Part shown: positions 1-24,000 of the stretch, one piece after another | Position numbering within the stretch: position 1 is the stretch's first letter | Layout of the letters: every line of letters starts with the position of its first letter | Assembly (NCBI GenBank): GCA_032251035.1 | Contig: JAVVEV010000023.1 | Location: forward strand, 7,545 to 31,544 | DNA length: 24,000 nt | Direction: 5' to 3' | Source of the DNA: Thiogranum sp. | Lineage (GTDB): Bacteria > Pseudomonadota > Gammaproteobacteria > DSM-19610 | Position numbers and translations under genes: made by a program | Notes under the pieces: model-generated | What the model was told of the DNA's origin: nothing | Database searches by the model: none | What the model saw: the letters and a program-made list of their open reading frames with translations, nothing else

Positions 1-1047
1 CCCTGTAAACTGGTCCAGGATGTCGTGCCTGAACGCGTTGATCACAACAAAATAAGCACGGCGACTTTCTTTACTATAGGCGAACTCCGCCAAATATCCG
101 TCACCATCACCTCCATGCCCGTATATCCGATGGCCGTTAAACCAGGTGTTGCGGATACCTAAACCATAGCCGATTTGCAAACCGGCTTTTGCGGCCAGTG
201 ATGTCTCCGCTACTTCCATTCTTTTCAACGCCGACCTGGAGACAATGTCTTCCCTCAAGTACGGCTCAGCAGTGAATAACAGCAGAAACTTCGCCATATC
301 GGCGGCTGTGGTGTTCAACCCGCCAAAAGGACGAAACAATGTGTGCCAGTAAGGTATCTCCGTTTTCAGATCGGCGTCATAGCCGGTGACGAGGCTTCGT
401 TCCACTTCCTCGGTCCAGTGCAACTGTGAATCGTGCATACCGATAGCGGTGAGGATTTCCCGCTCAAACCAGCTGTCGTAATCTTCTCTGGTGACGGTTT
501 CAATTGCACGACCGACATAACCCGCACCGAGATTCGAGTAGCCATAATGATAGCCAGGCGGCCACTGCAACTGCCTTGCTTCGGACTTGATGTCTAACGC
601 CGCCTGCAGGCTGAGCGGATCAGGGTAATCGAATTCTTCACGGGTCAGATCCTGCAAGCCCGCCGTGTGCTCCAGCAACATCGCCAGCGTCACCGGAGTT
701 TCGGGCCAGGAGTTGTGTAAAGGAAGATCAGGGACAACTGTTTTCACCGGCTGATCGAGATGTAACTCACCCTGCTCGACCAGGTGCATGACGGCAAGCG
801 CGGTGAAGGTTTTGGTGATGGAGCCCACGCGAAACAGACTCGTGGCTGTCACTGGGCGGGCGTCATCAACACCGTATTGACCCATCCCGCCTGTGGCGAC
901 GATTTGATTATTCTCAACCATGGCATAGGAAACCGCACCGATGCCGGTTTGTCGTTTAACCCGCTCGAGCTGCAACAGCAACTGGTCTGGCTCTGCCGCA
1001 ACTGGATTTGTTACAAGGAATGCGCAAACGGACAGAACCCAGAACAT
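1..1047 (-). CDS. Secreted serine hydrolase, beta-lactamase fold (class C / EstB / PBP4*-like); 3' end runs off the window
   Basis: My own minus-strand translation from the ATG at 1047 gives a signal-like N-terminus, MFWVLSVCAFLVTNPVAA. It then shows an SxxK motif (GSITKTF), a Y-S-N motif (YGYSNLGAGY) and GHGG late in the protein. The frame stays open to position 1. It is absent from the ORF track because there is no stop in the window. Confidence 0.75.
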   Translation of the reverse strand, partial: MFWVLSVCAFLVTNPVAAEPDQLLLQLERVKRQTGIGAVSYAMVENNQIVATGGMGQYGVDDARPVTATSLFRVGSITKTFTALAVMHLVEQGELHLDQPVKTVVPDLPLHNSWPETPVTLAMLLEHTAGLQDLTREEFDYPDPLSLQAALDIKSEARQLQWPPGYHYGYSNLGAGYVGRAIETVTREDYDSWFEREILTAIGMHDSQLHWTEEVERSLVTGYDADLKTEIPYWHTLFRPFGGLNTTAADMAKFLLLFTAEPYLREDIVSRSALKRMEVAETSLAAKAGLQIGYGLGIRNTWFNGHRIYGHGGDGDGYLAEFAYSKESRRAYFVVINAFRHDILDQFTG

Positions 1048-1087
1048 ATAGTGCCGCCACGGCAGGCTTCCCGTACACAGGTTCTTC

Positions 1088-2089
1088 CTAGCCATCGCCA
1101 TTATAAATACTCACTCTGATATCCGCATTGGCCGCATCATCCGTCAACGCCACATCATCTGTATAGCCATACGGGTCCGTAATCACACCGAGATCGGTCA
1201 GTATACGTCTGTAATCGGGCATCGCACGGCTGACCCTGTACTCGGCAAAAAGCAGTTTGAAAATTTCCACCCCTGCGAGTGAATCGAGCCGCTCCGCTAT
1301 CGAGGCGGCGGACATCGACTCGTGCTGGCAGCAATCCTTGAGTTCTTTGAGCACCCTGTCCAGGGTCATTTTATTCCGGGTTAGTTGCCTGAGTTTTATG
1401 TCCGCCGTCAGCCAGTAATGCACGCCGCTCCAGTGCACTCGCATGAAGCTGCGATACTTGCGCATATGATCACTGATCTCTACAAGCTCGATGTTAGACC
1501 ACTGGTTCTGTTTTTGCCCTCGAGCGAGACCGGCCGCCAGCTTGCCCCACAGGCCAGCTTCGCTCAAATGACCCGCGCGCGCCTGAATAATGTTCTGATA
1601 ATAGGTGGCAAGTCCTTCCGAAAACCACATATCGCCATACCCCCTGTACGGGATGAGCAAATGACTCAGCTCATGATATGCGGTCCAGTCACTCACGATC
1701 TCCTGAAAACCTGATTCAGCATCGAGAACCAGCAGCACGTGGTCTGGCTTGCCACGTGTAACCTGCCCCCAGGGTACCGGACTCTGAAGGCCCGAACCCT
1801 GTTTAATGGTGATATTGAATTTGTCGTCGGGCCATTCCCCGTAAACGGTCAGCAAAGCGTCGGAAACCATCTGTAACCATACATACGCCAGCTGACGTTC
1901 CTTTTTCGACATGGTGGATGCATAGTCGATATAGATACGCTGATACTGGTGCGCAATCGTGTCAGCACCTGCCGGCGCACTCACTGACAGCAAAGGCACC
2001 AGCGGGAGCACGTATCTCAAGCGCTGAAGCAGCCACAGACCGAATATCACGAACGCTGCGCAGTTCGGAAGTGCCAGCCTATCTGTCAA
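1088..2089 (-). CDS. Putative secreted zinc metallopeptidase, MA-clan (HExxH...E, Peptidase_MA_2-like)
   Basis: 333-aa ORF with a hydrophobic N-terminus. It has an HELSH motif followed 15 residues later by WFSEGLATYY, the gluzincin third-ligand context. The called TTG start overlaps the upstream TPR gene stop (TTGA), suggesting translational coupling. The family call is from motif memory only. Confidence 0.6.
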   Translation of the reverse strand: MTDRLALPNCAAFVIFGLWLLQRLRYVLPLVPLLSVSAPAGADTIAHQYQRIYIDYASTMSKKERQLAYVWLQMVSDALLTVYGEWPDDKFNITIKQGSGLQSPVPWGQVTRGKPDHVLLVLDAESGFQEIVSDWTAYHELSHLLIPYRGYGDMWFSEGLATYYQNIIQARAGHLSEAGLWGKLAAGLARGQKQNQWSNIELVEISDHMRKYRSFMRVHWSGVHYWLTADIKLRQLTRNKMTLDRVLKELKDCCQHESMSAASIAERLDSLAGVEIFKLLFAEYRVSRAMPDYRRILTDLGVITDPYGYTDDVALTDDAANADIRVSIYNGDG

Positions 2090-3147
2090 TTGGTCATCCT
2101 GAGTCCGGAGACCAGCGTCTGGATTTCGTCAAACATCTGCTGGCTGAATTCGATGGTTTCGGCGCGTTTTTCACCCGCGACTCTGATGGCTTCCAGACCC
2201 GCTCTGGCGATTCTGACTTGCGGGTGATCCTGACCGAAGTCTCCGCTCAAGAGAATCACTACCAGTTCAAACTGCGGTTTAGCTTCGTCCAGGCGTTTTC
2301 GTGATCCGTAGAAGCTTCCAAGTTCATTCAGAATGACAGCAAGCTCGAGGCGATCTTGTGCAGGCGCATCTTCCCAAACCTGTGCGGTTCGGCGATACAT
2401 CGCCGCCGCCTCAGAAAATCGTTTCTGATTTGAATAAAAATCGCCAAGATTGTGCATAGCCATGGCAGTATCCCGAGCATCCGCGCCGGCGCCTGTTTCC
2501 AGAAGATGCAGCGCCCGTTTAAGACGCTGTTCCGCGTCATCGAAACGTCCGTTCTTCATCGCCAGACCGGCCAGATCATTCAATCCTCTCGCGAGCGACG
2601 GGTGGATTGTTCCAAGAGCCTGCTCTTGTATTACCAGACTCCGTTCCAGCAGCTCCTCGGCCTCTGAATACCGATTCTGCGCAAGATATATAATTCCCAA
2701 CTCGTCGAGAACCAGAGCCAGCTTCAGGTCGTCGCCATTTAAACTGGATTGCGCGATCTCCACCACAGCCAGTTGATAGGCTTCAGCACTGGCATAATCT
2801 CCGCCCTTGAAGGCGTATCCAGCAGCGGCCCTCAAATAATCGGCGTTATCAGGATTCAGCAGCAATGCTTCTTCAATGAAGCGCTGCGCCAAATTGAAAT
2901 CTTTCCGATCTGCTGTAATCAGGCTCAGGTTGAACGCAGCCTCCGCTGCCTGTCGCCGCCTGCTCGTGCGTACCTGCTCGAAATAAAGCTCTGACGCTGC
3001 TTTGACTCCATCTTCCGGCTGACTCGACGAACCTGATGGGTCTTCGCCCATCAAATCAACCGTGGATGCCAGACCGCTGCCGCAGAATACGAGACTGAAA
3101 AACGACAGCGCGAATCGGAGTAATGTAGATCTGGACTGTGTGCCCAT
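2086..3147 (-). CDS. Secreted/lipoprotein-like TPR repeat protein
   Basis: Repeated TPR_10/12-like units, for example LALVLDELGIIYLAQNRYSEAEELLERSL and AMAMHNLGDFYSNQKRFSEAAAMYRRTAQ. I moved the start to the ATG at 3147 (MGTQSRSTLLRFALSFFSLVFCGSG), which has a strong RBS (GAAGGAGAAAATCT-ATG). The track start at 3234 adds 29 non-signal residues. Confidence 0.75.
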   Translation of the reverse strand: MGTQSRSTLLRFALSFFSLVFCGSGLASTVDLMGEDPSGSSSQPEDGVKAASELYFEQVRTSRRRQAAEAAFNLSLITADRKDFNLAQRFIEEALLLNPDNADYLRAAAGYAFKGGDYASAEAYQLAVVEIAQSSLNGDDLKLALVLDELGIIYLAQNRYSEAEELLERSLVIQEQALGTIHPSLARGLNDLAGLAMKNGRFDDAEQRLKRALHLLETGAGADARDTAMAMHNLGDFYSNQKRFSEAAAMYRRTAQVWEDAPAQDRLELAVILNELGSFYGSRKRLDEAKPQFELVVILLSGDFGQDHPQVRIARAGLEAIRVAGEKRAETIEFSQQMFDEIQTLVSGLRMTN

Positions 3148-3365
3148 AGATTTTCTCCTTCGATATTCATGGAAACGCGAAGCGGCCATGAGCACCTGTT
3201 GACGTCGATGTACGCAGTTACCGACGGTGCGCACAGACTATTTTGATCGGTCCGGTCATGCTTCGAGAAAAGTTATGACTGGTTAATTCTTTGTCGAACG
3301 AATTCCGTGGACATTACAGTTTTATCGCGCTGAGGGGCGGGATGAGCAACAGGCCGCAACCGATG

Positions 3366-3394
3366 GGAACCGATGAAGCAAATGACTTGTCTAC
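3366..3394 (+). promoter_or_regulatory. Candidate ECF-type promoter GGAACC-N17-GTCTAC upstream of the Gly/Tyr/His-rich gene
   Basis: The sequence is GGGAACCGATGAAGCAAATGACTTGTCTACCGG. It has the same architecture as the site upstream of the ECF sigma gene at 10995 (GGAACCG-N16-GTC-NNN-CGG). It lies about 75 nt upstream of the ATG at 3470 in the correct orientation. Confidence 0.35.
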
Positions 3395-3469
3395 CGGTTA
3401 GCGAGCGACACAGCAGCCATATGCCTACCTTTAAACGATGTCAGAAAACGACCCCACGGAGCCACAACC

Positions 3470-3784
3470 ATGAACAAGATCCCGGCCCTGAATTTTTCCG
3501 CCCTTTTGAAGATAGCCGCACTGATAATGATCATGTTTGCATTCACACCGGGCCAGGTACTGGCGGGTTATGGCTACGGCTACAGCCATCAGGACCGGCA
3601 CTACGGGTACCGGGGCGGGCATCAGCGAGGGAATTACGGGCACAATTACGTTTACAAAAACCGCTATTATGGAAGTCACGGCAGACATCACAGGTACTAC
3701 AACAGGGGATACTACAGCGGTTATCGCGGATCTAACGGGCATTCCAGCAGTCGTCGTCACGGGTCCTTAAAGCGCCATCGCTGA
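3470..3784 (+). CDS. Small secreted low-complexity protein rich in Gly/Tyr/His/Arg
   Basis: 104 aa. GGAG lies 8 nt upstream of the ATG. A 32-aa signal-like N-terminus ends in VLA. The 72-aa mature part has, by my count, 15 Tyr, 15 Gly, 12 Arg, 10 His and a single acidic residue. Three overlapping shadow ORFs on both strands are explained by the repetitive codon content. Confidence 0.55.
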   Translation: MNKIPALNFSALLKIAALIMIMFAFTPGQVLAGYGYGYSHQDRHYGYRGGHQRGNYGHNYVYKNRYYGSHGRHHRYYNRGYYSGYRGSNGHSSSRRHGSLKRHR

Positions 3785-3933
3785 TCAATAAAAAAACCGG
3801 ATTCGCAGACCCGGAATCCAGACAGGGCGCATAACCTTGCCACTGGATCGGCAGCATGCTGATGGCCATACCATGCTTATCATGAAACAATAAAAAACAT
3901 ATCGGCAGCTGAGTCCGATAGTCACCGGAGAAA

Positions 3934-4473
3934 ATGTTTATGCGACACCTGTTCCTGTTCCTGGCATTAATACTTACCCAGCCGGTTGGAGCCGATCAGT
4001 CCGCGCCACCGGCGGAAGGAAATACAATGGACAACGCGCGTCTGCAGGCACTCATTGAAGGTATTGCCACGGATATTGAGGGACAACCCGGCTACTGGCG
4101 CTTTGACATCGAGAGCTTTCCCGTGAGCGTGATAACAGACGAAAAGGCAGACCGCATGCGCATCATCGTTCCGGTCGCGGAGGTCGGCGCCATGGATGCT
4201 GAGCGGCTGATGCGCCTCATGCAGGCCAATTTCGATTCCGCACTGGATACGCGCTACTCGATTGCCCAGGGCCTGTTGTGGAGCGCGTTCATCCACCCGC
4301 TGTCGGCATTGTCTGATCGGCAATTTATCGATGGACTGGCGCAGACCGTCAATCTGGCCGCGACCTATGGCAGCAGCTACAGCTCCGGTGCCCTGATCTT
4401 CAGCGGCGGCGACAGCCAGGGGGAGCAGGACAAGATCTACCGGGCGATTATCGAGCGCGACAGCTCTATCTGA
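3934..4473 (+). CDS. Secreted hypothetical protein, tentatively CesT/YbjN-like chaperone fold
   Basis: 179 aa with a signal-like N-terminus, (MF)MRHLFLFLALILTQPVGA. The core DRMRIIVPV...LMQANFDSALDTRYSIAQGLLWSAFIHPL resembles CesT/YbjN-family proteins from memory. The alternative start at 3940 is better spaced from the GGAG. Confidence 0.45.
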   Translation: MFMRHLFLFLALILTQPVGADQSAPPAEGNTMDNARLQALIEGIATDIEGQPGYWRFDIESFPVSVITDEKADRMRIIVPVAEVGAMDAERLMRLMQANFDSALDTRYSIAQGLLWSAFIHPLSALSDRQFIDGLAQTVNLAATYGSSYSSGALIFSGGDSQGEQDKIYRAIIERDSSI

Positions 4474-4481
4474 GAAAGCTC

Positions 4482-4976
4482 TTGTTCACGCCGATGTTGT
4501 TCCTGTATCTGTTCATCGGTGCGTTCGCATCGGCGGCGGCGGCCAGCGATACATTGCCGGTGCACGATGCATTCGCGCGCGCCGACCGTGGTGAGCTGAC
4601 ACTCATCGACATCCGCAGCTCGCAGGAGTGGCTTGAAACCGGCATCCCCTCTCCTGCCCGCGCTTTGTCGATGTACGACCGGGATTTTCTGCTGCAACTG
4701 AATAACATCATCGTCGCGACCGACAACCGGCCAGTCGCATTTATCTGCGCCACCGGAAGTCGTTCCGCCTGGCTGAGGCAGGCGCTGGCGGCACGCGGCA
4801 TGTTAAATCTGCTGGATGTCCCGGAGGGCATGCTGGGCAATTCGGCCGGCCCTGGCTGGCTCCGCGCCGGCCTGCCGGTCCGTCCTTACGACGGTCCCGA
4901 CCCGCGGCACGCGCCGACCTACAGTCTCTGGGAGCGGTTGCGCGGTAGCTACCGGCCGCCCTGGTTCGCACATTAA
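4482..4976 (+). CDS. Secreted rhodanese-domain sulfurtransferase
   Basis: 164 aa with a signal-like N-terminus. It has a rhodanese active-site loop, CATGSRS, preceded by LIDIRSSQEW. The start is either the TTG at 4482 or the ATG at 4494. It lies 8 nt after the previous gene. Confidence 0.7.
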   Translation: MFTPMLFLYLFIGAFASAAAASDTLPVHDAFARADRGELTLIDIRSSQEWLETGIPSPARALSMYDRDFLLQLNNIIVATDNRPVAFICATGSRSAWLRQALAARGMLNLLDVPEGMLGNSAGPGWLRAGLPVRPYDGPDPRHAPTYSLWERLRGSYRPPWFAH

Positions 4977-5140
4977 CGCTGTGATTGAGCGATCACGGCA
5001 CCTGGAGTTGTAATAAATCCGCCCGCCGCACGACCAATCGTCAATATGCAGAATCCAGGACACATAGAGGAAGAAAGGCATGACCTCCGGCCCGCATTCG
5101 GCTCCACACTTCAACCTGGACAGCCTGACGGCGGTGAGAA

Positions 5141-6931
5141 ATGCGAACTAGACAGAGCGCCGGCATCAGTCTTCTTGCACTGACGCCGGTGGGTTCACCA
5201 CCAGCGCCCTGGCTGAGAATTGCGGGTCCGGTACTGGACCGCTTGCTTGGAATCCGCGCACTGGATTCGCTCTATCGGCAGCACCGGCTGCAGAGTCTGC
5301 CGCCCCTCGAATTTGCGTCCCGGACCCTGGAGATACTCGGAATATCGGTATCCACGACGCCTGCAGATTGGTCGGAGTACGTTCCGGCGCGAGGTCCGTT
5401 ACTGATCGTGTGCAACCACCCCTTCGGCGGCGTCGAGGCGCTGGCACTTGCCAGGGAACTCAAGGCGATACGCACCGACATCAAATTTCTCGCCAATGCG
5501 GCGCTCAAGGTATTCAGCGAGTTGCACCCCCTGTTCATCGCCACCAATCCGCTGAAAACCAGCCATGCGAATCAGGCTTCCATCCGTCATTGCCAGACGC
5601 ATCTTAGAGACGGCGGAGTCCTGGTCCTGTTCCCCGCGGGACGGGTTTCTTTTCAGCAGCATCACAAAGCCCGTATTGCTGACGGCCAGTGGCATCGCAT
5701 GGTCGGTCACCTGGCAAAAACCACCGGCGCCACACTGTTGCCAGTGTTCTTCCACGGCGCCAACAGCCGCCTGTTCCACGTCATGGGCCGCGTATGGGAC
5801 AGATCCAAATTACTGATGCTACCCCGTGAATTTCTTAAGCTGCGCGGTCGGCGGATCCGTTTCAACGTTGGCCGCCCGCTGCCACCGCCGCTCTGGCAAC
5901 ACATGAATGCCCCTGAACTGACGGCCTATGCACGTGTCATGACCTATCTGGCGCAAGACATGGACTGCGGAGAAACGCCGGCCAACGATGCTGGGACACC
6001 AGCCGCTGAGCTGGCACCGTATGGCGACAGGACTGCCATATGCAACGAACTCGACACTCTCCCGGCACGACAGAAACTGCTGGACTTCAAGCAATTCTCG
6101 GTCTTCTACGCCATGAGTGCACAGATCCCCACGCTGATGCGAGATATTGCCCGCGAACGCGAGCGCGTGTTCCGCCTCTATGACGAGGGCAGCGGGCAGG
6201 CGCGCGACACGGACGGCTATGATCGTAGCTATGTTCAACTGTTCGTCTGGGATCGCGACACTCAGTCGCTGGTCGGTGCTTACCGGATGGGTCGAACCGA
6301 TCTGCTCAAGCAACAATACGGTCCCGCAGGTAACTATCTAGCGCAGATGTTCGATTTTGATATGGACTTTCATGATCCCGCCGCCGCGGCCCTGGAACTG
6401 GGTCGATCCTTCGTGATACCCGAACACCAGAAAAGCTTTTATGCACTCTACCTGCTTTGGCAAGGCATTGGACACTATCTGGTCGCACACCCGCAATACC
6501 GAAGGCTGTACGGTACGGTATCTCTGTCCCGGCTGTATGATTATCGGGCAGTGCTTTCGCTCTGCGACGCGCTGATCGAGCCCTCGCCTCACGTCAGACC
6601 AAAACATCGGATGCTGAACACGCCGCATCCCGAATGGCGCGACTATCAGGCTATCAAAGGCCGCCCCGATCTCAAGACACTGTCGGCCATCGTTCGCGGA
6701 CTGGATGCAGGCGGCAGGGATATCCCCGTTCTGCTGAAGCACTACCACAAGATCGGGGCGAAGTTCCACTGTGTAGGCGTTGATCCCAACTTCAACAATA
6801 CGCCGGGATTGCTGTTATCGGTCGACATCGCCAGCATGACGCCGAAGCTGGTCTCCACTTTTCTCGGGAAGGACGCCGGTGCTTATCTGGCTTATGGGGC
6901 CGTGCACGACAACCGCGGACGTCCCGGATGA
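5141..6931 (+). CDS. Bifunctional acyltransferase: N-terminal LPLAT/PlsC-like O-acyltransferase plus C-terminal OlsB-like (GNAT-fold) N-acyltransferase (OlsF-like aminolipid synthase)
   Basis: 596 aa. The N-terminal half has CNHPFGGVEA (an NHPFG..D/E acyltransferase box) and FPAGRVS. The C-terminal half has YVQLFVWD...LVGAYRMG and LELGRSFVIPEHQKS, which is typical of OlsB/hemolysin-like N-acyl amino acid synthases. The domain order matches the published OlsF architecture. Confidence 0.65.
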   Translation: MRTRQSAGISLLALTPVGSPPAPWLRIAGPVLDRLLGIRALDSLYRQHRLQSLPPLEFASRTLEILGISVSTTPADWSEYVPARGPLLIVCNHPFGGVEALALARELKAIRTDIKFLANAALKVFSELHPLFIATNPLKTSHANQASIRHCQTHLRDGGVLVLFPAGRVSFQQHHKARIADGQWHRMVGHLAKTTGATLLPVFFHGANSRLFHVMGRVWDRSKLLMLPREFLKLRGRRIRFNVGRPLPPPLWQHMNAPELTAYARVMTYLAQDMDCGETPANDAGTPAAELAPYGDRTAICNELDTLPARQKLLDFKQFSVFYAMSAQIPTLMRDIARERERVFRLYDEGSGQARDTDGYDRSYVQLFVWDRDTQSLVGAYRMGRTDLLKQQYGPAGNYLAQMFDFDMDFHDPAAAALELGRSFVIPEHQKSFYALYLLWQGIGHYLVAHPQYRRLYGTVSLSRLYDYRAVLSLCDALIEPSPHVRPKHRMLNTPHPEWRDYQAIKGRPDLKTLSAIVRGLDAGGRDIPVLLKHYHKIGAKFHCVGVDPNFNNTPGLLLSVDIASMTPKLVSTFLGKDAGAYLAYGAVHDNRGRPG

Positions 6932-7461
6932 GGACAGCCAGCGTGAAATTGCAGGTCAATGACAATATCGCAACCCTGCAACAGGGTGCCAGGTTACTGC
7001 AGTGTATCGATGACGACCTGTACCGGCGCCGCATCGAAAATGTTTTCGCCACTTCCATCGGTGCTCACGTGCGCCACAACCTGGGGCATTACAGAATTTT
7101 TCTCGACGCGCTTGAAACCGGTGACATCGACTACAGCGCACGCTGCCGTGATGCCGCGATTGAAGTCGATCGCACCGCCGCACTGACTGAAACCGCCAAC
7201 ATCTGCGGACAGTTGCACGGAGTATCCATACTGCGCCAGGACCTGCAATTACAGATTCGCAACAGCCGCGGCGACGCCTGCGCAACGACATCGACCTGCG
7301 TCTCCCGCGAACTTGAATTCCTCCTCGGCCACACCATTCATCATTACGCAATTATTGCGATCATCTGCCGTCTGCAGGACGTGGCGCTCGAGGAAGGCTT
7401 CGGCGTGGCGCCATCCACTCTCTGTCACCTGGAATCATTGAAATCCGCATGTGTACGCTGA
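6928..7461 (+). CDS. DinB/YfiT-like four-helix-bundle metalloprotein (tentative)
   Basis: 177 aa. Its ATG overlaps the upstream stop (ATGA). The His-rich motifs GAHVRHNLGHY and LLGHTIHHYAII sit at the positions expected for a DinB_2-type His triad. The fold call is from motif memory only. Confidence 0.45.
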   Translation: MRTASVKLQVNDNIATLQQGARLLQCIDDDLYRRRIENVFATSIGAHVRHNLGHYRIFLDALETGDIDYSARCRDAAIEVDRTAALTETANICGQLHGVSILRQDLQLQIRNSRGDACATTSTCVSRELEFLLGHTIHHYAIIAIICRLQDVALEEGFGVAPSTLCHLESLKSACVR

Positions 7462-8195
7462 GCTGGAAGCCGATCGACGACGGTTATGTACTGATGTTCA
7501 ATCGTGATGAACAACGCTCGCGGACGCCGGCACTGCCACCCGATTTCGGACAGGTCGGCAGCGTGATGTTCCTGGCGCCGACCGATCCCCAACACGGCGG
7601 CACCTGGCTGCTGGTCAACGAATTCGGTGTAAGCGTTGCGCTGCTGAATCACTATCCCGAACCGATTCCGTCGTACCATGTGAATGCACCTTCGCGCGGC
7701 CTGCTGACAGTAGCGTGCGCCGATTGTCACAGTGTCGATACGCTCGTTAGCCGCGTACCTGGAATCGTGCCCACACCCTACGCGCCGTTCCGGCTCGTCG
7801 CGGTCGATCTGACCGGGGCAGTAGAGATTATCTGGGATGGGCGCACCCTGACATCCTCCCGCCTGCCGCTGCAAGGCGGCATGCTGACTTCGTCTTCGGT
7901 GCGATCGCAAGAAATTGAAGCCGCCCGTCGCGGCACCTTCGAACAGCTTGTCGGAGCAATCGAAGCAGCCACTGTCGCGCAGCTGGCACAATTCCATCAC
8001 CACACTGCCGCCGACGGCGCCAAGGGTATCCGCATGTCGCGCTCCGACGCGTGTACCCACAGCATCGCAACGATAACCGTGTCTGCAAAAACCGGGGCGG
8101 CCGCAATGGACTACCAGGCGCTGCTACCTGCGGATCCACAAGCCTGCGTCACGGTGATGAGACTGCCGCTGCAAGCGGGCAGCGCTCTGCCATGA
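7449..8195 (+). CDS. NRDE-family protein (TANGO2 homolog), Ntn-hydrolase-like with N-terminal Cys
   Basis: 248 aa beginning MCTLSW...LMFNRDE, the defining Met-Cys start and NRDE motif of PF05742. It overlaps the upstream gene by 13 nt. Confidence 0.75.
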   Translation: MCTLSWKPIDDGYVLMFNRDEQRSRTPALPPDFGQVGSVMFLAPTDPQHGGTWLLVNEFGVSVALLNHYPEPIPSYHVNAPSRGLLTVACADCHSVDTLVSRVPGIVPTPYAPFRLVAVDLTGAVEIIWDGRTLTSSRLPLQGGMLTSSSVRSQEIEAARRGTFEQLVGAIEAATVAQLAQFHHHTAADGAKGIRMSRSDACTHSIATITVSAKTGAAAMDYQALLPADPQACVTVMRLPLQAGSALP

Positions 8196-8971
8196 ACACG
8201 CCGACTCGCCCTTTCAACCAGCCCGTCAGCCGTCTCGGTAAAGCCGTCTTTGCCTGCCTCGGCTGGATGGAACGGCATATCATCACCCACTCTCGCGTCG
8301 GCGCCACTGCATTCTTTGACACGGCGCTGTTCCCCTGGGTAGATACATTCAAATCGGACTGGCCTGCCATACTCGCCGAGGCGCAGGCCGTATTGCCCGA
8401 CCTGCAGGACCTGCCGGCATTCCAGGACATCTCTCGGGAAGTGGCGTATATCACCAATGACGACAAGTGGAAAACGTTCATGCTGCTCGGCTACGGTATA
8501 CGTTCCGAGGTCAATCTGCGCCGCTGCCCGGCCACTGCCGGCGCCTTGCGACACATTCCCGGCATACGCACTGCTTTCTTCTCCATCCTTGAACCCGGCA
8601 AGAAATTGCCGCCGCACCGCGGCCCTTATAACGGTTTGTTGCGCCTGCATCTTGGGTTGATCGTACCGACACCCGCTGAACAATGCTGGATTCGCGTCGA
8701 TTCCGAACGTCGATATTGGCAGACCGGCGAGGTGATGATTTTCGACGACGCACTGAACCACGAAGTGCACAACGATACAGATGGCCTGCGTGTTATCCTC
8801 TTTATCGACTTCCTGAGGCCTTGCCGCTGGCCCATCAATTGGCTGAACCGCCTGGTGGTCTTTATCGCGCGTTTCAGCTCGCTGGTGCGCGACGCCCAGC
8901 GCAACCAGGCGCGTTGGGAACGGGATTTCTACTCGCGTCCACCGAAACCAGTCGGCAAGATCATCGACTGA
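8192..8971 (+). CDS. Aspartyl/asparaginyl beta-hydroxylase family Fe(II)/2-OG dioxygenase (LpxO/OlsC-like lipid hydroxylase)
   Basis: The motifs LPPHRGPYNGLLRLHLGLIVP and MIFDDALNHEVHN are typical of the LpxO/OlsC family. I moved the start to the ATG at 8192 (MNTPTRPF), which overlaps the NRDE stop (ATGA). The track start at 8051 lies inside the NRDE gene. Confidence 0.75.
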   Translation: MNTPTRPFNQPVSRLGKAVFACLGWMERHIITHSRVGATAFFDTALFPWVDTFKSDWPAILAEAQAVLPDLQDLPAFQDISREVAYITNDDKWKTFMLLGYGIRSEVNLRRCPATAGALRHIPGIRTAFFSILEPGKKLPPHRGPYNGLLRLHLGLIVPTPAEQCWIRVDSERRYWQTGEVMIFDDALNHEVHNDTDGLRVILFIDFLRPCRWPINWLNRLVVFIARFSSLVRDAQRNQARWERDFYSRPPKPVGKIID

Positions 8972-8989
8972 AATACCGGCTGATGTGCA

Positions 8990-9367
8990 TTACCTGTCGG
9001 CTTTTGTTGCCACTGCCTCAACTCGCGCTGTCGCAACCAGGGTCGATTCGGCCCGGATTCTGTCGCGTCTCAGCCGGCTCAGACTATGCAGCTGGTTCTG
9101 GCTGGGATTTACGAGCATCAGACCGATGCCTTGTCCTGAGCGGTGAATGACATAGCCACACATGCGCTGATCGTCTTTTGCTCTATAGTCGCGCGACACG
9201 ACTTCGATCTCTATACAGATGTGCACAGGACAGATTCCCGGCAAGCAGTCGATAAACAGACCCTCCCGACTTACGTTGCGAATTTTCCCACGTCCGGCGA
9301 ACTTACCACAACAATAGACAGCAACATCCGCAGACACATCAGTACGATTACAAAGTCGATGATCCAT
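8990..9367 (-). CDS. PilZ-domain c-di-GMP receptor
   Basis: 125 aa with RxxxR (RLCNR at residues 4-8) and (D/N)xSxxG (NVSREG). It has a strong RBS (AAGGAGAACCG-ATG). Confidence 0.65.
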   Translation of the reverse strand: MDHRLCNRTDVSADVAVYCCGKFAGRGKIRNVSREGLFIDCLPGICPVHICIEIEVVSRDYRAKDDQRMCGYVIHRSGQGIGLMLVNPSQNQLHSLSRLRRDRIRAESTLVATARVEAVATKADR

Positions 9368-9432
9368 CGGTTCTCCTTGATCTACGGGCTAACGGGTGCG
9401 TCACCTGTATAGTCGTGTGAACAAGGCAATCA

Positions 9433-10773
9433 TTACGCGTGATTATCGTTCGCGGCACTCGATGTGAGTGAGTCCGGGTCATCCTCCTCCCGGCCCACCG
9501 ATTGTGAAACCCGCGCGCAACGCGTGCGCTCGAAAACCAGGCTCGCGATGTCAGCGGGAAACAGCATTTCCCAGTTCCACGCAAAAAATATGCGCACCTT
9601 GCGTGCGAAAGTCGGGATCTTCAGCAGATACACTCCGCGCCAGAGCAGCCATGCGATGAAACCGGAAATGCGTACACCAAAAATCTCCGCCACCGCCTTG
9701 TTGTGCCCGATGCTGGAGAGCTGACCAATAGGCCGGTAACGAAACGGTCGCGTCGGCTCGACCCGCAACACGCGGGCAATATTGGCAGCAAGCTGAGTTG
9801 CCTGGCGTTCGGCGAACTGCGCGGTGGGTGGGCATATTTTGTTGTCATGGGCGTTAGGGATTGCGGCACAGTCACCGATTGCCCAGACCCCCTCATGCTG
9901 CGCGACTGACATATCCGTCCGCGTCACGATACGCCCGCGCTCCAGCGTCAAGCCAAGCTTCAGAGCCAGCGGATTAGGCGCGGTGCCGATGGTACAAATT
10001 ACTGTGGCAGCGTGAATGCGCTTGCCAGAGGCCAGCTCGACACCCTCGCCGCTAACGTTCCTGGCGCGCTCACCACAATAAATTTTTATCCCACGGCGCG
10101 TCATTTTTCGTTGGGTGAACGTACCGAGTTTGCGAGATATCTCCGGCAGCAGGTGGTTGCCGCTGTGTATGAGAATAACGCTGCATTCATCTCGCTTGAG
10201 GGAATCATAGTATCGCAAGGCACTGTGCAGAAAATCGCAGATCTCTCCGGCTGTCTCAACCCCGCTGAAGCCGCCGCCGACCACCACAAACGTGGTCAGG
10301 ACGCGGCGCCGATCCGGGTCGCGCTGCAGTGCGGCCTGTTCGAGACGCGTTATGATCCGGTTACGCAGGTACAGCGCATCGCCCAGCGTCTTCAGTGGTA
10401 GCCCATGCTCTGCCATGCCAGGCACCAGATCAAGGTTGGCGTGCATTCCGCAACAGATGACCAGCTGACCATAATGAACAGGCCCGCAAGATTCGCCCGA
10501 GACAAAGAGGGTTCTTGTGGAAAAATCGATATCCGTTACATCAACCATGCAGAAAGCACTGCGCCTTATCATCTGCCGCAACGGCGCAACAACATGTCCC
10601 GGCAGTATTGACGCGCCTACCACTTCCGGTAGCAGCGGATTATAGGTAATAAAATTCTGGCGACTGATAACAGCGATCGAACGACTTGCCGGCAGTCGGC
10701 GCGCCAGGCGCCTGGCCAGCGCTGCACCGGCAAATCCTCCACCGAGAATTACTACATCGTAATACTGGCGCAT
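9433..10773 (-). CDS. ndh: Type II NADH dehydrogenase (NDH-2), FAD/NAD(P)-binding oxidoreductase
   Basis: Two Rossmann motifs (VVILGGGFAGA and FVVVGGGFSGVE), the GDCA motif (VWAIGDCAAIPN), and a C-terminal amphipathic/membrane tail. I moved the start to the ATG at 10773 (MRQYYDVVILGGG) with GGAG 6 nt upstream. The track start is 10839. Confidence 0.8.
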   Translation of the reverse strand: MRQYYDVVILGGGFAGAALARRLARRLPASRSIAVISRQNFITYNPLLPEVVGASILPGHVVAPLRQMIRRSAFCMVDVTDIDFSTRTLFVSGESCGPVHYGQLVICCGMHANLDLVPGMAEHGLPLKTLGDALYLRNRIITRLEQAALQRDPDRRRVLTTFVVVGGGFSGVETAGEICDFLHSALRYYDSLKRDECSVILIHSGNHLLPEISRKLGTFTQRKMTRRGIKIYCGERARNVSGEGVELASGKRIHAATVICTIGTAPNPLALKLGLTLERGRIVTRTDMSVAQHEGVWAIGDCAAIPNAHDNKICPPTAQFAERQATQLAANIARVLRVEPTRPFRYRPIGQLSSIGHNKAVAEIFGVRISGFIAWLLWRGVYLLKIPTFARKVRIFFAWNWEMLFPADIASLVFERTRCARVSQSVGREEDDPDSLTSSAANDNHA

Positions 10774-10994
10774 ATTGCACTCCGGCTGCGCCGACGTTTC
10801 TGCGGAGTGATTGTCGGACGTTACGTCAGGCGGATTCATTGGGAAATTCTGACATGGTTGTATTCGAGCCTGCGGTGGTGGAGCTGCTACAGAGCAACAA
10901 AGTTATCGACAACATCAAGTCGTGCGAGTTCAAAGATCGGACGGCGGATGCGAACCGGCAGGAGCACGTTCTGCAAGGCGTTTCGGACACGGCA

Positions 10995-11023
10995 GGAACC
11001 GTCTGGCCACGCCGGTAGTCATA
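10995..11023 (+). promoter_or_regulatory. Candidate autoregulatory ECF-type promoter GGAACC-N17-GTCATA
   Basis: The sequence is AGGAACCGTCTGGCCACGCCGGTAGTCATACGG, about 40 nt upstream of the sigma ATG. The GGAAC-N18-GTC spacing equals that of the published SigR/SigH-type consensus (GGAAT-N18-GTT). The same pattern occurs at 3366. Confidence 0.4.
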
Positions 11024-11065
11024 CGGCATAATTACCCTCTTTCTCGGTCAGCCGGAATAACATGT

Positions 11066-11680
11066 ATGGGTGAAGCAGCCGACAACTCCGCCTTCCCGGA
11101 ACCGGATCCCGGGCGCTGGCTGCAGGATTATGGCGATGTGCTGTATCGCTACGCGCTGCAGCGTCTGCGCGACTCCGCACACGCCGAAGATCTGGTGCAG
11201 GAGACGCTGCTGGCGGCGTTTCAGGCGCGCGCAAGCTACTCCGGCCGTTCTTCCGAGAAGACCTGGCTCATCGGCATTCTCAAGCACAAGGTGGTTGATT
11301 TCATTCGCACGCAGGTGCGCGAGTCGACCGTGGATGACATCAGCGCCTTGTCGGACAAGGGAGTGGAACATGATATCGACGACCTGTTCGACGCACGCGG
11401 CTTCTGGGTGCGCCCGCCAAGGGATTGGGGGAATCCGGACGCGGCACTGCATAACGATGAGTTTCTTGCCGCCTTCGAAGCGTGCCTGGCGCGTCTGAAG
11501 CCCGCTCTTGCCCAGGTCTTCGCTCTAAAGGAACTCGTCGGCCAGTCCAGCGAAGAGATCTGCAGGGAACTCGGGATTTCGACCACCAACTGTGGCGTAA
11601 TGCTATATCGCGCCCGCATGGGGCTGAGGCGCTGTCTCGATGTGCAGTGGCCCGGCGGCAATTCCAAAGGCACAAAATAA
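11066..11680 (+). CDS. ECF (group IV) sigma-70 family RNA polymerase sigma factor
   Basis: The sigma-2 region is LYRYALQRLRDSAHAEDLVQETLLAAF...WLIGILKHKVVDFIR. The sigma-4 HTH is SSEEICRELGISTTNCGVMLYRARMGLR. I moved the start to the ATG at 11066 (MGEAADNS). The track start at 10922 adds 48 Arg-rich residues. Confidence 0.85.
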   Translation: MGEAADNSAFPEPDPGRWLQDYGDVLYRYALQRLRDSAHAEDLVQETLLAAFQARASYSGRSSEKTWLIGILKHKVVDFIRTQVRESTVDDISALSDKGVEHDIDDLFDARGFWVRPPRDWGNPDAALHNDEFLAAFEACLARLKPALAQVFALKELVGQSSEEICRELGISTTNCGVMLYRARMGLRRCLDVQWPGGNSKGTK

Positions 11681-11952
11681 TGCGGTCATGTAAAGACATT
11701 TCTTTTCTCGTATCGCAGTCACTGGACCGGAAACTTGCGTTGCGCGAGCGGCTGGGCCTGCACCTGCACCTGATGATGTGCAACGCCTGTCGGTGTATGG
11801 CAGATCAGATGAAGCTATTACAGGCTGCCTCTCTACACTATCAGATTACCGAGGGACTCGAGTCCCACTCGGCGCAACAGGCGCTTTCGAGGGAAGCAAG
11901 CGACCGCATTCTCGCGCGACTGCAGCAGGCTGCTCGCGAACGTTCCGATTAG
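11680..11952 (+). CDS. Small soluble zinc-binding anti-sigma factor (zf-HC2 / ZAS)
   Basis: 90 aa. Its ATG overlaps the sigma stop (TAATG). It has an H30-x3-C34-x2-C37 motif (HLMMCNAC) plus Cys4 located 26 residues before the His. I see no hydrophobic transmembrane stretch. Confidence 0.7.
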   Translation: MRSCKDISFLVSQSLDRKLALRERLGLHLHLMMCNACRCMADQMKLLQAASLHYQITEGLESHSAQQALSREASDRILARLQQAARERSD

Positions 11953-12172
11953 TGCTGCGCGTCGGATTCTCCTGGCGCCATTGAGTATTTTGTCATCTGG
12001 CAATTGGTCGGATTCCGGACCGGGACATTACAGATAAATTTATTAATGCGCCCTCCTCTACCGTCTACGCAGAGTCAACTGTAAAGATCGCCTGGCGAAC
12101 CCGACTACATCACTGAACGCCGGGTGCATATTTACCCGGCCAGGTGATGAACGCAACACAGGAGTCAGTCGT

Positions 12173-12760
12173 ATGCGCGGTCCAGCCTTTTTTATGTTAA
12201 TGATGCTCGCGTTCGCCGGCGTTGCAGCTACACCGGCACCTGAACAGCTTATTCGTGAACAGGCCGGAAACCTGCTTGCACACATCGCCGTTGAGCAAGA
12301 TGGCGAGAACCTGGAAAACCTGGTTGCAGAGATCATCGCGCCTCATGTGGATTTTGAGCTGTTCTCGAAACTGGTACTGGGCAAGCACCGGCGCTCGCTT
12401 TCGGCCGCCCAGCAACAGCGTTTCAGGAACGGAATGACGCACCTGGTGATAAAAACCTACGCGACGGCGTTGTCGGGCACATCCAAACTGGAGATCGAAT
12501 ACCAGGGTCTACAAGAGAACAAGAACCCCGACCGGGTGGTTGTGCTTACCGTGGTGAGCTCGTCAGGCAACCCACCTGTCAGAATCGATTACAAGCTGCA
12601 CCGGAGGGACAACATATGGAAAGTCTACGATGTCGCGATCGAGGGCGTCAGCATGGCCATTAATTACCGTACCGTCATAGCAGAACGGAGCAGCCTGGAA
12701 GGTATAGACGCCGCTATCGACAGTTTGTCGGAACGACCGGTTACACTGGCTGCGCAATAA
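12173..12760 (+). CDS. MlaC/Ttg2D-family periplasmic lipid-binding protein
   Basis: 195 aa with a signal-like N-terminus. The C-terminal WKVYDVAIEGVSMAINYR is characteristic of the MlaC family. No other mla genes are adjacent. Confidence 0.65.
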   Translation: MRGPAFFMLMMLAFAGVAATPAPEQLIREQAGNLLAHIAVEQDGENLENLVAEIIAPHVDFELFSKLVLGKHRRSLSAAQQQRFRNGMTHLVIKTYATALSGTSKLEIEYQGLQENKNPDRVVVLTVVSSSGNPPVRIDYKLHRRDNIWKVYDVAIEGVSMAINYRTVIAERSSLEGIDAAIDSLSERPVTLAAQ

Positions 12761-12864
12761 CAACGCACCCACGGTGCGGGGAATGATCCATCGCGGACGC
12801 TGTCTACTGCCCTGGCCGGTGACCCGCCGTCATCCGGCATTCAAGCAAAAAAAGGAAAGACATA

Positions 12865-13710
12865 ATGAATCAAAATATCGGACGTTTTACCGATCGCGCC
12901 GCCTTACTGCTTCTTGCACCTCTAATCCTGAACGCGTCACTGGTTGTCGCGGAATCGGACGTTTATCGCAATCCTGTCGGTATGGAATTTCTTGAAATTC
13001 CCGCCGGCAGTTTCATTATGGGCACGCCGGATCTGGATGAAGCCATTGCCGAAAATCCGGACGGTCAGATCGATACGGTACGTGACGAACACCCCCCGCA
13101 TACAGTCACCTTCGCCACACCCTTTTATCTTGGCGCTACCGAGGTCACACAAGGCCAGTGGTTAGAGATTATGGACACCAGACCGGGGCCGGAAGCCTAT
13201 TGGTCGGACAGCGACTGGCAGCGCCTTCCGGTCGTCTCGGTAAGCTGGCACGACGCGCAACGATTCATTCAGCGTTTGCAGGTCCGCGACCCGAAAACAC
13301 GCTATCGACTGCCGACCGAAGCCGAATGGGAATACGCGGCGCGTGCCGGCACCCAGGGCCTGCGCCCGATGACAGTCCAGGCATTGCCTGAACAGGCCTG
13401 GTACATCAGGAATTCCGGCGACGTCCCGCATCCCGTTGCGGGCCGCGCGGCGAGTTCCTGGGGTTTGTACGACATGCTGGGAAATGTCTGGGAATGGACG
13501 CAGGACCGATATGCGCCGGATTACTACGCCCGCGCTGCGGATACTGACCCGCAGGGGCCGGCAACCGGCGACAAGCGTGTCCGTCGCGGCGGTTCCTATC
13601 ATTGTCCGCTGCACATGGTCCGGCCTGGCTACCGTTCCGCCGATGATCCTGATGCTGCATACTCCGTGATAGGCTTCCGCCTGGTCGCCGTACCGGATGA
13701 GCGCAGCTGA
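12865..13710 (+). CDS. Secreted FGE-sulfatase-fold protein (SUMF1/EgtB/PvdO family), probably not a true formylglycine-generating enzyme
   Basis: 281 aa with a signal-like N-terminus. Motifs are RLPTEAEWEYAARAG, GNVWEWTQD, RRGGSY and IGFRLV. Only one Cys sits in the RGGSYHCPLHMV segment where canonical FGEs carry a C-x4-C pair. Confidence 0.8.
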   Translation: MNQNIGRFTDRAALLLLAPLILNASLVVAESDVYRNPVGMEFLEIPAGSFIMGTPDLDEAIAENPDGQIDTVRDEHPPHTVTFATPFYLGATEVTQGQWLEIMDTRPGPEAYWSDSDWQRLPVVSVSWHDAQRFIQRLQVRDPKTRYRLPTEAEWEYAARAGTQGLRPMTVQALPEQAWYIRNSGDVPHPVAGRAASSWGLYDMLGNVWEWTQDRYAPDYYARAADTDPQGPATGDKRVRRGGSYHCPLHMVRPGYRSADDPDAAYSVIGFRLVAVPDERS

Positions 13711-13745
13711 CCGTGCGGCACAGAAAGGCGGATCGCGGCAATCGG

Positions 13746-15461
13746 TTACAGCACCGCGGGAAGTATTCTCGATAATGCGGGGCCACTCCGGATGAGCTGC
13801 TGAAAAGCAGCCGGGCCGACAGGCCGGCTGAACAAAAATCCCTGGGCTTCATCGCACCCGGCTTCTCGCAAAAACGCGTATTGCCCCTGCGATTCGATGC
13901 CCTCGGCGATCACCTGCATCCCGAGGCTGTGCCCGAGTTCGATAATGGAGCGCACAAGGATCGCGTCGCCGGACTCCCGCTCTACGTTGCTCACGAATGA
14001 CCGATCGATCTTGAGCCTCTCCAGAGGAAACTGCCGCAAATAGGCGAGCGAAGAGTAGCCGGTCCCGAAGTCGTCCAGCGCGATACCGACACCCAGCGCC
14101 TTGAGCTCCCGCAACTGGTCGATCGAATGAGGCACATCGTCCATCGCGAGGCTCTCGGTAACTTCCACTTCCAGGTACTGTGGCGGCAGGCCTGACTGTT
14201 CCAGCGTCTCGGCGATGGTCCTGATAATGTCCTTGCTGATGAATTGTCGCGCCGACAGGTTGACAGCGATGCGGATCGGCGATGCTGCTCCACGGTTCCA
14301 CGCCTGCGCCTGGAAACAGGCCTGGCGCAATATCCATTCGCCGATTGGAATAATCAGGCCCGACTCCTCTGCCAGGGGGATGAATTTCGACGGTGGCAGA
14401 AGTCCCATCACAGGATGATTCCAGCGCAGCAAAGCCTCGGCACCGATAATCGATCCCGAAGACAGCGCTACCTGCGGCTGATAAACCAGTTCCAGCTCGC
14501 CCCGCTCCAGCGCCTGCCGCAAATGGTTCTCCAGCATCAGGCGCTCTCTGGCCAGCGCCGACAATCCCGATTCATAGGCACGGAATCCACCGCCCGCGCC
14601 TTTCACCTGTTGCAATGCCTGGTCCGCGCAACTGATCAGGGAGATTGCATCCTGTCCATCGACGGGGTAACGCGAACTCCCGATGCCGGCACCCAGGAAC
14701 AGCTCATAGCCATCGACGTAGAGCGGCTCATTGAAACCGGCGACGATCTGAAGGGCCAGTTGTGATGCTGCCCCCGGCGAGCAGGGATCCTGCAACAGCA
14801 CCCCGAACACCTCACCCTCGTAGCGATACACGGACGCGGACTTCGCGGTGCCTGCGAACGCCATCACGATCTGCGCCAGGTGCCGCGACAGGACCTGGTA
14901 GAGCCTGTCGGCAATGCCGTGACCCATGCTGTCGATAATCCGTTGCGTGCGTTCGATGGTGACCAGCAGAACAGAGCCCTCTGCTGCCTTTTCTATGGCC
15001 TGCTGGATATCGGCGACGAGTCGGCGCCGGTTCGGAAGATCCGTAACCGGGTCGTGGAAGGCCATATGTTCGAGACGCCGTTCGGCCAGCACGCGCTCCG
15101 TGATATCCCGCAGATATACATGGAAGGTCCCGAAGTCCTTCAGGTGATGAACATTGGCTTCGTAATTCCGGGTGATCACAGCATACTGCCAATGGCCCCA
15201 GTCCGAATCCTGTTCAATCATGTGCTCGAGACGCCGTTTGACATCACTCGGAAGAAGCATCAGCGGAGCATCGACCGGTATGCCAAGCGCCATCATGGTC
15301 GCCCAGGCTCCGGGGTTGACGTAATCGATGCTCCCGGTGCGCGTCAACCTCAACACGGGATTCGGATTCCTTTCGACGAACATCGCAAGCCGCCGCCGTT
15401 TATGGATTCCCGAGCGGACCACTGCGAAGAACGCGGACATGACTTGAATCGCTCTCCTCAT
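13746..15461 (-). CDS. PAS-like / degenerate GGDEF / EAL c-di-GMP phosphodiesterase
   Basis: 571 aa. The GGDEF position reads YEGEVF, with no RxxD I-site. The EAL-domain motifs are intact: EALLRW, NLSARQ, EVEVTES, DDFGTGYSS, KIDRSF, EGIES, QGF. The N-terminus (FVERNPNPVLRL...YVN) looks PAS-like. Confidence 0.85.
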   Translation of the reverse strand: MRRAIQVMSAFFAVVRSGIHKRRRLAMFVERNPNPVLRLTRTGSIDYVNPGAWATMMALGIPVDAPLMLLPSDVKRRLEHMIEQDSDWGHWQYAVITRNYEANVHHLKDFGTFHVYLRDITERVLAERRLEHMAFHDPVTDLPNRRRLVADIQQAIEKAAEGSVLLVTIERTQRIIDSMGHGIADRLYQVLSRHLAQIVMAFAGTAKSASVYRYEGEVFGVLLQDPCSPGAASQLALQIVAGFNEPLYVDGYELFLGAGIGSSRYPVDGQDAISLISCADQALQQVKGAGGGFRAYESGLSALARERLMLENHLRQALERGELELVYQPQVALSSGSIIGAEALLRWNHPVMGLLPPSKFIPLAEESGLIIPIGEWILRQACFQAQAWNRGAASPIRIAVNLSARQFISKDIIRTIAETLEQSGLPPQYLEVEVTESLAMDDVPHSIDQLRELKALGVGIALDDFGTGYSSLAYLRQFPLERLKIDRSFVSNVERESGDAILVRSIIELGHSLGMQVIAEGIESQGQYAFLREAGCDEAQGFLFSRPVGPAAFQQLIRSGPALSRILPAVL

Positions 15462-15871
15462 GTCATCCGCCCGTTCGCCGGGTGTGACGGCCGGAATGCG
15501 TCGTCGAAGTGGCGGTCATGTCTTGTCCCTCATTGATTCAAATTGGCCTGCCATGGACTGTTTGCCTGTCCCGGGCGGCCGTCTGCATTTTTGTCGCGTC
15601 AACGACTGAATTCTTACGCCAAAAGCAGCCTTTTTGTAAGATTTTGCTGACGCTCTCAATGACTGAAAAACATTTGCACGCGGCAACCGGCTGGTTGATT
15701 TGCCCATGGCCTGGTGGATTTCCCCCAGCGAGTCACGGTGAACCGACCGGTCAGTCGGCCTGAAAAAGCGGCCCATGCTTCCGGGCATAGTTTCTGCATT
15801 TCTGCCGGAACAGCCGCTCCAAAGGAGCCGACCTGAAACTGGTGCTTAAACCATCAACAGGAGTGACAGCC

Positions 15872-16198
15872 ATGTCTGTGCAATCAAATACTATCTCCAG
15901 TGTTATGCTCGCCAGCGCAGTTGCGATCGCGATGTCAGCCAGCGCACCTGCCGTGGCGCAGGAAAAGGTAAAATGCTACGGAATCTCTGAAGCCGGACAG
16001 AACGATTGCAAGGCGGGACCTGGTACGACCTGTGCCGGGACCTCGACAGTAGACTACCAGGGCAACGCCTGGACTCTCGTTCCGGAAGGCGAATGTCTGA
16101 AGTATGGCGTAGCCGAGGATCAGGCGAAGTACGAGCTTCCCGGCGATCGCGTGGGCTCCCTGAAGCCGCTGGACCGGGACCTGCCCAAGAATACGTAG
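15872..16198 (+). CDS. bufA: DUF2282-type RiPP precursor (bufferin-1-like), Sec signal peptide plus 4-Cys core
   Basis: I moved the start to the ATG at 15872, with AGGAG 8 nt upstream. The predicted signal peptide ends AVA|QEKVKC. The core [28 protein letters not shown]...VPEGEC matches the DUF2282 signature (KCYG...NDC...CAG...C). It sits immediately upstream of DUF692. Confidence 0.8.
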
Positions 16199-16214
16199 CA
16201 GTCTGTCGGGACGC

Positions 16215-17102
16215 ATGGATACCGAACGGTTGGCTTCCCGATTCGAGCTTCCACTGCGGGCCGGCGTCGGCCTGAGACCGGATCATTACGAGGTCGTGCT
16301 CCGGGAGCGCCCGGATGTCAGCTGGTTCGAGGTGCACGCCGAGAATTACATGGGCGCCGGCGGGCCTGTGCTCGCCTGGCTGGAGCAAGTCCGTGCCGAC
16401 TACCCCCTTTCGATCCACGGCGTCGGGTTGTCGATCGGCTCCGATGATTCACTGGATCCGGTCCACCTGCGGCGCCTCAGGACGCTGCTGGATCGCTATC
16501 AGCCGGATTCCTTCAGCGAGCACCTGGCCTGGTCATCTCAGGGTGGCGTGTACCTCAATGATCTGCTGCCGCTGCCATACACGCGCGAGACCCTGGCTCG
16601 CGTCAGCGAACATATCGATCAGGTTCAGACCCACCTCGGACAGCGGATGCTGTTGGAGAATCCGTCAACCTACCTGAGCTTTGCCAGCAGCACGATGACG
16701 GAGATCGAGTTTCTCTCTGCGCTGGTCGAACGCACCGGCTGCGGCCTGCTGCTCGACGTCAACAATGTTTATGTCTCAGGCACCAATCAAGACTACTCGC
16801 CTCTCGATTACATCAGGGACTTTCCGCTTACCCACGTCGGCGAGATCCATCTGGCAGGTTATGCCTGCGATACGGATCAGGAGGGTCATGCCCTGCTGAT
16901 TGACGCCCACGACTGTGTCGTGGCGGTCGAGGTCTGGTCGCTGTACGCCGAGACCATCGCCCGCACAGGGCCGGCACCCACCTTGATCGAATGGGACAGC
17001 AAGCTGCCGGACTGGGAAGTTCTGGTCGGGCAGGCCAGGACAGCGGACCGGTACATGGAAGGTTACAGCCAGGGAGTCTCCGAAAATGTCGGCGTTGGCT
17101 GA
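16215..17102 (+). CDS. bufB: DUF692 multinuclear non-heme iron oxidative enzyme (MNIO, MbnB-like TIM barrel)
   Basis: 295 aa with FEVHAENY, HGVGLS, SEHLAW, LENPS, LLDVNN, EIHLAG and IEWD, which are the metal-ligand-bearing strands typical of DUF692. Confidence 0.85.
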   Translation: MDTERLASRFELPLRAGVGLRPDHYEVVLRERPDVSWFEVHAENYMGAGGPVLAWLEQVRADYPLSIHGVGLSIGSDDSLDPVHLRRLRTLLDRYQPDSFSEHLAWSSQGGVYLNDLLPLPYTRETLARVSEHIDQVQTHLGQRMLLENPSTYLSFASSTMTEIEFLSALVERTGCGLLLDVNNVYVSGTNQDYSPLDYIRDFPLTHVGEIHLAGYACDTDQEGHALLIDAHDCVVAVEVWSLYAETIARTGPAPTLIEWDSKLPDWEVLVGQARTADRYMEGYSQGVSENVGVG

Positions 17103-17874
17103 CCTGCAACGGGAATTCGCACAGGCGCTGCGCGATCCGGGCCGGCGGCAACCGTCACAGGTCTGCGGCCCGCGGCTCGCCTCGGCAGAGCGCCGCTTCA
17201 ATGTGCACAGAAACAACATGGTGGCAGGCCTGATCGAGGCGCTGCAAGCCACTTACCCCGCAGTGCACCGGTTGGTCGGAGAGGAGTACTTCTCAGCGGT
17301 GGCCAGGGCGTTCATCGGCCTGCATCCGCCGCGCTCGCCGATGCTTCTTCACTATGGAGGCGAGTTTGGAGATTTCCTGGAAGGCTTTCCGTCGGCTGCC
17401 GGAGTCCCTTACCTCGGTGACGTCGCCCGGCTCGAGTGGGCGCGGACAAAGGCATTCCATGCGGCGGACGCAGAACCCATTGGCCTTTCGACATTGGCCG
17501 ACATTGCGGATAGTCGCCTGAAATATCTCACGCTGGAGCTGCATCCCTCGCTGACGCTGCTGGATTCGCGCTGGCCAGTCGACTCCCTGTGGCGCGCCTG
17601 CTGCACGCCAGACCAGGACGCCGATGTGAACATGGATGAGCCACAGCAGGTGGCTATTGTGCGCCCCGTCTGGCAGGTGGCGATTCACGTCCTGCCCTCG
17701 CCGGCCGCCGCTTTCGCACAGCTGTTGCAGCAAGGATGGGCGCTGGGGGAGGCAACGCAGCATTGCGCCGGGTTGCACCAGGATTTCGATCTCGCCGACA
17801 GCCTGCGACGCCTGTTCGGGATTGGCGCAGTCGTCGCCGTCAAGATTCCGCAGCAGGACGAGGAGCAATCATGA
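17086..17874 (+). CDS. bufC: DUF2063 protein, MNIO partner/precursor-recognition subunit
   Basis: 262 aa. RFNVHRNNMVAGLIEALQATYPAVHRLVGEEYF...LHYGGEFGDFL...DVARLEWA is the DUF2063 N-terminal signature. It overlaps the DUF692 gene by 17 nt. AGGGAG lies 9 nt upstream. Confidence 0.75.
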   Translation: MSALADLQREFAQALRDPGRRQPSQVCGPRLASAERRFNVHRNNMVAGLIEALQATYPAVHRLVGEEYFSAVARAFIGLHPPRSPMLLHYGGEFGDFLEGFPSAAGVPYLGDVARLEWARTKAFHAADAEPIGLSTLADIADSRLKYLTLELHPSLTLLDSRWPVDSLWRACCTPDQDADVNMDEPQQVAIVRPVWQVAIHVLPSPAAAFAQLLQQGWALGEATQHCAGLHQDFDLADSLRRLFGIGAVVAVKIPQQDEEQS

Positions 17875-18452
17875 TCAAGCGAATTGCGGAACTGCATCAG
17901 CGGCTCTTTGCCGCTATCGAACGCGGTCTGGCCGACTGGTTTCCTGCCTTGCTGGCGCGGCTGATTTTCGCGGGTGTCCTGCTGGTCTACTTCCTGAACT
18001 CGGCAATGACGAAAATCGGTGAGGGGATTTTTGGGATATTCAACCTTACCGACAAGGCCTACGCTCAAATCCTGCCATCGGTAATGGAACGCCACGGCTA
18101 TGATGCCTCACAAATTTCCTTCCCCTACGATCTTGTTGTCCACCTCGGGACCTACAGCGAAATCCTGCTCCCCACGCTGATCGTGCTCGGGCTGTTCACA
18201 CGCCTCGCTGCTCTCGGAATGATTGTCTTTGTGATCGTGCAGAGCTATGTCGACATCGCATTCCACGACGTCGAGAAGGAGACTATCGGAGCCTGGTTTG
18301 ACCGCCTGCCCGACGCGGCCATCTTTGATCAAAGGGCACTATGGTTTTTTCTGCTGGCGTATCTGGTGATCTATGGGGCTGGTCGGATCTCACTGGATTA
18401 CCTGCTGCAGCGTCGCCTTGTGAACGGGACCGTTCCGGCACAGTCGACCTAG
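17871..18452 (+). CDS. DoxX-family integral membrane protein
   Basis: I moved the start to the ATG at 17871, which overlaps the DUF2063 stop (ATGA) and follows an AGGAG RBS. It has multiple hydrophobic helices and the segment SEILLPTLIVLGLFTRLAALGMIV, typical of DoxX. Confidence 0.7.
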   Translation: MIKRIAELHQRLFAAIERGLADWFPALLARLIFAGVLLVYFLNSAMTKIGEGIFGIFNLTDKAYAQILPSVMERHGYDASQISFPYDLVVHLGTYSEILLPTLIVLGLFTRLAALGMIVFVIVQSYVDIAFHDVEKETIGAWFDRLPDAAIFDQRALWFFLLAYLVIYGAGRISLDYLLQRRLVNGTVPAQST

Positions 18453-18464
18453 GATGAAACCACG

Positions 18465-18893
18465 CTAACGAAGCGAACGCATTGTGTCGAGAACGGCCAG
18501 TCGATACCCGTCGATGGCGGCGTTGATGGCGTCAACCCCGGCCTCGGACTGTCCTAGAGTATCCCAGCTCTCGGCCCAGACCGTCTTGAGCCGGTCGGCT
18601 TCACCCGGTACCGGTTCAGGGATGACCTGGCTCAGGTCGTGTATCGTGAGGATGTGCGCCCAGCCATTGCGCGGATTACCGTACTCGGGGTGCTGGTCGT
18701 AATGACTGAAAAACACCACACGCTGCAGTTCGCCTACCTGCGTCAACACCTCGAATCCAGCGGTGCGAATATTGCTGTTGAGTTCCGATTGCTGATTGCG
18801 CCAGGTGTTGTAGCCGAGGCCGGACAGGGCAACGACCAGGCTGATGATTGCGACCAGGTTGCGTCGGACTTGCTCCAGCACTGAATGGTTCAT
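18465..18893 (-). CDS. Hypothetical membrane-anchored protein
   Basis: 142-aa ORF with one N-terminal hydrophobic helix (LVAIISLVVALSGLGY). I recognise no family. It is convergent with the DoxX gene. Confidence 0.45.
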   Translation of the reverse strand: MNHSVLEQVRRNLVAIISLVVALSGLGYNTWRNQQSELNSNIRTAGFEVLTQVGELQRVVFFSHYDQHPEYGNPRNGWAHILTIHDLSQVIPEPVPGEADRLKTVWAESWDTLGQSEAGVDAINAAIDGYRLAVLDTMRSLR

Positions 18894-19071
18894 GGCGCGA
18901 CTCCACCCGGGTTCACAATAAACCCCGACACATTATAGCTTACTCTTGACCGATCGGTCTACTATGCTCCGTGATGATTACCGAATCGAGCTAGCGTCAG
19001 CGCATCTTTGCCAGCCGCATCCATAGACTGACCGGTCTATTTTACAAACTATCCGACAAGGAGCGAAACCC

Positions 19072-19540
19072 ATGGAATGCGAACCCGGTGACACCGTAAC
19101 CTCAATCACTCTCCCTGCAATCGACGGCTCGATCTTTGACCTCACAGTCTCAAGGGCAGACCCTTCATGTTGTCTTTCTTCCGGTTTGCCTCGTGCCCGT
19201 TCTGCAATCTGCGCGTGCACGAACTGGTGACGAAGTTCGATCAACTCCCGGAGGGATTCACCATTGTTGCCGTTTTCGATTCGCCGCTGGATAACCTTCA
19301 GCGCCACGCAGACCGGCACCATGCCCCGTTCCCGATCCTTGCCGACGAACGCGGTGACTGCTACAAGCGCTATGACATCGAACATTCCGTGACTGGCGTA
19401 TTGAAAGGCATGATTTTTCGTATGCCGAAGTTGCTGTATGGCATGTTCGCGAAAGGGTGCTTTTGTTCACGGTCGTACGGAATCTACACGCGACTTTTCT
19501 ATCCTGCCTTTCTCAACGGTGGCACTTTCCGGTGTGAATC
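19072..19540 (+). pseudogene. Peroxiredoxin-like (redoxin/AhpC-TSA fold) gene, frameshifted and 3'-degraded
   Basis: An AAGGAG RBS precedes the ATG at 19072, giving MECEPGDTVTSITLPAIDGSIFDLT in one frame. The sequence SLKGRPFMLSFFRFASCPFCNLRVHELV...APFPILADE...RMPKLL continues in another frame. A single missing base near 19141-19147 would join them. Beyond about 19455 the similarity becomes patchy, and the frame then reads without a stop through the antisense of the TA genes to 19907. The 3' boundary is approximate. Confidence 0.6.
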
Positions 19541-19806
19541 CATGGCGTGCCAAAGATCCCAGTCGCGCTGCAAGGTTCAACCAGAATTCAAAACCCGTCT
19601 TGAGCGCCTCACCCAGCGCCAGTGCCGAATCCGCACTGACCTGGCGACGCCCGTTGATCACCTCGTTAAGGCGCGCATACGTCCAGCCGAGGTGCGCGGC
19701 GAAGGGCGGTGTCAAAGCTGGTACTCATATAGCCTTTGCGAACAGGGTGGACAAGATCCGCTCTGCTCTGCGCGATGGCAATTGCTTCAAGGCGCCGGTC
19801 CTTCAT
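19467..19806 (-). pseudogene. HigA-family (XRE HTH) antitoxin-like gene, apparently frameshifted near its 5' end
   Basis: The frame from 19715 encodes ...AAHLGWTYARLNEVINGRRQVSADSALALGEALKTGFEFWLNLAA, an HTH plus the HigA-type FWLNL tail. A different frame from the ATG at 19806 carries ...LVHPV..., a possible HPGE-like N-terminus. Removing one base from the A3 run at 19714-19716 (plus strand) joins them. Alternatively it is an intact 82-aa protein from the TTG at 19715. Confidence 0.45.
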
Positions 19807-20110
19807 GGACCCACTTCGCGACAGTCAACAGTCGCTCGCTGCGCCAGACGCGGACGATCCTCACGCGCGTGGGATCGCGTCGATATATGATTCGGAACGG
19901 CGGATGAATAAGTTCACGCAGAAAAGGCTGATCGAATTCGGGCACGACCCGTCCCATATCCGGATGATTCGCCAGCGCCTGGATACGCTGGATCACCTCG
20001 TCCACCAGTCTCATTCCGACGTCCGGCACTCTTTGCTCCAGATACCAGCTCTTGACTTCCTCGAGATCGCGTAGCGCCAACTCAGTGAAGCTGATGACCG
20101 TCCTGGCCAC
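19787..20110 (-). CDS. parE: RelE/ParE-family type II toxin (ParE-like)
   Basis: 107 aa. The sequences FTELALRDLEEVKSWY...HPDMGRVVPEF...LRELIHPPFRIIYRRDPTRVRIVRVWRSERLL are typical ParE. It starts 4 nt after the Phd/YefM gene. Confidence 0.8.
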   Translation of the reverse strand: MARTVISFTELALRDLEEVKSWYLEQRVPDVGMRLVDEVIQRIQALANHPDMGRVVPEFDQPFLRELIHPPFRIIYRRDPTRVRIVRVWRSERLLTVAKWVHEGPAP

Positions 20111-20114
20111 GACG

Positions 20115-20384
20115 CTATTTCAGTCCGAGCCGCGTCTTCGCCTCTTTAAGCGATACCTCGCGCCCTGCCTCCAGGTCCGACAATCCTGCGACCACGGCGC
20201 GCATGAAGGCTCTTTCTTCCTCGGCTTTCTCGTAATCGCTGACGGACTGGACCACGGCGACACCCCTGCCCCGGCTGGTGAGCAGCACGGGCCGGTGGGC
20301 CTCGGTAGTGTGCTTCACCACGCGCCCTGGATTCACCTTCAGGTCCGACAGAGGAACAAGATCCTCGGAAAATTTGATGGTCAT
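20115..20384 (-). CDS. Phd/YefM-family type II antitoxin
   Basis: 89 aa. The sequences LSDLKVNPGRVVKHTTEAHRPVLLTSRGRGVAVVQSVSDYE are the typical Phd/YefM N-terminal fold. It is followed by the toxin gene. Confidence 0.8.
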   Translation of the reverse strand: MTIKFSEDLVPLSDLKVNPGRVVKHTTEAHRPVLLTSRGRGVAVVQSVSDYEKAEEERAFMRAVVAGLSDLEAGREVSLKEAKTRLGLK

Positions 20385-20419
20385 GGCGTACTCTTGTTGG
20401 AAGCTGTGGAATGGCGCTT

Positions 20420-20448
20420 AAAATAGCACCTGTTAACAGGTCTTTCAA
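20420..20448 (-). promoter_or_regulatory. Candidate sigma70 promoter of the phd-parE operon with an operator palindrome in the spacer
   Basis: The minus strand reads TTGAAA-(17 nt)-TATTTT. The spacer contains the perfect 14-bp palindrome ACCTGTTAACAGGT (plus strand 20428-20441). The site lies 36-64 nt upstream of the antitoxin ATG at 20384. Confidence 0.45.
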
Positions 20449-20481
20449 GAGGTGCCGAATTATGCCAGTGAGTCATGTGGT

Positions 20482-20711
20482 CTACACGCCTTCCTGTTTG
20501 GTGGGTGGGCTGTGTTCCACATCATAGCCGCCGGTCAGTTCATTGAGCACCGACAATACCCGGGCCAGCGGTGACTCCTCGCCATCCTGCATGCCTTCTT
20601 CCTCGGCCACGGCCAGCTCGCTGGCATCATAGGCCCAGCGGCGCAACAACTCGATCTTCTGCGCCTGCGTCAAGCCGGGTCAAGGTCCAGTTGGTTTTTA
20701 TGTTTGTCCAT
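20482..20711 (-). pseudogene. Small hypothetical ORF split by a frameshift
   Basis: The ATG at 20711 gives MDKHKNQLDLDPA followed by a stop. The adjacent frame continues (PG)LTQAQKIELLRRWAYDASELAVAEEEGM... to 20482. One extra G/C in the CCGGG run at 20675-20679 would fuse them. I recognise no family. Confidence 0.3.
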
Positions 20712-20759
20712 TTGCATTCCCGTGACGGGTTTGTTTTCTGCAGCACGCCGTATGTCGCA

Positions 20760-20972
20760 CTAGTCAATCTTGACTGTTCGTCGTTTGGCTGTTGCGATTT
20801 TGGGCATCGTCAGCTCCAGCACCCCGTCCTTGAACTTCGCCTTTACTTTTTCGGTGTCCACATCACTCGGAAGGGGTACTGTGCGCGCATCCAGGTTGTC
20901 CTTATCCACACCCGTCAGCTGAGGACACGAGCAGGTCTGCTGACCGCGATCTCTTTGCTTTCCTTCTTCTCT
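20760..20972 (-). pseudogene. Remnant of an Hsp20/alpha-crystallin small heat-shock gene
   Basis: There is no start codon. The frame directly following the groEL stop reads ...LTGVDKDNLDARTVPLPSDVDTEKVKAKFKDGVLELTMPKIATAKRRTVKID then stop. A PGV-D-K..L-like strand is joined directly to the C-terminal LP..VD...(I/V).A...DGVL.L..PK motif, with the middle of the alpha-crystallin domain missing. An N-terminal-like piece (EEKKESKEIAVSRPA) lies in another frame. Confidence 0.5.
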
Positions 20973-22605
20973 TCAATAACCGCCCATTCCTTCCATCCCA
21001 GGCGGCATGGGACTTTCTTTCCTGGGCGCCTTGGCGATCATGGCCTCCGTCGTAATCATCAAGCCCGCAATGGACGCGGCATTCTGCAGGGCCACGCGTA
21101 CCACTTTGGTGGGGTCAAGTATACCCATCTTGATCATGTCGCCATACTCGTTGGTCTGGGCGTTATAGCCGTAGTTCCCTGCTTGCTCCTTCACCTTGCT
21201 CAGCACCACGGATGGCTCCACACCCGCGTTAGCCACGATCTCGCGCAGCGGCTGCTCCATGGCACGCAGTACGATTTTGATGCCGACAATCCTGATCAGG
21301 ATTGTCGCCCTTGAGGCGCTGCGCCTGCACGGCCTGCATGACCCGAATCAGCGCGACGCCCCCGCCCGCGACTACGCCCTCTTCGACGGCCGCTCTTGTG
21401 GCGTGCATGGCATCTTCCACGCGATCCTTTTTCTCCTTCATCGCCGTTTCCGTCGCGGCGCCGACCTTGAGTTCGGCGACGCCGCCGACGAGCTTCGCGA
21501 GTCGTTCCTGAAGTTTCTCTTTGTCGTAGTCCGAGGTGGCATCGTCGATCTCGCGACGGATCTGCTTGATGCGCGCCTGGATCGCTTCGGGCGCGCCAGC
21601 CCCACCGATCAATGTGGTGGTGTCTTTCGTGACAATGATCTTACGGGCGGAACCGAGATCATCCATGCTCGCCTTTTCCAGGCTCAGTCCGGTCTCTTCG
21701 GATATCACCTCGCCACCGGTGAGAACTGCGATATCGTGCAGCATGGACTTGCGCCGGTCCCCGAAGCCGGGTGCCTTGACGGCCGCCAACCTTATAATCC
21801 CGCGCATCGCATTGACCACCAGAGTCGCCAGCGCTTCTCCCTCGACATCCTCGGCAACGACCAGCAACGGTTTGCCGGCCTTGGCGATGGCCTCCAACAA
21901 GGACAACACATCACGGATGTTGGACAGCTTCCTGTCATAGAGCAGAAGAAGGGCATCCTCCAGTTCCGCGCTCATCTCGTCAGGCTTGTTGATGAAATAG
22001 GGTGACAGAAAGCCACGGTCGAACTGCATGCCCTCGACAACCGTCAGCTCGTTGTCCATCCCAGTGCCTTCCTCTACGGTGATAACGCCTTCCTTGCCCA
22101 CCTTGTCCATAGCCGAGGCAATCAAACCACCGATCTCCTCGTCACCGTTAGCCGAAACTGTCCCCACCTGCGCGATCGCCTTGCTGTCCTTGCATGAAAC
22201 CGAAATCCGTTTCAGTTCTTCCACCGTGGCGTCGACGGCTTTGTCGATGCCGCGTTTGATATCCATGGGATTCATTCCGGCCGCCACCGATTTCAATCCT
22301 TCCTGAAAAATGGATTGAGCCAGCACCGTTGCCGTGGTAGTTCCATCGCCGGCGATCTCCGAGGTCCTGGCTGCCACCTCTTTGACCATCTGCGCGCCCA
22401 TGTCTTCGAACCGGTCTTCCAGTTCGACTTCTTTGGCGACGGAGATGCCATCCTTGGTCACTACGGGAGCGCCGAACGGCCTGTGTATCACCACATTCCG
22501 CCCGCGCGGGCCCAGTGTCGCCTTGACCGCCTGTGCCAGAATCGCCGCGCCACGCGCCATGCACTGGCGGGCGTCATCCCCAAATCTCAGGTCCTTGGCT
22601 GGCAT
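20973..22605 (-). pseudogene. groEL: GroEL (Cpn60) paralog, interrupted by a +1 frameshift; no groES upstream
   Basis: The start is the ATG at 22605 ([13 protein letters not shown]) with a GGAGGTG RBS. Classic GroEL sequence runs through ...GGGVALIRV...LKGDNPDQD, then the frame is lost at plus-strand position 21288. The C-terminal part ([22 protein letters not shown]...[28 protein letters not shown]...GMEGMGGY) continues in the next frame to 20973. Total length is 1633 nt, one more than a multiple of 3. Confidence 0.8.
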
Positions 22606-22716
22606 CGGTGTCCACCTCCATTGGTAATGTTCGTCATGAGCTGTGCCGTAGACTTTTCGCCGGGTTTCGTAGTCTGTCGTCAAAACCTCATACAGATCCA
22701 GGTCTGTCAGGCTAGC

Positions 22717-23712
22717 TCAACTTTGTGTTAGCAATTCCACCAGCGACTCGCCGCGATGCACCCGCCGGATGGCCCGCGCGAACAGCGAGGCGGCATCGAG
22801 CTGGGTCAGCTTGTCACGCACAGCCGTCGATGTCAGCCGCAACGGCGGCAGGGTATCAGTCACGGCCAGGGCCTCGATGTCGGGCGTGGCCAGCACCCGA
22901 TCGGCGGCACTAGTGAACACGCCGTGGCTGGCCGCCGCCAGTACCCGCGCCGCGTCCTGGCGAATGCAGGCCTGTGCCGCCCGCGCCAGGGTGCCGCCGC
23001 TGCTGATCAGGTCATCGATGAGGATGACCTGCCGGTTCGCGACCTCGCCCACCAGCGTCTCGCCGCGCACCACACCGGCGCTGCGCTGCTTCTCCATGAA
23101 GGCCCCGCCCACCGGCCGGCCCAGGCGCTGTTCCAGTGCCTGGCGGAACAGCTCGGCCCGCTTGACGCCGCCCACGTCCGGAGACATCACCACCACCTCC
23201 TTATCGTCACCCAGGCGATTTGAAAAGTAGTCCATGAACAAGGTCCCGGCCTCCAGGTGGTCAGTCTGGATACGGAACGCGTTCTGGTAGGCCGCCAGGT
23301 TGTGGACGTCCAGGGTCATGACGCTGTCCACTCCCACCGCCTCAAACAGTGCCGCCACATAGCGGCTGGTGACGGGATCGCGTGACTTGGTCTTGCGGTC
23401 TTTGCGGGCATAGCATAAATAAGGAACCACGGCGGTCACCCGTGCCGCCGCGGCATCGCGCAGGGCACCGAGGAAGAACAGCAGCCGCACCAGCCTGTCG
23501 TTGACCGACTGCCCGGCATCGCTGTACAGCGACTGGATTACATAGACATCGCGCCCGCGCACGCTCTCCAGCGGCCGGGTCTTGTGCTCGCCGTCCTCAA
23601 ACTCCCGCTCCTCGTGCTCGCCCAGGGGTGTCTCCAGCGCTGACGCGACCCGCTCACCGAACTTGCGGTCAGCGTTCAGGGCAAACAGGACGGGTGGCGC
23701 GGGATACGGCAT
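22717..23712 (-). CDS. Ribose-phosphate pyrophosphokinase (PRPP synthetase) family protein, divergent paralog
   Basis: I moved the start to the ATG at 23712 ([10 protein letters not shown]). Motifs are [29 protein letters not shown], and the PRPP-binding loop [14 protein letters not shown]. Confidence 0.8.
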
Positions 23713-23720
23713 AACAGTAT

Positions 23721-24000
23721 TCAGGCTGCCTGTTCGCCCAGATAGCGTCCAAACCAGTTCCGCGCCAGCTCGGCCACCTCCTCCAGCTTGCCGGGTTCCT
23801 CGAACAGATGGGTGGCCCCAGGCACGATCTCCAGCCGGCATTCGCCATACAACTGCGCGGCGGCCTCCCGGTTCATCTCGATCACCGCGTGATCCAGCCC
23901 GCCGACGATCAGCAGGGTAGGCGCCTGTACCCGCGGCAGGTTATTCATTGCCAGGTCCGGCCGCCCGCCGCGTGAGACCACGGCCCTGACTACCTGGGGT
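23721..24000 (-). CDS. Alpha/beta hydrolase (dienelactone-hydrolase-like), C-terminal part; 5' end outside the window
   Basis: The frame is open to position 24000. The sequence [12 protein letters not shown]...[18 protein letters not shown]...[19 protein letters not shown] is typical of the DLH-like C-terminus with the catalytic His (GATH). Its stop lies 8 nt before the prs-like start. Confidence 0.65.

Follow-up and report, generated by a model that had tools for sequence, protein, structure and literature searches.

The sulfur globule proteins (SGPs) are Sec-exported, Gly/Tyr-rich proteins whose number varies among organisms (PMC10386293, PMC8877833) and which are described as extremely hydrophobic (PMC10386293); for SgpD, presence in the sulfur globule has been examined by globule proteomics or with a fluorescent fusion (PMC10386293). 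Where a truncated Sox system is combined with rDsr, stored sulfur is an obligatory intermediate, as established by Dahl and co-workers (PMC10386293). SgpA, SgpB and SgpC of Allochromatium vinosum (PF17228) and their Thiogranum relatives offer the nearest comparison for the subject of this analysis, a 104-residue ORF (here ORF 3470) in a 24,000 nt stretch of DNA from Thiogranum sp. (the window). Like its predicted product, these SGPs are small, Sec-exported, Gly/Tyr-rich and of low complexity, their setting is likewise a sulfur oxidizer with rDsr and truncated Sox, and the canonical SGPs of the relatives contain a central GHGSGRGYGRGYGYDRYYGGY block (G-R-G-Y / D-R-Y-Y) with the same residue vocabulary. 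The ORF 3470 protein differs from them in that it is PF17228-negative, strongly basic and very hydrophilic, whereas SGP-like proteins are nearly free of Arg, Lys and His; it also lacks both the WWG N-terminal motif and the AP/YG tail, and is conserved in no relative.

SilE/PcoE and ZraP are also exported, wholly or partly disordered and His-containing, and they are stress-inducible. These proteins are encoded in metal-resistance or two-component operons, however, and their His residues are paired with Met or acidic residues, whereas the ORF 3470 protein is a polycation with one acidic residue and a Met-free mature part. It matches neither the CpxP/Spy/ZraP (LTXXQ) nor the SilE/PcoE profiles, has no Pfam match and is not encoded in a metal-resistance operon, its actual neighbours being genes for a TPR protein, an M61-like peptidase, a chaperone-like protein and a rhodanese.

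Mussel foot protein 3, the His-rich proteins of squid beak, the histatins and FUS-type Tyr/Arg domains are small, basic, disordered chains rich in Gly, Tyr, Arg, His and Asn, and they act through multivalent adhesion, coacervation or metal binding. A likeness to eukaryotic Gly/Tyr and Gly/His peptides had been drawn when ORF 3470 was first described from its sequence (the original prediction); it holds as a compositional analogy but not as homology, and the setting differs, being a presumed Gram-negative periplasm with no sign of Tyr modification enzymes.

The predicted protein and the search for relatives

Re-translation reproduced exactly the ORF that had been proposed, with its signal peptide and 72-residue remainder (Table 1), as well as the count of 52 Gly, Tyr, His and Arg residues in the latter (G15, Y15, R12, H10), the single acidic residue (an Asp) and the absence of Cys. 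Eight Ser and five Asn residues are also present, and Trp, Phe, Pro, Ala, Met, Ile, Thr and Glu are lacking. The mature part has a mass of 8.7 kDa, a pI of 10.35 and a GRAVY value of -2.02; Arg, Lys and His make up 33 % of its residues, with 14 Arg or Lys against one Asp or Glu, and its computed charge is +13.6 at pH 7 and +20.5 at pH 5.5. The signal peptide carries Lys at positions 3 and 14, is a confident helix in a single-sequence AF2 model, and passes a heuristic rule, as only 4.3 % of all the genome's candidate ORF starts do. For the mature part the single-sequence model gives a pLDDT below 55 and no secondary structure, which is weak evidence, and we regard this part as probably disordered. 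The signal peptide is the basis on which the protein would be placed in the periplasm, where it would most likely act physically and not as an enzyme.

Table 1. Coordinates of ORF 3470, of features near it and of the other loci discussed. Positions are those of the window unless a contig or another locus is named.
Feature	Position	Strand	Remarks
Operon of three exported proteins	1-3234	-	Divergent from ORF 3470
ECF-type promoter-like core GGAACC-N17-GTC	3366..3391	+	About 79 nt upstream of the ORF 3470 start codon
Antisense ORF	3431-3760	-	Opposite ORF 3470
Shine-Dalgarno-like GGAG	3458..3461	+	8 nt ahead of ATG 3470; read from sequence
ORF 3470	3470-3784	+	104 aa by translation; stop codon 3782-3784
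Signal peptide, 32 aa, Sec-type	3470..3565	+	Lys-containing n-region, hydrophobic core, V-L-A ahead of predicted cut
Mature Gly/Tyr/His/Arg-rich polycationic region, 72 aa	3566..3781	+	From composition of the translation
Hairpin followed by seven-T run	3797..3814	- only	Consensus scan; not a canonical terminator for ORF 3470
Exported acidic 179-aa protein	3934..4473	+	Mature pI 4.3, charge -11; 150 bp downstream of ORF 3470
Rhodanese-domain protein, signal-peptide-like N-terminus	4482..4976	+	Pfam Rhodanese, E = 1.1e-6
Autoregulatory sigma motif, first copy	10994-11026		Upstream of the sigma gene in the window
TIGR02943-family ECF sigma gene	11066-11677		Followed by a small ZAS-type anti-sigma gene
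Autoregulatory sigma motif, second copy	contig C16:24864-24892		Upstream of the second sigma copy
GGYPGYY-repeat secreted protein	contig C70:94167-94461	+	Also L026 4127-4465
EF-hand-like exported protein	contig C66 ~72,950-73,400	+
His/Arg-rich secreted protein family	L040 7943-8407	-	154-170 aa in the three loci
His/Arg-rich secreted protein family	L043 7908-8396	-
His/Arg-rich secreted protein family	L046 7976-8488	-

No match to Pfam or NCBIfam profiles was obtained for the ORF 3470 protein (hmmscan, E <= 0.1 for Pfam). A word-indexed search of 5.8 billion proteins returned the protein itself as the sole match, and phmmer against 1.84 billion representative proteins, a homologue search of the kind that the original prediction had called for, found no true relative, the query being joined only by one spurious repeat protein (E = 6e-4). 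Back-translated pattern scans of genome and metagenome contig collections yielded no match; a six-frame protein search of 41 relatives gave weak matches only, and the four that were inspected are noise; and positions 3235-3933, compared as DNA with 45 genomes of the order, gave no match. The earlier statement that the protein belongs to no recognizable bacterial family is thus borne out by both the profile and the homologue searches.

Synteny gave a similar result. Orthologues of the right neighbour (57-78 % identity) have no counterpart of ORF 3470 beside them, and other genes lie ahead of them; in L027, the closest relative found, the right-neighbour orthologues follow an 891-aa ORF, with gaps of ~175 and 43 bp. 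The left neighbour, the TPR gene, has orthologues in only two of the 44 other genomes of the order, and the one of these with a readable upstream region has a two-component system there, not a counterpart of ORF 3470. When six-frame HMMER was run with a comparable His/Arg-rich protein, it missed the two obvious relatives of that protein (E <= 0.001), and 'orphan' calls for such proteins are therefore soft. With searches that are near-blind to sequences of this kind, ORF 3470 appears so far to be unique and species-restricted, and, since no homologue was found, there is no evidence of purifying selection on it. A W/R/H-rich ORF on contig C66 that came under consideration is an out-of-frame artefact of the gene for an EF-hand protein. 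The product of that gene is exported and has EF-hand-like DxDxDG motifs and a Gly/Met/Pro-rich C-terminal tail.

Genomic surroundings and coding status

ORF 3470 is transcriptionally divergent from a translationally coupled operon that encodes a TPR protein, an M61-like HExxH peptidase and a beta-lactamase-like serine hydrolase, the first two of which have Pfam matches. The operon has a mol% G+C of 50-55, below the genome value of 58; it is probably an islet that is variable or was acquired, and ORF 3470 lies at its edge. The acidic protein encoded immediately downstream matches no Pfam or NCBIfam profile, but its AF2 model (pLDDT 78, from a 29-sequence alignment) is matched by Foldseek to ExsC, SycH, SycE and CesT, which are type III secretion class I chaperones, and to YbjN; on this model it would have a chaperone fold, and the periplasm is its predicted place of work. 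The family is conserved in the Thiohalobacterales and in the Roseobacter group. The rhodanese gene starts 9 nt after it, ~700 bp downstream of ORF 3470, and the pair is kept in L027. The original prediction overlooked both this chaperone-like neighbour and the sulfur-oxidizer context, and it proposed a functional link to the bufferin RiPP locus in the window, for which we find no support; that locus lies 12 kb away, beyond unrelated operons.

A family of secreted proteins, whose members six-frame HMMER does not retrieve from one another, occurs in three loci of uncultured Gammaproteobacteria (L040, L043 and L046), in each case about 2.4-3 kb downstream of an orthologue of the chaperone-like gene. 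Its members resemble the ORF 3470 protein in joining a signal peptide to a polycationic H/R/Y/G low-complexity chain and in their location near that orthologue. They differ in being twice as long, in their content of His, Arg and Lys (~50 %), in being Asp-rich, in possessing a conserved hydrophobic C-terminal motif, and in being part of a PepSY-two-component operon; in L040, to judge from the translations, the family gene presumably heads an operon with genes for a PepSY-like small exported protein, a response regulator and a sensor kinase. Kinship of ORF 3470 with this family was rejected, 40 % of shuffles of its sequence scoring at least equally.

We consider it probable that ORF 3470 is a real, translated gene. 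Codon log-odds rank its frame first among the six, at -0.04 per codon; the antisense ORF reaches -0.19, and the remaining frames score lower. Codon position two is a purine in 67 of the 72 mature codons (93 %), with position three varied, and all four Gly codons, all six Arg codons (CGN and AGR), both Tyr codons, both His codons and both families of Ser codons are used. Tandem Repeats Finder detects no tandem DNA repeat in the ORF. The use of all synonymous codons and the lack of a tandem repeat indicate that the bias is imposed at the amino acid level and is not the remnant of a DNA repeat, and an origin by tandem repetition was rejected. When the DNA coding for the mature part was shuffled 20,000 times by mononucleotide, the number of Gly, Tyr, His and Arg residues never exceeded 33, against 52 in the ORF itself, and only 4 % of the shuffles were free of stop codons. 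Each of the 15 Tyr codons is one transversion away from a stop, and all are intact. No possible start precedes ATG 3470 in the open frame, and no other is available; the protein is also present in a gene-called protein collection, where it derives from a 47,433-bp contig.

The rival view, that this is a non-functional chance frame or a very young open frame (a proto-gene) in a variable islet of lower mol% G+C, seems to us unlikely, although several observations speak for it. Relatives are absent from the databases, related genomes and syntenic positions searched. Compared with 104-codon pieces taken from long native genes, synonymous codon usage falls at the 3.5th percentile, and it lies near the mean of out-of-frame shadow ORFs (likelihood ratio 0.18), with GGG at six of 16 Gly codons and AGR at three of 12 Arg codons. 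Local mol% G+C is 50-54 against 58 in the genome, and three further frames are also open across the stretch, a by-product of its low complexity. A canonical terminator is absent as well, neither a consensus scan nor folding revealing an intrinsic terminator for ORF 3470 on the plus strand; for the hairpin beyond its stop codon the folding energy is -10.1 kcal/mol in the minus-strand sequence and -7.6 kcal/mol in the plus-strand sequence, and neither value beats those of shuffles. Against a proto-gene stand the amino acid bias spread over all synonymous codons, the lack of any stop despite 15 stop-adjacent Tyr codons, the coincidence of a well-formed signal peptide (base rate <=4.3 %) with a Shine-Dalgarno sequence placed exactly at the first start codon, and the intergenic gap of ~700 bp that would be left if the ORF were discounted. 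If real, the gene would be young, acquired or weakly expressed.

An opposite-strand ORF had been named in the original prediction as the rival reading of this DNA. It does exist, but its codon log-odds are below those of ORF 3470 and a search for its homologues was empty; neither it nor two other plus-strand ORFs across the stretch have a Pfam match (only VIT1, E = 0.47). These other ORFs were rejected as shadows of low-complexity codons. No known RNA family is found at positions 2900-4300. We note separately that on the minus strand the hairpin and T-run resemble an intrinsic terminator, and that no minus-strand gene ends there.

The sulfur-oxidizer setting and a possible envelope role

The genome carries dsrA, dsrB and soxB, and soxC was not found in it; these genes mark the host, a Thiogranum-like bacterium, as a sulfur oxidizer. 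PF17228 has no match at E <= 10 in a six-frame search of the whole genome, which is 98.9 % complete. In the order, 29 of the 44 other genomes have matches to this family at E <= 0.01 (one to seven per genome), and 28 exceed the family cut-off of 26.7 bits. Signal-peptide ORFs with a low-complexity mature part of the Gly/Tyr type number two in the whole genome, namely ORF 3470 and the gene for a GGYPGYY-repeat protein. The signal peptide of the latter closely resembles those of canonical SGPs, and its relatives include proteins, all annotated as 'hypothetical', from MAGs labelled as symbionts of tubeworms (Lamellibrachia) or lucinid clams (Thiodiazotropha) and from Magnetococcales.

When compared with what characterizes an SGP, ORF 3470 gives a mixed picture. 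A Sec signal (32 aa) and a mature mass within the range of ~8-13 kDa are present. The very hydrophobic, near-uncharged Gly/Tyr(/Trp/Pro) composition is not, and neither is a PF17228 profile match; among 71 SGP-like proteins, Arg plus Lys is mostly 0-5 % and His mostly 0-4 %. Against a profile built from seven Thiogranum SGPs the protein scores -15.1 bits, a value that 63 % of 1,000 composition-preserving shuffles equal or exceed, and comparisons of ORF 3470 with SGP sequences by tblastx and blastn return low-complexity noise only. An origin of ORF 3470 from an SGP gene, whether in frame or out of frame, was rejected on these grounds. To judge from its sequence the protein is not a member of the SGP family, and it would be a functional analogue at most.

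The explanation that we favour, tentatively, is that ORF 3470 encodes a multivalent 'sticker' protein of the cell envelope, perhaps one accessory to sulfur globules. The protein would be exported by the Sec pathway and its 32-residue signal peptide cleaved after V-L-A, releasing an unstructured chain of 72 residues with a charge of about +14 at neutral pH and about +20 once the ten His residues are protonated. Its 15 Tyr and 12 Arg residues, spaced by Gly, Ser and Asn, could make many weak aromatic, cation-pi, hydrogen-bond and electrostatic contacts, through which the chain could attach to envelope surfaces that are polyanionic or made of sulfur or mineral, or could condense on them. The specific role that we prefer is an accessory one in the coat or matrix of sulfur globules in the periplasm, which would make the protein analogous to the SGPs in function and not homologous to them. 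Counted in favour of the sticker or globule reading are the presence of dsrAB and of soxB without soxC, the absence of PF17228, the finding of only two Gly/Tyr-type signal-peptide ORFs and the nearby rhodanese gene; counted against it are the shuffle-level score with the SGP profile, the high basicity, the codon usage and the lack of any homologue or conserved synteny. We infer expression, cleavage, disorder, the binding mode and the link to sulfur globules.

Alternative roles

A rather doubtful alternative is that the gene is driven by an ECF sigma factor under envelope, thiol or metal stress, and that the His/Tyr-rich chain takes up metal ions, protons or oxidants in the manner of SilE/PcoE or of the His-rich ZraP tails. 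The composition lends itself to this idea, with ten His among the 72 mature residues, and in a related gammaproteobacterial lineage the secreted His/Arg-rich protein heads the PepSY-response regulator-kinase operon described above. Cation binding is disfavoured, however, by a net charge of +13.6 with a single acidic residue, so that the 'metal sponge' of the original prediction is electrostatically awkward, and there are no metal-resistance genes adjoining ORF 3470.

The promoter evidence for such a stress response is similarly divided. The window encodes an ECF sigma factor of the TIGR02943 family; a paralogue with 76 % identity is encoded on another contig, and three members of the genus have orthologues. 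All five sigma genes have the motif GGAACY-RTY-N14-GTCRKA ~100 nt upstream of their aligned start, and the site upstream of ORF 3470 has the same core and spacing as this autoregulatory site. The chance of finding the core within ~120 nt upstream of a given gene is ~6e-4, or ~0.01 window-wide, as calculated from its 32 equally good matches in the genome. Those 32 sites are about the number expected by chance, however, and the extended conserved positions are unmatched at ORF 3470: the extended matrix gives this site a score of -0.98, where 28.8 is the maximum, and an equal or better score is reached at 26,073 positions of the genome. In four genomes the strict motif identifies only the sigma genes' own promoters, and no regulon can therefore be defined. 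Of the ECF promoter in the original prediction, the core is matched and the extended motif is not; as a promoter for ORF 3470 it is an idea that is alive, if weakly, and not established. No sigma-70-like promoter was found in positions 3000-4200.

Two other candidates in this connection were rejected. The SigAb system of Acinetobacter does not serve as a model, its promoter being different (GTCAAC / CGTT; PMC12153292), and the ECF-like site on contig C12, the third of its kind, falls within a tRNA gene. As an observation on the sigma factor itself, the limitation of its motif to the sigma genes' own promoters in those four genomes suggests a very small direct regulon.

It is improbable, in our view, that the ORF 3470 protein is a client of the acidic protein encoded downstream, on which it would depend for its solubility or for its delivery inside the periplasm. 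Type III secretion class I chaperones hold extended polypeptides, and the model of the acidic protein matches several of these; it has a signal peptide, and its negative charge is strikingly complementary to the +13.6 of ORF 3470. In L040, L043 and L046, moreover, the orthologue lies within ~2.4 kb of a secreted His/Arg-rich gene. The chaperone-like family is nevertheless found in ~80 loci without a counterpart of ORF 3470, including that of the closest relative, its gene pairs tightly with the rhodanese gene instead, and the three supporting loci probably represent one lineage, in which the association was noticed post hoc. We see a similarly slim chance that a newly born or ultra-fast-evolving gene encodes an exported Tyr/Arg/His 'sticker-spacer' polycation that would condense on sulfur or other anionic surfaces of the periplasm, switched by pH through its ten His residues and perhaps handled by this acidic chaperone-fold neighbour; if true, the two would represent a hitherto undescribed kind of periplasmic chaperone-client pair. 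That the protein acts against competitors, as a cationic antimicrobial or bacteriocin-like peptide, is scarcely credible. In composition it does recall several eukaryotic antimicrobial peptides, being small, rich in Gly, Tyr and His and strongly positive in charge, but genes for immunity, export or maturation are absent nearby, a Sec signal by itself would take the product no further than the periplasm of the producer, and there is no match to any bacteriocin family.

Returning to the envelope protein that we favour, its practical value is limited at present, as a single sequence from an uncultured genome, and proteins of this composition are systematically invisible to homology searches. ORF 3470 would be a clean case of a taxonomically restricted secreted gene. 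If expressed, it would provide a bacterium with a protein built on the residue grammar that marks adhesive and phase-separating proteins of eukaryotes, with Tyr and Arg as stickers, Gly and Ser as spacers and His as a pH switch. The setting would be the periplasm of a chemolithotroph that stores sulfur and has lost the canonical SGP family, and the protein could reveal how globules are coated where the usual SGPs are absent.

Follow-up and report, generated by a model that had tools for sequence, protein, structure and literature searches.

In no fewer than four bacterial phyla, the gene pair encoding a DinB-like and an NRDE/TANGO2-family protein adjoins genes for OlsB/OlsF-type aminolipid synthases. 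In the window, a stretch of 24,000 nt from Thiogranum sp. (GCA_032251035.1, contig JAVVEV010000023.1, positions 7,545-31,544, forward strand), this pair lies between an OlsF-type synthase gene and an OlsC/LpxO-type hydroxylase gene. The analysis shows the order and overlaps of the genes, the folds and conserved residues of the proteins, and the linkage across phyla. The best explanation of the whole, to which we give about an even chance, is that ORF1-4 form a single operon that would make a phosphorus-free acyloxyacyl amino-acid lipid and that includes a conserved accessory pair.

Gene overlaps and protein families of the operon

The genes and their junctions are listed below.

5141..6931, + strand: ORF1, 596 aa, OlsF-type bifunctional aminolipid synthase
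6928..6931, + strand: ORF1/ORF2 start/stop overlap ATGA, read directly from the sequence
6928..7461, + strand: ORF2, 177 aa, DinB/YfiT-fold protein
7449..7461, + strand: 13-nt ORF2/ORF3 overlap ATGTGTACGCTGA, with ATG at 7449 and TGA at 7459-7461
7449..8195, + strand: ORF3, 248 aa, NRDE/TANGO2-family protein with Cys-Ntn-hydrolase fold
8192..8195, + strand: ORF3/ORF4 start/stop overlap ATGA, read directly from the sequence
8192..8971, + strand: ORF4, 259 aa from ATG 8192, OlsC/LpxO-type Asp/Asn-β-hydroxylase-family lipid acyl hydroxylase

The chain of ATGA, 13-nt overlap and ATGA described in the earlier note agrees exactly with the ORF list and with direct reading, and, judging from these overlaps, the four genes would be translationally coupled. 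Among 39 non-redundant related loci, drawn from several phyla, 25 have the same 13-nt ORF2/ORF3 overlap, indicating that the arrangement is more than chance. Overlaps of the ORF1/ORF2 type were also found in L001, L002, L041 and L072 (ATGA; 13 nt in L002), the two counterparts abut with one base in common in L070, and the ORF3/ORF4 ATGA junction is also present in L001 (6741/6738).

ORF1 contained an N-terminal O-acyltransferase domain (PF19576) and a C-terminal OlsB-like N-acyltransferase domain (PF13444), and the NCBIfam OlsF model aligned over its full length (residues 31-571) with 318 bits, missing the equivalog cut-off of 620; the GlsA/GlsB and OlsB models scored much lower. ORF4 matched Pfam PF05118 (163 bits, E=5e-48), and its best NCBIfam matches were OlsC (residues 12-248, 278 bits, under the cut-off of 450) and then LpxO (133 bits, cut-off 500). 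An ORF4 start at the upstream GTG 8051 was set aside in favor of ATG 8192, because the OlsC alignment already begins at residue 12 of the 259-aa protein and homologues start at the equivalent position (L001, 6738-7520, 260 aa). OlsF is a bifunctional O-/N-acyltransferase that makes ornithine lipid, and its relatives yield other amino-acid lipids; OlsC and LpxO are aspartyl/asparaginyl-beta-hydroxylase-family enzymes that 2-hydroxylate lipid acyl chains. The aminolipid synthesis and hydroxylation pathway proposed earlier therefore stands as far as the types of the two end genes are concerned, whereas ornithine as the head group and 2-hydroxylation are predictions only, because both proteins score under the equivalog cut-offs.

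ORF2 itself fell below the threshold for Pfam DinB_2 (E=0.03), whereas its homologues exceed it, and the top Foldseek matches of its AF2 model (pLDDT 94.0) were all DinB/YfiT-like structures (TM 0.55-0.69). Residues H47, R49, H50, R72, R74, R127, H135, H138 and H139 are invariant in the family alignment, the family has a C-terminal GVAPSTL motif, and ORF2 has an extra β-hairpin (residues 107-124) and carries a probable metal site. Since the activities of DinB-fold proteins are very diverse, the fold does not fix the reaction of ORF2.

ORF3, which is 100% identical to an 'NRDE family protein' from a Thiogranum sp. MAG, matched PF05742 (TANGO2) with 33.7 bits (gathering cut-off 22.6) only in its N-terminal half, indicating a divergent subfamily. 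Its invariant residues are Cys2, N18-R19-D20-E21, N67, S82-R83-G84, S149 and R160, and the Cys-Ntn catalytic framework (Cys2, NRDE motif, Asn67) is invariant in an alignment of 27 diverse homologues. Human TANGO2, CV2077, isopenicillin-N acyltransferase and bile-salt hydrolase/penicillin V acylase were the top Foldseek matches of the AF2 model (pLDDT 93.8). The NRDE motif and Asn67 align to the NRDE (25-28) and Asn75 region of human TANGO2, residues that have been proposed to be catalytic (PMC13044924), and human TANGO2 binds C16/C18 acyl-CoA via its NRDE motif (PMC11867700). Since Cys2 directly follows the start methionine, methionine removal, not internal autoproteolysis, would expose it. 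The earlier family assignments were thus borne out, by the two Pfam domains and the full-length OlsF alignment for ORF1, by homologues and fold for ORF2, by the PF05742 score for ORF3, and by PF05118 with OlsC ahead of LpxO for ORF4.

Linkage of the pair to aminolipid synthases and stress genes

The survey anchored on NRDE comprised 39 non-redundant loci (41 if two duplicates are counted), and a DinB-like gene lies immediately 5' of the NRDE gene in 33 of them. An OlsB/OlsF-type N-acyltransferase gene is present in 21/39; in 19 of these loci it shares the strand of the pair, and in L032 and L035 it is on the opposite strand. It stands beside the pair in three independent formats: a fused OlsF-like gene upstream of the pair in Proteobacteria; split OlsB-like and OlsA-like genes down- or upstream of it in Verrucomicrobiota, Planctomycetota and Acidobacteriota; and a FeeM/Acetyltransf_5-cNMP fusion (L039). 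The exact four-gene unit occurs in only 5 of the 39 loci, so that the system is modular, the conserved set being the pair, an OlsB/OlsF-type N-acyltransferase and a third partner, which is an OlsC-like hydroxylase in Proteobacteria and an α/β-hydrolase-VTT-ATP-grasp fusion in the other three phyla. ATP-grasp amino-acid ligases are linked to the pair in 27 non-redundant loci (28/41 with duplicates). The earlier note had proposed a four-gene unit and had taken a linkage unique to this genome as evidence against it; the linkage of the middle genes to aminolipid acyltransferases recurs in all four phyla, but what is conserved is the modular set rather than the four-gene operon. Its view that the combination is not a described aminolipid cluster agrees with the literature searched, where no paper ties OlsF or aminolipids to DinB or NRDE/TANGO2, and where reviews of aminolipids published in 2024 and March 2026 include neither DinB/NRDE-type genes nor any degradative enzyme.

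The reverse sample comprised 10 ORF1 relatives (43-69% identity) whose contig includes the gene after the synthase; eight kept the DinB-like gene, seven of them directly after the synthase. Near relatives of ORF1 often have a DinB-like gene without NRDE or the hydroxylase alone: ORF1-clade genes lack NRDE in L042, L046, L070 and L072, and stand with the hydroxylase alone, both middle genes missing, in L044 and L071. The DinB-like gene of L073 (Colwellia) lies in an operon convergent to the OlsF-like gene. No ORF2-4 counterparts were found beside distant gut OlsF-like genes (~27% identity to ORF1), and no acyltransferase within 8 kb of the pair in the long contigs L004, L011, L013-L016, L036 and L040. 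Because the pair occurs without an acyltransferase, and ORF1-clade genes without NRDE or both middle genes, the link is facultative, and co-regulation rather than a single pathway could explain it.

Candidate regulatory features of the window are as follows.

5009..5034, + strand: candidate ECF-type promoter TGTAAT-N17-CGAC, predicted, found post hoc, 107 nt 5' of the ORF1 start
10922-11680, + strand: ECF sigma factor gene, candidate regulator judging from its recurrence
~11677-11952, + strand: zf-HC2 anti-sigma factor gene, candidate regulator judging from its recurrence

The window has 4 perfect copies of the promoter motif, where 0.35 would be expected, and each copy is intergenic and near a gene start; homologous operons of other loci do not conserve the motif in their upstream regions. 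In the window the ECF sigma/anti-sigma genes lie 2 kb downstream of the operon; in L002 and L072 such genes are direct neighbors, in L038 they are found upstream, and Colwellia L073 has them in the operon of the pair. ECF sigma/anti-sigma, YHS and bufferin genes recur near such loci, the window included (ECF sigma in 13 related loci, YHS in 12), and DoxX, AhpC/TSA and rhodanese genes also occur near related loci.

Proposed pathway and alternative explanations

The chemical steps, the pairing of ORF2 with ORF3 and the regulation that we infer would be as follows. ORF1, from its family membership, would N-acylate an amino acid, most likely ornithine, using a 3-hydroxy fatty acid whose hydroxyl it would next O-acylate, and ORF4, likewise from its family, would hydroxylate an acyl chain as OlsC does. 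ORF2 and ORF3 would serve as a conserved accessory pair of an aminolipid-type pathway, probably acting together at a fixed ratio that the conserved 13-nt overlap probably sets; the tailoring or turnover function that the earlier note suggested for them is a prediction. The freed Cys2 of ORF3 may attack a fatty-acyl carbonyl, probably that of an amide or thioester, namely the N-acyl amide of a (lyso-)aminolipid or an acyl thioester donor, to form an acyl-enzyme. This could be hydrolyzed for turnover or homeostasis, as by the hydrolases beside aminoacyl-phosphatidylglycerol synthases, or could pass its acyl group to another amine for head-group or acyl exchange, as in bile-salt hydrolase and isopenicillin-N acyltransferase. 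ORF2 may catalyze a metal-dependent step on the substrate of ORF3, and an ECF sigma factor probably turns on the whole unit in envelope, metal or oxidative stress. The aminolipid operon is best read as a stress-linked unit with a conserved accessory pair.

It is conceivable, if somewhat doubtful, that the pair belongs to a different pathway, as a module for thiol, metal or oxidative stress that neighbors the aminolipid genes solely via a common ECF-sigma envelope-stress island; it might then comprise a DinB-type thiol S-transferase and an Ntn amidase trimming its conjugates, much as glutathione or mycothiol conjugates are processed. The long contigs with the pair and without acyltransferases would fit this, as would the Colwellia pair in its ECF sigma/anti-sigma operon outside that of the OlsF-like gene, the stress genes nearby (YHS, ECF sigma, DoxX, AhpC/TSA, rhodanese, bufferin), and the mycothiol and bacillithiol S-transferases, characterized DinB-fold enzymes, among the fold matches of ORF2. 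However, same-strand overlapping or near-abutting operons with OlsB/OlsF-type genes, in varied orders and four phyla, exceed usual regulon clustering; ORF1/ORF2 overlaps persist where NRDE is missing, and in L070 the two genes abut; and no thiol-biosynthesis gene was consistently near the pair in the surveyed loci.

The facts that ATP-grasp ligases accompany the pair so often and that Litoribacillus L004 combines it with two stand-alone ATP-grasp genes and an MFS transporter, without an acyltransferase, suggest that the pair might instead make or modify the amino-acid head group before acylation, not the finished lipid. Candidate reactions, by analogy, are precursor oxidation or deprotection, as with the EgtB DinB domain and the EgtC Ntn amidohydrolase, or as with ATP-grasp-built peptides. 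The sub-cut-off OlsF score of ORF1 means that the head group may be unusual, and the four invariant arginines of ORF2 fit a small anionic substrate. Nevertheless, this seems unlikely, as ATP-grasp genes are absent from the window and from the other proteobacterial loci, the FGE domain that EgtB has is missing from ORF2, and the Ntn enzymes structurally nearest to ORF3 use acyl amides of lipids or antibiotics. Shewanella SO0126 (HtpA), the sole bacterial TANGO2 homologue that has been studied by experiment, has been reported to act in heme trafficking rather than as an enzyme (PMC10470608), and ORF3 shares its PF05742 family and fold. It is nevertheless highly improbable that ORF3 is such a heme-trafficking or heme-binding protein without an enzymatic lipid role, since the HtpA study itself reported that most homologues are not interchangeable (PMC10470608), heme trafficking by TANGO2 is disputed in later work (PMC13044924; PMC12782551), ORF3 belongs to a divergent subfamily, no conserved heme-protein or cytochrome-maturation gene was found beside the pair in the surveyed loci, and the strictly invariant Cys2 and Ntn framework would be needless in a heme carrier.

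Comparison with known systems

The two-domain PF19576 and PF13444 architecture of ORF1 is that of characterized OlsF proteins (Serratia proteamaculans Spro_2569, Flavobacterium johnsoniae Fjoh_0833, Vibrio cholerae VC0489/VCA0646), from which ORF1 differs in its sub-equivalog score, with a head group that is predicted, and in the overlapping DinB-like and NRDE genes that follow it, none being reported for characterized olsF loci in the searched papers. ORF4 has the Asp/Asn-β-hydroxylase domain of OlsC (the Rhizobium tropici ornithine-lipid 2-hydroxylase) and LpxO (the lipid A 2-hydroxylase), and scores under both cut-offs, with a presumed hydroxylation position. Aminoacyl-phosphatidylglycerol operons, in which an mprF-type synthase gene has an adjacent hydrolase gene (e.g., lpiA-acvB, PA0920-PA0919), would resemble the window in co-transcribing a lipid-forming enzyme with a possible bond-reversing enzyme for stress homeostasis, but they concern another lipid class, and their hydrolases are of the α/β-hydrolase or VirJ type, whereas ORF3 is of the Ntn type.

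ORF2 shares the four-helix-bundle fold and the H...H-x3-H pattern (H47 or H50, H135, H139) with the DinB/YfiT superfamily (B. subtilis YfiT, D. radiodurans DR0053, mycothiol S-transferase, the bacillithiol transferase BstA, EgtB N-domain, ClbS), and differs in its sub-threshold Pfam score, β-hairpin, four invariant arginines and GVAPSTL motif, and in that proteins of its type are always accompanied by NRDE or OlsF-like genes. ORF3 shares the fold and N-terminal Cys nucleophile position with bile-salt hydrolase, penicillin V acylase, acyl-CoA:isopenicillin-N acyltransferase, acid ceramidase and NAAA, enzymes that act on fatty or acyl amide bonds by cleavage or transfer, and aminolipids are defined by bonds of this kind; with 10-16% identity and a smaller size (248 aa), its activity is predicted by analogy. 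Human TANGO2 (PDB 8sv7, 9bwa) and Shewanella HtpA belong to the Pfam family of ORF3 and share its αββα fold, its N-terminal Cys2 and its NRDE motif; ORF3 differs in its identity of only ~20%, in a Pfam match confined to its N-terminal half, and in lying in an aminolipid operon where theirs are stand-alone genes. With ORF3, a bacterial aminolipid operon includes a protein related to TANGO2, which is a human disease gene, and the position of the pair beside lipid synthases in at least four phyla therefore provides a testable clue to TANGO2-family substrates.

Gene order and family assignments of the operon

The operon consists of four open reading frames (ORFs) on the same strand:

5141-6931, plus strand, ORF1, OlsF-like protein, 596 aa
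6928-7461, plus strand, ORF2, DinB-like protein, 177 aa
7449-8195, plus strand, ORF3, NRDE/TANGO2-like protein, 248 aa
8192-8971, plus strand, ORF4, OlsC/LpxO-like protein, 259 aa counted from the ATG at 8192

The ORF listing and direct reading of the sequence gave exactly the ORFs and junctions that the earlier note had claimed, namely an ATGA joining ORF1 and ORF2 (6928-6931), a 13-nt overlap between ORF2 and ORF3 (7449-7461), and a second ATGA joining ORF3 and ORF4 (8192-8195). Upstream, the operon is bordered by a 164-nt intergenic stretch 3′ of a rhodanese gene (4482-4976), and a PilZ gene in convergent orientation (8990-9367, minus strand) borders it on the other side, downstream. The ORF1, ORF2 and ORF3 proteins each have a 100% identical counterpart on a single 47-kb contig of a Thiogranum sp. 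MAG, a gammaproteobacterium.

ORF1 carries an N-terminal O-acyltransferase domain (PF19576, residues 49-270) and a C-terminal OlsB-like N-acyltransferase domain (PF13444, residues 340-440) on one polypeptide according to Pfam, which is the architecture of OlsF. The NCBIfam OlsF model aligned to it end to end (residues 31-571) with 318.1 bits, below the equivalog cut-off of 620 bits, and the GlsA/GlsB (glycine-lipid) and OlsB models scored far lower. ORF4 contains an Asp/Asn-β-hydroxylase domain (PF05118, 163.3 bits, residues 55-210; Pfam); its top NCBIfam model was OlsC at 277.9 bits, short of the equivalog cut-off of 450, followed by LpxO at 133.4 bits against a cut-off of 500. ORF1 and ORF4 are thus very probably an aminolipid synthase and hydroxylase. 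OlsF forms ornithine lipid via N- and then O-acylation, and OlsC 2-hydroxylates the ester-linked chain of this lipid (2024 aminolipid review; March 2026 ornithine-lipid review). At the coordinates used, the ORF1 homologue in locus L006 contained an in-frame stop.

ORF2 matched DinB_2 at E=0.03 and 15.2 bits, under the Pfam gathering score of 24.8, and its orthologues in Litoribacillus peritrichatus (L004; 29.5 and 29.1 bits) and Tepidiphilus (L002; 26.1 bits) exceeded the Pfam threshold for the DinB superfamily (PF12867/PF05163). The AF2 model of ORF2 (pLDDT 94.0) is predicted to adopt the DinB/YfiT four-helix-bundle fold, and its best 28 Foldseek matches in the PDB were all DinB/YfiT-like (1rxq, TM 0.69; 6iz2, TM 0.67). 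The usual metal site of DinB proteins follows an H...H-x3-H pattern, and this pattern was present in ORF2 as a putative metal site seen in the alignment. Residues H47, R49, H50, R72, R74, R127, H135, H138 and H139 were invariant in 30 ORF2 homologues, which also share a GVAPSTL motif. An EgtB/EgtC-like ergothioneine logic was rejected: the FGE domain is missing from ORF2, and the FGE-sulfatase gene (12865-13710) is a separate gene 4 kb off.

ORF3 matched PF05742 (TANGO2) with 33.7 bits, above the gathering score of 22.6, the match being limited to profile positions 15-138 of 257. Residues C2, R19, D20, E21, N67, S82-R83-G84, S149 and R160 were invariant in 27 homologues, and N18 was near-invariant (at least 90% of the 27 sequences). 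The protein begins with Met-Cys and has an NRDE motif that aligns with that of human TANGO2; R19, D20 and N67 align with human R26, D27 and N75, the catalytic residues proposed for TANGO2 (PMC13044924). Cys2 adjoins Met1, and together with the conserved Arg, Asp and Asn it would form a Cys-Ntn arrangement upon a presumed removal of Met. The AF2 model (pLDDT 93.8) has a predicted four-layer αββα fold, for which Foldseek returned human TANGO2 (E=1e-11, TM 0.67-0.69) and the bacterial PF05742 protein CV2077 (TM 0.73); the other nearest structures were acyl-CoA:isopenicillin-N acyltransferase and bile-salt hydrolase/penicillin V acylase. Given these profile matches (Pfam/NCBIfam), fold models and conserved residues in homologues, the four labels assigned by the earlier note are right at family level.

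Conservation of the DinB-NRDE pair and its partners

The survey anchored on NRDE genes covered 39 non-redundant loci (the window plus L001-L040, minus two duplicates), with a genome scan on a 10-sequence alignment among its sources and genes mapped by tblastn of defined queries. At E <= 1e-3 the NRDE subfamily itself comprises 3,755 representatives of 50%-identity clusters, and 2,203 under the stricter limit of E <= 1e-10. A DinB-like gene lay directly upstream of NRDE in 33 of the 39 loci and took another position in 3 others, and an identical 13-nt overlap (ATGTGYACNNTRA) joined the two genes in 25 loci, the window included. This conserved overlap suggests that the ORF2 and ORF3 proteins act as a pair. 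The C-terminal Cys-x-Arg/Gln of ORF2 was rejected as a functional motif: the DinB-like tail, Cys-(Ala/Val)-(Arg/Gln/His), is encoded by the bases of the invariant NRDE start Met-Cys-Thr read in another frame (window 7449-7461 and 24 other loci), and it is missing from every locus in which the two genes do not overlap. The simplest explanation is that the overlap produces this tail as a side effect, without independent selection for it. Similarly, the 415-aa homologue P0052 was not counted as a true DinB-NRDE fusion, its junction resembling a frameshift read-through of the overlap.

An N-acyltransferase of OlsB/OlsF type was present in 21 of the 39 loci, several of the remainder being short contigs, and three independent N-acyltransferase formats stood beside the pair. 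Proteobacteria have a fused OlsF-like gene immediately upstream (window, L001, L002, L005, L006, L008, L031). Verrucomicrobiota, Planctomycetota and Acidobacteriota have split genes with OlsB and OlsA as best NCBIfam matches (L003, L009, L010, L018, L019, L023, L026-L029, L032, L035, L038). The third format occurs in L039 (8468-10907), where the DinB-like and then the NRDE gene are followed by a fusion of FeeM/Acetyltransf_5 (N-acyl-amino-acid synthase) with a cyclic-nucleotide-binding domain; the DinB-like gene of this locus was missed by the gene calling on record. OlsC-like genes were found in only 5 of the 39 loci, every one proteobacterial.

Outside Proteobacteria, 27 non-redundant loci carry 3′ of the pair a fusion of α/β-hydrolase, VTT/DedA (UptA-like) and ATP-grasp (RimK/cyanophycin-synthetase-like) domains, 540-900 aa in size and sometimes without the α/β-hydrolase domain. 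The phyla with this arrangement are Verrucomicrobiota, Planctomycetota and Acidobacteriota, and olsB/olsA-like genes often come after the fusion gene (for example L003 6748-8664, L009 6445-9153, L011 8747-11383, L013 8844-11432 and L026 8677-11238). The fusion protein could ligate an amine to the carboxylate of the lipid head group and flip the product. In Litoribacillus L004, the DinB-like and NRDE genes close a same-strand run (1359-6771) that starts with a YHS gene and a gene for a 175-aa protein and continues with two ATP-grasp genes, of which one is cyanophycin-synthetase/GshB-like (148 bits), and then an MFS transporter gene; no acyltransferase was found in this locus, and the run looks like a small-molecule pathway.

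The reverse survey was anchored on ORF1 relatives and covered L041-L044, L046, L070-L073 and gut metagenomes.

Gene order at loci of the reverse survey
L041: OlsF-DinB-NRDE-AhpC
L042: OlsF-DinB-OlsC
L043: OlsF-DinB, then contig end
L044 and L071: OlsF-OlsC only
L046: OlsF-DinB-YHS
L070: OlsF-DinB
L072: BufA1-MNIO-DUF2063-DoxX-OlsF-DinB-ECF sigma-anti-sigma
L073 (Colwellia, 43% identity): OlsF-like, in convergent orientation to an ECF sigma-anti-sigma-DinB-NRDE operon

No ORF2, ORF3 or ORF4 relatives were found beside the OlsF-like genes of gut metagenomes (about 27% identity). Therefore, from the ORF3- and ORF1-anchored surveys together, the linkage is real and spans phyla but is modular, and the DinB-like gene is its hinge, with close joins both to the OlsF-like gene and, at its other end, to NRDE. 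The earlier note had proposed conserved linkage as its own test of a four-gene aminolipid operon with new functions for the two middle genes: the linkage does recur across phyla, but the four-gene unit is not conserved as such. That interpretation thus has partial support, what is conserved being a modular unit and the functions being putative.

Two loci had irregular NRDE genes. In a Lysobacterales MAG (L031, 5064-5539), NRDE matched only residues 1-69 and 161-241 of ORF3, a sign that about 90 aa have been lost internally from a gene that is possibly decaying, and the neighbouring OlsF-like, DinB-like and OlsC-like genes were intact. The NRDE match in L036 (8001-8712) was split too.

Stress-gene surroundings and putative ECF control

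Downstream of the operon, the window contains the following genes:

10922-11680, ECF sigma factor
about 11677-11952, zf-HC2 anti-sigma factor
12173-12760, plus strand, MlaC
12865-13710, FGE-sulfatase protein
13746-15461, minus strand, GGDEF-EAL protein
15842-16198, plus strand, DUF2282 bufferin precursor (77.8 bits)
16215-17102, plus strand, MNIO/MbnB (351 bits)
17086-17874, plus strand, DUF2063
ending at 18452, plus strand, DoxX
19167-19907, plus strand, AhpC/TSA protein

The DUF2282, MNIO, DUF2063 and DoxX genes make up a complete bufferin-type RiPP cluster, with AhpC/TSA following. Bufferins are ECF-controlled metallophores of copper stress (PMC11626156). This stress/bufferin gene set also flanks OlsF-DinB-NRDE in Tepidiphilus L002 and recurs in L072, and in both L072 and L042 bufferin genes stand immediately before the OlsF-like gene. 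ECF sigma genes occurred in 13 surveyed loci and YHS-domain proteins in 12 (L004, L010, L018, L019, L022, L023, L027, L030, L033, L035, L038, L046), where secreted YHS proteins, with a putative metal-binding domain, are encoded immediately next to the pair or to the OlsF-like gene. DoxX and AhpC/TSA genes were recurrent neighbours too.

The motif TGTAA-N16-18-CGAC, derived post hoc from two of its sites, had 4 exact matches in the window against 0.35 expected, a count that none of 100 shuffles reached; its extended, ECF-promoter-like consensus reads cTGTAAT-N16/17-CCGACcaa.

Motif sites in the window
3293-3318, minus strand, exact, upstream of the TPR/M61 operon
5009-5034, plus strand, exact, 107 nt upstream of ORF1
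12007-12032, minus strand, exact, pointing leftwards from the anti-sigma/MlaC gap
12080-12105, plus strand, exact, upstream of MlaC
9412-9437, minus strand, one mismatch, upstream of PilZ
15593-15618, minus strand, one mismatch, upstream of GGDEF-EAL

All four exact sites are intergenic and near gene starts. No shared ECF promoter was found upstream of OlsF-like genes or homologous operons in other loci, the support coming from the window only. As far as sequence goes, ECF control of the operon is plausible, and the arrangement suggests that the window may be an ECF regulon island.

Two further kinds of neighbours were observed. Cyclic-di-GMP genes flank the operon, as PilZ and GGDEF-EAL (both on the minus strand) in the window and as a GGDEF-EAL gene (6750-9023, minus strand) directly after NRDE in Tepidiphilus L002. 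Parts of the Mla lipid-trafficking system lie near the operon in two loci, as MlaC in the window, with its ECF-like motif upstream, and as MlaA in Thiobacillus L001 (2708-3538, minus strand).

Possible roles of the accessory pair

The substrates of Cys-Ntn enzymes are non-peptide acyl amides, which they hydrolyse or transfer via an acyl-enzyme on the N-terminal Cys. In ORF3, removal of Met would free Cys2 for catalysis, and Cys2 could then act on the fatty-acyl amide of an aminolipid or lyso-aminolipid or on an acyl thioester donor, the bond being hydrolysed (turnover and homeostasis) or the acyl group transferred (head-group or acyl exchange), with ORF2 contributing a metal-dependent step. 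It seems fairly probable that the pair belongs to the same pathway as the synthase and hydroxylase; the specific acyl-amidase or transacylase chemistry is a doubtful possibility. TANGO2 has a Cys-Ntn architecture and binds long-chain acyl-CoA through its NRDE motif (PMC11867700, PMC13044924), and neither amide hydrolysis nor Cys acyl transfer has been reported for any NRDE-family protein (PMC13044924). The full reading, a new enzyme couple of aminolipid metabolism whose TANGO2-type member is a Cys-Ntn fatty-acyl amidase/transacylase on N-acyl amino-acid lipids, is rather unlikely as a whole and is offered tentatively.

The pair-only loci, the Colwellia L073 arrangement and the stress-gene neighbours would also fit a module of its own, for thiol, metal or oxidative stress, whose regulon is all that it shares with the lipid genes; this is possible if doubtful, and the same-operon organisation, repeated in differing gene orders across phyla, argues against it. 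A role of the pair in making or altering the head group ahead of acylation appears distinctly unlikely: the ATP-grasp linkage, the arginine-rich pocket of ORF2 and Litoribacillus L004, where two ATP-grasp genes, an MFS gene and a YHS gene occur with no acyltransferase, point towards it, but proteobacterial loci have no ATP-grasp gene. The sole bacterial TANGO2 study found concerns heme (PMC10470608), yet an HtpA-like heme carrier is a very improbable role for ORF3, whose catalytic framework is invariant and whose neighbourhood does not speak for it: the surveyed loci show no conservation of ccm or heme genes near the pair.

Ornithine lipids and their aminolipid relatives are membrane lipids of wide occurrence with links to stress, and the known aminolipid gene set comprises OlsBA, OlsF, OlsH and OlsC/D/E/G. 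Full-text searches found no paper combining OlsF with TANGO2 and no mention of an NRDE-family or DinB gene in aminolipid papers. The March 2026 ornithine-lipid review mentions neither NRDE nor DinB, the 2024 aminolipid review makes no mention of hydrolases or degradation, and the bufferin and MNIO papers, including the landscape paper, do not mention DinB, NRDE or acyltransferase neighbours. N-acyl-dehydrotyrosine (NasY) clusters, also checked, have ThiF and nitroreductase genes instead and are unrelated. The literature searched thus agrees with the earlier note that this gene combination had not been described, and the operon is therefore an aminolipid cluster whose accessory pair is widely conserved but new to the papers covered. 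Among the steps of ornithine-lipid metabolism, the March 2026 review lists ATP-dependent transfer of taurine as one whose enzyme and gene are still to be identified; the pair and its α/β-hydrolase-VTT-ATP-grasp partner are concrete candidates for the taurine-transfer and degradation gaps.

TANGO2 is a human disease gene without an established biochemical function or substrate (PMC13044924, PMC11867700), and the current proposals for it are heme carriage, acyl-CoA binding, or hydrolysis of fatty-acid conjugates as a Cys-Ntn enzyme. The bacterial NRDE subfamily sits in operons whose product bears a fatty-acyl amide bond, which makes the TANGO2 substrate question testable in a simple system. If the amidase/transacylase reading were true, the TANGO2/NRDE family would for the first time have an enzymatic activity and a class of natural substrates, and the substrates still sought for human TANGO2 would be suspected among N-acyl amide or acyl-thioester lipids.

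Follow-up and report, generated by a model that had tools for sequence, protein, structure and literature searches.

The uncultured Thiogranum MAG very probably carries, within the 24-kb stretch of DNA analyzed here (the window), a functional Buf1-type (DUF2282) bufferin operon, bufABCD. Its gene content, coupling, family membership, cysteine pattern, iron ligands and BufC fold were established by comparison of sequences and structures, and its thiooxazole chemistry, the identity of the modified cysteines, export, copper binding and physiological role would be those expected by analogy with Caulobacter and other characterized systems.

Bufferins, also called captophorins, are small exported peptides with cysteines that enzymes turn into copper-binding rings. 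They are found in thousands of bacteria, and their genes were elucidated in 2024–2026. The core of a bufferin BGC comprises the genes for a precursor, an MNIO enzyme, a DUF2063 protein and a DoxX protein, and the 'gig' operons are bufferin BGCs (PMC12452194). The first-pass annotation had read the locus as a new member of the bufferin/gig RiPP class. This assignment stands in that the gene quartet is the published core and the cysteine spacing of the precursor is that of Caulobacter BufA1, but DoxX counts as an accessory component only. The cluster is an ordinary one and no new kind of system: its class, chemistry and gene core are already published, and the family is one of the most abundant among RiPPs. 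It thus contributes little as a further bufferin cluster.

Gene architecture and family assignments

All four open reading frames of the first-pass annotation were recovered on the + strand between positions 15872 and 18452 and are indeed co-directional and tightly packed. They are bufA (15872–16198), encoding a 108-aa precursor, bufB (16215–17102), encoding a 295-aa MNIO enzyme of the family formerly called DUF692, bufC (17086–17874), encoding a 262-aa MNIO partner with DUF2063/HvfC_N at its N-terminus and an RRE-like domain at its C-terminus, and bufD (17871–18452), encoding a 193-aa divergent long-form DoxX-family membrane protein. An AGGAG ribosome-binding site (15859–15863, + strand) lies 8 nt before the bufA ATG, and 16 nt separate bufA from bufB. 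The bufC ATG lies 17 nt ahead of the bufB stop, which reproduces the 17-nt overlap described earlier, and the bufC stop and the bufD ATG overlap as ATGA, which we read directly in the sequence. A promoter/terminator scan found no terminator-like site on the + strand inside the operon or after bufD. The families named in the first-pass annotation (DUF2282, DUF692, DUF2063 and DoxX) were each recovered by HMM searches.

BufA is 100% identical to the 108-aa NCBI entry 'DUF2282 domain-containing protein [Thiogranum sp.]', which has the same start, and this start site is homologous to that of its relatives. An in-frame GTG at 15842 would extend the N-terminus by 10 residues. Residues 32–78 match Pfam DUF2282/BufA1 (PF10048) with 78 bits (cut-off 22.4, E = 5e-22), and the cysteines of this precursor, which had been noted at first reading, are four in number (residues 35, 46, 54 and 75); most related loci have their 11/8/21 spacing. 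A single N-terminal hydrophobic segment (residues 7–25) followed by AVA/Q suggests, from visual inspection and hydropathy alone, a Sec signal peptide of residues 1–29 (15872–15958, + strand) and a core of residues 30–108. The n-region of this predicted signal peptide carries neither Lys nor Arg, whereas homologues read MSxKSKT and the n-region Lys missing from BufA is found in 19 of 19 aligned homologues. The calculated monoisotopic mass of the core is 8432.04 Da when unmodified and 8421.96 Da for the predicted mature form. AlphaFold2, run on BufA with a 20-sequence alignment, gave an unusable model (mean pLDDT 37.7).

BufB matches Pfam MbnB_TglH_ChrH with 351 bits and the NCBIfam equivalog MNIO_BufB (NF050167) with 384.8 bits (cut-off 310). 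Its solved relatives are 3BWW, TglH (8HCI) and MbnB. The full set of metal-binding strands attributed to this enzyme at first reading is borne out by the equivalents of the nine MbnB iron ligands, H68, H103, E148, D181, N184, H212, D230, H232 and E259, all of which are kept in BufB and invariant in 88 of 88 relatives.

BufC matches Pfam DUF2063 (PF09836) with 92 bits. A sequence search of the PDB with BufC returned no matches, and its solved relatives were found by fold search only. The AlphaFold2 model of BufC (pLDDT 89.6, pTM 0.84) has the fold of the MNIO partners TglI and NGO1945, which are its best Foldseek matches (8hci_A, E = 5e-7, TM 0.65, and 3DEE, E = 1e-4, respectively); it also weakly matches TbiB1, a lasso-peptide RRE.

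The match of BufD to Pfam DoxX (PF07681) is weak but above the threshold (29.2 bits, cut-off 23.6). BufD has four predicted transmembrane segments, supported by hydropathy, and about 1,400 homologues, which are named 'DoxX family protein'. Alignment of long-form BufD to the short-form BufD of other buf loci with hhalign gave a probability of 99.4% (E = 3e-21).

The proposed mechanism and the extended precursor tail

In Caulobacter BufA1, CysII and CysIII are converted to thiooxazoles (−4.03 Da each) and CysI and CysIV form a disulfide (PMC11626156). BufB and BufC are necessary and sufficient for modification in that system, and DoxX is dispensable for both modification and copper protection (PMC11626156); DoxX is thus an accessory gene that stands outside the demonstrated mechanism.

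By analogy, we propose the following model for the Thiogranum locus. The four buf genes would be expressed from one transcript with translational coupling. In the cytoplasm, a di- or tri-iron BufB and its peptide-binding partner BufC would oxidize Cys46 and Cys54 of BufA, each in a four-electron reaction that yields a 5-thiooxazole heterocycle. The modified precursor would then be exported by the Sec pathway via its N-terminal signal peptide and cleaved after Ala29, and a Cys35–Cys75 disulfide would form in the periplasm. The resulting 79-residue folded product would chelate excess Cu(I)/Cu(II) in the periplasm and buffer copper stress, with BufD serving as a putative four-transmembrane DoxX-like accessory factor.

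The C-terminal tail of the precursor (residues 76–108; 16097–16195, + strand) has hardly any overlap with the Pfam match, follows the consensus KYGV…LPGDRxGSLxPLDRDLP and marks a subfamily; its positions that are invariant in 20 homologues include K77, Y78, G79, A85, L89, P90, R93, G95, L97, R102, D103 and P105. The extended tail co-occurs with long-form BufD, which has two strongly conserved insertions in loops 45–85 and 131–156, both predicted to be periplasmic. A periplasmic YHS-domain gene adjoins the cluster in 27 related loci of the same subfamily and is absent at the Thiogranum locus. We also considered the tail as a module found outside BufA and rejected this: when 1.84 billion representatives were searched with the 33-residue tail (phmmer), the matches were one truncated BufA and a spurious match to a YELP-repeat surface protein.

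Judged by the tail and the two extra, predicted-periplasmic BufD loop insertions, the locus apparently belongs to an undescribed subfamily. A rather unlikely extension of this reading is that this distinct bufferin subfamily uses the tail, the long-BufD loops and the YHS protein as an interacting periplasmic module, in which the bufferin would attach to BufD by its tail so that the bound metal could be loaded, unloaded or redox-cycled. If such a docking module existed, it would offer a function that could be tested for the DoxX component, the role of which is unexplained in every characterized system. The locus is of modest value, as a clean example of a subfamily that combines an extended tail with an enlarged DoxX and often a YHS protein, and this subfamily could serve as an entry point to the DoxX protein, the one open component of bufferin systems.

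The same enzymology might also serve another job, in which the thiooxazole peptide would handle not copper but another thiophilic metal (Au, Ag, Hg or Zn) or redox or sulfur stress, and a subfamily-specific module would consist of the tail, the long DoxX and the YHS protein that relatives have. We consider this unlikely. The subfamily departs from the Caulobacter type in its tail, its form of DoxX and its regulation, the host genus Thiogranum is a sulfur oxidizer, and DoxX homologues are protective under oxidative or sulfur stress elsewhere, but the ligand-forming cysteines are unchanged and the YHS domains present in relatives are usually tied to copper or other metal handling. Furthermore, although the 'gig' operons are named for gold induction and authors have suggested roles that go beyond copper, MerC-bufferin fusions included (PMC12452194), copper binding and induction by copper stress hold for all characterized members (PMC11626156, PMC13097082). 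Copper buffering by a Buf1-type bufferin is the reading that we carry forward.

Regulation and genomic setting

A family scan of the window ORFs found neither SigF nor NrsF (DUF1109) beside the operon. The region upstream of bufA lacks the SigF-type promoter GTAACC-N16-CGAA, which 14 related short-tail loci have at −76 to −106, and a promoter scan of the same region found no sigma-70 consensus promoter. In this host, expression of the operon and its response to copper are thus unsupported. An Rfam scan of the whole window gave no matches.

When the 410 nt upstream of bufA were subjected to phylogenetic footprinting, the only shared feature was a direct repeat with 20-nt spacing, common to this locus and one relative; as a single blastn HSP it was not significant (E ≥ 0.13). 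The repeat (15692–15724, + strand), read from the sequence, is a low-confidence regulatory candidate. Its copies, GGTTGATTTGCCC (15692–15704) and GGTGGATTTCCCC (15712–15724), match at 11 of 13 positions, are 20 nt apart from start to start and lie 158–178 nt upstream of the bufA ATG. The closest relative (L082/L083) displays the motifs GTGGATTTC and GTTGATTTC upstream of bufA at the same 20-nt spacing, next to a different upstream neighbor (a GH15 glycosidase there, a GGDEF-EAL gene here). The repeat was missed by an automated repeat search and is absent from the other relatives.

The only ECF sigma factor in the window (11066–11680) belongs to TIGR02943, has a ZAS anti-sigma factor as its partner and lies 4 kb upstream of the operon. 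In one relative (L088), a ZAS homologue immediately precedes bufA, and in another (L087) a zf-HC2 gene lies downstream; the remaining related loci, scanned with flanks of up to 6 kb, have no ZAS match, and ECF matches (about 26–34% identity) in these loci occur only beside seven short-tail loci. The link between the ECF/ZAS pair and buf is consequently weak, and we do not retain the pair as the buf regulator. An ECF-type promoter, GGAAC-N17-CGAC, 65 nt upstream of bufA was also rejected, as the window contains 7 matches to it compared with 5.4 expected by chance; the element upstream of the ECF sigma gene itself reads GGAAC-N18-GTC. The locus also shows that bufferin operons can occur without SigF/NrsF control, here in a sulfur oxidizer that is chemolithoautotrophic, which makes the inducing signal a real question for the Thiogranum lineage.

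Among 81 related loci from many species, BufA stands beside BufB in 80 and BufC is present in 80; the genes that flank them are not conserved along with them. Precursor homologues number at least about 8,000 and BufB relatives at least 527 in a one-genome-per-species collection; Gadgil et al. categorized 21,424 precursors (PMC13097082). A family scan of the ORFs in the 24-kb window found no further copper-resistance gene.

It is highly unlikely that the operon is a silent or decaying horizontally acquired cassette, with intact genes that are unexpressed or non-functional in this host. Such a history would be in keeping with flanking genes that are not conserved with the buf genes and differ even in the closest relative, a GC content slightly above that of the neighboring sequence, the toxin-antitoxin genes and the broken groEL and peroxiredoxin genes just downstream, the loss of the n-region lysines from the signal peptide and the lack of a recognizable promoter upstream of bufA. 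However, none of the four ORFs is shortened, the catalytic ligands and the four cysteines are all intact, and the ribosome-binding sites and gene overlaps are preserved. As the frameshifted genes lie 1–3 kb downstream in an uncultured MAG, they may be assembly errors, and the four buf ORFs are free of such breaks. A functional bufABCD operon remains the preferred interpretation.

Comparison with known systems

BufB scores below the NCBIfam cut-offs of HvfB (227, cut-off 360), MbnB (55.8 bits, cut-off 325), ApyH and ChrH, and the matches to HvfC (60, cut-off 142) and HvfX (34.5, cut-off 80) also fall short; BufD has, in addition, a borderline DoxD match of 23.5 bits. Despite these sub-threshold matches, a different MNIO RiPP system (oxazolin/Hvf-type, methanobactin-like or TglHI-like), or a BufD that is an unrelated DoxD subunit, is hardly credible, because (i) the former is refuted by family scores far below those cut-offs, with BufB passing its own, and by a DUF2282 precursor that is neither an EGKCG repeat nor a leader-core MbnA, and (ii) a DoxD subunit of thiosulfate:quinone oxidoreductase is rejected by the translational coupling of bufD to bufC, by its homology to BufD of non-sulfur bacteria and by the lack of a DoxA family match among the window ORFs scanned.

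The closest known system is buf1ABCD of Caulobacter vibrioides (CCNA_03363–03366; Leprevost et al. 2024, PMC11626156), which agrees with the Thiogranum locus in its four gene families and their order and likewise encodes a signal-peptide precursor (the signal peptide being a prediction in our case), an MNIO of the BufB type and a partner from the DUF2063 family. The core cysteines of Caulobacter BufA1 (Cys12/23/31/52) have the identical 11/8/21 spacing, and a Lys follows CysII in both precursors. The two systems differ in the stretch after CysIV (33 residues with strong conservation here, 16 in Caulobacter), in the form of BufD, which is long and carries two loop insertions here, in the regulatory elements, as no sigF/nrsF genes adjoin the operon here and the GTAACC-N16-CGAA promoter is absent, and in the host, a gammaproteobacterial sulfur oxidizer. 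The 'gig' operons of Cupriavidus metallidurans and Legionella have, according to the literature (PMC12452194), the same gene composition, a likeness drawn from their description; unlike the Thiogranum locus, they have a known Au/Cu induction.

The EGKCG captophorins (oxazolin of Haemophilus influenzae HvfA-C, fontiphorin and gonophorin; PMC13097082, PMC11252979) share with the Thiogranum locus the MNIO, the DUF2063 partner (PME1) and, often, DoxX. Their precursors carry signal peptides, and they form 5-thiooxazoles and bind copper, a chemistry that BufA would share by analogy. The EGKCG precursors are, however, unstructured EGKCG repeats, none of which occur in BufA, the core of which is a folded DUF2282 domain.

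More distant are two systems that employ the same enzyme fold. The methanobactin system MbnABC has a homologous MNIO fold with the same nine iron ligands, and it likewise converts Cys to a copper-binding heterocycle. In contrast to the Thiogranum locus, it uses a leader-core precursor without a Sec signal and the partner MbnC to produce an oxazolone-thioamide, which is secreted for copper acquisition rather than used for periplasmic buffering; the window ORFs scanned contain no match to the MbnC or MbnA families. TglHI of Pseudomonas syringae (PDB 8HCI) supplies the best structural match of BufC (TglI, TM 0.65) and the second-best solved sequence relative of BufB (TglH), but at a sequence identity of 14–15%, and it excises the Cys β-carbon of a different precursor to give 2-mercaptoglycine.

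The buf operon and its products

The six-frame ORF list places the four co-directional, tightly packed genes described in the first-pass annotation at exactly the positions claimed on the plus strand: bufA (15872–16198, 108 amino acids counted from the ATG), bufB (16215–17102, 295 amino acids), bufC (17086–17874, 262 amino acids) and bufD (17871–18452, 193 amino acids). The junctions also read as described. AGGAG lies 8 nt upstream of the bufA ATG, the bufC ATG lies 17 nt ahead of the bufB TGA, and the bufC stop and bufD start share an ATGA, with GAGGAG preceding the bufD ATG. Twelve nucleotides separate the bufD stop from that of a convergent 142-amino-acid ORF (18465–18893, minus strand), whose product has one N-terminal transmembrane segment and no Pfam or NCBIfam match. 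No terminator-like site was found on the plus strand within or after the operon.

The HMM searches that had been proposed matched all four proteins to the expected Pfam families: DUF2282/BufA1 for BufA (78 bits, cut-off 22.4), MbnB_TglH_ChrH (formerly DUF692) for BufB (351 bits), DUF2063 for BufC (92 bits) and DoxX for BufD (29.2 bits, cut-off 23.6; the DoxD match is borderline). NCBIfam, which is more specific for these proteins, assigns BufB to the MNIO_BufB equivalog (384.8 bits, cut-off 310); its scores for HvfB (227 versus 360), ApyH, MbnB and ChrH fall far short of the cut-offs. The matches of BufC to HvfC and of BufD to HvfX are sub-threshold only. Every queried protein has an identical counterpart at NCBI in a Thiogranum sp. 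MAG (Ectothiorhodospiraceae, Gammaproteobacteria), and the names given there are ‘DUF2282 domain-containing protein’, ‘DNA-binding domain-containing protein’ and ‘DoxX family protein’.

The claim of a 108-amino-acid Cys-containing precursor with a Sec-type signal peptide stands for the ORF and its four cysteines (residues 35, 46, 54 and 75), the 11/8/21 spacing of which is identical to that of the Caulobacter BufA1 core (Cys 12, 23, 31 and 52) and is retained in nearly all related loci examined. MS and NMR located −4.03 Da thiooxazoles on CysII and CysIII of Caulobacter BufA1 and a disulfide between CysI and CysIV; CysII is followed by Lys in that protein (PMC11626156), as is Cys46 (by Lys47) in the window. 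The core (residues 30–108) has a calculated monoisotopic mass of 8432.04 Da, with 8421.96 Da expected after maturation. For the putative signal peptide, hydropathy reveals a single hydrophobic segment (residues 7–25) followed by AVA|Q, both judged by eye, and in the n-region the two Lys of 19/19 aligned homologues (MSxKSKT) are replaced by Gln and Asn, leaving it without Lys. An in-frame GTG at 15842 would give a Lys-containing N-terminal extension; the ATG is preferred because ribosome-binding site and homology both favour it.

BufB aligns with the solved MNIOs 3BWW, TglH (8HCI) and several MbnBs. Alignment coordinates and motif columns map the MbnB iron ligands His54, His90, Glu133, Asp163, Asn166, His192, Asp208, His210 and Glu239 (PMC9060507) onto H68, H103, E148, D181, N184, H212, D230, H232 and E259 of BufB, all nine of which are invariant in 88/88 aligned relatives, in agreement with the earlier description of a DUF692 enzyme with conserved metal-binding strands. 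A sequence search of the PDB with BufC gave no match. The best Foldseek match of its confident AlphaFold2 model (46-sequence alignment, pLDDT 89.6, pTM 0.84) is TglI, which partners the MNIO TglH (8hci_A, E = 5e-7, TM 0.65), followed by NGO1945 (3DEE, E = 1e-4), a PME1-type MNIO partner (PMC13097082), and, more weakly, the lasso-peptide RRE TbiB1. These matches make ‘putative DNA-binding domain’, the old Pfam name, a misleading label for BufC.

Precursor tail, long DoxX and YHS gene

The window BufA has 33 residues after CysIV, compared to 16 in Caulobacter BufA1. This tail, which lies almost entirely beyond the Pfam match (residues 32–78), shows stronger conservation than the signal peptide, with a consensus beginning KYGVEE and many positions that do not vary among 20 gamma- and alphaproteobacterial homologues. 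The window BufD (193 amino acids) is one of about 1,400 family members with lengths of 183–211 amino acids; a precomputed Pfam DoxX match is missing in ~40% of the 120 best matches. Profile–profile comparison relates this long form to the 143–184-amino-acid BufDs of other buf loci (99.4% probability, E = 3e-21) and places two insertions in loops 45–85 and 131–156, which are highly conserved and, from hydropathy and the positive-inside rule, are predicted to face the periplasm.

Among 74 non-redundant loci with sufficient downstream sequence, the precursor ends in [RK]DxP in all 38 of 38 loci with a long BufD, and none of the 29 tail-less precursors is accompanied by one (Fisher p = 3e-14, uncorrected for phylogeny). 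A gene for a 180-amino-acid periplasmic YHS-domain protein (7398–7940 in the related locus L001) adjoins the cluster in 27 loci, every one of which has the [RK]DxP tail. In 26 of them it directly precedes bufA, and in L056 it follows bufD. This gene is absent from the window and from its closest relative, L082. Among the papers listed by a full-text literature search, none was relevant to a YHS–bufferin association, and no mention of the long-tail subfamily or the YHS gene was found in the text of the bufferin and captophorin articles consulted. We consider it rather unlikely that tail and DoxX, with or without YHS, constitute a periplasmic module; if they did, it would supply DoxX with a function.

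Regulation and surroundings of the operon

Caulobacter buf1 is under SigF/NrsF control, with the promoter GTAACC-N16-CGAA (PMC11626156). A match to this consensus, GTAAC-N16/17-CG[AT]A, lies −76 to −106 from bufA in 14 related, mostly short-tail loci (L003, L038, L045, L052, L055, L058, L062, L065–L067, L070, L071, L075 and L078), 6 of which have a divergent adjacent ECF sigma gene. The window has neither SigF/NrsF genes at the operon nor a GTAAC-type motif upstream of bufA. GGAAC-N17-CGAC at −65 was rejected as a promoter since this pattern occurs at chance frequency; no sigma-70-like promoter was found upstream of bufA, and an Rfam scan of the window gave no family match. The sole regulatory lead is a candidate direct repeat with copies at 15692 (GGTTGATTTGCCC) and 15712 (GGTGGATTTCCCC); it recurs with the same 20-nt spacing upstream of bufA in the closest relative (L082/L083), where the upstream neighbour is a GH15 glycosidase as opposed to GGDEF-EAL in the window. 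The repeat was not found in other relatives, and as a single HSP it was not significant.

Also upstream of bufA are an inverted repeat, CCGAC-N6-GTCGG (15745–15760), and, on the minus strand, a hairpin with a T-run that resembles a terminator (15786–15771); no minus-strand gene has its end there. Other lineages have conserved upstream elements of their own. Kiloniellaceae/Pelagibius yhs-bufABCD loci (L007, L009, L016, L019, L022, L027, L033, L040, L042 and L050) share an element ~60–140 nt upstream of the yhs gene, in which the inverted repeat GTCACATTTTAGTGTAGTGAC is followed by GTGATTTGATCG-N~15-CAAATATCTCTA; it looks like an operator with a sigma-70-type promoter.

Four kb upstream of the operon, on the same strand, an ECF sigma gene (TIGR02943 family, 11066–11680), preceded by GGAAC-N18-GTC at about 10994, forms a translationally coupled pair with the gene for a short, zinc-binding anti-sigma factor (ZAS, HxxxCxxC motif, 11680–11952); genes for an MlaC-like protein (12173–12760) and a secreted FGE-sulfatase-domain protein (12865–13710) follow. 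One relative has a ZAS homologue (40% identity) just ahead of bufA, and Buf1/FGE-sulfatase fusion proteins have been mentioned (PMC12452194). Judged by the related loci, the ZAS/ECF association is not general, and any link of the 11066–13710 genes to the buf operon is conjectural.

Elsewhere, the region around 19072–20384 looks decayed or variable. A peroxiredoxin (AhpC/TSA) remnant, split between frames (19072–19230 and 19167–19907) and matching profile positions 29–104 only, is overlapped by a HigA-like antitoxin gene (19467–19715, minus); beside the latter are an unannotated 107-amino-acid ORF that may encode a toxin (19787–20110, minus) and a Phd antitoxin gene (20115–20384, minus). An Hsp20 C-terminal fragment is present at 20760–20909 (minus). 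The groEL gene (20973–22683, minus) is apparently frameshift-split: ORF 21229–22683 covers profile positions 1–434 of 524, and the C-terminal 95 amino acids, including the GMGG tail, lie in another frame (20973–21260). Upstream there is no groES and instead a gene for a Prs-like ribose-phosphate diphosphokinase (22717–23841, minus). The split reflects either pseudogene formation or an error in the MAG assembly. The plus-strand genes at 5141–8971 may form a membrane-lipid modification cluster. They encode a TANGO2-domain protein, an Asp/Asn beta-hydroxylase-like protein and a 596-amino-acid bifunctional acyltransferase/GNAT protein whose domain content resembles that of OlsF.

Relation to known bufferin systems

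Scanning a one-genome-per-species collection confirmed at least 527 BufB relatives, and a precursor search returned at least about 8,000 BufA homologues. In the best 80 loci of these BufB relatives plus one metagenomic locus, bufA is directly upstream of bufB in 80/81 and bufC directly downstream in 80/81, a BufD relative follows bufC in 55/81, and the window flanks, GGDEF-EAL (13746–15461) and the 142-amino-acid ORF, adjoin the cluster in 0/81. Because BufA and BufC accompany BufB so widely and the window flanks never do, the buf quartet is a self-contained cassette.

Precursor, MNIO, DUF2063 and DoxX are the core of bufferin BGCs, to which the ‘gig’ operons also belong (PMC12452194), and the composition originally recognized in the quartet is the published one. 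In Caulobacter, conversion of the two central Cys of Buf1 to 5-thiooxazoles requires BufB and BufC, which together suffice for it; the precursor is exported by Sec via a signal peptide that is cleaved; in the periplasm, the product binds both Cu(I) and Cu(II) and aids growth in copper stress; and neither modification nor copper protection depends on DoxX (PMC11626156). By analogy, the window BufB and BufC would convert the two central Cys of BufA to 5-thiooxazoles, the signal peptide would direct the precursor to Sec and then be cleaved, and the mature product would bind Cu(I)/Cu(II) in the periplasm and relieve copper stress; apart from gene content, conserved residues and fold, we infer this mechanism from Caulobacter.

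Families, Cys pattern, iron ligands, BufC fold and cassette conservation support the proposal of an uncharacterised member of the bufferin RiPP class. As far as sequence can tell, the locus has the features of a Buf1 bufferin BGC, the signal peptide, assessed by eye, being putative, and it does not qualify as an Hvf/oxazolin or methanobactin locus. It is a new member of a known, very common class, the Buf1 bufferin BGC, from which only its long-tail/long-DoxX(/YHS) subfamily and its non-SigF regulation set it apart.

Follow-up and report, generated by a model that had tools for sequence, protein, structure and literature searches.

An accessory groEL paralogue of an uncultured gammaproteobacterium (Thiogranum sp.) is interrupted by a frameshift that lies within a perfect 24-bp palindrome, and we consider it probable (roughly 0.7, one- and two-step routes taken jointly) that this 543-aa chaperonin gene was inactivated in vivo by a quasi-palindrome template switch as described by the Ripley model. 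The window, meaning the whole stretch of 24,000 nucleotides that was analysed, belongs to a genome assembly of 72 contigs and 3,077,331 bases (58% G+C, 98.9% completeness). An earlier note on this DNA had claimed a perfect inverted repeat at 21284-21307 coinciding with the frameshift, and its description of both is correct to the base. The sequence at these positions, CGACAATCCTGATCAGGATTGTCG, is identical to its own reverse complement, and the same palindrome was recovered by a genome-wide scan (C15:28828-28851, arm 12). The parts of the site and of the broken gene are as follows.

21284-21307, no strand: spacerless perfect 24-bp palindrome with a TGATCA centre (sequence and genome-wide scan).
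21296-21307, minus strand: donor arm, the 5' arm on the coding strand, reading (GG)C GAC AAT CCT GA, unchanged relative to the closest orthologues.
21284-21295, minus strand: recipient arm, the 3' arm on the coding strand, reading T CAG GAT TGT CG, its outer half unlike that of all relatives.
21287-21289, minus strand: changed bases, TTG on the coding strand (CAA on the plus strand), the reverse complement of the CAA of the donor arm.
21229-22605, minus strand: 5' part of the groEL paralogue in frame A, with 440 GroEL residues, 19 out-of-frame residues and a premature stop at 21229-21231 (open reading frame, Pfam and tblastn).
20973-21288, minus strand: 3' part of the groEL paralogue in frame B, ending in MGGY with the natural stop at 20973-20975 (open reading frame, Pfam and tblastn).

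The interruption of the reading frame is evident from several comparisons. On the minus strand, the frame A open reading frame (21229-22683) runs to LKGDNPDQD and then, as had been claimed, loses the GroEL sequence straight after GDNPDQD, continuing for 19 unrelated residues to a stop. The frame B open reading frame (20973-21260, minus strand) covers the remainder, and its frame stays open further upstream. The Pfam profile Cpn60_TCP1 (PF00118) matches one piece of the gene at profile positions 1-389 and the other at 408-488, so that the chaperonin profile is covered across both, and the GDGTTT nucleotide-binding motif is present. With the GroEL of the close relative L024 as the tblastn query, residues 1-440 were matched in frame A and residues 436-543 in frame B, each at 87%. 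The proposal that removing one A at 21288-21289 would restore GroEL also holds, as joining frames A and B with base 21289 skipped gives 543 codons without a stop. An alignment with 20 homologues from related genomes shows the stretch from the Asp codon to the next GGC to be shorter by exactly one base in all 20. As single-stranded DNA, the palindrome is predicted to form a hairpin (stem of 10 bp, loop of 4 nt) with an energy of -11.5 kcal/mol.

Comparison with intact orthologues indicates which arm has changed. The closest of these are ~81% identical to the window groEL at the nucleotide level and dS is saturated, so the sequence immediately before the mutation is deduced from these relatives. 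The coding strand at the site is given below for the window and its closest relatives.

L189: GGC GAC AAT CCT GAT CAG GAC ATC GGC.
L026: as L189, but with GGT.
L025 and L187: as L189, but with ATT.
L024, the sister of the window gene in the tree (82% bootstrap): GAC AAT CTT GAT CAG GAT ATC GGT.
Window: GGC GAC AAT CCT GAT CAG GAT TGTC GGC.

The donor arm (GGC GAC AAT CCT GAT CAG) is identical in the window, L025, L187, L026 and L189, whereas the recipient arm reads GAC or GAT, ATC or ATT, then GG in the relatives and GAT TGTC GG in the window. The relatives have arms of 0-6 bp about this centre, plus three further complementary bases outside, as compared with arms of 12 bp for the window. Wherever the recipient arm differs, it carries the reverse complement of the donor arm. 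Judged by this alignment, the 5' arm on the coding strand is ancestral and only the outer half of the 3' arm is altered. The expectation in the earlier note that relatives would carry GATGTC was not borne out, since the orthologues encode Asp-Ile with GAC or GAT followed by ATC or ATT. Starting from a GAT codon for Asp, the change is therefore A to TG, and starting from GAC it is CA to TTG; positions 21287-21289 contain both the frame-shifting extra base and the G responsible for a Val codon once that base is skipped. Among 117 aligned members of the family, this column holds Ile in 79, Met in 28, Thr in nine and Val in one, the window itself. The uniqueness of Val makes it probable that several bases were replaced (A to TG, or CA to TTG) rather than one inserted; all of the two to three adjacent differences perfect the palindrome, as read against nearest relatives that are only ~81% identical. 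A templated pattern of several bases, as predicted by the Ripley model (PMC7202029, PMC5941160), is a stronger quasi-palindrome signature than a single inserted base. Thus the claim that the extra base was templated from the other arm, breaking the paralogue, stands as regards the conserved donor arm and the reverse-complement recipient arm, but its single-base form gives way to the likelier multi-base one. Gene conversion from the housekeeping groEL was considered as another source of the new bases; that copy reads GAT AAT CAC GAT CAG AAC ATG GGT and cannot be the donor.

The site thus has the properties expected of a quasi-palindrome mutation, in that the repeat is imperfect in relatives, the complementarity of the arms has been raised, and the new bases match the unchanged arm in reverse complement. 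Under the model, the pre-mutation sequence would have been an inverted repeat of 6-7 bp about TGATCA with a small asymmetric mismatch and three more complementary bases, an arrangement that the closest orthologues retain. The nascent 3' end of the strand with the coding sequence (the minus strand of the window) would have completed the inner part of the second arm, folded back onto the newly made first arm, copied CAA as TTG and then added TCG, before going back to its proper template. The outcome would be the perfect 24-bp palindrome and a net frameshift of +1, so that Asp-440 is followed by 19 missense codons and a stop. One point against the model is that only ~4-6 bp of fold-back would be available when the strand switches.

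The position of the changed bases also bears on the strand of origin. Because the rewritten bases occupy the outer half of their arm, the mutated strand was presumably synthesised from the centre outwards through that arm; the nascent strand would then carry the coding (window minus) sequence and move toward lower coordinates. Over the 47-kb contig, each 10-kb interval has a plus-strand GC skew of -0.05; the leading strand is therefore presumed to be the one with the minus-strand sequence, which would make groEL co-directional with replication; this assignment is taken from GC skew only. The strand bias of quasi-palindrome mutations in E. coli agrees with such a leading-strand origin (PMC7202029). 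We infer that a single event on the leading strand produced the change inside the cell, and that the cell tolerated it since it could by then dispense with the cassette.

A two-step origin is possible but rather unlikely, and its share is counted within the probability given above. Here an ordinary Ile-to-Val substitution would first have given GAT GTC, leaving a one-base bulge in the repeat, and a single templated T would have been added later. Val does occur at this site in more distant GroELs (L013, L017, L011), the column varies within the paralogue family (Ile, Met, Thr), and the bulged precursor is predicted to fold better (GATGTC, -7.6 kcal/mol) than either Ile version (GATATC, -5.6; GACATC, -4.0 kcal/mol). 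Against this, Val is absent from the 116 closest family members, and two independent events would be needed, both of which happen to raise complementarity. The last step would in any case still be a template switch, which makes this route a variant of the template-switch explanation and no true alternative to it.

The coincidence of a frameshift and a perfect palindrome can be given approximate odds. Spacerless perfect palindromes with arms of at least 12 number only five in the 3,077,331 bases of the genome-wide scan, and only ~34 combinations of centre and side are one inserted base short of such a palindrome. Set against ~12 million choices of position and base for an insertion, these give a probability of ~3e-6 per random one-base insertion, so that frameshift and palindrome must be causally linked. 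One-base insertions are a common cause of pseudogenes, and an untemplated insertion by slippage or misincorporation might in principle have chanced upon a near-palindrome. However, no homopolymer run exists at the site, where one T has become TT, and at the odds just given we regard such an accident as barely credible.

The same scan placed two other perfect 24-bp spacerless palindromes within long open frames of 331 and 372 codons (G000:C22:29408-29431 and G000:C66:130389-130412), and both of these frames are unbroken. The longest palindromes in the genome are perfect over 28 bp; one looks operator-like (G000:C72:81368-81395, TTGTCAATGGCGTA/TACGCCATTGACAA) and the other looks like a bidirectional terminator flanked by A/T (G000:C1:45504-45531).

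The window groEL belongs to a distinct and widespread family of 543-aa GroELs which start with MPAKELRFGDD and end in MGGY. Its best database matches are 85-87% identical and all in frame, and the protein search returned nothing above 87% amino acid identity. Exact look-ups of three window products and the neighbouring Phd antitoxin gave no match, and scans of genome and metagenome contigs with generic GroEL patterns returned, among the matches listed, only relatives at 74% identity or below. A search of 33 other genomes of the genus gave an orthologue in a handful, at 80% nucleotide identity in two (the best) and ~75% in three. In the closest relatives the gene is part of a cassette, sometimes beginning with its own groES, followed by groEL and an hsp20 of 165-171 aa. 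This cassette sits in varied genomic contexts (L024, L025, L026, L187), once beside a transposase (Transposase_mut), which suggests that (groES)-groEL-hsp20 is a mobile or often exchanged accessory heat-shock module in metagenome-assembled genomes of sulfur-oxidising gammaproteobacteria. The window groEL is therefore an accessory paralogue. A complete groES-groEL lies elsewhere in the genome, on contig C19. No groES stands between the window groEL and the gene upstream of it, and tblastn with the GroES of relatives matched only the C19 copy. With its frame interrupted and an intact copy present on C19, the window gene looks in these respects like a frameshifted pseudogene.

Apart from the frameshift, the gene carries the marks of constraint. 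Against seven orthologues, the window groEL has pairwise dN/dS values of 0.067-0.099, at near-saturated dS. When omega is split over three taxa, the window branch has ~0.09 and its sister ~0.05, a roughly twofold difference that is weak evidence. Private changes at columns conserved in at least 98% of the family number three in the window gene, compared with a family median of one and a 95th percentile of five. Relaxed selection was thus not found in groEL itself, where dN/dS is ~0.07 and private changes fall within the range of the family. As groEL is otherwise intact and constrained, the lesion (if real) is therefore recent and the only one. In having a single lesion it is unlike its neighbours, and whether it was free from selection beforehand is uncertain.

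The genes around groEL are in a visibly different state, and the following features frame the broken gene.

20760-20974, minus strand: hsp20 remnant directly behind the groEL stop (tblastn at 20974-20918 and 20885-20763; alignment with the intact hsp20 of L024, L025 and L026).
19072-19456, plus strand: AhpC/SelL-like redox gene copy that has lost 1 nt near 19141-19149 and also its 3' end (homology to an intact paralogue on C16).
19787-20384, minus strand: intact phd/yefM-parE toxin-antitoxin pair amid the decayed stretch (Pfam PF02604 and PF05016).
22717-23841, minus strand: ribose-phosphate diphosphokinase-like gene upstream of groEL, with no groES between (context).

The hsp20 remnant has suffered three deletions: one removed the start codon together with the intergenic region, one ~60 codons from the centre, and the last, which is in frame, another 35 codons. 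Three fragments are left of a gene that is intact in close relatives; the Pfam HSP20 profile matches only at positions 59-101 of 102. The AhpC/SelL-like copy is 77% identical in nucleotides and 89% in amino acids to its intact paralogue (G000:C16:31629-32200), and the homology stops abruptly at 19456, beside an inverted HigA-like fragment that is without its N-terminus. It looks like a duplicated gene in the course of being lost. When its 1-nt deletion was checked for a quasi-palindrome, no clear inverted repeat was seen there. Deletions of 100-190 bp are no read errors, and there is therefore real decay within 10 bases of the groEL stop.

These neighbouring lesions matter for the reading, named as the alternative in the earlier note, in which the break in groEL is technical and the genome is truly in frame. 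The extra base, or the whole TG or TTG change, would then have arisen in vitro: a polymerase or end repair might have switched template at the hairpin while the library was prepared or amplified, or the error might have entered in consensus building or polishing. Library preparation is known to yield chimeric reads with mismatched bases at inverted repeats and palindromes (PMC10908179), inverted repeats and GGC trigger sequence-specific miscalls on Illumina instruments and both are present at the site (PMC3141275), and the otherwise perfect preservation of groEL is as expected of a gene that is really intact. However, the library artefacts are reported at low allele frequency and not as consensus insertions (PMC10908179), and the Illumina errors at inverted repeats and GGC are strand-specific substitutions, again not consensus insertions (PMC3141275). 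A de Bruijn assembler would not be expected to generate k-mers that are absent from the reads; contig ends in this assembly, searched for overlaps of fixed length, gave lengths of 20 (three times), 30 and 77, and there is one 100-N gap. Random indel errors would perfect a palindrome with the same probability of ~3e-6. The lesions are also clustered in one 2.3-kb stretch and include the deletions of 100-190 bp, which read errors do not explain, and long open reading frames tile the first 18.9 kb of the window with no obvious break, as seen without checking the genes individually. An artefact of reads or consensus is thus unlikely, if to be taken seriously, and a real, recent and tolerated mutation is the likelier account.

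The hairpin and frameshift might also be read as a functional element, serving either programmed ribosomal frameshifting or a reversible on/off switch. A hairpin of RNA or DNA would be stable here, and perfect palindromes are genetically unstable, which makes reversion conceivable. All 116 relatives are in frame and without the palindrome, however, and the neighbouring genes are plainly decaying, so that we give a functional element next to no weight. Programmed ribosomal frameshifting in particular was rejected, as no slippery heptamer precedes the hairpin, the shift lies within the stem and not upstream of it, and the relatives are in frame. Marginally less improbable, though still very doubtful, is a contingency locus, in which the near-palindrome and the perfect palindrome would interconvert by frequent template switching and mixed alleles would toggle a spare chaperonin.

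An in vivo template switch, the preferred reading, has well-characterised precedents. The quasi-palindrome model goes back to work on T4 rIIB and yeast CYC1 (Ripley 1982, as cited in PMC7202029 and PMC5941160), and the mechanism has bacterial precedents in thyA and rpsL (PMC7202029, PMC5941160). As in rIIB and CYC1, an imperfect inverted repeat was hit in the window, the bases gained match the reverse complement of the other arm, the repeat has become a perfect palindrome, and the frame is shifted along with a change of base. Laboratory selection and genetic confirmation lie behind those cases, whereas the present one is deduced from a single environmental assembly and its relatives. In E. coli, a natural quasi-palindrome hotspot in thyA and the lacZ QP5/QP6 reporters are described (Viswanathan 2000; Dutra and Lovett 2006; Seier 2011; all as cited in PMC7202029). 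The window resembles these in that a bacterial chromosomal gene is altered by a templated change that perfects a palindrome, with a suggested leading-strand bias; it differs from them in arm length and spacer, its product being a spacerless palindrome of 24 bp, and in being known from sequence alone.

Comparative studies offer the nearest parallel in method. Imperfect inverted repeats corrected to perfect ones have been identified in Proteobacteria by comparative genomics (PMC5941160), and arm homogenisation has been described in yeast coding sequence (PMC8604942). As in those studies, the argument here proceeds from a repeat that is imperfect in relatives and perfect in the focal genome. The changes found there were mostly in non-coding repeats or were multinucleotide changes in frame, unlike the correction in the window, which destroys a conserved chaperonin frame. 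The library-preparation artefacts also resemble the window change in kind, as they are palindrome-related single-nucleotide variants and indels, there false, made by an in vitro analogue of strand switching; those occur at low allele frequency in reads, whereas the window change is in the assembled consensus (PMC10908179).

With an in vivo template switch as its cause, the locus is a fresh natural instance of a mutation mechanism known since 1982, and it brings no new mechanism or system. Provided that the allele is real, the locus gives a neat natural case of a templated multi-base mutation, with a conserved donor, a rewritten recipient and a strand of origin open to deduction, and the mutation would be the sole lesion in a strongly constrained chaperonin paralogue of an uncultured gammaproteobacterium. 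The locus may be useful in teaching or for benchmarking template-switch detectors, and annotation pipelines should tell such events from sequencing errors. For the organism itself, the decayed neighbours and the intact groES-groEL make the loss of this groEL look tolerated rather than consequential, and the consequence would be mild, as the cell retains its housekeeping groES-groEL.
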